From the NCBI GenBank assembly GCA_030704615.1, contig CM060732.1:68696001-68760000 (forward strand): DNA of 64,000 nt, given 5' to 3'. The translations under genes and the position numbers were made by a program. Below, piece by piece: positions 1-64,000 of the stretch (the first letter of the stretch is position 1; every line of letters begins with the position of its first letter). The stretch is from Takakia lepidozioides (taxonomy: Eukaryota > Plantae > Bryophyta). A model generated the notes under the pieces. It was not told the DNA's origin. It saw nothing but the letters and a program-made list of their open reading frames with translations, and did not search any database.

Positions 1-294
1 AAGATGCTATAGCGAAACTCAAATGTGCAATTTGTGCTCGAGCAAACTTGTGCTCACGTGAGCACAAACGAGACGAAGAGAAATAGACATGGGAGAAATA
101 GGCACAAAATGAGTCATGAATATGGATGGGCATCCTATTTCTGTGGTTTATTTTTCTGTATGCACAAGCACAGAACAATGCGTTAGCGAAATAAAACAAT
201 CTCACATCGTCTCTTATATGCAAAACCAAACACAACACATTTTGGTTCGCCCACGAAACCATAGGATAATGACCTACGCAGCGATACCTAGAGA

Positions 295-430
295 TTTCGC
301 CGACGAAACCCAATATTTCGCAGGCAAAACCCATTATTTCGTTGACGAAATTTGTTATTTCATTGACAAAACCCATTATTTCGCTGGCAAAACTCGATAC
401 ATTATTTTTTTTCGTTAACGAAACCCGTTG
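295..430. repeat. Degenerate ~21-bp tandem repeat (consensus near GAAACCCATTATTTCGYTGAC), about 5-6 copies, probably transposon subterminal
   Basis: Recurring cgaaaccc-attatttcg units. TGTGCTCACGTGAGCAC-type palindromes also occur at 33-66 and 744-783. Confidence 0.55.
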
Positions 431-2279
431 TTTGCCTCATTATATTAAATTGTTCAACTATTGTTTGGTATTTGTGTGTTTTGGATGGTGTTGGTTATTG
501 TGACTTTGTTTTCCCTAATGTGTTATTCCTTTCTAGGATACCCAAACTGTTCATATGTGGAACTTGGAGCTTGTACATATACATTATGGGTGCCTATTCC
601 GCATTAGGGTTTTGGGTTAATAAGCACAGAAACCCTATAAATGCACCGTGTCTCTATATCCGCCATTGGTTTAATTCTGTTTTGAAAACATATAACTCAT
701 GTGACCGCGGATTAAAAACATAAAACCCCCGTGACCCTGGGTTTGTGCTCGCGTGAGCTCTGCTTAGCGCTGTGCTCACGTGCTACCAACCCCCTTCAGA
801 AGTGGGTTCTATTCCTTTCAACTCTGTAGGAGCTCTATAGCCACCCAGCGGTTTTGTTTCTGAAGCTGACAATTCATGAGGAAACTGTTTGATCACATGA
901 GGGCATCACTCATTGATTGCACTCAGCTTTGCACAATGAATTTTTTTTTTTGCATTGTGTTTTACTTACCTTTCTTAAACATCTTGTTATACCCATCATT
1001 GATGCGGTTTTGTTAGGCCGTTTTGAGCTTTAAAGCTAATACCAGATCCTGACTATGAACCTACCGAGACTACACATCTCACATCATGGAGTTCATGTCA
1101 GGACACAAACAACCATTAACTTACTGCATTATTCATAGTAGATGTTGTGCGGCCCATGAATTGGAATACTCTAAATACTCAAATCAGCTTATATCACAAA
1201 ATTGTTAAAATGGGACGCCAAAGATACCTCAACTCATGATGTGTGCAAGTTTTGATACCAGAGCAACACAAAAATAAGTTATATCATATTTTGTCGTGCA
1301 TTTTGTAACTATCTCCAATATCAAACATCGAGTTGTCTTTGCCGTGAATTTAGGGTATTCTTGGGGGGCCTCCTTGTTAGATACAAAGAGCCTCTCACTT
1401 AAGGCCTATTTCCTTACCTTTCATAAATTGAACATTCTCTCCCCCCTCTTTCTAGGTGTCCTTACAGCCCGGGCCCACGTCTACTCAACAGCCCCCCCTT
1501 TTCTCTGGGGCTGCGGGTCCTTCCCGGGCTTTTCGACTCGCCTCCCACCAACTTCGTTATGCCAGCTTCTCACTCCCCCATTCCTTTTTAAATGAAACTT
1601 GGGTTTTCATATTAACTTGACGGTGTTCATCATTTTTTTCATATTTCCATGTGGTGCTAGGGTGAGGCCAAGAGTCTAATGTTTAAATGGAATTTGGATT
1701 CAAGGGCACATTTGATTTAAAAATCTCAACCTCTGTACAAATTAAATACACCATTTCATTTTTTTCATTTTTTTTAATTGTTTTCAAAGGGAAACACCTG
1801 CCAAGGAGCGACAGCTCACATTTCATTCCAGATTTGAAAGGTCAAATAAATAGTAACTGAATGTCAAGTTGTTGTAAATGTAGGTCACATTGGGATTCAA
1901 CATAAACTGTAGATATAACATTATTTTTGTCACTTAATCATGTGCATTGTTTCTTCTATCTTTCCAATGTACATTATCATTTCTTTCCTCCGAAAATCTA
2001 ATATGTGGTTGAGAAGAAATTTAATTTGGGGCGAGACTTGAGACCCATTATCAGGCTGAAAAAATGAGAACAGCCCCATTTGCAAAATTTCGCTGAAAAA
2101 ATGCAGATTTGATGGGGCTTCTTCTAAGTACACATGCTGGCCGGGTTGTGAAGCATATGACTAATTTTGGTGGCTAACTTATTCACATTTGGTGACTCAA
2201 TATCCACATTTGCTAAAACAAATTGCCACGGTGGCTGCAACACTGCAACTTTTGGAACGAAGGGCCTTGTTACTCACAG

Positions 2280-2716
2280 CCACTAGATATTTCGAGATCA
2301 ATATTGGATCCACGGCCCTGTTAGTCGCAAGTGTGAGACTCTACGGGTTTGGCGATTCTGGGGAGGGAGATGCGGAGGAGAGTCTCGGGGGAAGAGTCTC
2401 GACAGCGGCGGAGGACTAGTATATATATCCTCTGCCCTTCTCAGCCGCATCAGAGCTCCTAGTTTTGCAGTTGTCTCTAGGGATCATCCTCACGTTTGCA
2501 TTTTGCATGTTTTTCTTCCCACTTTTAGTCCCCTCTATACTGACGTTAAGTAGCTTATCGAAAGCCTTCCAACCTTCAGTTTATTTGCTTGAGGTGTTAC
2601 TCCTCGGATCCCTGTTGCAAGCATAGTCAGTTTATGTCCGCTTGAAAGAACTCTCAGTCTCAGTGCAGCATTACCCGCAGGCTCAGATCTCAGTTTCTCT
2701 CGATCAGCTTGTGAGA
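2280..2716 (+). promoter_or_regulatory. 5' region and probable 5'-UTR intron of F-box gene copy 1
   Basis: Conserved in three copies (2280-2716, ~28145-28647, ~40600-41020). Candidate GT donor at ~2419 and acceptor tttctctcgatcAG at 2707, 9 nt before the ATG. Confidence 0.6.
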
Positions 2717-3979
2717 ATGGATCAGTGTAACCGAACCAACGTCCACAACAATGTAGCTTTTCCTCATGAACTTGTGGACAATCTGGAGTCTGTGTTTGCG
2801 AGGCTTCCTGCTCATGACGTAGCCAGAAGTCTGTGCGTGTGTAAAGCATGGAATCAAGTGGACATCTTGTCCAGAGAGTTTTCCGATCTGCGTTTGTCGT
2901 TGAAGACCGAAGATTGGTATTTTCCTACAGCTATGGTTGGGTTGGACAGTATGGACTCTGGGCCGCAGGAATGGATAGGCTTCCATCACCCATCAAACAC
3001 TTGGCGCAAGCTGCCGTCTTTACCAGCTCCTCTGGGAAAATGTGTGATTGTAACAGGATCTGGAGGACTACTCTGCGTCCAAGACAAGTCTTGCGAGGAT
3101 TTCTGGCTCAGTCCCCTGTTTGTTTGTAACCCGATAACCAAGAGGTGGAAAGAGCTTCCTAGATTGCCAGCACCTACCGAAGCCTCCAGCTCATCACCTG
3201 GGTCATCACCAGTTGTCAAGCATATGCTGATCGACCAGGGTACTAACGATGGTTGGGGTTCCTACAGGATTATTTTCCTCTGGTCGTGGATCATGTATGA
3301 GTACTCCTCACAAACGAATGTGTGGAGAATACAGGAATTTGCTCTTGTTTCCACATCTGCACAATTGCACCCAGGTAGTGCAGTGTGGGAGGGGATGATC
3401 TACTGCATTCTGGTCGAACGGGAGGAGTTTGGTGACAGTGCATACGAAGTTAGAGCTTTTGATATTCAACGCTGTGTCTGGATGGAGGAGACCTACGCAC
3501 TGCACCCGGTTGAGGCGACTGACGAGTTTTTGAGTACCAGGCCCTACCAACCACAACTGCTGGTTTGCAGAGGTATGCTTTTAGCTGTGTTCGCCACCTT
3601 CCTTGACATGGATGAAATCAGGATGGAGGACATTACACCTGTTGACTTAAGCGGCGCTGACCTTTGTGGTATCTTACTGTTGAAGCTCGATCTTCGAGTG
3701 AAAGAATTCGTCTATCAAGAGATTGGCGTTCCACCGAACTTGTGTGTAGCCCATGATCTCGAGGGGTATGGTGATCTTGATCAATGGGTAGGCCATTACT
3801 CTCCAGGGGGAGACACACTATGGTTGGCAAACGAGGAGTACCTCATCAAATATGAGAATTTGGACCTTTGGGGGATTGACCACATTGGAAAGGACACCAG
3901 ATTTCCCAGACTCATGGACGAAGACTACATGCTGTTCAACGACTGTGCATTCTACCCTTCCTTGATAGCAAAACCATGA
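2717..3979 (+). CDS. F-box protein with F-box-associated/kelch-like beta-propeller region (single coding exon, ~420 aa)
   Basis: F-box motif FPHELVDNLESVFARLPAHDVARSLCVCKAWN, then typical plant F-box motifs SGGLLC and LFVCNPITKRWKELP. The ORF is uninterrupted. Confidence 0.9.
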   Translation: MDQCNRTNVHNNVAFPHELVDNLESVFARLPAHDVARSLCVCKAWNQVDILSREFSDLRLSLKTEDWYFPTAMVGLDSMDSGPQEWIGFHHPSNTWRKLPSLPAPLGKCVIVTGSGGLLCVQDKSCEDFWLSPLFVCNPITKRWKELPRLPAPTEASSSSPGSSPVVKHMLIDQGTNDGWGSYRIIFLWSWIMYEYSSQTNVWRIQEFALVSTSAQLHPGSAVWEGMIYCILVEREEFGDSAYEVRAFDIQRCVWMEETYALHPVEATDEFLSTRPYQPQLLVCRGMLLAVFATFLDMDEIRMEDITPVDLSGADLCGILLLKLDLRVKEFVYQEIGVPPNLCVAHDLEGYGDLDQWVGHYSPGGDTLWLANEEYLIKYENLDLWGIDHIGKDTRFPRLMDEDYMLFNDCAFYPSLIAKP

Positions 3980-4299
3980 CTACCTTATGTAGTTATTATG
4001 GATGCACAAATTGTGCATAAACTGTGATTTTGTCAATTTGATGTACCTTCGCGTTGAAACCAGTAAAGAGGGACTTCTAGGATGTAGTTTCGCTTAATCT
4101 CAGCAAAGAAGCTTTGAAAGAGGTAATCTCTTAAGAGTTTGCATTTGGTACCTATCACTGTTTGCACTGACTGTTTCAGTAAACGGATTTTCCTTGTGTA
4201 CAGCAAGTCTTGAATCAAGAGTGATGTCCCTTCAGTGTGATTTCCAAGAAAGTACTTTCACATAGCCAATCCATCCTCTTTCATTTTCTTTCATCTCAG

Positions 4300-5117
4300 A
4301 CACATTATCACACAAAGTGCACCATCTCCTCAAAAGATAGAGGACAAATCTTACGATGGAGGTTACATTACTTACAACTAAGGATATGAGGTTGCACTCC
4401 ATGCACATATCACAACCACAATGATCAGTGCTGTTTCATTTTCCCAGCTGTTCCTCCATCTCCTCTCATGGAGATCGAAGCCTCTAAAGCATCTCTACCA
4501 CACCCTTACTGAGCATATCCTGCTTGCAATCATCAAGATCCATGAAACTACATCTTGTTCAGCCGTAATGTGCATCCTTTACTCCCACATGTTGTATACA
4601 TGTTCACAAGGGTATTCTCCACATTAATAATAAAAGACGACAGTGCAGCCTTGGTGATGTCAGAATGGACATTTTCGCCTTTTCCAAAGCTCCTAGGGGG
4701 CGCACGCATTGAGAATGCAGGTGAATGTGACCCTGTTGGGTATCACTCCATTATGTTGCATTCGATAATGTGGGCCTGCACTACTCTATTTCATTAAGCA
4801 GAAATATGTTTGGCTTGAATCCACTGTCAATAATGTAGGCCTGCACCTGCTTCCCCTCAGAGACGCCTTTCATGTTGATGCACTCCTGCAAGAGACAAAC
4901 ATAAGTGTTGCAGTAACCTGAATGCCTCGTTCGTTCAAAATGTGCAGCACCTTCTTAAGTCATCCTGCCTTATGCAGTGTCCTGGCATCCCCACAAGAAC
5001 CAGCAGACTTCTTACTCGTTCCCTTTCTTGGTCCTCTAGCAGTGGTGAAGGTGGAGGTGCTACCCCGGCTGCCAGCGTAATCTGCACACACGACTGTGCC
5101 TGATTCAACCCCGCCAT
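4300..5117 (-). pseudogene. Degenerate PLS-class PPR gene remnant
   Basis: Minus strand from ATG 5117 gives frameshifted peptides DDLRRC..HILNERGIQV..CLLQECINMKG..GKQVQAYIIDSGFKPNIFLLN, paralleling the N-terminus of the intact PPR at 56458. GYAQ and NTLVNMY relics lie at 4480-4760. Confidence 0.75.
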
Positions 5118-5229
5118 ACTGCATGATCAGGCTTCTAATCTAATGATAGACTATCACAGTCACCTACTTTTGAGGATAGTCACAGTGCTGTCGTATTATG
5201 GTGAACCAGTCTCTACATTAACAGTGTAT

Positions 5230-5960
5230 GAACAAGGTAACCACCCAACCTAGAATCCTCTTCTTGCCACTTGCTAAGGAGTATTCTCTAAGTCCTGTAG
5301 CCTTCTATGTTCTCAGCTTTGCTCTTCTAGGACAGGCCTGTATCTCCTCCAGAGTTTCACATCAGGTCCTCCTAAATACCCCCCCAGGACTCCCCCCCTT
5401 TGGTATTCCCTTGCTTGCTAACCCAAACCCTTGGACTTTGCCATTCTGACTGTTCACCTTCCCTTGCGTAGTCATATGTCTCTTCAGTTTCTGATATGAC
5501 TTTCTATTTTCAGCCTTGGTTAGCCACTAACCTAGGCCTACTAACCTAGTCTGTGACAGCATAAACTGGTCCAATGCAATCTTTTGCAAGTGGGTATCTT
5601 CCAGTCTTGGATCACCATAAGAAAAATACCTTGTGGTATTTTCTCCCTGGAGCTCCATTGACTCCATCGAGAATCCAACCATCACCAGACTGTGCTTCAT
5701 CTTGTAAACACAGAGGGTGCTCAATCCAATGTACCACCTTCGTGCCCTCAGGTGCAAAATTTGGCGATTTCCGGACTTTCCTGGGGAAATCAGCAGTGGC
5801 AGCAGAGGACCCATAGCTTCAACCACAGCCATGTATAGACCAGGCTACAACCACCAAGCTCCACAATCATTGCTTCAAACAACGAGACGCAATTTTGAGC
5901 AGAATGATTGTGGCATTACTGCCGATCAACAAGTTTCTTATCCCCAAGGTTAACCACTAC
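5230..5960 (-). mobile_element. Highly degenerate non-LTR retrotransposon (possibly RTE-like) C-terminal fragment
   Basis: Broken frames resembling LFxxxV...LYG.EVWG and AKLRT motifs; weak evidence. Confidence 0.35.
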
Positions 5961-6490
5961 GGCAGGGTGACAAGACTTGCCTCCTCAACTCAGAGAAAAA
6001 TCTCTGCTCTGCTTACCCTTGGACTGAAAGAAGATTGAGTAGCAAGAGACAAAGCCTCACCTTCAGAGACCTGTTGTCCCACTGTCGCTAAGGATATGAC
6101 ACGACATCCGGCGAAACCCCTTCTATCCTGAGTGCTTGGCCATGCAAACACCACTTCAGACATCTTCATCACCTCCTAATTGAAGGTGCCTAGGGAGTGG
6201 TAGAGGAGGCACACAAAAAATTAAGCTCCCTCACTCTGTATCTCTCTCTCTCTCTCTCTCTCTCAATTCATTGTCCTGGGTACTCTCACCAGAGAGATGC
6301 CCTCTTCAAATCCATCAAGGGAATTGTGCCTGTACCTCTGTTTACCAACTTTGAAAGTCTCCAGGCTGAGCCAAAACCCCATGCCCTTTTGGGGCCTAGT
6401 TATTGGGCAAACCACACACAGCAGATTGATGCTTGTGGGAAGGAATTTCTAGAGGATATCTGGAAAAATCGGATCAATTGTCTGTTCCAA

Positions 6491-6612
6491 GGTAAGTCAT
6501 ACTACCGGCGTCAGCCTCTGACAAAGGTAGTTCTGTCCCTTTGTGTTCCACTTAAACTGGGCACGGGGTCAATGGCCACAAGGCTATGGCAAGCGTCTTA
6601 TGAGTACATTCT
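6491..6612 (+). repeat. Short dispersed repeat associated with (CT)n (copy 1)
   Basis: Aligns with 9998-10130. Core atggccacaaggcta(t/c)ggcaa recurs at ~57398-57420; tail ttatgagtacattctct recurs at ~9770 and ~10157. Confidence 0.75.
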
Positions 6613-7235
6613 TAATGCAATGAAAAAATGAGAAACATGTGAGAAATTTCCAATGCTTCAGGGGTTGCTGAGTCTTCTGCGTGTAATTTTGCTTGCATGA
6701 GAAAAGAAGACAATAAGGCACACACTTAAGACAAAGAGATACTTTTGTACCTTTCTTCTGTTTCCCCGGATCGTGGGGAGACGTCATAACCATCACTTGC
6801 AAGGGTCTCAATGTCGGCACTGCCCAGCTGAATGTCCATGTCCGCTCCACAGCCTGGCTACGGAACACCAACCATGTCTCAATACAGAAGAATCTGCAGA
6901 TTCTAAACCAGTATGGCTCTTTTGGTATTCCATACCTGGCCCCTTAATGAGACCAGGATCGGCTCGTTCAGAAAACAGAGCCTTGTCTCTGGTCGATATG
7001 CATAGCATGTGAGGGTCAAGGCCACTGGACGGATGAACGGATGGATTGAACGGATGAACTGGCCCTCGGTAAGATAGGCCCACGGGAATCCACGCAGTGT
7101 GGTCCACAGCAGCAGCTCCTCTTATCTGCGGACAGCGAGGAAGAAGAGGAAGAGAGAGAGAGAGAAGACGGAGACGAGATCTACTTACAGACTGGAAGGC
7201 GGAGGAGCTGTCTGCGCATCGTTGGGGGGTCTGCA

Positions 7236-7871
7236 ATGGCGAGTACAGCGCAGGCGGGGTTGATGGCATTACAGTGCCGGGGCTTTGCGGGGCCCGCCTC
7301 TCTGGGATCCGCACAATGCATCGCTTTCAAAGGTTTGGGCTTTGCCCCCCTTCGTGGGTCCCGTGGTACTAGTGAAAGGCGCCAATCGAAGGAGAGCTTG
7401 CAAATCCGAGCTATGGCACCCAAGAAGAAAGTGAATGCCTACGATGCTGGATGGAGCAAGCAATGGTTTGGAGCTGGAATTTTCGCTGAAAACACCGAGA
7501 CTGAGCCTGTTAACATTGTGAAAAAATTAGAGAAGAAGAAGCTTTTGAGCCAAGTGGAAAAGGCAGGCCTGCTCTCCAAGGCAGAGAGCGCTGGCCTGTC
7601 TCTCTCTACCATTGAAAAGCTGGGTTTGCTTTCGAAAGCCGAAGACCTGGGACTTTTGAGCCTGGCAGAGAAATTCGCCACGGCTTCTCCGCCAGTTCTG
7701 GCATCTCTCTCTCTCCCTCTATTTGTGGCATCCATAGCCACCATTGTCTTCGTCCCTGATGACTCTCCTACTTTGGTGATTGCACAGAACTTCGTTGCTG
7801 CCCTACTGCTTGCTGGAGCTGGAGGCTTGTTTATAGGATCAATTTTGCTTAGTGGATTGCAAGAAGAATAA
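7236..7871 (+). CDS. DUF1118 chloroplast thylakoid protein, RIQ2 (At1g74730)-like
   Basis: Transit-peptide-like N-terminus, then MAPKKKVNAYDAGWSKQWFGAG..VEKAGLLSKAE..LSTIEKLGLLSKAEDLGLLSL and two C-terminal TM helices ending LSGLQEE. Recognised from memory of the family. Confidence 0.85.
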   Translation: MASTAQAGLMALQCRGFAGPASLGSAQCIAFKGLGFAPLRGSRGTSERRQSKESLQIRAMAPKKKVNAYDAGWSKQWFGAGIFAENTETEPVNIVKKLEKKKLLSQVEKAGLLSKAESAGLSLSTIEKLGLLSKAEDLGLLSLAEKFATASPPVLASLSLPLFVASIATIVFVPDDSPTLVIAQNFVAALLLAGAGGLFIGSILLSGLQEE

Positions 7872-8544
7872 AGGAATTCGCGATTCTCTTGATTCCACTG
7901 TGCCTGCATATTGTTGCAAGTTATTCCGGCTGCCATTTGTCTTTCCAATGTCGTCACCTGTCTGATGAAGTCTTTCTCGACTGAAGCATTTCGGTGGACA
8001 GTTTCATTGACTTCAACACTTCTTTAGCCATTCACAACGAGCAGATTGTGTCTACTATCCTACTACCAAAAGATGTGGTCGAATGCAGTCGATGAATAAC
8101 TGGTTGTAGCAACATTCCTCCCTTAAGCTCCCTACGTGAAGTCAAGGTCAGATGGTGGGTTCAGGTGCAACCTCTCTCTGTATTCTGGAATCTGAGGACT
8201 CAGAAAGACAATGTAGTTTGCAGTTAACACTATCACTGGGTGTGTGTGCCAATCTCAGCAATGAAAGTCTTTTTTGGCTAGCTGACCCATAAAGTATTGG
8301 CATGTCTGTATATCCTTTTGATTGGCTTCTCACCAGCTTCAAGCGGGATTCAATACCTTAACTTAGGGTTCCTGAGGACAAGAAAATGTCAGGTTTGGAG
8401 CCTCGCACAGGGATTTACCAAGTTCAGCATTGAACTCTATCTTTGGTTTGGCTATTGAGAAGGTTCTTTCTTCCTCTTTCCTTTGGCTGCCTGTCTTTCT
8501 TACAACAGAGTGTGCCATCTTCATGGCTGGCCAATCTCACTTCT

Positions 8545-8676
8545 CCTATTTGACTTGCTTTCTCCCTCTCCCATGTACTGTTTGAAGCAGTGTGAGGGGC
8601 AAGTTCTGCAGGGATTGGAAAAAGAATACCTGGACAAATTCCATGGGCCATTCAAGTTCTGCTGTGAATTCCCGGT
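8545..8676 (+). mobile_element. LINE ORF2 C-terminal fragment
   Basis: Near-identical to the reverse complement of ~49285-49400 (SPSPMY..CEGQVLQGLEKEYLDKF.GPFKFCCEFP). Confidence 0.65.
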
Positions 8677-9757
8677 AAAGAAGCTTGCAGGCCAGCACAG
8701 GCTGCATAATCTGGCGCGTCACCACTGGCTGAGCCCCAGCAGACTGAGCCAAGAACCCAAGCAACACCTATATTGAATTCAGAGGAGCAGACAAAAAACA
8801 AAAAGGTAAACAACAAGTCAAGTACGTTTGTGCCATTTTCACAACTGAGGATAAGAACGCGCAAGGTAGACAAGGAAGGCTGCAATGTGGCATCAATCTT
8901 TGCTCCTTGCATGTGCCTAAAAGCTTCAGCAGATTATGGCCGTGATTGGGACCTAGGATAAGGAGCCTCAGTCACCTTTAACGTCCAAGGAGAATGAATG
9001 CCTCTGGAAGTTTTTTGGAGATGTATAAGCAACTAAGAACATGGTACCGACTCGGACTGAGCGGGTGTTTTGCTAATTCTTCCAGAGTACCCGCCAAAGT
9101 ATTGTCCAGACCCTCCGCGTCTTCTTGCCGCCCACGCACTCCACACAGATCTTATTATATCTAAAACTGCAAGAAGGCCAGAAAGCTTATCATCAAGGGG
9201 AGTTAAGCAATCCAATAGTGGACACTCTGGAGTCCAATACAACCCACTAATATGGTGAAAGGTTATCAAGATGGATCAGAGATGGTGGAAACAAGGTAGA
9301 GTTAACTCATTGAGGAGTTAAGTCTGCCCCAATACTCTTCTATGCAAAGGAGGGAAGCCATCCAACATCCTTGTAGAGCAAATCTGATGCATAACCCCCA
9401 GGCACTCAGCTGATATTACCCTGGGTTTGAATCAGCCATAATTGTGGTCTGAGTAAATTCAGCATTGAATCAGGCTGTCACAGCCCCACTTTAGCTTTTG
9501 AACTCAGGGTTTAGGGTTTAAAATATAAGGTGCTCATACTATCTCAAAAATCACTCAAAACCCCAATGTGTAGATAGTGGTGAGGTGATGAATTGCCTTC
9601 ATCAAAGCCAAGAGTTGTCGCCTGGAAAAAGTGCCTGGTCAAAGAGAGCTCACTGGGAACAAACGCACAAGAGACAAATACAGGGTTTAAAACAAGTCAT
9701 CCACAAAGAACTTCCACACTGAAATCAGCCTGCCCAGGAGAGGCTCAGAGCTTAAGG
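8676..9757. repeat. ~1.1-kb block (probable LINE 3' relic) duplicated in inverted orientation at 41510-42603
   Basis: Continuous reverse-complement alignment between the two regions. The minus strand has LINE-like peptides (CIEEYWGRL, DIIRSVWSAW). Confidence 0.8.
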
Positions 9758-9997
9758 TCAAATAACGTATTATGAGTACATTCTCTCTAGAAAAAGGCCA
9801 CCAAAACTGCAGCACCATCTCTGAGAGACAGACAAGTCGAAGTAGCTCCAGAGACCCTACCCGGTGTACCGACTCTTGGCTGCCTTCTCTTGTCTCTTTT
9901 GCGCACACCTAGGGAAAACACAACAAAAGACATGTCAGGTTCTGCAGGTCTTAACCTCCCTCTCTCTCTCTCTCTCCGGATTAATTCTTTATATGGA

Positions 9998-10130
9998 GGT
10001 AAGTCTTACTACCAACATCAGCCCCTGACAGAGGTAGGTTCTGTCCCTTTTGTTCCCGCTCAAACTGGGCGCGGAGTCAATGGCCACAAGGCTACGGCAA
10101 ACAACGTCTTATGAGTACAATCTCTCTCTG
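9998..10130 (+). repeat. Short dispersed repeat associated with (CT)n (copy 2)
   Basis: Aligns with 6491-6612 and is flanked by CT runs on both sides. Confidence 0.75.
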
Positions 10131-10564
10131 GACACTAGACTACTTCTAACAACATCTTATGAGTACATTCTCTGGGCTGAGCAAGCCCCAAACAGGGGAT
10201 GAAGGCACACAAAGACTGAATTGTGCATAGTGGCATGCAGTAGGAGCTTACTTCTTCAAACTATTGTGGGAAGTCTGAATTCAAGCCCCAATACCTTGTC
10301 TCTCCTCTAAGAGGCGTGAGATGAAGAAGTACAGTCCTGATACATAAAAAGTGGTAAATCCTCAGGAGAAGAAATCACTTACACGGAAAAAATAGCCCAG
10401 CTTATCATTATAGTCAGACACATCCTTCCATTGCTTCCTGATGCTTATCTGCACCCTCATACCAGGTTAACGAGATCAACCCCCACCTTGCCCAACATAT
10501 CTTTCGCTCCTCCCCCTCCAGATTTCAGGTGTTTATGGCCAACGGCTATGACTTTGTCCTGTAG

Positions 10565-10760
10565 GTCAAATACATACTGTCTTTGTTGTATCGAAACTGA
10601 AGAACACTACTTCTTTGACTGCCGTCTTTACTATGAGATCCGTGGGAGATTCCACTGTCTATTCCATGAGACCCAATCTCCCACTTAAGTCTTCCATTAT
10701 GAGGATCAGAAATGCTTGGCAGCTTATCTGCACGAAGCTTTGACCCTTAGGCAATCCCTT
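10565..10760 (+). mobile_element. Non-LTR retrotransposon C-terminal CCHC zinc-knuckle fragment
   Basis: Peptide YCLCCIETEEHYFFDCRLYYEIRGRFHCLF (C..C..E.E.H...C..Y..IR). Confidence 0.65.
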
Positions 10761-12514
10761 GAGCAGTAGTCGCTTTTGGGCTGCTTCTGGCTCTGTCTTT
10801 CTTTCTTGTTTCTTGCTTTCCTTTTTTCCCATAAGCTCTTTGAGCTTTCTGCGGACGCTGTAGAAGTTCCATTTCATGTCATTTGTCCAAATGGCAACCT
10901 TCTCCTCTGCCTGCCATGCACTCACCACTGCCCCACCCAACCATTGCCAAGAGCTAAGCAGATTGTGATGAAGAGACCTGCAGTTTTGACATGGTTTAAT
11001 CATGGTTTGTCCAAGAAACCTTAGGTAGGGAGTAAATAGTAAGGCAAAGAGAAAGGAAAAGAGGTTGTGGGTGATAGAGAAGTCACTGCGACCTGCATGA
11101 TTTATTTTCGCTCTATCTTATTATGTCTCCTGCAGCCCGCTCATGGCAAACAGGTTGGTGATGACTGATTATCTTCAGTATCAGGTCAAGGACATTTAAT
11201 CCACAATTAAGATCCTCGACAGAGAAGACACCAGCCAGTCATCCTGTTCTGGCTGAAATGTACTTGCAGTAATGCTTACAGCAGTTTCATTTGCTGCCAA
11301 CCCTGGTTCCTTAAGAAATTCCCGATTTCTGAATAACCACCCCACGTCCTGAATTATGTAGTCAGAAACCAGGTGGCATTACATTCCCTACCAAACCCAC
11401 TATGAAACCAATTGCAAACCTTCTTTAATATCTGAAGACGCAGGGTAGTATCTGATAGGGCCATCACTTGGAGTTCAACGTATCATATGTCCCATGGTGC
11501 CAATGACAGACTCCAACAACTTCAAAGCTAAGTGAGTTGCTACTTGATAACTGTGAATCTGCATCTGCATCTCAATACAGGAAGAAAGGAAGGGAAAGGA
11601 AACCTACAGTGTGAAGTCAGAAAGTGTCGATAGCATTCTTCACTCCCTCTTTTTCTATATCATGAGTATTCGCAGTCCACTTGCCACCATTTGCATATTT
11701 GGAATCCTCCCCCTTGGGATTCAATCCCAACCTTGAAACAGTGAAAATCTGTGCCTACACTTAGCTTGTTGGGTTGCAGCACATTGTTGTACAGGCTGCA
11801 TCCAAATAACAGACTTAACAAGTCAGTTCCTTATGTATACATTCATTTAGATTATAGCCATTGATCACCGGCAGGAAATAAGATCCACTATAAAATCTCC
11901 TCAAAGCACCTGCATCTGACATGATCTCCTTGCTGATAAAACTATAGATAAAGAGGGAGTGAAGAATGCAGTCATGGACTGAGTTCGGGATCCCCTCCGG
12001 AATAGCAAAGGAAAACCCATGCGTAAGTCACTTTGTGGGTTCTACATCCAACAGATTGGTCCAAAGCCAGGAATTTAGAGAAACTACCATTGAACACTCC
12101 CTGCATGATATTGAATTGCAATCTTGATAATACAACAGGCCATCCACACACAGACATTAGCCAGTTCCCTATTTCCCACTCATAATTCGTGGAGGTAAAC
12201 TACTCCATGAGCAGAAAAAAGGCAAGAGCTTTATTACAACCACAGGAGCACCAGAAAATGACAATGTAGAACTAGTATGTCTAAAGGAATTGCTAGCAAA
12301 ATTTCATAGCACGAGACATATCCTCTAGTTATCACCATTTGAGAGTCGTTTTTACATTGGTTCAACAGTGGTGACATGAACTCAGTTGTACCACTAATGC
12401 TAGCCATAATCTCTAATATAACTAGCAAACGAATAAGCACAAATAACGGCCCTATTCCTGGGTAAAGGACAGACAATAGGCACACCTCTCAATCGATCCT
12501 TACGAGTAAAAGAC

Positions 12515-13476
12515 TTAAAGAGGTAGGCATAGAAGTTCTTGAATAGGAAACAAATCCAAATCAAAACCATTAGGAGGACCTCCAGGGGGAGGTATGCCTC
12601 CCGTTTGTGTGAAAACAAGAGCATTGAGAAGATGAATACTATATATTCCAATTCCAACTGAATCGCAAGCTGGATCTAACAACTGCGTTCCTGGATCAAG
12701 GCAACCATGCCCACGGCAAGGAGGAAGATTGCAAGGGACGTCTTGGCACTCGCATGGATGTCTGCTGTGCCAAAAGAAATGACATCCATTGGCACCGGTA
12801 GATTTCCTTGTGGTGGTATGAAACCGCTACACACGTTACAAAACCATCAATCCGATTTGGCCACCGCTTGAGGAAGATGTAGATATGCACCTCAGTGAAA
12901 ACTGAAATGTATATATCTACACAAGTCAAACAGAAAAGCATATGGGTGAGATTCTTTCTCATGGTACATAATACAGATAACACGAATGACTAATCAAATG
13001 TTGCAAATGTGAGTTTTCTCACCCGCCCTATCAACCAGGCTCTTGATTGACTGCGAAACTCCAACTTCCAAGATAATTGTTGGGAATGGCGTATCTCGGA
13101 TGTTCAAGGGGACGCCTGCAGGCGGCACATAATGGTGAATGAAAACAGCAACATCCACCTCGTAAACCTTGCCCGCAACTCTACATTCAACATCACAATT
13201 TGTGGATTCAATCGAATTGACTCCCCATCACCCAACGTGCTGCACCGCGTTGGGAAATCGTGAGTTCATGTCATTGTCCCAATGACATTGCATGCCAACG
13301 TTCTTGTTCTCCAACCACCGAAGAAAATTGGGTAAGTCAACCTCCGTAGCCAACACCAACTCGTCTCCATCTCCATCGTCATCGTCATCCCCGATCTGAG
13401 CCTTGCTCCACAAGACATTCCTTAGCCTATCAATCAAGGCCTATGAGAATCGCAATCTTCCTTTCGCGCGGGCCAT
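12515..13476 (-). pseudogene. Two-exon Uma2/PD-(D/E)xK restriction-endonuclease-fold gene resembling fungal Crinkler-associated REase families; disabled
   Basis: Exon 13476-13023, GT-AG intron 13022-12917, exon 12916-12515. Spliced peptide ..YEVDVAV..TPFPTIILEVGVSQSIKSLVDRA|DIYISVFTEVHIYIFLKRWPNRIDG..PVPMDVISFGTA..PACDSVGIGIYSI..GGIPPPGGPPNGFDLDLFPIQ. Two in-frame stops and at least two frameshifts. Confidence 0.65.
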
Positions 13477-14179
13477 GTTCTGTCAAGGGTGGCAGCAATA
13501 GTTTTGGCATCTTCTCGCAAGCGCACTAGAGAATACCCATCAATGCTTCAGACTTCTGTGCACACATTGCAAGCAGTCATTTTCTCATCACTCTCCACGT
13601 ATTCACAAATCACTCTGTTTCACACTCCCACTCATGACTTCATGTAGACCAGAGAAAGAAGAAAAGGAAATATATAACGCCAACAGGGACGACGAGGCCC
13701 ATGGGACAGCCTAAAACAAACCGACTACTACTTCAAGATACAATCCCACAACGAAGGGCCTCAAATAGGTAGGTTGCTGGGACCTTGGATTGGTAGAGAA
13801 ATAAAATATGTATTCCAGGAGCCCCAAAGGGCCAAGGGCCAGAATAAAAAGCAGAACCAAAGGAACTAAAGAAAGCAACGAAATGAATGGTACTTTAGAA
13901 ACTTTAAGAACTAAAGAAAGAGAAAGAAGCTCAGTTGACAGCATCCAAAGGAAGGGGACAAAGAGAAATTTATATAACACTTACAGGAAACCCAGTCATA
14001 GTACATTACAGCCACAAGGAACAAAGTGCTGTTACAGAGACCGAGGTTTTGGGTTTACAAACTTTTGTTAGGGGACTATGATTCCCGATTTGTTGGGACT
14101 TCTATCTTGAGGTGACGATCTCAAAATTATGTTGCCATGTGGTTTCCCCAAAGCCCTGCTTGAGAGCATTTAGTTTCTG

Positions 14180-15400
14180 GCACACATGTGCACTGGCATT
14201 CTGGCACATTTCCTGCGGAAAAGTTCTTCCTCTCTGAAACTCTGTCCTCGCTGAACGGACTGCCTAACCTGCTGTTCAATCCCAGCCCCTACCTGCTACT
14301 CAAGGAAGCAGGTTGAATCCTGCATCATGTGACTGGCAGGAAGAAGATGGTGCAGGAAGCATTGCGACAAAGTTTCCCACAGATCTCCGTCCCCTATCAA
14401 AAATTGGTGGCCGAAGAAGCTCTTCGCACCGGGACTCTTGTCGACCAAAGGCTAATTGCCTGCCAAAACTGTTTGCCAGGCCCTTAACGGAGATTGGCCT
14501 TTCTTTTTCAATGTGAAGTGCTCCCTGCCAGAGGTGTACACTTTGCTTAGAAGGGGTCAAAAAACTCAGAAGGCCTTCAGAGAGTCATTAACGTGTTCAG
14601 TAAGCAGTCGGGTCGATTGTCGGTCTTGGTTCCTGCCCAGCAGCTGTGTCGACCGATTGTTCAGAGAAATCGCAGATGAGTCCGGGTGTTATTGATGTTT
14701 TGAAAAGCACGGTCTCCCCATCTTCACAGGCAGATGTTTGGAGTCAAGGTTCAAGTTGTCACCCAACTCTTCAGACGTTGCCCAACTCTGCCACGGAAAA
14801 GAGTTTCGTCTGGCAGCCAGTGTTATTGTATGATTCGTCATTCCTCATCTTCGATATATCGAAGCATTGACATAAGGCATCTTGAAAATTAACTGACCAT
14901 CTAAAGAAAGAAGAAAGAATCATCGATTCAAGGCATGAAGACATGTGACTCATACCTCAGCATCAAGTTTGAATGCACCCTCTGCCTTGTCATGTTTGTT
15001 TTTGTCTGGATGCAGCAACAAAGCTGCAATATACAGTCAAACCTGGAGAAATGTTATGCTCCAAGAGTAGGAACTCTATAACAATTAGGCAAGTATATCA
15101 AATAACAGTAAAACAGGTTGAAATTTCATACCGTAACAATTAGAAATTTAACATTAAAACAGGTCCTTCAGATGTAAGATAACATTTAGAGAGAGGGCAG
15201 AAGTAATCTCTCTCTGCCGGCAGTTCGTCTGCTTAGCAATATGCAATTCCTTCTCCATGGATAAACACTTTGAAAGAGCAGCACCAGTACTGTAAGCCTG
15301 TTATGCAAGATACAACTGAACCGTTTTTATAGGCCCTTTTGACCTCAGAGTAAGAGACTGAAGGTACATCCGAGGCTACTAATTCTTCTTCATCGTCCTC
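14180..15400 (-). pseudogene. J-domain (DnaJ) protein remnant with introns
   Basis: SYSEVKRAYKN (~15365-15323) splices to ALLLHPDKNKHDKAEGAFKLDAE (~15024-14957, followed by donor gtatga). The downstream exon has stops and no upstream start was found. Confidence 0.6.
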
Positions 15401-17519
15401 ATGCATTTCTTCACTTGCTGCAACCATATCCCATATTTCCTCATCGGCTCAAATGGCTCAGTCACATTGAATTGATCTTCAAACTCGAGGTATTCTAGCG
15501 TGTCCATAGTAGGCACCGTAGTAGGCGAGTCAATGTCACGATGGGCCGAGAGCTCAGCAAACTGTTCTAATAACCTGTCAATCTCTACAACCTTGGCCAT
15601 TTCAATATTAAAATGGCCATCTCAATAGTTCAAATGGCCATTTCAATAGCGAATTTGAATTTCAATATTATTACTATTTTTATTTTATTATTATTATTTC
15701 ATTGAATGTAATAATTACATAGGTGTCTTAACAAAGAGGAGAGTAGGTATCTAATAACAAATAACAAATAACACTCTTTTTGTCATTCTTAGTGTATATT
15801 TTTACAAAGTAAGAAAACCATAACATTTAGGATGATATAACAAAAAAAGAGGTAACATTTATCCAGTTTTGATTGTAGGCCACAGCCACAGCGGAAAAAT
15901 TGATCGACAAAGCACAACCCTAGTTGTATCACTACAAACAAAATAGAAAAGCTCGAATCGTGATAAGAAGCATTGAGGTTGAGTAAAAAAGGTTTCTCCA
16001 TAGAATCTTACTTCTTCAGCAATTTTCACAACGAGCAACAAAATTAGAGCTTTCCTCTCACTCACCGAGTTGGCGTTATCGTTTTTTGATGGCATCATTG
16101 TCGGCTTTCTCATCCACTTGCTACCAAAACTTCAAGTTTAGAGACAGAGCCACAAAGACTAACTTATACTCATTGGGGGGTTATCCCTCATTACCTCTAC
16201 AAGTTCTATTAATTTATTATGTCATGGTTTGCATTTTTTGGGGGGCCCTGCGGGTACAGAGCCCCTTAGGTACTAGTAAGTAGTAAGTAGTAAAAATAGA
16301 TAATAAGATGCAGGGGAAGAGAGCCCAGCTCTCTTTATATACCCTTGGGGGGACGGTGGGACCCTTCTAGAAGGCCGCAAGTCGTGGGACCTTCTAGAAG
16401 GCTGCCCTAACACACGTCACTCCTACAAACCACCACGCCTGCTTACCCCAATCCAACCATGAACCATCTCCTATTTAATAGGTCTTACTTTCCTACCCCC
16501 CCCCCTCCCCCCTTACAGGACAGTTATTAATTGAACTCTTGTTGTAGCTTACTATAACTCCCGCTTCATAATTCCTGGACCTCTCTCTAATCCCCGTACC
16601 CACTTTCAAACCTGGGCCCCTTATTGAAAGCAGCGAACTGGGTATCCAGCAAGCAAGATAGGGTTTAAGGATTAGGATATGGGGTTTACGTTAGAGGCTG
16701 AGCTAATTTGTGAAAGATTTGTAGATGAACATGGAGGATGTTGAACTTGTTATTGTACTTTGTGTTCTCTTCTGCTTAAGGAAACTTCTCCATCAAGAAA
16801 CCTCATAGTAGCCAGTATATATAGGAGGCGAGACTGGACACTCTTCAGTCTCACCAACACCAGTTCAAGCTACTCTTGTTGTTCCCAGTACTCTAGCCCA
16901 GTTTCCAGTATCTGGTACTCTAGTCCAGTTTCCAGCATTCCAGTATTCAAGGGAGTGTGAAGGCATGCATGGGGGATGGACGACGATGGCATGCCCAGGA
17001 TGGGAGACGGGATGGGGATGCGGGTGAGGACACGTCTCATGTCCCCGCAGCGGGCACATGAGGCGCGGGGAGGCGTGCCGCGCGGCAGCGGCCGTGCGGT
17101 GTGTGGGCGACGGAGGCGGGGGTGGGCATGGGGTGGCGGGGGGGGTCCACGCTGGCTGAACCGGCTCCCTCGCATTCAACTCCAGGCCCCATCTAATGTT
17201 TGGCACTACCCCCTATGTATAAAGTCTTGCAACGAGGGCTTTACGCGATTCAAGATTTCATAGCCCCCAGGGCGGTAGCCCGAGGGCGTGGGAAGCTTGA
17301 ATTACGTAAAGATCGCGTTACAGGACTGTACCTCCTGTAAAAACTGAATACATATCCAGAATATCCAGAATTACAAGGTTACAAGGTCCTGAATTACTGG
17401 TCTTTTTATGCGTAATCTGAGATTACGGTAGAAACTCACAAGTTTCTAGTAGCATGTGCAATGTCTGCCATGATTGTGCCATGGGGTCCCCAGGGCTCGT
17501 TACTAGTTGCCTCAAGGAC

Positions 17520-17741
17520 CTTTAAACAAATGAGGTATCTTGATGGAGAAGTTTCCTCCAAGGAAGCTTCATGAGCAGTTTCTCAAATTACTCTTGGTAA
17601 TTTGGTAAACTTCTGGTAATTTGGTAATTAATGATAATTTATAGTAAATTATGGTAGATCGTGGTAACTTTTGATAATATAATAATTTAGTAACTTTTGG
17701 TATTTACTCCTAGTAAGTTCCCATGGGCTATGTCCGTGACA
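17520..17741 (-). repeat. 3' LTR, U3 part; the continuation lies inverted at 16776-16950
   Basis: Matches 23400-23621. 16776-16950 is the reverse complement of ~23228-23405. Confidence 0.85.
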
Positions 17742-20700
17742 TCACCTCCTCCTCTAGCGCCGAGTTCCTTGAGGAGCGATAAAATCTTGGTCTTGCTTAG
17801 AGCTGGAGAAAATCCAAAATCCGACGAATGATACTTGCCAAGTATTCGGCTCTTCGTTCTGGACTCAAATGATTTACAGGTCCTTGCAACCATCGATAGC
17901 GTCCAACACCTTGAACTTGGGACCACGCAGTGATTTGAGCATTCTGATTTTCAAAACTGCTTTTAAACATGATTTCGTTGCCCTCTGGGTCCTCAGCCTC
18001 AACCTCCAATAGAATTATCAGACTTCGAGTAGGCTCCACTTGCCGTCGTACGGTGTCCAGACGAAGAAGTACGCGTCGCGTTGGTGGCTCATCGTCTCAA
18101 GAGCGTCGGCGTGATGTTGAAGGTCGTGAAAGTCGAAACGGCTGATCTGGTAGTTGGGTAAGCGACAGCTCCAATGGATCTGGTTCTTGTGACTTCATGC
18201 TGCCAATACAAGATGCAAGAGTGCTGGAAGTGTAGCTATATATTGATGTGTGATGTTCCTTCCTCCTTAGCGTGTATTAGGTACACTGAATGTGGAGTCT
18301 TCATCTTGAAGCTAACTTGGCTGACATCATCGTTGTGACGTCTTATTGACGTGGAACTCGGGGCTTAGCTGGATATCGTTAATGAAACTCTTGGACTTTG
18401 TCAGATGCATTGGCGAGGTTGGATGAAGGTTCCTACGTTCGTTCACTGATGTCGTAGCATTTCCAATGTACGAAATACTCAAGACGTTTATACTTGATGC
18501 AAAAGTCTAGGACTTCGTCGACTTCATACTCAATTTCCTGATTGACTTCAATTGGTGGAGGTGGTACAGAGACTCTCCCTGGAATATTTGATGGATGATA
18601 CAACTCCAATAATGAAACATGAAATACTGGATGGATGCGCATACTTCGTGGGAGTTCAAGCCGAAAACTGACTTGATTTATTTGTCGAATAATTTTGAAT
18701 GATCCCAGGCGTTGATAATCCAACTTCATTGATGGTCGCGAGGTTTGTATGTCCCGTCAAAGAAGTCACACACGATCTCCGATCTTGAACTGGGGTTGGA
18801 GTTGGCGACGTTGATCTGCATACTTCTTACATTGTTTTTGAGCTTCTGCGAGGTGGAATGTAAGCTCTTTGTGAATCGTAGCAAGATGAGTAGCAAGGTT
18901 TTCTGCAGTAGGGCTTCCAACAGTCTTCATGTGGAAAGGGTTTGCTGGAGGATGATGACCATAATTGGAGAAAAATGAAGTTTGTTTGGTCGAAGAATGT
19001 ATAGTGTTGTTGTAGGCAAACTCAGCCAATGATAGAAGGTCCGTCCAATTATCTTGATGATAATTTATTGTACAGCGAAGATACTGCTCCAAAATCTGGT
19101 TTACACGTTCGGTTTGACCATCAGTCTGTGGATGATTAGCTGTAGAGAGGTTGATCTTAGTATCCAATATGTGAAATAATCCCCTCCAGAAATTTGATTT
19201 GAACTGTGGTCCTCGATCAGATATGATGTCCTTCGGGAGTCCATGAATGCGGTAGATATTATTAAGGAAGAGTCTTGCAATTTCCTCGCCGGCAACCGTC
19301 TTATTACATGGAATGAAATAAAACGATCGTAAAACGTCTTCGTAAAACGATCTACAATAACAATGATTGAATAGGTGGTCTTGGAAATTGGAAGGTCCGT
19401 AATAAAGTCCATAGATACGGACGACCATGGACCCTTGGGAATAGGTAATGGTTGAAGAAAGCCGTAAAATCGATATCGTGGTCCATTCGCTCTAGTACAC
19501 GTGTCGCAAGATTTCATAAATTCTTTTACGAGTTTCCACATCTGCGGCCACCAATAGTCCTTGGATATCAATTCCATTGTTTTGTTGAAGCCGAAATGTC
19601 CTGCAGCCGGAAGATCATGACATGTTTGAAGAATTCGAAGTCGTGTAAGTCATGGAGGTACATAGAGAAGTCCATTGAAATAAAGTAAGTCATCTTTGAA
19701 TTCGAAGTCGTTTGTAATATGTGAGTTGTCTCGAGATCGATTTAGTTGACTTCGTAGTGTCGTAGAAAATTGGTCGTTATTCAGTGCTTCTTGAATCTCC
19801 TTTATGATCTTTACATCGTTATAGGTGGACATAAATAGCATATTCAATTGGAGATTTGTTGGTTTCAAGATGATGGATTTCTGTTGATCAAAAGCTGCAT
19901 CCACTTCTATTGGCGCAAGATACGATCGTCGAGAAAGAGCATCTGGTTTTTCTTGAAGATGCCCGGGACGGTAGGTAATAACAAAATCAAACCTTGCTAG
20001 TGACATACTCCAGCTCGCTTGACGTCGATTCAAAACACGAGCACTCATAAAATACTCGAGGTTTTTGTGATCGGTATAGACAGTGACATGATGTTTAGCT
20101 CCCTCCAATAGATAATGTCACTCCTCAAAAACATCGATAATCGCTAGAAGTTCTTTGTCATGGATTTTATAATTAATCTCCGCAGCGGAAAATTTGCGAG
20201 AACGAAAACCAACAGGGTGAAGTCGGCCATCTGTACCGTATTGAGAAATTACCGCGCCAAGTGCAAAGTCCGATGCATCTGCTTAAAAAAAAAATGGTTT
20301 AGATGGGTCTGCATGAACCAATATTGGAGTCGTTGTAAATGTCTGCTTCAGTCTTTCAAATGTTTGGTCAGCCTTCTCGTCCCATACAAATTTATCCTTC
20401 CCTGTGAGTCGTGTCAATGGTGCAGCAATTTTGGAATAGTCTTTGATGAAGATTCTATAGAAATTTGCAAATCCTAGAAAATATTGTACATCTCGGACCA
20501 AAGTTGGTTTAATCCACTCGATGATGGTTTGTACTTTCTTCCAATCCATAAAGACTCATTTGTCAGAAATAATGTAGCCTAAAAATTCGACTTCAGATTG
20601 GTGAAAAAATTATTTTTTCAACTTGGCATATAGTCTTTTTTCCCTCAATTTATCAAGGACAAGGCGTACATGACGATCATGTTCTTCTTCATTCTGTGAA

Positions 20701-23126
20701 AATATCAAAATGTCGTTCAAATAGATGACTACAAAGTTATCTAAAAATTCTCGAAAGATGTCATTCATCATGTGTTGAAAAATTGTTGGAGCATTTGTAA
20801 GACCGAAAGGCATAACACTGTATTCAAAATGTTCGTACCTTGTGCGAAAAGCAGTCTTCCATTTGTTTTGTTTTTTTTATTCGTACAAGGTTGTAAGCTC
20901 CTCTTCAGTCAATCTTTGTGAAAAGAATTGCTCGTCCAAGTTGTTCGAGGAGTTCGGAAATCAGCGGTAGTGGGTAACGATTTTTTGTAGGGACTTTGTT
21001 GAGTCCACGATAGTCCACACACATGCATAACGATCCGTCATTTTTCTTCACAAATAAGATAGGTGCTCCCGCGGATGATTTTGAATGTCGAATGAAATTC
21101 TTTGACAAATTTTCATCAATGTATTCGCATAAAGCAGCCAGCTCTGTCTGAGATAAATTGTAGATCCGGCCGAATGGTGGTTGAGCTCCTTCTTGCAATT
21201 CAATTGCACAATCATAAGGTCGATGTTCTGGCAACATGTCTGCATTTTTTTTCTCGAAGACATATTTGAAATCTTCATATTAAGTGGGTAATGTCGAAGT
21301 ACCTTGGTCTGTTGTGGTTTTGATCGGAGTCGCAAAAAGTGCAAATGTCGCGTCTTTCTTTGTAGCTCTCATGAAGGCTCTAGCTCCAAGAAACAGGGGT
21401 TGAATATCTTTGGTACGTTTGCATTTTTGTCTTGCCGAAATTTTTCGTGATCGCCAGTCGATGTCAAGATTATGAAGTACAAACCAGGGAAGTCCACGGA
21501 TCACAGAATTCGTTGGAGACTAATGACATTGAAAACAATCTGTGATGCTTGATTTTTAAGCTTCACTTCAAGGGGTCGAGTTTCATGGTCAATATTTCCT
21601 GATGCTAACGGTCGTCCATCGATGACTTCAACAAGGGCCGATAATTTCTTTCTTACGAGTGTTAAATTGTGTTGATTCGCAAAGTCTTTGTCAATAAAAC
21701 ACACTGAAGCGTCCGAGTCCAAGTGCTTCCACGGAGATATCTCGATTTTGCATCCTGATCTTTACTGGAACTGTGAAACAAGGTACATGGTCTGGAGGTA
21801 GAAAAAGATTTTTTTTTTGTGAGGAATTTGGGGTATCCAGCCGCATGGTCCTTACTGTGACTGGACATCTTCGTTTTCCGACCTCCTTGTATCGAACACT
21901 TGAGTTGTGCCCCGAGCTTTGAATCTTTTCTTGTTGGGGCAGTTTAATGCTATGTGATCATCTTCTCCGCAATAAAGGCATAATCCATTCGAGCGTCGTC
22001 TTTGTTTTTCTTGTGGCGTCAATGGCGTGAATCGGACAGCATCAATCTGCATAGGATCATTACCAGATGTCTGATGGATCGTTATGTTTGGTGCCGTAGT
22101 AGCAGCGGCATGGTGCGTCGTCGACCATCCAGATCGCTTCTCTTGGCATCTTTCGAATAAACGATTATCGCATGCAATGACTTGGGTGATGAATTCGCTC
22201 AGTGTACTCACGTTTGGCATTGTCAGCAACAAATCTTTTACATCTTCTTTTAGGCCACATCGAAACTGACTAATGAGGCTCTTCTCATTCCAGTCGAGGT
22301 CGCACGCAAGTTGTCGAAATTCGGCAACATGCACGGAAGCTGGACGTGCTCATTGTCGAAGATTTTGCATCTTTGTCTCTACAACTCTCTCTCTATCATT
22401 CTCTCCAAACGCCCTCTTACAGGTCTTTCACAAGTTTCAAATCAATCTAAAATGGTTAAAATGGTGAATCAATCATGAACATATCAAATGATTTTGGAGT
22501 GTTTTAAAGCTTTGCAAGTGTCTTTCACATGCCATTTTAAAGGTACCGGACAAGTAGTGAACTCGGACATGAACGCTTCAAAATTGTATAGTAATGCGAA
22601 TTTTTCACTAATAGCGGTGCAAACCAAAATAGGGCAGTGTCTGATAGAAGGGTGCCCACAAATCCCACTTGAATACCTTCATCAGGGTAATGTTGTGGAT
22701 GTAGTCGTAGGAACTTGTTGAACAAAACCACAAAATCTTGATCTCATCCTATCTAATTTTTCGGGCATGCTGACCTTTGGTTCCTTTGTAATTTGTTGAA
22801 GATTTGGAGGAACCATTGCAGTAGGATTGGTTGTAGTATTGTACCTCTAGTCTTATCTCTTGTTTGTGTTCAGTCATGTTTTCGTCCTTGACAGTTTGGC
22901 GAGACTAAAGTTTGTTCCTTAGTTAGTTAAGATGGAAGGCACATTTGCGGAAATGGTCGCCACATTGCAGAGTCTTCAGCTCCAGATGCAAGAACTTCGT
23001 GCATCTACTGGGCAACTACAAGCTGATCAGTCTCAAGATCTTGACAACGCTCTCAACAATTTGCAACAACAAATTTCAAAGTTGAAGGAGTCGAACAATG
23101 GATCTTCAACCTTACGAGTGACTAGA

Positions 23127-23621
23127 CAAGAAGTCAAGGTTGGCGTGGCCGAATGCACGATGAGTAAATAAGAATCAAGACGATCTTTATAACAATGAAC
23201 AAGAGTACAAGATATTGGAACACGACTTGAATACTGGAATGTTGGAAACTGGACTGGAGTACCAGATACTGGAAACTGGGCTAGAGTACTGGGAACTGGA
23301 AACAAGAGTAGCTTGAACTGGTGTTTGCGAGACTGAAGAGTGTCCAGTCTCGCCTCCTATATATACTGGCAACTATGAGGTTTCTTGATGGAGAAGTTTC
23401 TTTAAACAAAGGAAGTATCTTGATGGAGAAGTTTCCTCCAAAGAAGCTTCATCAGCAGTTTCCCAAATTACTCTTGGTAATTTGGTAAACTTCCGGTAAC
23501 TTGGTAACTAATGGTAACTTATGATAGATCATGGTAGATCACGGTAACTTTTGGTAACATGGTAACTTAGAAACTTTTGGTATTTATTCCTGGTAAGTTC
23601 CTCTGGGCTATGTCCGTGACA
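23127..23621 (-). repeat. 5' LTR of the chromovirus; its terminal part lies inverted at 22853-22893
   Basis: Starts TGTCAC at 23621, with TATA box at 23358-23365. The matching end ..TTGACA is at 22893 on the plus strand, followed by the PBS and gag ATG. Confidence 0.85.
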
Positions 23622-23964
23622 GTACCAGCAGACTATTATGTAGGGGTAGTCTCCCCATGTAAGCCTTCACGGCCTCATGAGTGGTTATTTTTTCCACTCC
23701 CTCGAACTTTTGTATTCCTTGGACTTTTTGTCCATTATTTATAAAAATCTTGAGGCCTATGTCCGGTTTTTTTAAAATATATACCATTTCTAGCCAACTA
23801 ACCGTAAATTGCAACCACAGTAAAGGAAGATAATAAGAGAATGTAAGAACTTAATGCACAAATGCAACCTCTGACAGGATAGTACGCTGGTTACATTTAT
23901 ACTTAACCATAGTAAAATTTCGAGATCAGGTGTGAGTTACATCAAGAGGAGTTATACTCCATTC

Positions 23965-24235
23965 TGTATAACCCCGAGTGGAGTTACACACCTCGACGTG
24001 TAACCCGATGTAACCCCAAGTGGAGTTACACACCTCGACATGTAACCCGATGTAACCCCAAGTGGAGTTACACACCTCGACGTGTAACCCGATGTAATCC
24101 CAAGTGGAGTTACACACCTCGACGTGTAACCCGATGTAACCCCAAGTGGAGTTACACACCTCGACGTGTAACCCGATGTAATCCCAAGTGGAGTTACACA
24201 CCTTGTCGTGTAACCCAGTGTAACCCCGACTCGAG
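23965..24235. repeat. 42-bp tandem minisatellite, ~6 copies, each with an internal GTTACAC-N8-GTGTAAC palindrome
   Basis: Unit CCCAAGTGGAGTTACACACCTCGACGTGTAACCCGATGTAAC repeated head to tail with no spacers. Confidence 0.95.
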
Positions 24236-24349
24236 TTTACACTCCTTCAGTTCCGTGTCACTCTCAAGAGAGGGTGGGGAAGATTTGACCAGAGTTATAT
24301 GAGAAACCGGGGTTACAGAGGGTTACACTATCGGGGTTCCACTACAAGT

Positions 24350-24420
24350 GCCTCCCATCAAGAATCGAACCCTGAACCCCGCCGCTTACAACGCTATCTC
24401 CTTACCATCATGCTACCCAC
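24350..24420 (-). mobile_element. tRNA-derived SINE head or tRNA-like relic
   Basis: Minus strand GGTAGCATGATGG (A-box-like) ... GGTTCGATTC (B box); no clean cloverleaf. Confidence 0.5.
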
Positions 24421-24754
24421 CACAACTTACAACCGTATTGGATTCTTAAGTATCTAATAGTGAAACCTAGGTAAGAGGGGGTGGGGAGGATTTTATAGGG
24501 GCCCCATCAGAGGAGCCCAGGTTGCCGGGATGCGGCGAAAGTACTGTCCGATCACACGTGTCCATTAAGTCCTTACATTATTCATATTGTCTTCCCACAG
24601 TAAATATGGCATCTCATTTTTTAATATTAGCGTCTTGAATGCATCATAGGCCCCGCCAGTACGGCCCATGGGGTGAACTCATAAGCCCACTGCCCATTCA
24701 CCGGGTCGGCCAGATTCTGAATTTTTTGTAAGTTCTTGTTCATCTACCGCGACG

Positions 24755-24895
24755 GACCTTCTAGCGGACTGGGTAGACCCTCCAACAGACCGACTCCAAC
24801 CTTCTAGCGGACAGGCAGACTCTCCAGTAGATCGACGAGCGGACTAGCAGACCCTCCAGCAGACCGACGAGCCGACTAGCACACCCTTCGACAAA
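24755..24895. repeat. Degenerate ~32-bp tandem repeat (ccctccagcagaccgacgagcggactagcaga-like)
   Basis: Three to four diverged units are visible. Confidence 0.55.
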
Positions 24896-26454
24896 ATACA
24901 TATTTAATAACACACTTTACTACCACACTACAACTTGACAGGATTTGAACATCAAACCTCATGTTTATTGTTCATCGCTCTTAACCACTACACAACCTGC
25001 CATTTTCCACAAACTCTTGCAACAACTAATGCTTTATCTATATATTGTGGGCTCCAGCAAACTAGCTTATGTGTTTTGTGGGCCCCAGCAAACTAGCTTG
25101 TCGGTCAGACCTAGCAACATACTGGCCGGGTCCGGGTAGGGGCGCTCCCACCCCTTGCCACCCCTCTGCCACAAGTGGGCCCCACCGCAACCACATGCGC
25201 GGGCATTCAAGACCCTAATATTGTTCAATGATAAGCGTAAATATGTAAACCCAAGTTTCATTTCAAAGAAAATCAGCAAGTGAGAAGATAGCACGACGAA
25301 GTGGGGGGGCTAGTGGAAAAGCAGGAGAAGGACACGCAGCCGCGAGAGAAAAAGGGCGTTGTGGAGTAGACAGTGAGCCCGGGCTGTAGGGACACCTAGA
25401 AAGAGGGGGGAGAAATGTTTTATTTAGGTAAGGTAAAAGATAGGCCCACCATTGGAACAACCAGTGGTAACTCTTTATGGGGTTGGAAATAGTGGAAACA
25501 TGTCAAATAGTGGGGTGGTTTATGTAGGGTAGGACACGTGGGGGCGTCTTAGAAGATTCTTTTCACTAATTTTTGGCACGCTTACATTCTTTGATATTTG
25601 TTTTCGGAAAGGGGATGAAACATGAAACCCTAAATGGATTGAAAAACGAGGGAAATCTAAGAGAAATGTGTCTTTTCCAAAAAAAAACACTCGGTTTCTG
25701 GGATGTAGAACGCTCCGCATATTGCGGTGAGGACTACTCAGGCCCTTTCTCTTCTCTTGGATGGTGTACATCTCCTTGTCAATGAACTCTCCAACTCCTT
25801 CTACTCAATACTCTTTCTTTTTGCTTTCAAAACATTTGTCTCTATCTCTTCATTTGGTTGGTTGATGTATATATATATATACCATCAAAATATTTTAGTA
25901 AATTGTAATGCGTTCACCACAAGGTCACCACATAACCATAGAATTGAACTTGTATGTCGGCATATTGTTTATTTTTGTTTGGTTGGTTTTTATCATAATT
26001 AATATCTAGAAGTGTTGTAATATTTCATTGAATGTGTGAAGAATAATCAGCCTTTGGCATGGCTTCTATGTAAGGTTTTTTTTTCCTTATTTTTAAATAA
26101 AAAACAATTCCAGGGCCACTGTCCCTTGTTCTCTAAAAAAAAGAAAAAAAGAAAAGAAAAGAAGAACAAGCAATACAGTGAGAGCAGATTCGCAAAACAT
26201 AATTTCAAAATTCAGTTTAGATCTTCAAATTTCAGTTGTTTTTTGGGCAGCCAATAAAAATGACGACGATGATGTGATGATGAGGTGGTGACCATTACTC
26301 TACGCTAAAACTAGTCTCTGACCTTGAGTTGTCATTAGAACTAGGGCTGCGTGTTGCCCGCACTACTAGTGACAACTTCCAAAGTGACAACTTTCAGGGA
26401 GAACAATGTTTAGGTTTTACAAATTAATTGATTAATTATAATTAAAAAAATACT

Positions 26455-26624
26455 CAATTCAATTAGTGGTACTGTTTTTGTTATAGAGAGAAATGACTTC
26501 AAATGAGTCTGGGTTCAAATCCTGCTACCTTGTCAGGTGTGGTATAATCTTCTCCTCCTTCCAATGGGCGGTGTCCGTAGAGTTTTGTGCTCTGCACCTC
26601 ATGGCGAGGTTACTATGAAAGAGG

Positions 26625-26655
<31 letters not shown>

Positions 26656-26728
26656 CCCCTTCTTCTTCTTCTTCTGATTTGTGAGCGGTCGCTCCTGGGT
26701 ATTTTCTTATTAAAACAGAAAAAAGAAA
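26455..26728 (+). mobile_element. tRNA-derived SINE, family copy A
   Basis: B box GGTTCAAATCC, body shared with 27593-27840 (tgctaccttgtcaggtgtgg...ctgatttgtgagcgg) and A-rich tail; has an internal poly-T. Confidence 0.7.
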
Positions 26729-27592
26729 TTCAGCTAGAGCTTAGGTGACTGTGCTAGTAGCCGTCTTATTTTATGGCTACTGCTCTTTTCAAGGGTGGCT
26801 TCTATAAAGGTTTTTATAAATCAAAATCTTAACAAGTAAATCTCAAATTCTTAAACATAGAGACTAAATAGATTCATCTAGTATGATATATCATAGAGTT
26901 TGTTGATGTGTATTTATAATATATATATTTATTTATTTATAATTGTTTAAAATGAAGACAAGAGATAAAATTTAATATTGACGTTTCCTTAGCTATTCAT
27001 TTATAATATATATGTAATATCATAATACAAAAAATTAGGCAAACCATTGAATTCATTTTGGTGATAATTAATATGTAGAAGTGTTGCAACATTTTAGTAC
27101 ATTGAACTAATGAAGAAAGAAAGGAAAAGAACAAGCAATATTAGAGCAGATTCGTAAAATAGATTTTCAAATCTCAGTTTTTATTTTTTTGTTTTATCTA
27201 TTTATTCTGGGGCAGCCAAAAAAAATGACGATGATGACGTGTCACTATGGCACCCTATTCCTGCTCTACACTAAAAACAGTCTCTGACCTTCAATCTAAT
27301 ATATACAGCCCCACCTTGAAAAGGATACTACCTGCAAGGGAAGGGGATGAGGCTCTTATTTAAGCTAACTTTGGTGGCATCATCACTCTCTTTTTGATGA
27401 GTGTCCATTGGAAAACCGGTCAACAGTGAGATCAAGACGTGTGCCCTACACTCATTTCTCGCAATTCATGGAGCCACAAACATCTACATCTCCTTTTTTT
27501 GGCAAGGAAGGGGACAAGAGCCATTTCATCAAATTACAAGGAGGAAACAAATAACCTCTGGACCGTGAGAAAAAAAAAAGTGGTGATATCAC

Positions 27593-27840
27593 CAGTTGGT
27601 AGCTCACTTGGATAGAGCACTAAGTGCCGCCCAGGTGATTATGGGCTCAAATCCTGCTACCTTGTCAGGTGTGGCATAATCTTCTCCCCCTTCCCATGGG
27701 CGGTGTCCCTTGAGCCTTGCATTCGGCACCTCTTTCAAGGGTAGTATGCAAGAGGTTATTTTCTCCTCTCACTACAATTAAGGGGTCTGATTTGTGAGCG
27801 GTTGCTCCCGGGCATTTCCCTTTAAAAAGAAAAAGAAAAA
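27593..27840 (+). mobile_element. tRNA-derived SINE, family copy B
   Basis: A box TAGCTCACTTGG, B-box-like GGCTCAAATCC, body shared with copy A and A-rich tail. Confidence 0.75.
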
Positions 27841-28647
27841 GACCCTACGGTGATCCGACCCCTTTGTAAGCCTAGCAGAGTTATTTTTCCCTTGTTCCCT
27901 CTTTTGAGTTTAATTTGACAGTGGGGCCTCTCTGTCCCCTTTTATTAGGAAAAAAAACAAAGTGGGACCCGGTCCCTGGGCCATAAGACCAACTATTACA
28001 TCCTTTCATCTGTGGCACTGATGTTGATGGATGGCATTGAAAAACCATTTTTTTACATATTTTATTTTTATTTCTTATTTTTTTCCAAGAGGTGTTTTTG
28101 AGTTACATATTATTCTTTGAAAAAATGAGCTTCATTACGAAGAGCCACTAGATGGTATGAGATCGATGTTGAATCTACGTTCCTTGTTGTCGCACGTGTG
28201 AAACTCCACGGCTCAGGGGGAGTTTTGGGAAGTCTCGGGCGCAGCGGAGGAGTAGTATATATATTGTCTGCTCTTCTCACCCGCATCAGAGCTCCTAGTT
28301 TTGCAGTTGTCTCTAGGGCTCCTCCTCAAGTTTGCATTTTTCTTGTTTCTCTTCCTACTTTAGTCCACTCCATACTGACGTAAGTAGCGCATAAGACCTT
28401 GTCGAAAGCCTTTCCAGCCTTCAGTTTATTTGCCTAAGATGTTAATTACTGCCTATTAGTTCTTAGATCCCTACTGTAACCGTAGTCAGGTCAGTGAACC
28501 GGACTCTCTAGAGATTGTTCTGGTGACTAGAACCCCAACATCGTTCTCTCCGAGTTTGTCTTGAAAGGATTCTCAGTGCAGCATTGATTACCAAGATCAA
28601 CATTGTTTGGTCCAGTACTAGTTTTCAGTTTCTCTCTGCTTGTGAGA

Positions 28648-29868
28648 ATGGAGCGTAACCAAATTGACGTCCACAACAACATAGCTTTTCCTCATCATAT
28701 TGTGGACAATCTGGAGTCTGTGTTTTCTAGGCTTCTTGCTCATGACGTAGCCACCAGTCTCTGCGTATATAAAACATGGAATCAAGTGGACATCTTGTCC
28801 AGAGAGTTTTCCGATCTGCGTTTGTCGTTGAAGACCGAAGATTGGTATTTTCCTACAGCTATGGTTGGGTTGGACAGTATGGACTCTGGGCCGCAGGAAT
28901 GGATAGGGCTCCATCACCCATCAAACACTTGGCGCAAGCTGCCGTCTTTACCAGCTCCTATGGGGAAATGTGTGATTCTCACAGGATCTGGAGGGCTGCT
29001 TTGTGTCCAAGACAAGTCTTCTGCGGATTTCTGGCTTAGTCCTCTTTTTGTGTGTAACCCGATAACCAAGAGGTGGAAAGAGCTTCCTAGATTGCCAGCA
29101 CCTATCGAAGCCTCCTCATTACCTGGGTCCTCACCAATTGTCAAGCACATGCCGATCAAGCATGTTAAAACTAACGATGGTTGGGGTTCCAGCTATAAGA
29201 TAATCTTCCTATGGTCTGGGATCATGTACGAGTATTCCTCACAAACGAACGGGTGGAGAATACAGGAATTTGCTCACGTTTCCACATATGCATAATTGCT
29301 CCCAGGTAGTGCAGTTTGGGAGGGGAGGGTTATGACTGGGACTACACCGTTCAAGCTTTTGATATTGAACGTTGTGTATGGATAGAGGACATCTACACTC
29401 TACACCCCAATGTTGAGACTGAGATGTTTTTGAGTGATAGCTGCTACAAACCACACCTGCTGGTTTGCAGAGGTAAGTTTTTTGCTGTGATCCCCACCTT
29501 TCTTGACATGGAGGACAGGCTGGAGGACATTGAAGATGTTGACTTGGATTGGACTTACATATGTGGTTTCTTAGTGTTGAAGCTGGATCTTCAAGTCAAA
29601 AAAATTGTCTATCAGAAGATTGGCATGCCACCGGACTTGTGTAGCTCTGCCTCATGGGCGCGATGTTGACGCATGGATATGTCATTCTACTCCAGAGGGA
29701 GACACACCATGGTTGGCAAACCAGGACTACCTCATCAAATATGAGAAATTGTTCATGTGGGGGATTGACAACATTGCACAAGACACTAGATTTCCCAGAC
29801 TCATGGATGAAGATTACATGTCGTACAATGACTCTGCATTCCACCCTAGCTTCAGTGCCAAGCCCTGA
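28648..29868 (+). pseudogene. F-box paralog (copy 2), disabled
   Basis: Collinear with 2717-3979 through to ..PSFSAKP*. Premature TAA at 29293-29295 (CAA in copy 1), a deletion near 29330 and a frameshift near 29645. Confidence 0.9.
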
Positions 29869-30299
29869 TTATCTTGTGTAGTTATCATGGATATGCCCAT
29901 TGTGCATAAACTGAAAAAAAAAAAACCCATGTGATTGGTCAGTTTTGAGGTGTACTCTCTACATTGAGGACTGTCATTTCGAAATCAGCTTGTTGAGAAG
30001 GACTTCTAGGATCTAAGTTCACTTCATTTCAGCAAAAGAAGCTTTGAAAGAGGTAATCTTTTACAGTTTGACTTTGGTAGTGTCATTGTTTGGGCTAATT
30101 GTTGCAGTAAACGGAACTTGTTTGTGTACAGCAGGTCTTGAATGAAGAGTGTTGTTCTAATGGATGTCCCTTCAGTGTGATTTCAGAGTATCCAATTTCA
30201 GATAGCTTGATGAAAGCACTTTCACATGGGCCACTTTATTCTTTCATTTTCTTTCATTTCGAGATAGAGGACAAATTTTACTCTAGGGTTTTTTTTTAC

Positions 30300-31256
30300 C
30301 CACCAATAAAAGAATATAAGGTTGCACTCCTTACAAATAGCACAAAGCCTATGGCGAGTGCTACTTCATACCCAGCTGTTCCTCCTTCACCTCTCATGGA
30401 GATTGCCTTTACAGTAGCCAGGATTGCTGACATCAATCCAACTGAGCCCTAGTTCCTCCTCTATCCTCCAACATTTTCCACAACTTTGCTTTATCATCCC
30501 AGCGGCCAGCCGCAGCATATATGTTTGACAGTAGTACATAACCTGCTTCATCCTGTGGATCAATCTCCAGAAGGGATTTTGTTGCACGCTCTGCTATCTC
30601 CACGACGTCATGAATTTGGCAGGCGCCAAGCAACGCCCTCCACAACCCAACATGTGGTTTGATAGGCATTTTGTGAATAAAGTCCTTTACCTCTTCCAAC
30701 AGTCCTACACGGCCAAGAAGGTCCACCATGCAGCCAAAATGCTCTTTGGTAGGGGTTAGGCCATGATCTCGACTCATGGAATCAAAGTACTCCTGGGCTT
30801 TATCAACTAGACCAACATGGCTACATGTAGAGAGAAGGGATGAAAAGGTGATGCATTTCTTGCCTTCCTGTCGCATTTGTTCAAATAGGTGCAGGACCTC
30901 CCTATCACACCCATGCTGAGAATATCCTGCGATCATGACATTCCATGAGACAACGTTTCGCTCGGAAATACTGTTGAACACTTTACTTGAATCCTGCACG
31001 CTCCCACATTTGGCATACATATCAACAAGGGTATTCTCCAAATTCAGATACGGTAGAACTCCAGCTTTGAGGATGTCATCATGGACCTCCAGACCCTTTT
31101 CAAGAACCCCCAGGCTCGCACATGCATTCAGCACACAATTGAACGTGACTCTGCTGGGCCTCACCCCTTGTTGTTGCATTTGCTCATAGATCTCTAAAGC
31201 CTCCCTTCCACACCCATACTGAGCATATCATGCAATCATCGAGGTCCATGAAACTG
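30300..31256 (-). pseudogene. PLS-E(-DYW) PPR pseudogene, 5'-truncated at a LINE
   Basis: L-S-P2-L2-S2-E1-E2 motifs (EHFGCMVDLLGRVG, WRALLGAC, YVLLSNIYAAAGRW), an in-frame stop near 31228, a frameshift after E2 and a decayed DYW region. Confidence 0.88.
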
Positions 31257-34200
31257 GATCTGGTCACCACTGCCCTATCCCCGGTGAGCTCGAATAATCT
31301 CTGCTGCTCTCACTCGCTTCTCTCTCCCTTTCTCTTCCCTTTCTGAGACCTATCTACTGTTATAAAACCAAGCTTCATATATGTTGCAATTTTCCCTCTT
31401 GGACTATTCTATTCCTTCCCAATATTGTCATCCCTGCTTGTGGACAGTTGCTATGCCCTGTTTCTTCCCTCTCTTGCAAAGTTAAAGGGCTTTTCTCGAT
31501 CAAACTCTGGCTGGACTCTCTCATTTCTGCAATTCCCTTTTTTCATCTCCAGCTTCCCTTTGCTCTGTATGATCAGCCATCAATTCGTTGGATCTCACCA
31601 ACGGGCTGGGAAAAATTCCCCACCCTATTCTCTTGGAACATACGTGGTATGGGCTCGGATACCACTATGCCTAAAAGATGACGAGTAAAATTGTGGGCTT
31701 CTTCCCTTATGTCTACTTCAGCTATCATTTTTCTCCAAGAAACTAAGTTAAATGATGGTAAGATCAGATCCATTGGAAATAGCTTCTGGCCCTCGCAGGT
31801 TGCATGGTGGAACCCCACTATTTCCTCCTCTCGTGGAGGAACGGCGATCCTGGTATCTCCGACCATTGCTGGTTCAATAAACAAAGTAGAAATCTAGATC
31901 CAGGGTCGTGTCCAATGCCTTTTCACGGACCCCTCCTCTCCCTTTGGCCCCACTGCTTTCATAAATGTGTATGCGCCGAATCTATCTCAGGAAAGAGCTG
32001 TTCTCTGGGATGCTATCAAAGTTAAAATTACCAGTTTTCCCAATGTTTAGAATTGGGTCCTAGTTGGGATTTAAACATGGTAGATAATTATAATGATAGG
32101 CTGCAACACGCCTCACATTTTTTGTCTGATGAAGAGCAAGTTGCTTGGGATATGTTATGTTTCTCAGTTGGATTGGTGGATATCATTTTCAAACTCCTCC
32201 TCTGGATTAAGATTCACGCGGTCCAATTTGAGGAATCCTCCCGACCTTTGTATGGCTCGGCTGGATAGAATTTACTGTTCTCAGTCCCCCCTGGCCTAGT
32301 CTAAAGGTATGGCTCAGACCCCTATACTAGCGGACTTTGATCATGCCATGGTTGCTGTGGAGTTCTATCCACCTGGACTGCATGCTAGAGGTCGAGGTTA
32401 TTTTAAACTCAACCCAACATTCTGAAAAAACAAGACTGTCTGAAGAAGCTGAAAAAGGAATGGATGGAAGCAGGGGCTGGGTTTCACTCCCCCTCCATTT
32501 CCTTTTTAAATAAACTTCAGGCTACACGCAGATTGGCTCAAGACCTTTCCCGCTCTGTTGCTGCTGAAAGAACACAACATCATAAGGCATTAACTAAATG
32601 TCTGCTGCATTGCCAAAGAAGAATTGAAGGAGGGAATCATGGTGTAATTACAATGGAATCCTATCTTGCAGCTAAACGTAATTTGGCAGTACTGGATGCT
32701 GAAAAGGAAGAATTCCTTCGTATTAGAGCGGGAGTGAATTGGTCGTTGAAGGGGGAGAAGATGACTGGTTATTTCTTCCAGAAAGCAAAACAGTGAAGGG
32801 AAGCAACACACTTTCACGCGATTACAAACCCCAGCGGGGTGACCTTCTCCCAACCCAAGGAGATGGCTGCAGCAGCTGCAGACCACTTTGCCAAGCTCTT
32901 TTCTGCTTCTCAAGAGGAAGTTAACTTGCTAGAATTTTGTTCTGAGGTTATCCAATCCTTCCCAAACCTTCTCTCTGTTGACGAGCAGAATGCCCTTGCT
33001 GCTCCCTTTCTTTCTGACGAGTTGTTGAATGCTGCAGAAGCGCTGAATACGTTTAAGACTCCAGGGCTAGATGGACTGCCTGTGGAATTCTTCATTGCCT
33101 TGTGGGAAGAGGCGGGGGAAGACTTTACACGAATGGCCAATGATATTTTATCTAAGGGGATCATGCCTTCGCAACTGGCGCAGGGAGTCATCACCTTGGT
33201 TCATAAAAAAAGTGACCGAGAACTTCTTTCAAACTATAGACCTATCACCTTGCTGAACTCTACTTACAAAATAATTGCAAAGGCTCTTGCTTGCCGTTTG
33301 CAACCCTTGTTGCAAAAGGTAATCAGACCAGAGCAGTCAGGGTTCCTAAAAAATAGAATGATCCTTGATAACATTTTTCTTACCAATGAGGCAATGCATC
33401 TGGCTTGCATTGATAACCCGCCTATAGCTCTGTTAATGTTGGACTTCGAAAAGGCCTTTGATAACATTAATTGGGACTATCTTTTGAAAGCCCTAGAAAT
33501 TGTTGGGATCAAAGGGAACTTCCTTAAGTGGATTCAAATCCTTCTTTCTGCAGCTTCCAGTAGAGTGGTGGTCAATGGCACGGTCTCCAAACCCTTCCCT
33601 CTATTCAAATATGTAAGACAAGGGTGTCTGTTGTCCCCCTTTCTCTTTCTTATAGCAGCAGATGGTTTGGGTCACTTACTACATAAGAGAAAAGACTCAT
33701 TGGGTCTGGTTGATCCTAATTCCCCGAATGACATTTCCTCTTCCATTCGCTCTTCGCTATATGCTGATGACACATCCTTGTTCATTAACAACTCTTCTCT
33801 TTCCAATGTCCATGCGGCTCTCAACTCGTTGAAGGCATTTTGTGCAGCCTCAAGTCTCAAAATCAATTGGAATAAATCTGTTGGTTTATTAAATGGACTG
33901 GCAGACCCATCTGTTGCAGCTCACATTGCCCGATGGGGCATTGAATTTGGCTTGAGATGGCTATTGGATGGAGAATCCATGAGCTCTTAGGTCAATTGGT
34001 GGGAACTGATCTCTCAGATGATACCAAGTTTGCTGCTGTCCTTACAAAACTTAAAAGGAAGCTTGCACATTGGTGTTCCTTGCATCTGTCGCTCGTGGGT
34101 AGAGCTTTAATTGTTAACCAAGTGGCTTCACTGTGGTTTTTGGCTTCGGTTTGGTCGCCGGGAGCTCTCATAATAAGAAAGGTAAAATCCCTTATGAGGA

Positions 34201-35199
34201 ACTTTATTTGGGGTGCTACTCCCGCTGCCTCATCCAAAAGAGCCTTGGTAAGCTGGGACCAGCTTACTCAAAGCAAAAAAAAATGGGGGTCTTGGGGTGC
34301 TAGACCCCCAAGCGCAGATCACTGCTTTGCTTGCCAAATGGGTTCCCCGTGCACTTGCTCACCTTTCAAGCCCTTGGAGTCGGCTGGTTAGACTCAACTT
34401 GCTGGCTGCCACCCCGCGTTCCAGTGATAAATGGGCTCATTCACTTAGGTGGATCATGCAAGGTGGGAAGCTCAATGAAAATCCTGGGTTGGGTTCAAGG
34501 GCGTGGCAGTCAATCTGGATGGCATGGTGCAAATTGTGTCCTTTCCTGGTTCAGCTAAGTCCCTCTTCCTTTAGCCAGGTGTTGAGACAACCTCTCTTTG
34601 GGAATTACAATCGGGATAAAGAAGCTCTGATTCCTTATTCTAAACGATGGGCGGAGTGGGAAGTTGCAGGTTTAGCCCATATTATTCATTTCTGGGATGA
34701 CAGCTCCTTGTCCCTTATCTCTTCTGAATTTGCAGCGAAGCAAGTGTCCAAGCAAAGAGTTAATGCTAGCTGGAATGCAGTTATAGGAGATCTCCCTGAC
34801 AACTGGACAAGAATACTGGCTGAACCTCACCTACAGCCTCTTCCCGGTTGGTTGGGGTATTGTATGGATTCCCAACCCAAGGCCATTTATGCTATTGCAC
34901 ATGATAGCTTTGGTTTACATGGCACTGGTTTTGAGGTGAGTAAAGATGGTAATCTTCTCCTTCCAAAGTCAGTGAGTATTCCACAAGGCTGCAATTGCTT
35001 TGAAATAAGGGTTTTTTGTAAACTCTCAGGCAACCCCAACCCATTGCCTCCGATGGATTTGAAACAGTATGGTGAGAATTTCCGCTGGTTTTTATCAGCC
35101 CCCCTTAAGCTGCTACAGTTTGACCCTGGGGAGTGGATATGAATGAATAAATGACATGATTCACCTTCGCAATGTGTTACTTGCAACCTGTTCCTAGGT
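31257..35199 (+). mobile_element. L1-type LINE ORF2 (APE endonuclease + RT), degenerate
   Basis: SWNIRGMG, IIFLQETKL, NVYAPN, ARLDRIY, TPGLDGLP, YRPITLLN, LDFEKAFD, VRQGCLLSP and LYADD, with several stops and frameshifts. Confidence 0.93.
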
Positions 35200-36603
35200 A
35201 GGCAACTACTCTTGTGAGTTGTATGAGGAGACTGGCCCCTTGCGTAAAGGGAGTCAGTTAATGTTCGTGAGTGGGATAATTTCCGGAACTAACGTGTCGT
35301 TGTTGGTGGACACAAGAGCATCGCACTCCTTCATGACATCGGCAACGGCACGAAAGCTGGGACTCCCGACAAGTGATGTGGGCCTCTATTGAAGTGATTT
35401 CTGCCAAAGAAGAACCACAATTGGCGACGAGGTTGGCGTTCAATGTTCCTCTTCAGCAGGGGAGTTGGGAGGAACGTGAGAACTTCACCATGAGATCGAT
35501 GGATTGGATCTCATTTTGGGGATGACATTTTTGAGCAAATCAGGAGCGGTCATAGATGGTTGCAAGAGAGTAGTCACGCTATCGTGTAGGAATGGTGGCA
35601 AAGTTTTACGAGTTTCGAAAACGCCCAACCCAGTGGGAGGGCAAATAAACCTGCTGTCAGCAAAGGAGTGGGCCGTGGAAGAGCCACACGAGCCCCAATT
35701 TTTGCTTTACGTAAGACAAGTGGAGGGAGAAGGCAATAGGGAGCCGAGCCCAGATTAGATCAAGGGGATCTTGAAGAAATACCAGGATGTGATGTCGGAG
35801 GATTTAGCAAGCGACTTACCATCGCGAAGAGGAGTTGACCACAAGATTGAGGTGATACCGGGATCGGAGCCGCCTGCCAAGGCGCCCTACTGGTTGAGCG
35901 ACAGAGAGTTGGTCGAGCAGAAGGCTCAGCTGAAGGATCTAATGTCAAAGGGGTTCATCTGGCCGAGTAAGACACCTTACGCAGCCCCGGTGCTATTCGC
36001 AGACAAAAAGGATGGGACGCTGCGGATGTGTGTCAATTACAGGGCTCTGAATAAGGTGACTATCAAGAACCGGTACCCTTTGCCAAGGATCGACGACCTC
36101 TTCGATCGGTTGGAAGGAGAGAAGTATTTCAGCCGGATCGATTTGCGGTCCGGCTACCATCAAATCCGAGTGGCGGAAGGAGATGAGGAGAAGACCGCGT
36201 GCAGGACAAGATATGGTTCATATAAGTTCTTGGTGATGCCTTTTGGGCTCACCAACGCACCCGCGACCTTTAGCACGCTAATGAACAACATTTTCCAGGA
36301 GTGGTTGGATGACTTTGTGATCGTGTACATCGACGACATCTTGGTGTACTTGAAAACAAAGGAATAACACCTGGAGCACCTCAAAAGGGTGTTCCAGAAA
36401 TTGCAGGAAGGGAAGCTGTATGCCAAAACTTCAAAGTGCGAATTCGGGGTCACAAAAGTGGAGTTCCTAGGGCATGTGATTACACAGGATGGGATCAAAA
36501 TGGATGAACAGAAAAGTAATGGCGATCTTGGACTGGGAGCCTCTAACTTCGGTACCAGGAGTGCGATCATTCCTAGGACTCGCCTCCTATTACCGAAAGT
36601 ATA
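35200..36603 (+). mobile_element. Ty3/gypsy pol fragment (protease + RT)
   Basis: [39 protein letters not shown] and [13 protein letters not shown]. Confidence 0.9.
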
Positions 36604-36845
36604 TCCTCCCCGAGGATCGAATCGCCTTACTGCAACAACATTACTTGCGACTGCTCATGATGCCGCTTTTGGCATCACCTTGAGCAAGGGTTCATCTTGA
36701 ACACTTTTTGACTAGGAAGATAACCTTGAACCAACCGGCCTGAGGTACGGGAACACGCCGAAGCCGCACTTTTTCTTCGTCCCGAGGCTACACGATTATA
36801 GTACGTGAACGGAAGCACGTAGCTTCCGCGTTAGTCCGTACTACA
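36604..36845 (-). repeat. LTR family 2 fragment containing one LTR terminus (TGTAGTACGG on minus)
   Basis: Aligns with 39712-39955. Confidence 0.8.
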
Positions 36846-37049
36846 AGGCAACCAAATCAAGGAAGATGAATCTAGACTAAGTAGGAATTAATTCCTTACA
36901 TAGTCGAAAACATGGAGAAGTAAGGAGAAAAGATAGAGCTGAAGTGTCCACCCAACAGAGTCGATGAACCTATCCAGCAAGAAGAAGGAGAGCAGGACCT
37001 AGTCTACCAGAAAACATGCTACATACTGCCTTGTTTCCCTCATAAGTAA

Positions 37050-38032
37050 TGTCGCGTACCTCACTTCACTTCGGTAAGCTCCCCTTCAAGTCATAGTTAC
37101 TTGCTTTGATGCGCGCGCCTAATTCCCAAACTGGCCATCGGGCCAATTCGGAGCTTCGGCTGCTAACCGGGACATAACGGTCCCCCTTTGCTCCTCCACA
37201 AGACCCTCTCTCAATTTGGGCCTAGTGGAAATTCCCTTTGGTTGTTGGCAGTCCAGAACTGCTCCCCACACCTTGGTCGCTTTCCGGCTCGCACGCTTAC
37301 TCACTAGTTTTGGTCACCAACGGGCTTGCACCGTTCTCGGGGTTACTACTCCCTATATATACTTCTGTGACTGTCCGCGGGGGTTTCACAAACAACACCA
37401 TCCTTTTATGGCGAACCACCACGAAAACCCTCGATTCCCGGCGATGAGTCGCGGTGAGTCTTGGCCCACTCAGCACGACCCCATTGGACCGTGATGAGTC
37501 CTAAGACTCCCCACGACTCCCACCACAAGGTCTCTACCCCATGGTGAGTCATATGTCACCCCCACTAAGACCCACTAAGCTACCACCACTCCTCGTGGAC
37601 CCACCCCCACTGCAACCCGGTGTGCGGGGCTCCACCTAGTGAGCGCCTCCGCCTCCTTGAGTGCCTTGGGCACTCAATGGTGCTTCAGCCCCCATTCCTA
37701 TTGTTGCCACTGCCCCCACCACAGGGGCAGCCCCTCTTGTGTCCCGACCCCCCGCCCTTAAGGCAAAGGGCGCGACACACACCCCTACCAACAGGGAGTC
37801 GATGTCCTCATCGACTTGTCCATTTTGTAGAAACTAACATCCAAGTTGTGGCGTCCCACATCAAGGAGTTTGTTTCCATACCATGGCGTCTCATGGCAAG
37901 AACCAAACCCCCACTTGACTCTACTTGTCACTAGCTAGTTCGGCCGACTTTCTCCAAATCCCGGCCAAGGGTGGAGCCTCTCAAGCTCCACCCAGTGCAC
38001 TCTTCTTGGCCCACTTCAGGGCCAAGGAACGA
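37050..38032 (-). repeat. LTR family 2, partial
   Basis: Begins tgtcgcg like 38729 and 43891, with a long alignment to both. Confidence 0.9.
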
Positions 38033-38728
38033 TTTTGTTTGGAATGGTGATGCATGTTATGATCGGCTAGTGTGTAGGATGCATGCTAGCTTACAAAAGT
38101 GGGAGAGGTAAATTGGATTAATCGTGTGTTTGCACAGAGCCGAAATCGGGTGACTCCCGTCCAAGGGGCAAGGAAACTTACGCCTTCTTTGGGAGTTCAC
38201 GTGCTAGTGCGCACCTGGCGCGTGCGCGTACTATAATTGCGCTACCGACCTTGACATAGTCATGTTCGCACGATATTTACTTAGAGCGTCCATATTGGCA
38301 TGTTTGTTACTGGCTCTATGGATGATCTTAAAGTCATAGTCTTGAAACATCACGATCTATTGTCATCTCCTTCCATATGCATAATTCATAATAGCCAACC
38401 ATCCCAGGGGTTTATGATCGGTCATTATCGTGAAAGGGGTCTAATAAAGATATTGTTGAAAATTATGCATGATGCCCCAAACCAACGCGTAGTACTTGTC
38501 TTCCATGAGGTGAGAGACTCGAGATGATGCAACTAAGAGCCGCTTCACTTTTTGGCTACTACCCCCATTTCTATGCAGGGAGGATGTTTCTTTTGGAGGT
38601 TTGAAAGTGCCTTGCAAGCATACCGTAGGTTCATAGCAGATTAGGCACCCCAGAGCCTAAAAATTATTAAATTTGGAATATTCTTTTTAGGCATTTTGAA
38701 AAATGATTTATGTAAAGTAGACATTTTT

Positions 38729-39955
38729 TGTCGCGCACCTCAATTCGGTAAGCTCCCCTTCAAGTCATAGTTACTTGCTCTGATGCGCACACCTAACTCC
38801 CTAACTGGCCGCCGGGCCAACTCGGAGCTTCGGCTGCTCACCGGGACATAATGGTCCCCCTTTACTCCTCCACAAGACCCTCTCCCAATTTGGGCCTAGG
38901 GGAAATTCCCTTTGGTCGATGGCAGTCCGGAATAGCTCCCCACACCCTGGTCGTTTTCCGGCTCGCACGCTTACTCACTAGTTTTTGGTCACCAACGGGC
39001 TTGCACCGTTCTCGGGGTTACTACTCCCTATATATACTTCTGTGACTGTCCGCGGGGGTTTCACAAACAATCATGCCATTTTATGGCAAACCACCACAAA
39101 AACCCTCGATTCCCGGTGATGAGTCGCGGTGAGTCTTGGCCCACTCACCACGGTCCCATTGGACCGTGATGAGTCCCAAGACTCCCCACGACTCCCACCA
39201 CAAGGTCTCTGCCCCCATGGTGAGTCCTATGCCACCCCCACTAAGTCCCACTAAGCTACCACCACCCCTCGTGGAACCACCCCCTACCGCAACCCGGTGT
39301 GCGGGGTTCCACCTAGTGAGCGCCTCCGCCTCCTTGAGTGCCTTGGACACTCAAGGGTGCTTTAGCCCCCGCATCTATTGTTGCCACTGCCCCCACCACA
39401 GGGGCAGCCCCTCTCGTGTCCCGACCCCCTGCCCTCAAGGCGAAGGGCCGCGACACACACCCCTACCAACAGGGAGTCGATGTCCTCATCGACTTGTCTA
39501 TTTTGTAGAAACGAACATCCAAGTTGTGGCGTCCCACATCAAGGAGTTTGTTTCCGCACCATGGCGTCCCATGGCTAAGAACTAAACCCCCACTTGACTC
39601 TACTCTCCACTAGCTAGTTCGACCGACTTCCTCCAAGTCCCGGCCAAGGTTGGGGCCTCTCAAGCTCTTCCCAGTGCACTCTTTTTAACCCACTTCAGGG
39701 CCAAGGAACGATCCTCCCCAAGGATCAAATCGCCTTACTACAACAACATTTGCTTGCGACCGCTCGTGATGTCGCTTCTTGGCATCACCTTGAGCAAAGG
39801 TTCGCCTTGAACCCTTTTTGACTAGGAAGATAACCTTGAACCAACTGTGCGCCCTAATCACTACAATTGGGTCCGCCTTGGAATGCTGGCCTGAGGTACG
39901 GGAACACGCCGAAGCCGCACTATAACTTCGTCCCGAGGCTACATGATTATAGTAA
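38729..39955 (-). repeat. LTR family 2, nearly complete solo copy (~1.23 kb)
   Basis: Aligns with 37050-38032 plus 36604-36803. Confidence 0.9.
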
Positions 39956-39959
39956 GAAT

Positions 39960-40092
39960 GTTGGTTCTGAGTGGTACCTCTGTAATCTGCCTTATGGCTC
40001 TCTGTAAGGTTATTTTTTCCTTACCTCTTCTTCAATAAATTTGTCAGGGCTACAATCCCTCTGTTTCTTAAAAAAAATAAAAAAATAAAAAT
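39960..40092 (+). mobile_element. LINE-type 3' tail with A-rich end
   Basis: Similar to the tail at ~26040-26165 (tgtaaggtt..aataaa..cagggc..ccct..aaaa). Confidence 0.55.
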
Positions 40093-40360
40093 AATGAAGT
40101 AACGGTTCACAATCAGGTGGAAAAAATAACCACCAGGGAGGCCCTTATTTAGGCTAGCTTCGGCTGGCGTCATATACCTATATATATAAATATATAAATA
40201 TGTGTAAGCTAGAGGATGGCACCTTACGCGCTAAGGTACCCTCCACACAAGTACACTGAGAAATTTGAGCCAGTTCTTTACGTCTCATGGGGCCACTGTC
40301 CCGCGTTCTTTTAAAAACAACATGTTCTTTCCATTTTTGAAAAAAAAAAGAAAAACACAT

Positions 40361-40563
40361 GGGCTGGTAGCTCAACTAGTAAGTGCACGGTGTGTCGCCG
40401 TGGTGGTTCGGGGCTCAAACCCGTTGTCGTATGGGAATGTTCGTATCGTCCTGTAGGCCTCATGGCCCATAAATGAAAGGGGGTTAATTTGTCCCCCTCC
40501 TCAAGCGCCTGAATTGTGGGCTGTCGCTCTCAGGTTTCCTTTATATTTTAAGAAAAAAAAAAA
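40361..40563 (+). mobile_element. tRNA-derived SINE, more diverged relative
   Basis: TAGCTCAACTAG A box, GGCTCAAACCC B-box-like motif, 3' ctgaattgtgggctgtcgctc similar to copies A and B, and a poly-A tail. Confidence 0.65.
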
Positions 40564-40599
40564 CTTTGGTGAGTTACATACTATTTCTTGAAAATACAG

Positions 40600-41030
40600 A
40601 AAGCTACTAGGTAGTGTGAGATCGATGTCAGATCTACGGTCCTGTTAGTGGCATGTGTAAGTCGTCACGTAGTAGTAGTATATATAGACATGCCGCCAGC
40701 GGGTTTGACAACTCTCGGGAGCAACAGGGAGAGTCATGGGGCAGCAGCGGAGGACTAGTATATATATCCTCTGCACTTCTCACCCGCATCAGAGCACCTA
40801 GTTTTGCAGTTGTCTCTAGGGATCCTCCTCATGTTTGCATTTTGCATGTTTTCTGAAGTCCCACTTTAGTCCCCTCCATACTCACATAAGACCTTGTAGA
40901 AATCCTTCCAGCCTTTAGTTTATTTGCAGCTTCAGCTTGAGGTGTTACTCCTTAGATCCCTGTTGCAAGCGCGTAGTCAGAAGAAGTCAGTGGTTCAGTT
41001 TTAAGTTTCTCTCAGCTTGTGATAATCACC
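40600..41030 (+). promoter_or_regulatory. Third copy of the F-box 5' region/intron with the start codon lost
   Basis: Aligns with ~2280-2625 and the acceptor tttctctcAG|cttgtga (41015). Copy-1 gagaATG is replaced by gataatc. Confidence 0.8.
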
Positions 41031-41145
41031 TTAGTCCTCACCAGTTGTGAAACGCATGCTGATTGAGCAGGTTACTAACGATTGTTGGCTTGGAATACTG
41101 ATATATGATCCCTAACCAAATGAACCATGAATAGTAACCTACACA

Positions 41146-41302
41146 TGCTTCTCAAGTACCAGTGAGGATCGACCGAGGTGATGAGGAGTCTACGATAGGT
41201 GCTAGTTTATCTCAGCTTGTCCACCCTAGTCCTCACTCAGTTCCAGCACCTCTCGTAGCCTCCTCATCACCTCGGTTGATCCTCACTGGTACTTGAGAAG
41301 CA
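41146..41302 (+). ncRNA. Candidate MIRNA/hairpin-RNA precursor derived from F-box coding sequence
   Basis: Arms 41146-41203 and 41245-41302: 58 bp with 55 Watson-Crick pairs, 1 G:U and 2 U/C mismatches; 41-nt loop. The 3' arm is sense F-box sequence and the 5' arm is antisense. Transcription is not shown. Confidence 0.65.
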
Positions 41303-41509
41303 CATGCTGATTGAGCAGGTACTATTGATGGTTGGGGTTCCTACAAGATAATCTTTCTCTGGGCTGTCATTGTCTTAACAACCACAGTGAATGCATGTTC
41401 GATATGGGTCTGAGTTGTATTGGGCACTGATGTATACCATGTATGGACTTCAATCTAGAACGCTATGTGGGTTGCTATCTGCCAGGCCCATTCCCTGTTG
41501 CATGGTGGC

Positions 41510-42603
41510 CCTTAGCTCTGAGCCTCTCCTGGGCAGGCTGAATTTCAGTGTGGAAGTTCTTTGTGGATGACCTGTTTTAAATCTTTTATTTGTCATTTGT
41601 TCCCAGTGTTTGACCAGGCACTTCTTCCAGGCGACAACTCTTGGCTTTGATGAAGGTAATTCATCACCTCTCCACTATCTACACATTGGAGTTTTGAGCG
41701 ATTTTTGAGATGATATGAACACCTCAGATTTTAACCCCTAAACCCTGAGTTCAAAAACCTAAAGTGGAGCTGTGACAAAAGTTAACAGCCTGATTCAATG
41801 CTGAATTTACTCAGACCACAATTATGGCTACTTCAAACCCAGGGTAATATCAGCTGAGTGCTTGTGGGTTATGCGTCAGATTTGCTCTACAAGGATGTTG
41901 GCTGGCTTCCTTCCTTTGCATAGAAGAGTATTGGGGCAGACTTAACTCCTCAATTAGTTAACCCTACCTTGATTCCACCATCTCGGATCCATCTTGAGAA
42001 CCTTTTACCATATTAGTGGGTGTGTATTGAACTCCAGAGTGTCCACTATTGGAAAAAGGTTGTTTAACTCCCCTTGATTGTAAGCTTTCTGGCCTTCTTG
42101 CAGAGTTAGATATCATAAGATCTGTGTGGAGTGCGTGGGAGCAAGAAGACACAGAGGCTATGAACAATACTTTGGCGGGTACTCTGGAATCTTAAATTAG
42201 CAAAACATCCGCTCAGTCCTAGTCGGTACCATGTTCTTAGTTGCTTATACATCTCCAAGAAAATTCCAGAGGCATGCAGTCTCCCTCGGACGTTAAAGGT
42301 GACTGAGGCTTCTTATCCTAGGTCCCAATCATGGCCATAATCTATATGCTGAAGCTTTTAGGCACATGCAATGAGCAAAAATAGATGCCACATTGCAGCC
42401 TTCCTTGTCTACTTTGCATGTTCTTATCCTCAGTTGTGAAAATGGCACAAATGTACATGACTTGTTGTACTTTATCCTTTTGCTTTTGTCTGCTTCTCTG
42501 AATTCAGTATAGGTGTTGCTTGGGTTCCTGGGTCAGTCTGCTGGGGCTCAGCCAGTGGTGAAGTGCCAGATTATGCAGCCTGTGTTGGCCTGCAAGCTTC
42601 TTT
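41510..42603. repeat. Inverted copy of 8676-9757
   Basis: Continuous reverse-complement alignment. Confidence 0.85.
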
Positions 42604-42690
42604 AGATATCAGATGGCCCAGTTTGTTCGATGTGTAGGAATCCATATGGCCCAGAGGGATGTCATGTGTTTGGATCATGTGGTCTTGGCA

Positions 42691-44510
42691 ACCACCGCTT
42701 CCACCAAGCGGCTGATGGAATCTTCGGACAGCTCCTTGGTTGCCCGAGTCATGTTCAATTGTCGGGGTTTTGCGCATTTCTTGGCCATGTGCCCAGGCTC
42801 CCCGCAATTAAAACACACTCCATCGAAGGTCGCCTTCTGTCCGCAATAAGCCGCCGCACCTGATTTTTCTTTTGGAGCACCGGGTGCCGCCTTGACGTGT
42901 GAAGGCCCTCCCTTCGATTTCCATGTGCCATTGTCGTTGTGTGGCCTATCCCACTTCTTTTCCGGTCGAAATGAGTCACTCTCGCGCCGAGTCTTCTTGT
43001 GGTTCAGCTCCGTACGACCTTGTTTTTCGCCCCTAGGGACAACCGAGAAACATTCAGCCCTTTCAATTGCCAACTCATTCAAAGTCTTAGGTGGCTTCGC
43101 CTCCAACTTCCGCCTGGCCCATGGGGCCAGTCCTGCCACAAAGTTGAAGACCATTCCTGGTTTTGCCATATCTGCGACTTCGAGCAACAGCACATTGAAA
43201 GCCTGAACATATCCCCGAATGTCATCCGTTTGCTTCAAATTCCTCATCTTGTCTCGGGCAAGCCATGACGCGTTGAATGGAACAAACTGTCTTTTCATAA
43301 ATACCTTGAACCCACTCTAGTTCAAGGTTTCCGAGTTTCGACCTTGGTCGTGAAGGCGTTTCTGCCACCATTGTTGAGCATAGCCGCTCAAATAGGTAGG
43401 AGCCACCTCCACCCGATCCTCGTCACACAACTTGGCCGCCTGGAAGTACTGCTGTAGCTCCAAGAGCCAGGTGTTGAGTGCCTTTCAATTTTGGACGCCC
43501 TCGAAGGTGTCGGGTTCTTTAAGCTTCACCTTAAACTTTTCCTTAGTGGAAGTGACATTAGCCGCCTTCAACATGTCTTTCAACGTCCCACCAAACCGCG
43601 CCAACCCTTCCCAAAAGGTTGCTGGCATGGAAGATATCTGTTGGTCTACCGGAGCCCCCGGGAAGTCCTCGGGCTCCGACTCCCCAGATTCCTCCCGTTC
43701 TTGAGCGGCCTCGCTTTCAAAAGCATGAATCGCCTACTCAAATTGCCGCTTCGGTGACACGTCGCCCCCATTGGGCTCACCAAGATCATCATCTTTCGGG
43801 CGGTTCCGCTTTCGCTTTGGCTTGCCCGACCCCATGATGAGGCCGATCTCAAGGACGATCGCGTACTGAACTCTAAGCTCTGATACCAAGTGTCGCGCAT
43901 CTCACTTCGGTAAGCTCCCCTTCAAGTCATCGTTACTCGCTTTGATGCGCGCGCCTAACTCCCAAACTAGCCACCGGGTCAACTCGAAGCTTCGGTTGCT
44001 CACCGGGACATAACGGTCCCCCTTTGCTCCTCCACAAGACCCTCTCTCAATCTGGGCCTAGTGGAAATTCCCTTTGGTTGTTGGCAGTCCGGAACAGCTT
44101 CCCACACCTTGGTCGCTTTCCGGCTCGCACGCTTATTCACTAGTTTTCGGTCACCAACAGGCTTGCACCGTTCTCGGGGTTACTACTCCCTATATGTACT
44201 TCTGTGACTGTCCGCGGGGGTTTCACAAACAACACCATCCTTTTATGGCGAACCACCACGAAAACCCTTGATTCCCGGTGATGAGTCGCGGTGAGTCTTC
44301 GCCTACCCACCACGGCCCCATTGGACCGTGATGAGTCCCAAGACTCCCCACGACTCCCACCACAAGGTCTCTGCCCCATGGTGAGTCCTATGTAACCCCC
44401 ACTAAGACCCACTAAGCTACCACCACTCCTCGTGGACCCACCCCCACCGCAACCCGGTGTGCGGTGCTCCACCTAGTGAGCGCCTCCGCCTCCTTGAGTG
44501 CCTTGGGCAC
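42691..44510 (-). mobile_element. Ty3/gypsy 5' end: partial LTR (43891-44510), tRNA-Met PBS (43877-43888) and degenerate gag
   Basis: ..GCGCGACA-ct-TGGTATCAGAGC; gag motifs LKEPDTFEG, ARDKMRNLKQT and CFNCGEPGHMAKKC. Confidence 0.92.
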
Positions 44511-44599
44511 ATTATAATATATGTCTCTATGTTCATTTGTTCATATCAGGACTTTGTCCATCCCTTTCCCGGTCTTTTCTCTTGGCACCCCATCCGAAA

Positions 44600-45190
44600 A
44601 CAACCCAAGTACATCAGGCGGGAGCCATGGGCGAGACGCCGCCCCCACGATACCGGACAATGATGACGATGACAGTGATAGTGACAGTGACAACAACAAT
44701 GAGCATGGAATTAACCAGGAGGATGTGCAAGCCATGGAGGATCTCTTAATACATCATGTGGGCGCTCATGCATCCCATGAAGAGGGAACCCGGCCAATCG
44801 ATGATCCTGAAATGGCCCCCTCAAATGACATGGAGAGGGAGGCGAGAACTCCCTTGTACGAAGGGGCGAAAGTGAGTCGACTTTCAACAATCTTACTTTT
44901 GCTCAATCTTCAAATTCGATTTGGCATAAGTAATGTTGGGATGTCTGCCATAATGCGAACTATTGTAGACTATATCATTGCTCCACACTTCAAAACCCAA
45001 GATGCCACGGTCGCGGAAAGAGGCGCGCGAAGTCTTGGATTCTGTGGGGATGGGCTATAAGATTTTTCATGCATGTCCATGTGATAAAACCCTATACTAC
45101 AGAGAGGATTCGCATCTCACCAAGTGCCTAAAGTGCAAGAAAGACCGATATCGGGATGATGTCTAAGGGAAAAAAGTACCACGCAAGGTA
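44600..45190 (+). mobile_element. CACTA (En/Spm) transposase fragment
   Basis: EARTPLYEGAKVSRLSTILLLLNL..FGISN; MPRSRKEAREVL..GMGYKIFHACPCD..LY....LTKCLKC...RY; KVPRKV. Frameshift and stop present. Confidence 0.85.
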
Positions 45191-45569
45191 TAAGCGCCAT
45201 TCCCCCTCGCATGGAGATTATTTTCTTTAATCTTCTCAATGTATATAAAGTGTATTCCACAAAGTTTAGGGTTAAGAGAGTAGTGCTCATGCAAGATCTG
45301 ATTGTGGTTTTGGAAAGAGTGAGTGAGGAGTGGAAAGAACGATGTTTGGTTTTGACCATTCACACCCAAATGAGGGAGATGCTGCATAAAAGGAAAGGCA
45401 TAAGGGTGTTGTATTATGTGTGCTAATGGGATGATTACATGTGGGAGGCGTGGGGTATTTCATCCTAGAAAATGCATTACTTTCCGATCATCCTGCGATT
45501 GAGGGCACAGTACCGAAGCCCCAAATTGGCCAGACTCATGAGATGACACGCCTCGCATCGGAGCCCCCG

Positions 45570-45660
45570 CCCTTTGCCTTAAGGGCGGGGGGTCGGGACA
45601 CAAGAGGGGTTGCCCCTGTGGTGGGGGCAGTGGCAACAATAGGAACGGGGGCTGCACCCA
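45570..45660 (+). repeat. Inverted fragment of LTR family 2
   Basis: Reverse complement of ~37686-37770, i.e. the sequence that should follow the LTR break at 44510. Confidence 0.85.
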
Positions 45661-46385
45661 ACAAACGGATGTGGCTCAAGATTCATTTTTTCCTACATGT
45701 GCTTAAATATGTGTGCAACACCTGTACAAAGATCCAGCAGGGAAAAAAAAAAAAAAAAAATTCCCTCCCCAACGACACACTCACCCTTGCACCAATTTTG
45801 AATTAAATCGAATTTAAATGAATTTAAAATAAATATTTTCATTTAAAAATATATATAAATTGCGGTTTTGAGGGGCGTAATGATTTTATCTTAGCTCTAT
45901 TTTGTTCTGTGACATTGGGCTTTGCACCACTACATCCATGCAAAAAATGGGTTAAAAAAAAAATGGAAAAAAAAATAAGTGTGTTTCTAGGGTCACTTTT
46001 GTAGAACTCTCTATAAAGAGAGCATGAAGTTGAAGATAACTCAACTTTGGAGTGCAAATGAGAGAACAAAATCTGGTTATGGGTCCAAATGACTTTTGTT
46101 TACTCCCAAATTTTGCACGCACATTGAATATGCTATCATTAAGCATATGGCTTAATAAAAAAAAATCATCTGCAGGCGAAACACAATTTTCCGTCTCTAT
46201 GACACGTAGCTGCGTTCAACACTAGAATAACCCATTGAATCAACTTGGTTCAAGCTCATATTTGGTCCACATGTGCATAAGTATGTTTAGATCACATATG
46301 CAAAGTTGCAACCCACACGAGCAACGAGAAATTTTTTTACATCGATTGATTAATCGGATGTATACAAAGTACATCATGAGAATAT

Positions 46386-47339
46386 CTATAATGCCCCTCT
46401 ACGCGATCCCTGTCTCAAAGGAACCATATTTTTATCATACACATCCCACTCACGCTGTAATCGGAGGTCCCAATCATCCCGGGAGAACTCGTATGATGCA
46501 AATAGTTCGCTGCCAGCCCTAATAGCACATGTCATCACAAACATGTGCATCCCCTCACTGTATACTGACGTATGACCACAAAAGCTCTCATGCCCATCGC
46601 TTCGCTCGTCCCATATTACATTGGTTATCCTAGGATGACCAAAAGAACTATTGACCAGCCCAACAACATTGCCGAAGATGTCAGGGTCACCATCACAAAA
46701 TCTGATCTCAATGGGAGACAACCCCCGTCTACGTACATCCTGTCCGTTGACACATAAAATGTAGGGTAGGATGTATGGGGCTTCGAGGCGTAATGTACGG
46801 AACTCCGCGGAGGTGTAGTATGGACCGTAGTAGGGAAACAAGTCCACCATGCTGTTTCTCTGAGGAGGAACCACAATATCATTGACCGTGAATAAACCCC
46901 GACCCATAGTAGGGTTTGTATAAGCGGCTCTCACAACATACCGTCTCCCCCAATACTCGAACTCCACATTTTTCGGATGGGGGTGGGAGGGTCGAGATGA
47001 TTCCCCCAACAACGAGGCTGGACGGTCCTCAGTAACTAGTCCTATGCGCTTCCCATAAGGGGCGAGGATCCGGCTCAAGCCGCCCAAGCCGGGGACAGGG
47101 TGGCCCGCGAAGGGGCAACCCGCGGCGTGCTCGACTCGATCCCGGAGTCTCAACATCCTCCGCATCACCTGCAATTTGGCCCTGGTCCCTTCTACGATTG
47201 TGCCCGGCAGCCTGTATTGGATCAGATGCAATGGGTGCCTCCTCGCCACGAAAAATTGTCGTTCTAGGGCCACAATCAATATGTGGTACTACCTCCCCAT
47301 CCTCGAGGGAGACGGGTCGATGTTTCCTCACCATCCCAT
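46386..47339 (-). pseudogene. SET-domain-like ORF, probably transposon-borne; 297 open codons with a disabled 5' end
   Basis: GRGLFTVNDI, PYYG, YIL, GNVVGLVNSS, NVIW and AIRAGSELFASY follow the order of SET motifs. An upstream in-frame ATG (~47339) is followed by TGA and TAG stops. Confidence 0.7.
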
Positions 47340-47744
47340 CCTAATTAACACACACCACCAACACTTTCATTTCTCAAAAACCGTTGGCAAAAAAACCCTA
47401 TGCCTCAGCCTCGGGGCTTTCAAAATTGGTAACCAAAGGCGGAGCATCCCTATGGTGCTAGAGCCCAAGACAATAAATCCTTCCTCTCGTTCTATCTTCA
47501 GGATGCTCACACTATGGAAAAATTTGTTGAGACCCAACGCTTTGCGATTATCGGATTGAACCACATTTTGGGTATGTGAATCCTAATTACACCGTTTATC
47601 TTTTAAACCCTAAGATCCACAACCAAAACCGCCACTCCAAAACCCAGCACCATAAAGAAAAGCAAACACCCTAACCCAGTACCATATGAAAAAATAAATA
47701 AAAACTAAGAAACCCAAAAGGCCCTAAACCCTAAATCCAGAAAG

Positions 47745-47990
47745 GCCGGCCGTCGCCTCCTGTGACACCCTGGCGTCGCATTGGACGACGAGTTTATTTA
47801 TTTATTTAACTGGGGGTCGCACCCCGCGACGGACAGCCGTCGCGGGGGACGACGTGTTTTTTTATTTATAGAGCCGGGGGTCACAAGAAACGACGGCCAC
47901 TCGTCGCAATCTTCATTTTTACATTTCAAAAAAAGGCGGGCGCAGGCGTGCGACGGCCGGGCATCGCACATGGGCGCCGCACATTTTTTT
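47745..47990. repeat. GTCGC/GCGAC-rich subterminal-type repeat array
   Basis: Many direct and inverted cgtcgc/cgacg motifs, typical of CACTA subtermini; no TIR was identified. Confidence 0.5.
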
Positions 47991-48059
47991 TTTCCCCCTA
48001 AATGCTTCAAGCATCTCTTCCCCCCCCCCCGGTTCTCGTTTGTTCTTTGGGAGAGAGGT

Positions 48060-48755
48060 AGTTCAGAGAGTGAGGTTTAGGGTGGAGGAGAAACGCACCT
48101 GCACTGAGGTTGAGACTACAACCAGGACATCCCAACCTGTTGGACCTGGATCAAGTGGAGCACTTGGATCACAGGCCAACGAAGGTGTCGGCTCAGGGGG
48201 ATCAGGCGGGCAGCCTGGATCTGGCTCTAGGGGGACAGAGAGTGTGGGAAGTAGTACAACTGGAGCTGGGAATACTGTGAATATAGTGGGGCCAGTAGCA
48301 GGGAGTGCTCAGGGGCCAGCACTTGGTGGAAGTTCCACCACAACTACAACAGGTCCTCAAGGACCAGCACCAGCAGGGGGGGCAACACCTGTCAGTGGGC
48401 AGGGGGTAGGGCCACAGATGGCGTTACAACCAACACGGGCAAAATCATATTTTCCAGTATATGCAGGAAAAAAGGATCCTGATGTACACATCAGCAAATT
48501 TGAGCACATGTGTATTGTGAACAATGAGAATGGTGATGATGCCAAAATGAGACTGTTTCCTGTTCACTTATAAAGAAAGCAAGTGAATGGTATGCAAGAT
48601 TCCCTGATAATCATTTCCTAACCTGGAATGGCTTAAGTACAACATTCCGAAATAGGTTCAGGACAAGTAAAATTGAGGATGAAGTATATGGAAGTTTACA
48701 ACAGTTAAAGCAAAAAAAGCATGAAACTGTTGAAGAGTACATGGAAAAGATGGAA
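48060..48755 (+). mobile_element. Ty3/gypsy retrotrans-gag fragment (third family)
   Basis: FPVYAGKKDPDVHISKFE..KMRLFP..KASEWY..TW..L...F..RF..LKQKKHETVEEY. Confidence 0.8.
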
Positions 48756-48759
48756 TTGT

Positions 48760-51500
48760 AGGCTGTGCCTTTGCTTTTGCTTTCCTAGAGCCACTACGTT
48801 TGTGTCTCCAATTTATTTCCATGTCTTCGTTCTCCAGCGGAGTCTAGTTGAGTTTCCAATAGGCAGGGGGGAATCTTCCCACACAATTCTTGTGTCTTCA
48901 ATTCTCCTGCAGAAAACAAAGTCCTTCCCCCAAGATTTGTCGAAGTCTTCGATTGTTGTGACACTTGGAAAGAGCTGCAAGTAAAACAGACCAAGCTTTG
49001 CGAGCCTCAGACCTAAGGTCTGAGTGAGCCAGATAAAGAACTTTCTACACATACGGCCTCTCTTTCTGATACACCACACAACACCTCATTTTCCACAACT
49101 GCCAATGGATTATCCCCCTGAGAGATTCCCACACTGGACAAGAAGAGTGCATTCTGCCATTCTTAACGTTAAGCAACAAAACCGAGGGAGATGAATCCAA
49201 GTCAGAAGACTAGAAATAGTATAGAGAAAGGGCCTTGTCCCAAAGCGAAAGGGCATAACACCAAGGCATGCTCCAAAACTGCGGGAATTCACAGCAGAAC
49301 TTGAATGGCCCACGGAATTTGTCCAGGTATTCTTTTTCCAATCCCTGCAGAACTTGCCCCTCACAGTGCTTGAAACGGTACATGGGAGAGGGAGAGAGCT
49401 TCTTGAAAGTTTTCATCCACTCAAGAATTACTTCATCAATATCAGTTTCTGGTGAAGAGAATGGCCTCACAAGGGCACTTGAAAAGTATGTGTGTGGCTA
49501 GAATTAGTTTCTGTATGTTCTTAGTGATGGTCAAAGGGAGGGTCCTCATCACTGGGAAAATTAGTCTTAAGGGCTTACAAATAGGCAGTGAAAATGGACG
49601 GGACAAGTGGGACATGTGCTGTCAAAATATAAGCAGCCTTAACATAGATGGCATTCAAGATTGCAAGTTTGTTTGCAGATCCGGGAGAGTAGAGAGAGGT
49701 TTTGTGATTGAATACATGTCACCCGTTGTAGCCAAGCCAGCTGTAGAAAGGGGGTCGGGGGGTCAACTGGTCACTTAGTGTGTGGGTAGCTGGTAAAGTT
49801 ACACCATAATTTATGCTTGCTTGGCTGTAGTAAACCTTTCTGCTAACTCCACAGTAGCCCAACTGAGACTTCTTTCTGAGAGTGCCCTGCTGGTAGCTGC
49901 ACAAACCTTGTCAGGAGGGCTACTCCATGGATGGAACTTATCAGTCTTATTCCTGGACCTCATTTGAATTACCGGCAATAAATCAAAGAAGGGAGGTCCA
50001 AGCAAGCAGAAGATTGGGTCAGTGCTATGAGTGCGCCCGGTTTCTAATGGGGGCTTTGTTGTGTGCAGGCTGGAGGCATTTACCTCTTGGCGTCTTCACA
50101 TTAGGAGCTCTGGTGATCACATTACTGGTGCTATCACTGTGTTCGTGATAAAAAGAGCGATTCAGGTGATAGTGTAATTGTTCTTATCCTCTTATCGTGC
50201 TCGACAATTGCAGTTCTGGTGATCATATTGATGTCCTTATCACTTTTGTGATCAATTATGAACGGTTTGTGCTGTGCATTAAATACGACTTTAGATGGGT
50301 TCAGGACTACATACAACTACAGATGGTAGCTACTGAGAACCTCAACAAGCTAACCATCAGAGATATACCATTGGCTTTCAATTGGACAGAGGGCTTGGGA
50401 AGGCAGAGAAAGAAGCAATTTTTTGGATTAGCCACAGATTCAGCAATTTGGTGGATGTATTTTTGTGACCTGACAATCCTCATCTATCCCACTATTCTCC
50501 GAATTGTAGTGAAAGTATGGCCCAGTGTGTTTACTTGAGAAAGGTACGTGTTGAGGACTGATCTTTGTCAGATCCTCTTTATTTGTGATGAGGTGGTGAC
50601 ACTCAAGTTATAAAATTTATTTGGTCTATCCTTTTCTAACATGATTGGGTGTTCTTCAAAATGAGTATTCTTGAGTGCTTTGGGAAACAGAAAGTAGCAT
50701 CTTCTACTCACAACAGATGGATGTTTCCTGCAATTGTATGAAGAAAACATGAAGACCGACAGCTGAAGTGAAGGCATTTTCAGGTAGTAGACATTCTGTC
50801 ACTAGGGAGAAGTATAGGATTTTGTGCATGGCTTGACACCCTATGAGCATTCATTTTTGTTGCCCATTTTGCCAATGTTTGTCGCACATATGTTAAGTCA
50901 AATGGAAGGATTGGGTAGATTTTTTTGGACTATACAGGCCATTGCTGAGAATAGGACCCTCTCTAGTGTTGATGTCATGTTGGCCGAATCAACCTGTAAT
51001 GTGCCAGAGCTAAACCACACATTCCTTGTTCTTAAAGTATTTGCATGGATTCCAAACTCTATGGTGACATAGCGTGTTGTGAGTCTGACATTTTTAGGCG
51101 GAAAGGAGGTGCACCGCAAAATCCTTCTCTCCCAAGACATCAAACTGATAATGCATGTGAAGATGATTCCTGGATCAAGGAAGATGAGTACCAAGTGATA
51201 CTTCAACCAAGACTGGCCCCCCAATGAATGACCTGGAAGAGGGATAATTCTCACGCAAGTGCGATGCACCAGCCACCAAAGCTATCAACAAAGGTTATTC
51301 TCTTGCAACCATGCATTGAATTGCAATCTGCACTTATGCGAGACAGAGCTCTGGGCATAGCTGGTGCAAGAACCTGCCTTTCTTCATAAGCTCTTAATGG
51401 AGTTGCCTCCATTTTAGCCAGATCACAGCTTTTGAGGCGTTCGATTGTGTGAATGAGCACCTTGTAGCTTAAACTGTTCTGTGGGATTTACATGGAATGC
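48760..51500 (-). mobile_element. Highly degenerate L1-type LINE ORF2
   Basis: Relic motifs in the expected order: LVLIFLD, NG..SFHLT*HMRQ, VEDATF (YADD position) and WESLRGIIHWQLWKMRC. Boundaries are approximate. Confidence 0.55.
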
Positions 51501-53319
51501 AAGAAGCTGGAGTTTTATGTCTTTAAAGGTTTTGTTGATGGTGGGAGGTGGAATGTGCTGCAAATATTCACTATTGCTATTGACTCACAACTGCTTCCAG
51601 ATTTCTGACACTACAGGTCACTGGCCGTCTGGACTGGGATATCAAATACTTGGATACTGGAAAGGTGTTGGCAAAGTCCAGCCTGGCTGTGGCTGATGAT
51701 TCTGCAGGTGGGTCTAACACATGCATGGTAGCATCATTTTTTCATCTTCTTATGCACGTCTCTTAGGTAATTTTAACCAGGATCAGTTTTTTATTTATGG
51801 ACTTAGATCAGATGTGCCCATAAATGCATGTTGTGTGTTTTAGTTCTCAGTGTGGATATGTAGGAGCATTGACTAGACATGTTGTATTGTATGTAGGTTC
51901 ATGAAGTTCCCCCGGGGTCTAATTAAATTTATAGCTGGACATTCTAGAAACAACAGCTGGGCGTAAGTGACAATGCAGCATTGGACTTGCTGTGTGTCAT
52001 AGGACTGCCGGCAGACATTGGCTGTAAGCAGGCCCTTCCCTGCAACTGCAACTTGGCAGAGCTTTCACCTTTCCTTCTGTACCAGGTGGATAGCACCTTC
52101 CTTTTTTACCTCCTTTGACGACGGCCCATGCCTGATATCCTTCCTTCTGAATGTCAAGAGCCCTTCCCTAGCAAAAGCAGAGTTGATTGTTTTACGGGTC
52201 TCATTGTTGTTTCGACCTTCAGCAAACCAAATGACTAAGTCCATCGTACGCACAGGTGGGGGGTGTGTCACAATACATGTTCCTGTAGCAAGTTGTTCTA
52301 GGACATGGGCTTACACACATTCATCAACATGTAACCTTGGACATGGGAGGTAGAAAGATGACAAATGTTTTCATGCAATCACATTGATTTGTTGCTGATG
52401 AGATCTAGTTCTAAAGTTACAGCAGGTTGAGCTTATGTTGCAATGTTGGTTACATCAGTTAAACCCCCTACAAAAAGGGACAAAAGGAGTGAAGAAGGTA
52501 GCTTAAAGGTGCTTGTCAAGAGCTAAATCTGCAGAAGCTTGATCATGTTAGGTGATTTCAATCTTACACTCGATTATGTTTCATGACTGTTCCCCTTGAG
52601 AAGCAAATAGCTATCATCAACGGGTTTGAATAGCATATCCCGCCAACTTCCCCAGCCTGGTGGGCCTCTAGAGCAGCATGTTTGTGTGGAGCCAGGTTGG
52701 TTGAGACTACAAGAAACTTGCTGCATGCATATTCACTTCTACTGCTTGACAAGAAGAGAAAATTTCACATTACATGACCCAACTCTCTTAAGGGGAAAAT
52801 GGAGAGATTTTGTCTACAAACATGTAATTGTTTATTCACAGAGTCTGTAAACTTGAGAAATGAGAGTCGAATGGATAAAACAATCCAGGTTTACATCTTT
52901 CTTTTAGACCTTACCGAAATGGTAGATTTGGGGAGTGCTGTCATTCAGCATAGGGAACACTGGATGATGGCTGTGAAGGGGGCATTATCCTATCCTATTA
53001 GCCATGAACTGATGAAAGGTGTATTCTCAACTGTGTAAAGCCAGCTCACTTTCTGATCATGAGCCTCACAAATCCCACCCCCTAGTCAAATACAATTGCA
53101 ACAAACATTTGGAAGGCTTGACAAGACCTACGACTTGAAAGGCATGCTCTTGTGCCAGAGAAGATGGGTGAAGCTGCAAACTGACTTCCAAGCATTACCA
53201 ACCCCAGACGCCGGAAGCTACAGAGAGCGAGCTACGAGGAAAAGACTACCACAATTCCATACATCCGCACCAGTATTTGTAAAATCTGTTTTACTACTGT
53301 CTGCTCCATGATGCTCGTG

Positions 53320-53850
53320 TCAAGGCTTCCAGCAAGGGTCTATAATGGCCTCCTGAAGGCATGAGATCTCAATGCTCGGTGTGTGGCGATGGTAGTTTCT
53401 CCGAAGGCTATTGATGATGCAGACAGGCCACCCCAGTGGCATGTTGATAGCAAACAGAAAATTCAGTTTGCTCCTCCAAAGCATGCAATACAAAGCGCAT
53501 GTCAGGTACATACCCACTCAGTTCATGCTTCTTCTGCCCATAACCTCAGAGTTTCCACAATTTGTGGTGATGTTCTTTAAAGCATGCTGCTTGTTTCGGC
53601 CTAAAAGACCAGACCCCATCTTTGATGTGGTTGGCATCATGTACAATTAACTTGCTCCACAATGATTGTGATGAACTTGGAGGCATGGTGGCAGTCTACA
53701 GAGAACCAAAGATCCTTAATGGTATGGGTGTCCAGGGGTGTGATGGTGAGTGGTTTAAGAGTTTGATTGTCAAGTGATCGATCCTCCAAATCATGCAGTA
53801 CAAAGCGTGTCAGGAAAGTAGTCCACTTCGCTCATCTGCCCCAGAATCTG
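53320..53850 (-). pseudogene. Two tandem decayed DYW-domain fragments downstream of the intact PPR
   Basis: GYVPDMRFVLHALEEQ..P.G.PVCIINSLR at ~53320-53560; a second relic with RFVLHDLED and DCHHASKFIT at ~53655-53850. Confidence 0.65.
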
Positions 53851-53911
53851 TTCAGCTCAGTATAGATTTTCAATTTGTTTTGCAGATGTCTGTTAACGCA
53901 TGTTGCGTGTT

Positions 53912-56458
53912 TCACCAGTAATCCCCACAAGAACAAACACCATCTTCAAAGTGATGAAACCGGTTGGCATCCCGTACAATAACCACTCGCCCAACTATCT
54001 TTGAGATGAACTTGGTGGCACTGTGGCAGTCACCACACACCCGAAGGTTCTTGATGATGCGGACAGGCGTCCTGGGGGGTGTGCTGATGAGCCCAAAAGC
54101 TATGGCCAGCTTCTCACTGTGGTAGCAAAGAGAAAATTCTTTTTGCACCTCCTCCAAATCATGCAAAACAAAGCGTGTATCAGGCATGTACCCAGCTTCC
54201 TTCATCTGCCCAGACAATCTCTTCAGCTCAGCAAGGATTTCCTTAATTTGTGGATGAGATTTGTCCTCTACAAAGAATGAATGCACCTGGAGGTTAACTT
54301 CAATGCAACTACGGCCAGCCTCCTTTCTTATACCTCTGTCCTCCATCATTTTCCTCACCTTTTCTTTATCAACAAATCTGCCAGCTGCAGCATAAATATT
54401 TGATAGCAGCACATAAGCTGCCGGGTTCTGTGGATCACTCTTGAGAATACTTTTTACCGCACGTTCTGCTACCTCCACATCTCCATGAATTTTGCACGCG
54501 CCAAGCAAGGCCCCCCACACCCCAGAACCTGGTTTGATTGGCATTGTGTTGATGAAGTCCTCTGCCTCAGTCAATCGCCCGGCACGGCCAAGGAGATCCA
54601 CCATGCAACCAAAATGCTCCACTGAAGAAGAGAGGCCATGATCCCTACTCATGGAATCAAAGTAGTGACGGGCTTCATCGACTAGGCCCACATGACTACA
54701 TGCACAGAGAACGGATACGAAGCTGATACCATCCGGATTCAAGCCTTCCCGCTGCATCTGTTCAAATAATCGCAGGGTCTCCCTACCACACCCATGCTGA
54801 GCATATCCTGCCATCATAGTGTTCCATGAAACCACATTTCGTTCAGCCATATTATTGAACACTTGACGTGCATCCTGCACACTCCCGCATTTGCAATACA
54901 TGTTAATAAGGGTATTCTCCAAATTAATATATGACACAATTCCAGCTTTCATAATGTTCACATGGACCTCCTTGCCCTTTTCCAGGGCTCCTACACTGGC
55001 ACATGCATTGAGAACGCAAATGAAAGTGACCCTGTTGGGTGTCACCCCTTCCCACTCCATTTGCTCATACATCTCAAAAGCCTCCTTATCATACCCATGC
55101 TGAGTATATCCTGTGATTAAGGCATTCCATGAGACCACATTCCGTTGAGCCATATTGTCAAACACTTGACGTGCATCTTTCATGCTCCCACATTTAGCAT
55201 ACATGTCAGCAAGGGCGGTCTCCAATATTACATCTGACAGTACTCCAGCTTTGATGATGTCAGCATGGACCTCCTTACCTTTTTCCAGAGCTCCTAGGCT
55301 GGCACAAGTATTTAGAACACCAATGAATGTGACTTTATTAGGTACCACTTTTTTCCATTGCATTTGCTCATACATCTCCCAAGCATCCCTACCATACCCA
55401 TGCTGAGCATATCCTGCAATCATCATACTCCATGAGACCACATCTTTTTCAGTCATATTGTCAAACACCTGACGTGCATCCTTCAAGCTCCCACACTTGG
55501 CATACATGTTAACAAGGGTATTCTCCAAATAAATACTCGATCCAATTCCCATCTTCATGAAGTTGGCATGGACCTCTTTGCCCTTTTCAAGGGCTCGTGC
55601 ACTAGTACATGCATTGAGAATGCAACTGAATGTCACCTTGTTTGGAATCACCCCTTCCCGTAGCATTTGCTCAAACATCTTGAATGCCTCCCTACCACAA
55701 CCATGTTGTGCATATCCTGCAATCATTGCATTCCATGATACCACATTTCGTTTCGCCATATTGTTGAACACTTGATGTGCTTCCTCTACACTCCCGCATT
55801 TGGTATACATGTGAACAAGGGTATTCTGCAAATCAATAGATGACGCAAATCCAGCTTTCATGATATGAGCATGTACCTCCTTTCCCTTTTCGAGGATTCC
55901 TAAGCTGGAACACGCATTGAGAAGAAAAATGAATGTAATCTTGTTGGGCGTCAACTGTTTCTGTTGCATTTGATCATAGATCTCAATAGCGTGCCTACCA
56001 TACCCAAGTTTTGCATATCCTGCTATGATCATGTTCCACGTAAACATATCTCGTTCAGGCATTCCGTCAAACACTTGGCGAGCATCCCTCACACTCCCAC
56101 ACTTGGCATACATATTGGCAAGGGTGTTGAATAGGAAGATGTTTGGCTTGAACCCACTTTGCATAATGTGGGCGTGTACCTGCTTTCCCTCTACTAGCCC
56201 TTTCATATTGCTGCATGTTTGCAAGAGACAGATATAAGTCTCAGAGTCTGCCTGAATTCCTCCTTGGTTCAAAATGTGCAGCGCCTCTGTCAGTTTTCCT
56301 GCCTTACATAGTCTCCTCAAATCCCCACAAATACTTAAAGAGTTATAGTAGACTCCCTCCCCTGGGAGTCTTTCAACTGCAGTGCTCACAGTGGAGGTGT
56401 TAACCGTCCAGCCGGTTTGATGTGTGATAAGCAATTGTCCTGGGTTGAACTCTGCCAT
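53912..56458 (-). CDS. PLS-class PPR protein with E1/E2 and DYW deaminase domain (organellar C-to-U RNA editing factor)
   Basis: Uninterrupted 848 aa with regular P-L-S triplets, HSEKLA, CGDCH and terminal SCGDYW. A splice-acceptor-like CAG lies 1 nt before the ATG. Confidence 0.96.
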   Translation of the reverse strand: MAEFNPGQLLITHQTGWTVNTSTVSTAVERLPGEGVYYNSLSICGDLRRLCKAGKLTEALHILNQGGIQADSETYICLLQTCSNMKGLVEGKQVHAHIMQSGFKPNIFLFNTLANMYAKCGSVRDARQVFDGMPERDMFTWNMIIAGYAKLGYGRHAIEIYDQMQQKQLTPNKITFIFLLNACSSLGILEKGKEVHAHIMKAGFASSIDLQNTLVHMYTKCGSVEEAHQVFNNMAKRNVVSWNAMIAGYAQHGCGREAFKMFEQMLREGVIPNKVTFSCILNACTSARALEKGKEVHANFMKMGIGSSIYLENTLVNMYAKCGSLKDARQVFDNMTEKDVVSWSMMIAGYAQHGYGRDAWEMYEQMQWKKVVPNKVTFIGVLNTCASLGALEKGKEVHADIIKAGVLSDVILETALADMYAKCGSMKDARQVFDNMAQRNVVSWNALITGYTQHGYDKEAFEMYEQMEWEGVTPNRVTFICVLNACASVGALEKGKEVHVNIMKAGIVSYINLENTLINMYCKCGSVQDARQVFNNMAERNVVSWNTMMAGYAQHGCGRETLRLFEQMQREGLNPDGISFVSVLCACSHVGLVDEARHYFDSMSRDHGLSSSVEHFGCMVDLLGRAGRLTEAEDFINTMPIKPGSGVWGALLGACKIHGDVEVAERAVKSILKSDPQNPAAYVLLSNIYAAAGRFVDKEKVRKMMEDRGIRKEAGRSCIEVNLQVHSFFVEDKSHPQIKEILAELKRLSGQMKEAGYMPDTRFVLHDLEEVQKEFSLCYHSEKLAIAFGLISTPPRTPVRIIKNLRVCGDCHSATKFISKIVGRVVIVRDANRFHHFEDGVCSCGDYW

Positions 56459-58364
56459 CCTGCAGGACTAACAGTTAGAAATGTCTACACTTGATAAGTC
56501 TTACGCTTCACCTCAACACTCCCAGATACTTCAATGTGCAGTCTGTTCATGAAGAATAGGCTCCCTAAACATCAATAGGGCTTACAAATATGCACTAGAG
56601 GTTTTTCTCAAAAGGTAGCTCATGCATGAAAAATTCATCCCTCAAACAGGGCAGCCTGCTGCAGGTATTTACTTTGAGAAACTCTACCAATTCTATCTGT
56701 TTAAGGTAGAGCCTTCGGATAAACAATAAAAAATACCAGTTGTATTCTTCACATCGATTTCCATGGTGTACATCGACATAAAAACCATCACCAGATTTTG
56801 ATCGACCTTGTCTTATGGCATCAAGCTCGGCATTCGCCCAAGCAAGGTTCAACCAGCCCTCAATCCTAAGGTTCTCTTTTATGCGTTCATGTCTGAAGTC
56901 TGGTGATCTTGGACTTCTCTGTGAAAACCATAAGTAGGCAGCTAAGCAGCCAAAGCTTCAACCTTAGCCGCATATACATCAGCTACATAAGCATGACTTC
57001 CATCACTGGGCCGAAATTTGAAAAAGTCCAATTTCAATGCTATTTTGGATTAACAATTGACTGATCCAACAATTCTGGCAGGTGTTATAGACTAAATGAA
57101 AGCAGCTGAACTATGGCCCCAGGCATAAATCTTACTGGAATCACTAAAAACAATTGGTGTCCTTCCATGTAGGAGCTAGAAATGAATGGGCAGCAGTAGA
57201 GATAGCCTCACCTTATCAGATCTGTTCTCCCACCACAACCAAGGAGCTGACAAAAACTCCTCCCAAAGCTGTGCTATGCTTATTGCCTGGTCTGCATGCA
57301 GATACCACTAACATAAAGATGTTTAATTGTCTGGGTCGCTTTGTGGATGCTGGTGTTGGGTTTCCAATACTCTCTCTCTCTCTCTCTCATGAGTCACTAT
57401 GGCCACAAGGCTACGGCAAACTATGACTTAGAGAGAATTCTCTCTCTCTAAAGCAGTGTCCATGTAAATAAGTAGCTCACTCTCATGCAGAGGAAAAAGT
57501 GTTGCGGATACTCCACAAGAGACGGAAGCAAGACAAGGGTGTGGATTACAATCAATATCCTCTACAACCCTTGATGACAATGAAATTGGACCAAAATGGT
57601 GTAGTTCCTGCTGGTACGGTCTACGAACAACAGGGGACCTCATGCATACATTTCCGAGACCCAAAAATTAAGCAGAGTTCCAGGTCTTCACCTTTCTTCA
57701 ATTTATCCGGAGGCTGAGGAGAAGTTCTACCCATCACATGCCAGCGCATCGAACCTGGCATTGCCGGGGTGGACAAGCACTTCCACTCCCCAGCCTGACC
57801 CATTAATTTGTTACATGATGTGAGGCTCCTCGCCGAATCCAGGCAAGAAGAAGAGAATGGGCCCTCCAAGCCCACGAAGGAGCGCAGCCATTCCTCCCTG
57901 TACCTTCTATGCAGCCCGACGAGAGCTCTCTACGGCAAAGCTTGCAAAAACAGTAATAGTTTTACAAGTACCAACGTCTGTATGTAACACATACAATACC
58001 TGTGCTGTGCTACTCGCTCTGGCAAAAGATATAGTTGTTCACATACACTTAGATTACCTCTAGGGAGGTATGTCAAACATTGATACCGTAGTGCACAGAT
58101 CATCAGAACTACGCTGTTTTCCCTCCATTTCAGCTGAGAGCATGCCCAGGTTGTTGGGTGAAGCTCCGGACTCTAAGCTTAGTCAGTGGGTGCCGCTTGT
58201 CTTGGAGTTGAGATGGAGAAGGGAGCTGGATCTTCCCCAGCCCTAGCAGAATTTCGCTTCTGTGCCTGAAAAGGACGTCAAGGGGCCACAAAGCAGATCA
58301 AGCTCTCCACCCCTTGTTTTTGGGTCTTGGGATTGGTTCCTCGTGGTACTTAAACTGAAGGGGG

Positions 58365-61300
58365 ATGGCCAGACCTCTGCGTGTGCTGAACGTGGCGGAG
58401 AAACCATCGGTAGCCAAAGCGGTGGCGGGTATTTTGTCTCATGGCAATGTGCGAGTCCGAGAGGGCCGCTCCCCTTACAATAAGATTTTCGAGTTTCTGT
58501 ACTTCATCGGAAATCAAGCTTGCCAAATGCTGATGACTTCAGTCACAGGCCATCTGATGGAGCTGGATTTTGAAGATCAGTACCGCAAATGGCACTCTTG
58601 CGATCCTGTGGAGCTCTATCAAGCCCCTGTCCGGAAGCGTGTGCCCCAAGTATGACAGGTCCCTTTTTACTCGCAATCCCTATACCTTTGTCTCCAAGTT
58701 TCTCGCAAACCATTTTTCCTTCCTGTCTACACTTACCGTGAAGACTTGCATTGAATGGAATACACTGCTGTGCCTGTAATTTCACATATAGGTGAAACAT
58801 ATTCTCTGGTTTCAGTGCCAGCCACTGGAGAAAGTAAGAAATAAACTTCATCATGTCCAAAGGGGCCCCAAGGGTCTATGGAAAGGGCAGAATGTGGCCC
58901 TCTTGCTGGGACAGGTGTGAGACATCGCAGCTTTCATTGCATTACCAGTCACACTGTAGGAACCACATTAACCTATGGGAGAGAGACGGTTAGGCAACCA
59001 CAAATCCTAAACCCACACTAGTTCCATTTGGTTCTTAGCATCCAGTTGAATCAGCTAGTGACCTTTTCACCACCATCCTGGATGGATACATTGATTTGAA
59101 TGTCACATCCTGGAGAATTACGGGGCAGTTACACAGCTGAACTTTCTTTGCAAAGTTCATCTGCACGGGGAGATAAGAGGGCACCACAATGCAATGATAG
59201 TGCAACTCCATTAGTATGATACGGGGTAACAGATGACAGGTGGTGGATCTGGGGAGGGTATAGGACAAGATGGCCCTCCAAAGGACTCTAGAAGAGGAAG
59301 CGCGAAATTGCCAGTGGCTGGTGCTATGGTTGGACTGTGATCGGGAGGGTGAGAATATTGCGTATGAAGTTATAGATGTGTGCAGTATCACCAATTCCCA
59401 TCTCAATATTTGGCGGGCCCATTTTTCAGCACTCATTGAAAGGTCCTCAACTTGCATCTTTCTACCTGGTTTGGTGTTGATGTCACTTGTCTTTTCTTTC
59501 TGGGCCCTGTCTCCTAAATAAATAGAGAGGTTTATGAACCTGCTATCGGTAGGGATGGCAGTGGATATTATTTGTGGACCCTTGTGAGTTTGCATTTCCA
59601 GGAAGAGGTATATTCTTGGATTTTCCCCATACTATTTGCTATGGGGTTGTCTGAGAGTTAAGTCAAATGTGCAGGGAGATACATTACGCAGCACAGCATC
59701 TGGGTCGGCCCAATAAAATGTTTTCTGATGCTGTGGACGCCCGCCAGGTACTACTGAAGGGATTCGAGATACAAACTATTTGAGGCAGGGAGTGAAAATA
59801 CTATCATCTGTAGGAATCCTTAGGACTCGAGATACAAACTATTTGAAGCATGGAGTGAAAATACTATCATCTGTAGGAATCCTTAGGACTCCTAATATTT
59901 CTTTTTACTTCTGATTATTTTGATGGCGTCAATTCACAAATGGAGCTTAAGAAATGTGTTTGTTCTCCAAATCTAAGCATGGAGAGGGAAAGTCTCTGAG
60001 TGGTCAACTGGAGATCCATGTAAAGTATCTCCCTCTGATCTCATTAGTATGCGGGGCAGGAGAAAAGAAGTGTTCTGCCTGTTTCAGTCTGCAGATCGTG
60101 AGATCGGAGTCTGAAATGACCCATGCCTTGGTGAGGGGTGACAGACAAGTAGCAAGGCATCAGAATATAGTCCTGAATAAGGTGTACAACGGTGTCTGTA
60201 AACTGGAGCTTTGTGGTGAGCTAGTGCTCTGGGCCCATGTCCTACATCCTCCTGTCATCCCATCTGATCAGCTTGTGCCTGTCTTGCTTTGGAGAATAAC
60301 TCCTCAGATGGTGCCAAACAGAGAGAAAGAGAGGAATAAGGTGTTTACCAGTTTGATGACACACTTATTGTGCATGTGTCAGGAAATTGACCTGCGCATT
60401 GGAGCATCATTTACACGTTTTCAGACTATGTTGCTACAAGATTCCTTTGTAATACCTTTTGGCGAAGAGGAGAGGAAACTTGTTCTGAGCTATGGCCCCT
60501 GCCAGGTCTGGCTCAACCCAACACCAGAAACAATCCTTTTTTTGAGTAGCGTTGAACAGAGGAATGCATTTTGTTCATGCTCACTAGAATTGTATATCCT
60601 AATAAATCAATGGGGATGCACTGAACTTTCAAGCAACGCGGGTGTGGCTGTGCTCCGGTCATGGTTACAGTTGTTCATTTCCTGCAGATGCTTCTTCACC
60701 AATGTCATTGGTTTAAAGTCTTCATTCAAACTCCAGGTGAACTCTCTTTGGGGGTGATGCTAGTATGTATGGAGCTTCTCTCAGTAAAGCCAGAGAGGCA
60801 TACCTCCGTATGCTAAAGTGTTAAATAGTTTCTATATCTTGAACTGTTCGTCCATGCTGGAGCCCACCATGGCTGTTAATGGTAAACAGTTTCTTACTGG
60901 TTAGAGATGTCATTGGAATTGTGAAAGCAGTTCTGGCAGCCAATGTATGTTTGTGGATCTTCTCAGTTTCCTACGCTGGGTTTTGTGGTGGAGCGGTATT
61001 GGCAAGTGCAAGCACATGTGCCTGAGGACTTCTGGAGCATCAACTGCTACTACAGTGCAGAGGATGGCAGTGCAAACTTCTCTTGGATGTATATCCCCTG
61101 TTTCAATTCCTGGTTTTGACTTTGGGGACAGAGAGAAGGAAAATAAGGAATTTTACGTCCGTGAGAGGTCTAGAGGGGGTTCACCAGACACAGTAGAAGG
61201 TCACAAAGAAAGAAATGTCCATGACAGTCCACAGAAAGCCCAGAGAGCCCACTGGACAAAATGACATAGTAAAATAGCAAATTGCACCAGAAAACCAGGC

Positions 61301-63667
61301 CTAAGTCCCTGCATGAGTAGGGAGCACCTCATAGAGGTAAGCTGCCAAGCATTTCTGGTCTTCCATCCAGATGCCTCGGCTAGGGCTGAGCCGGAAAATA
61401 CAAATGATGTAGTACATTGCTTGTTGTCTTTCCTTCTCTTTTTCTCCTTTTCACCATACACAAAGTGAGGCCCAGAGGGTGCAAAAGGACAGAAGTAGAG
61501 ATAATTTATTTATAGCTGTGGCCTCTGGCTTGTACTGATAAAGAGGATGGATAGAGGAGACCAGGAGGAACTGGAAGGGTGAAACTATAGTCATAAATTG
61601 ATACAGTATGGCTCATACAGTGGGAGCAACCTGTGAAATTGATGGCAGTATATGTGGGTGGCAGACGTGGAAGGCTCTTTGATTATCTTGCTGCCACAAT
61701 CATCTTCGAAATGTGCACTGAGGAGCCCACAGCTACTGTATGTGTTTGCTTCAGTTGGAGGGAATGATGAGAAACAGTTCCCAGAGTAGTTAGTTGATGT
61801 CAACTCGCAAAATGTAAGTGTTGGTAATGATTGGAGATGTTTGGGAAAATATGAAAAGAGGCTCCATGCTGAAGCAAGTGCGATATATGGTGTCTCTTCA
61901 CCCTGTAGGCCTACTGCCTCCCATTTGGGAGGAAACACCTTCTAATGACTTGTAATCTGGGCAACTAGGTTGCCCAACCCCTGGAGTCAACGGTGCCCAA
62001 GTACCCGCAACATTGGATGATGGGTCTACCCACTGACCCCCTTTTAAATAGAAGGGAAAAAATGCCAGTGTAAGCAGCCATTGTTGTATTTCTGGGTGGG
62101 ATACTTTATCTAAAGTGTTGCAAACCTGACAGCGGTTTTACAAAGGTAGATTGAGGTCATCAGTTTTCAGTTCATTTCTTGAATTTGAATATGTGGATGC
62201 CAGTTTTCTTGTCGGTATGAGCCTCATATCAACTTCCCATTAAAATTATGCCCAGTCCTGCTGGAAGAGGTGGATTGGAAATTTTAGTTGTTGAACTATG
62301 GAAAATCTGGGACGCAAAACAAGTTGATTCCAATCAGAAACATATCAAGTAATACTGAGCTGTAGGTGGGATGCTTGAGAAATTGTGCCATTGTCAACAT
62401 GTTTGCTTTAGCCAACAGGTCTGTCAAGTCACTGGGCAGGAGCGCCGGAAGTTTCCACCCAACCCACTCAACACCGTTGAGTTTCAAAAACGAGCTTCTC
62501 GTTATTTTCGCATGGGTTCGGAGCAAACCATGAAGGTAGGACGGTCGTCACTAAGTTTTCTCCTCAAGTACCATTGACTATGCCTGACCAGTGGGTTCCA
62601 CTCAGTGTCCCATGTGGTACACGGCACAGATACCTGCACTGCGATGTGTTGGTCATGATTCTGAGAGCAATTACCGATCATGCACCCCACATGGAACCAG
62701 TTAGAGCTATTGGAAACAGAAGGCTGCTCTCTTCGGTCGTGGATATGACAACTTTAGTCAGAAAAAGAAGTAACCAATGTGTTTCTGGCTGCAGTATGTA
62801 CAAAGCTTTGTGGTATAGCTTTACTTCGAGCACACTCTGGGACTCGAAATTTGATAAAGACAGCTGCATAAATGTGTTCAGGTAGCAGAGGAGCTGTATC
62901 AAGCAGGATTCATTAGCTATCCACGGACAGAAACGGACAGATTCTCAGAAAATCAGGATCTTCAGGTGCTAATTCTTTTTGCAGCCGTCTATTGTTTCAA
63001 CGTGGTGTTGAATGGTGAATAGTGTCTCTGTGTACTCTATCCATACTGGGTGTGGACCTATGTGTGCTGGACAACATCACCTCTTCATGTTATGGAGTCC
63101 ATTGCACTGCAGACCTGGGGCGGAGTTCAAATTTTGTGTTGCAATTCTTGTTGGATGTGTGAGGCAGACCCAAGTAAGGGAACAAACCAGGCACCCCATG
63201 TGGGGTCAATATGCGCAGCGACTTCTGGATCCCCAGCAAAATTTATGGCGACAGCCTGGCAATGGTGGCCACGATGACAAAGCACATCCTCCGATTCACC
63301 CCACTCGCTTTTCTGAGGGGGAAGCTAATTGGACCAATGACCATACAGTAATTGCCCTGGGACCTATCCTACTGTTTGTACAATTGGGCTCTCATCACGA
63401 AATGATGGGCAGCTTTTTCTTTGGCCCATATAGAGAGTACATCTTTTCAAAGATCAGATACGCAGTATGTGGACCTAATACTTTGTGAGCTGATCAGTTA
63501 TTGGTGAATTTTCCATTTTTCCATTGTTTTCTGTCCAGAGGATATACGAGCTGGTGGTACGTCATTTTCTGGCCTGTGTCTCCCAGCCTGCAATTGGCTA
63601 TGGAACAACTGCCACAGTTGACATTGCCGGAGAGAAGTTCACAGCTTCTGGCCTCATGATTACTGCG
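58365..63667 (+). CDS. TOP3A: DNA topoisomerase III alpha, first 10 exons; gene runs off the window
   Basis: Exons 58365-58649, 59264-59442, 59675-59747, 60383-60505, 60967-61088, 61665-61737, 62419-62535, 62882-62965, 63168-63347 and 63539-63667 splice in frame with GT-AG. Motifs [39 protein letters not shown] (catalytic Tyr) and AHPPIHP. Confidence 0.95.
59760..59890. repeat. ~63-bp direct tandem duplication in TOP3A intron 3
   Basis: tcgagatacaaactatttga..atactatcatctgtaggaatccttaggact occurs twice. Confidence 0.9.
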
Positions 63668-64000
63668 GTATGAATGTGATGCTTAAAAGTTGAATGTCGA
63701 GATCATGAGTCCTCAGATTCATGTTTGTTTCCAGCCTTCACTTCAAAAATTGCCATTCATTATGGGTATACTAGAGAGAAGCATTTGCAACTACGAGCCG
63801 TAAGGTGAAGTTGCTCTTAGTTACGCCAACCTTGGCCAGCGTCTTCTCTCTCTTCTTATTACAAGTACTGGAACTGTAAGGGCCTATGGGGTGGAGGTTT
63901 AGACAGGAAGGGAAGAAACGAATTTCATCTTGTCCTTGGAGAACACGGAACCACAAGAATGCAATTATTGTCCATGGGAGAGGTTGCTGTTTTGCAGCGG

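Follow-up and report, generated by a model that had tools for sequence, protein, structure and literature searches.

A bryophyte tandem family of F-box/beta-propeller genes has what appears to be a third, decayed member (copy 3) in the window, that is, the whole 64-kb stretch of Takakia lepidozioides DNA analysed here, and this member carries a near-perfect hairpin built from the coding sequence of the family itself. The most probable reading of this locus, at a probability of roughly 0.5, is that copy 3 is a rearranged pseudogene remnant which would stand at the hairpin-RNA or proto-MIRNA stage at most, with a weak effect in trans, if any. An earlier note on this DNA had proposed an origin by inverted duplication of the F-box CDS; this origin, with the duplication lying behind a retained 5' region, is supported by the sequence, since both arms are CDS-derived and follow the family 5' block, and it fits the published route to young MIRNA and hairpin-RNA genes. 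Inverted duplication is known already as a source of MIRNA genes; what is added here to the account of the origin is a sense-antisense-sense layout, a loop that duplicates a junction, and an outer repeat in decay. The further idea in the note, that the locus is co-expressed with the parent family and possibly silences it, is somewhat weakened by the analysis. The hairpin gives no sign yet, as far as its sequence can tell, of being a selected regulator of the family. The features of the locus and its surroundings are listed in Table 1.

Table 1. Features of the copy 3 locus, its parent genes and the flanking retroelement sequences (positions in the window).
Feature	Positions	Strand	Description
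Parent copy 1	2717-3979	+	intact 420-aa F-box/beta-propeller ORF; upstream block 2403-2630
Parent copy 2	28648-29868	+	pseudogene; sole good complementary site 29095-29129
LTR-like direct repeats	37062-38033, 38736-39712, 43891-44510		92-95% identical, GC 56-57%
Distal upstream homology, copy 3	40570-40661	+	71-77% to 28099-28199 and 2278-2337
Proximal promoter/5'UTR block, copy 3	40727-40980	+	identity to upstream blocks of copies 1 and 2
5'UTR end, copy 3	40997-41027	+	90% to 28620-28649
Unit 1, sense CDS fragment	41028-41095	+	fused directly to 5'UTR end
Antisense segment overall	41116-41203	+	outer decayed part plus 5' arm
Outer, decayed antisense arm	41116-41145	+	reverse complement aligns with 41303-41344
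Hairpin 5' arm	41146-41203	+	antisense to F-box CDS
Loop	41204-41244	+	second copy of 5'UTR end and deletion junction
Hairpin 3' arm	41245-41302	+	sense F-box CDS, PAP..SS..K region
Sense CDS continuation, outer 3' arm	41303-41366	+	HMLI.Q.T.DGWGSY.IIFLW; tblastn residues 175-193
1.1-kb repeat	41510-42604	-	89% to 9757-8676, inverted orientation
gag/CCHC ORF	42675-43298	-	Pfam Retrotrans_gag and zf-CCHC; adjoins 1.1-kb repeat

The parent family is represented in the window by one intact and one broken gene. The Pfam scores of intact copy 1 are slightly below threshold (F-box, 20.1 against 20.5; At3g26010-like propeller, 23.5 against 25), and an exhaustive HMMER search returned 137 relatives, the best of them at 30-35% identity and with E-values down to 8e-20. 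The nearest relatives align over the same residues and have clear F-box and KIB1-4/kelch propeller domains, so that the F-box/beta-propeller architecture (an N-terminal F-box followed by a kelch, KIB1-4 or At3g26010-like propeller) is recognized in copy 1 via its relatives; these domains, together with the low identity, indicate a lineage-specific F-box/beta-propeller group. Copy 2, which shares 84.5% identity with copy 1, contains an in-frame stop near 29293 as well as deletions of 31, 4 and 4 nt, and it is therefore a pseudogene as assembled. The three frameshifting deletions add up to 39 nt and so restore the C-terminal frame, while the stop remains. In the array unit, 2690-4475 and 28625-30403 are 77% identical. 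PPR/E-motif fragments are also present 3' of both copies (4486-4996 and 30458-31254); they are related to 54333-56330 and thus to an intact PPR-DYW gene on the minus strand at 53912-56458, and the presence of such a fragment behind each F-box copy indicates that the tandem unit consists of an F-box gene plus a PPR piece.

Copy 3 retains the upstream region of this family. Its segment 40742-40980 is 84.8% identical to 2403-2630 of copy 1, and 40727-40927 is 83.2% identical to 28227-28433 of copy 2. A TATA-like run at 40759-40767 has its counterparts at 2420 in copy 1 and 28256 in copy 2, and the core promoter (40741-40860) shares 91.5% identity with that of intact copy 1. Lineage-specific changes across 198 columns of the promoter block number 11, 15 and 11 in copies 1, 2 and 3, respectively, and on these counts the block of copy 3 shows no quicker decay than its counterpart in intact copy 1; a similar block is also kept by pseudogene copy 2. 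Because its core promoter is kept as well as that of the intact gene, the copy 3 promoter, which lies about 390 nt upstream of the fold-back, may still fire, at least weakly.

Downstream of the promoter block, the gene structure of copy 3 is largely lost. The acceptor-like sequence tctcag is retained at 41010-15, the former start codon now reads ATC (41025-27), and about 475 bp of CDS, equivalent to about 2722 to about 3192 of copy 1, has been deleted. The candidate donor of the 5'UTR intron, gacGTtaagt in copy 1 (2545-46) and gacGTaagt in copy 2, has AT in place of GT in copy 3 (40886-87). Beyond the deletion, 41025-41088 in unit 1 is 82.8% identical to 3193-3256 of copy 1 and corresponds in tblastn to copy 1 residues 160-180, and all homology to the F-box family stops at 41366 (CDS position about 3283). 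According to the earlier note, the upstream region is present a third time, the ATG is lost and almost all of the CDS deleted, and an intron acceptor survives; each of these points is borne out here, the last as an acceptor-like sequence.

The pieces that remain are arranged as sense, antisense, junction copy and sense (DUP-INV-DUP). The loop matches 41003-41046 at 34/38 aligned bases, with gaps of 5 nt and 1 nt, so the 5'UTR end is present twice in the locus. As read from the sequence, this layout is characteristic of complex duplication and inverted duplication at one site, and not of a simple head-to-head gene pair. The loop also duplicates, at 41206-41215, the acceptor-like tttNtctcag of 41006-41015, and the mature RNA would lack its 5' arm if splicing used this second acceptor-like site.

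The order of these events can be read from shared changes. Units 1 and 2 both carry TTGAGCAGGT, which differs from both parents, and this common state indicates that the two units split after copy 3 had diverged. A 7-nt insertion, CACTGGTACTTGAG and ACTATT occur both in unit 2 and in the antisense arm, and in neither unit 1 nor the parents, which indicates that the inverted copy was taken from the unit-2 lineage and arose later still. On this evidence, copy 3 had already separated from copies 1 and 2 when the inverted duplication took place. Across 113 columns, the remnant CDS has accumulated 14 lineage-specific changes and each of the two parents 7; this decay, about twofold faster, is as expected for non-coding sequence that has lost its coding constraint.

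Each arm of the hairpin is 58 nt long and 41 nt lie between them in the repeat search, giving a core fold-back of 157 nt; our own count of the stem (41146-41203 with 41245-41302) yields 55 Watson-Crick pairs, 1 G:U pair and 2 mismatches. When folded as RNA, 41100-41350 reaches -133.5 kcal/mol, while its dinucleotide shuffles average -65.7 +/- 4.6 (z = -14.8) and none of 200 folds as well. The minus strand of the region folds equally well (-142.9 kcal/mol, z = -17), and the stem persists within 731 nt of the putative transcript. In the whole 64-kb window, this hairpin is the sole inverted repeat of at least 30 bp with arms no more than 400 nt apart, and hence it is not part of a hairpin background. 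The arms are 95% identical to each other and 76-88% identical to the parents. The 3' arm with its continuation is sense F-box sequence, as 41243-41366 aligns with 3167-3283 (76.6%) and 29095-29218 (75.6%), while 41171-41203 of the 5' arm is complementary to copy 2 at 29097-29129 (87.9%). The stem geometry, the sense identity of the 3' arm and its continuation, and the closer match of the arms to each other than to the parents had all been claimed beforehand and were reproduced, and the fold of 41100-41350 that the earlier note had called for gave the strong hairpin.

The inner and outer parts of the inverted repeat differ in their preservation. Arm identity is 55/58 in the inner stem and 19/27 (about 70%) in its outward continuation, which also has a 12-nt indel (Fisher p = 0.0036). 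Selection on pairing, gene conversion from arm to arm, a second recent event, or error-prone synthesis at the breakpoint would each explain this contrast; the better kept inner stem could mean selection or gene conversion, and with it more function than the preferred reading allows, and it could equally mean error-prone breakpoint synthesis.

The targeting capacity of the hairpin was assessed by scoring all 21-mers of 41100-41350 against both parents with our own implementation (mismatch 1, G:U 0.5, doubled at positions 2-13). A penalty of 5 or less is reached by 16 registers, all of them from 41170-41205 and all on copy 2 at 29095-29130. Ten of these fall at 3.0-4.5 on the pseudogene, and the lowest penalty, 3.0, is that of 41176-41196. 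The 21-mer that the earlier note had given as its example, 41179-41199, indeed forms a duplex with 29101-29121 of copy 2 that contains 2 mismatches and 1 G:U and has a penalty of 4.0. Moreover, when the whole window was scanned by Hamming distance, antisense 21-mers with at most 3 mismatches turned up on copy 2 only. Intact copy 1 has no register at a penalty of 5 or less and no antisense 21-mer with at most 3 mismatches; at the target segment it differs from the hairpin by 3-nt and 7-nt indels as well as substitutions. Within the 64-kb window, the hairpin by these scores matches the dead gene (copy 2) and not the live copy 1, and better targets may exist among paralogs elsewhere in the genome.

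The plant MIRNA criteria attributed to Axtell and Meyers (2018) reportedly ask for a single hairpin of at most 300 nt without a large internal loop or secondary stem in the duplex, for a miRNA/miRNA* duplex with no more than 5 mismatched positions, at most 3 of them asymmetric, and for a single miRNA/miRNA* pair, with overhangs of 2 nt at the 3' ends, to account for most small-RNA reads, as replicated in independent libraries. The 157-nt fold-back is within this size, with a stem interrupted only by two 1-nt mismatches, and every 21-nt register has, structurally, at most 2 mismatches and 1 G:U. As in the Allen 2004 model of a proto-MIRNA, both arms also show homology to a protein-coding gene, here copies 1 and 2, one arm in sense and the other in antisense. 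The sequence thus has the structure of a MIRNA or hairpin-RNA locus, with predicted complementarity, within the window, to a pseudogene only. No known family was found in Rfam, either in E-value mode over 38-44 kb or in gathering mode over the whole window; the best match, mir-6302, scored 30.4 bits against a gathering threshold of 90 and lies on the opposite strand. A literature search found no relevant Takakia small-RNA or miRNA work and no bryophyte small-RNA study covering the locus. By analogy with published fold-backs, a near-perfect stem of 58 bp is an siRNA-type (proto-MIRNA) architecture, not that of a mature MIRNA.

Young plant MIRNA genes have been shown to arise by inverted duplication, with 16 such loci reported by Fahlgren et al. 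2007 (PMC1790633); in that work, large and near-perfect new fold-backs probably yield heterogeneous siRNAs first and require a nearby promoter, a near-perfect long stem is a poor DCL1 substrate in the published model, the promoter of the parent was co-duplicated in MIR163, and young miRNAs directed at F-box genes, miR774/859, are listed. Like the loci of Allen 2004 and Fahlgren 2007, the copy 3 hairpin has arms homologous to a gene well beyond 21 nt, one of them antisense to the parent mRNA. Unlike the Fahlgren 2007 loci, whose small RNAs have been sequenced and whose targets have in many cases been validated, it is described here at the DNA level; its stem is still near-perfect, that is, at an earlier stage, and its best-matched paralog is a pseudogene. 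In Arabidopsis halleri, Aha-miR217 derives from an F-box/RNI gene by a 66-bp direct and a 263-bp inverted copy, and F-box-derived miRNAs have also been cited for Fragaria vesca (bioRxiv 10.1101/2024.07.25.605110). On this comparison, Aha-miR217 is a very close structural precedent for the copy 3 hairpin, as both have an F-box parent and direct and inverted copies of one exon segment, matching the sense/antisense/sense layout. Aha-miR217 differs in that it yields one defined 21-nt miRNA, for which a site is predicted in the exon of its parent, and this parent is unrelated to the lineage-specific bryophyte F-box/beta-propeller family of copy 3.

Mosses possess the DCL machinery needed to dice RNA from inverted repeats (PMC3565333), and inverted pseudogene pairs in rice give rise to hairpin small RNAs (PMC2708354, where endo-siRNAs from pseudogenes in mouse oocytes are also cited). 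As at copy 3, inverted decayed gene copies form the dsRNA stem in rice, and the small RNAs may hit nothing or the parent; the rice stems, however, are 155-185 bp long with loops of about 1 kb and involve two pseudogenes, whereas copy 3 has a 58-bp stem and a 41-nt loop in a single remnant. The Arabidopsis PAI1-PAI4 inverted repeat reportedly silences its paralogs (Melquist and Bender, 2003). It resembles copy 3 as an inverted repeat of an endogenous gene with an upstream promoter, there with silencing signalled to paralogs, and differs as a whole-gene repeat that acts via DNA methylation, while the comparison with copy 3 is at the sequence level only.

The surroundings of copy 3 are rich in retroelement sequences and may be silenced. 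The 1.1-kb repeat starts 144 bp past the end of the F-box remnant and has a CpG observed/expected ratio of 0.19; as a proxy for silencing this ratio does not discriminate in the window, because genes and repeats overlap (0.19-0.97, with 0.43 at the locus). The three LTR-like repeats bracket the hairpin locus, two of them just 700 bp apart, and small inverted pieces of the same repeat occur at 45568-45659. Upstream of the locus, RT ORFs of degraded retroelements are present at 32839-33990 and 35771-36367 (RVT_1, with a YIDD-type motif), and the window also contains PPR-E/DYW genes that lack introns, along with fragments of Ty3-type RT and gag. As well, an intronless DUF1118 ORF (7236-7871, Pfam E = 2e-47) has its best matches in Sphagnum (75%), Physcomitrium (74%) and Marchantia (71%) and so serves as a marker of bryophyte DNA; a 152-aa JGI protein is 91% identical to it, which hints that sequence from a close relative is already public. 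Capture of a gene fragment by a transposable element (Pack-MULE or LTR transduction) was considered as the primary origin of copy 3 and rejected, since 39983-40099, upstream of copy 3, matches 26044-26164 near copy 2; this upstream homology to the neighbourhood of copy 2 is better explained by a tandem-array member invaded by transposable elements than by a captured fragment. A MITE origin was rejected as well, because both arms are CDS-derived.

The main competitor of the preferred reading is that the locus is inert, so that the hairpin would exist at the DNA level only, with no Pol II transcription or with silenced chromatin, and would yield nothing or unrelated heterochromatic siRNAs. This has a substantial chance of being right, if a lesser one. 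The remnant is truncated on both sides and bordered by the gag ORF, the 1.1-kb repeat and the LTR-like repeats at 38736-39712 and 43891-44510, it has lost the candidate donor site, and neighbouring copy 2 is also a pseudogene, which suggests an array in decay; the promoter block, moreover, is conserved about as well as the others, and conservation alone is thus no proof of activity. A wholly inert locus fits less well with a core promoter this close to that of the intact gene, its TATA run included, and with an inner stem kept so much better than the outer repeat. The same contrast, with the stem core 95% paired and the outer repeat at about 70%, is the pattern expected if pairing is maintained, and it is one of the points in favour of a young selected MIRNA or hairpin-RNA gene that would be co-expressed with the F-box family via the shared promoter and would silence its members in trans. 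Both arms also come from the family CDS and follow a copy of the family promoter, register 41176-41196 reaches its low penalty on copy 2, and Aha-miR217 from an F-box gene and the young miR774/859 against F-box genes are precedents. This reading is nevertheless improbable, as the sole well-matched site in the window sits in the pseudogene, intact copy 1 is separated by its indels and has no antisense 21-mer within 3 mismatches, the long near-perfect stem would be a poor DCL1 substrate (PMC1790633), no known miRNA family matches in Rfam, the candidate donor GT is AT in copy 3, and the locus is a truncated remnant among retroelement fragments. It is a long shot that a MIRNA has been caught at birth in an early-diverging moss, with a co-duplicated promoter, a selected stem core and small RNAs that regulate F-box members elsewhere in the genome.

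An inverted arm made by a fold-back chimera of long reads is hardly credible. Chimeric reads can create inverted duplications, but a palindrome that is an artefact should be perfect, and in most cases large or located at the end of a contig; the arms here, in contrast, differ at 3/58 positions, the repeat extends outward in a decayed state with an indel, and the loop copies, with divergence, a segment found elsewhere in the locus. As the sequence shows, copy 3 has lost its start codon, about 475 bp of CDS and everything past CDS position 3283 or so beside retroelement fragments, and local duplication and inverted duplication have left the sense fragment, the antisense fragment, the second 5'UTR junction and the second sense fragment; under the preferred reading of a rearranged pseudogene remnant, the 58-bp stem is a by-product of this rearrangement. 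A transcript from the retained promoter would fold into a near-perfect dsRNA stem and might be processed by siRNA-type Dicers into heterogeneous 21-24-nt siRNAs, so that a hairpin-siRNA or 'proto-MIRNA' output would be expected and not a precise miRNA/miRNA* pair, and its effect in trans would probably be weak and fall mainly on pseudogene copy 2.

What the locus means depends on its expression. If it is silent, it would be an ordinary rearranged pseudogene, gene-derived hairpins would then arise readily as by-products of rearrangement, and the case would call for caution in predicting MIRNA genes from sequence alone. To our knowledge, nearly all documented cases of the inverted-duplication route come from flowering plants. 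If copy 3 is expressed and diced, it would therefore be a clean bryophyte example of this route to new small-RNA genes, and the intermediates would all be seen together in one 40-kb array, namely the intact parent, a paralog that has become a pseudogene, the co-duplicated promoter and a fold-back whose outer stem is in decay.
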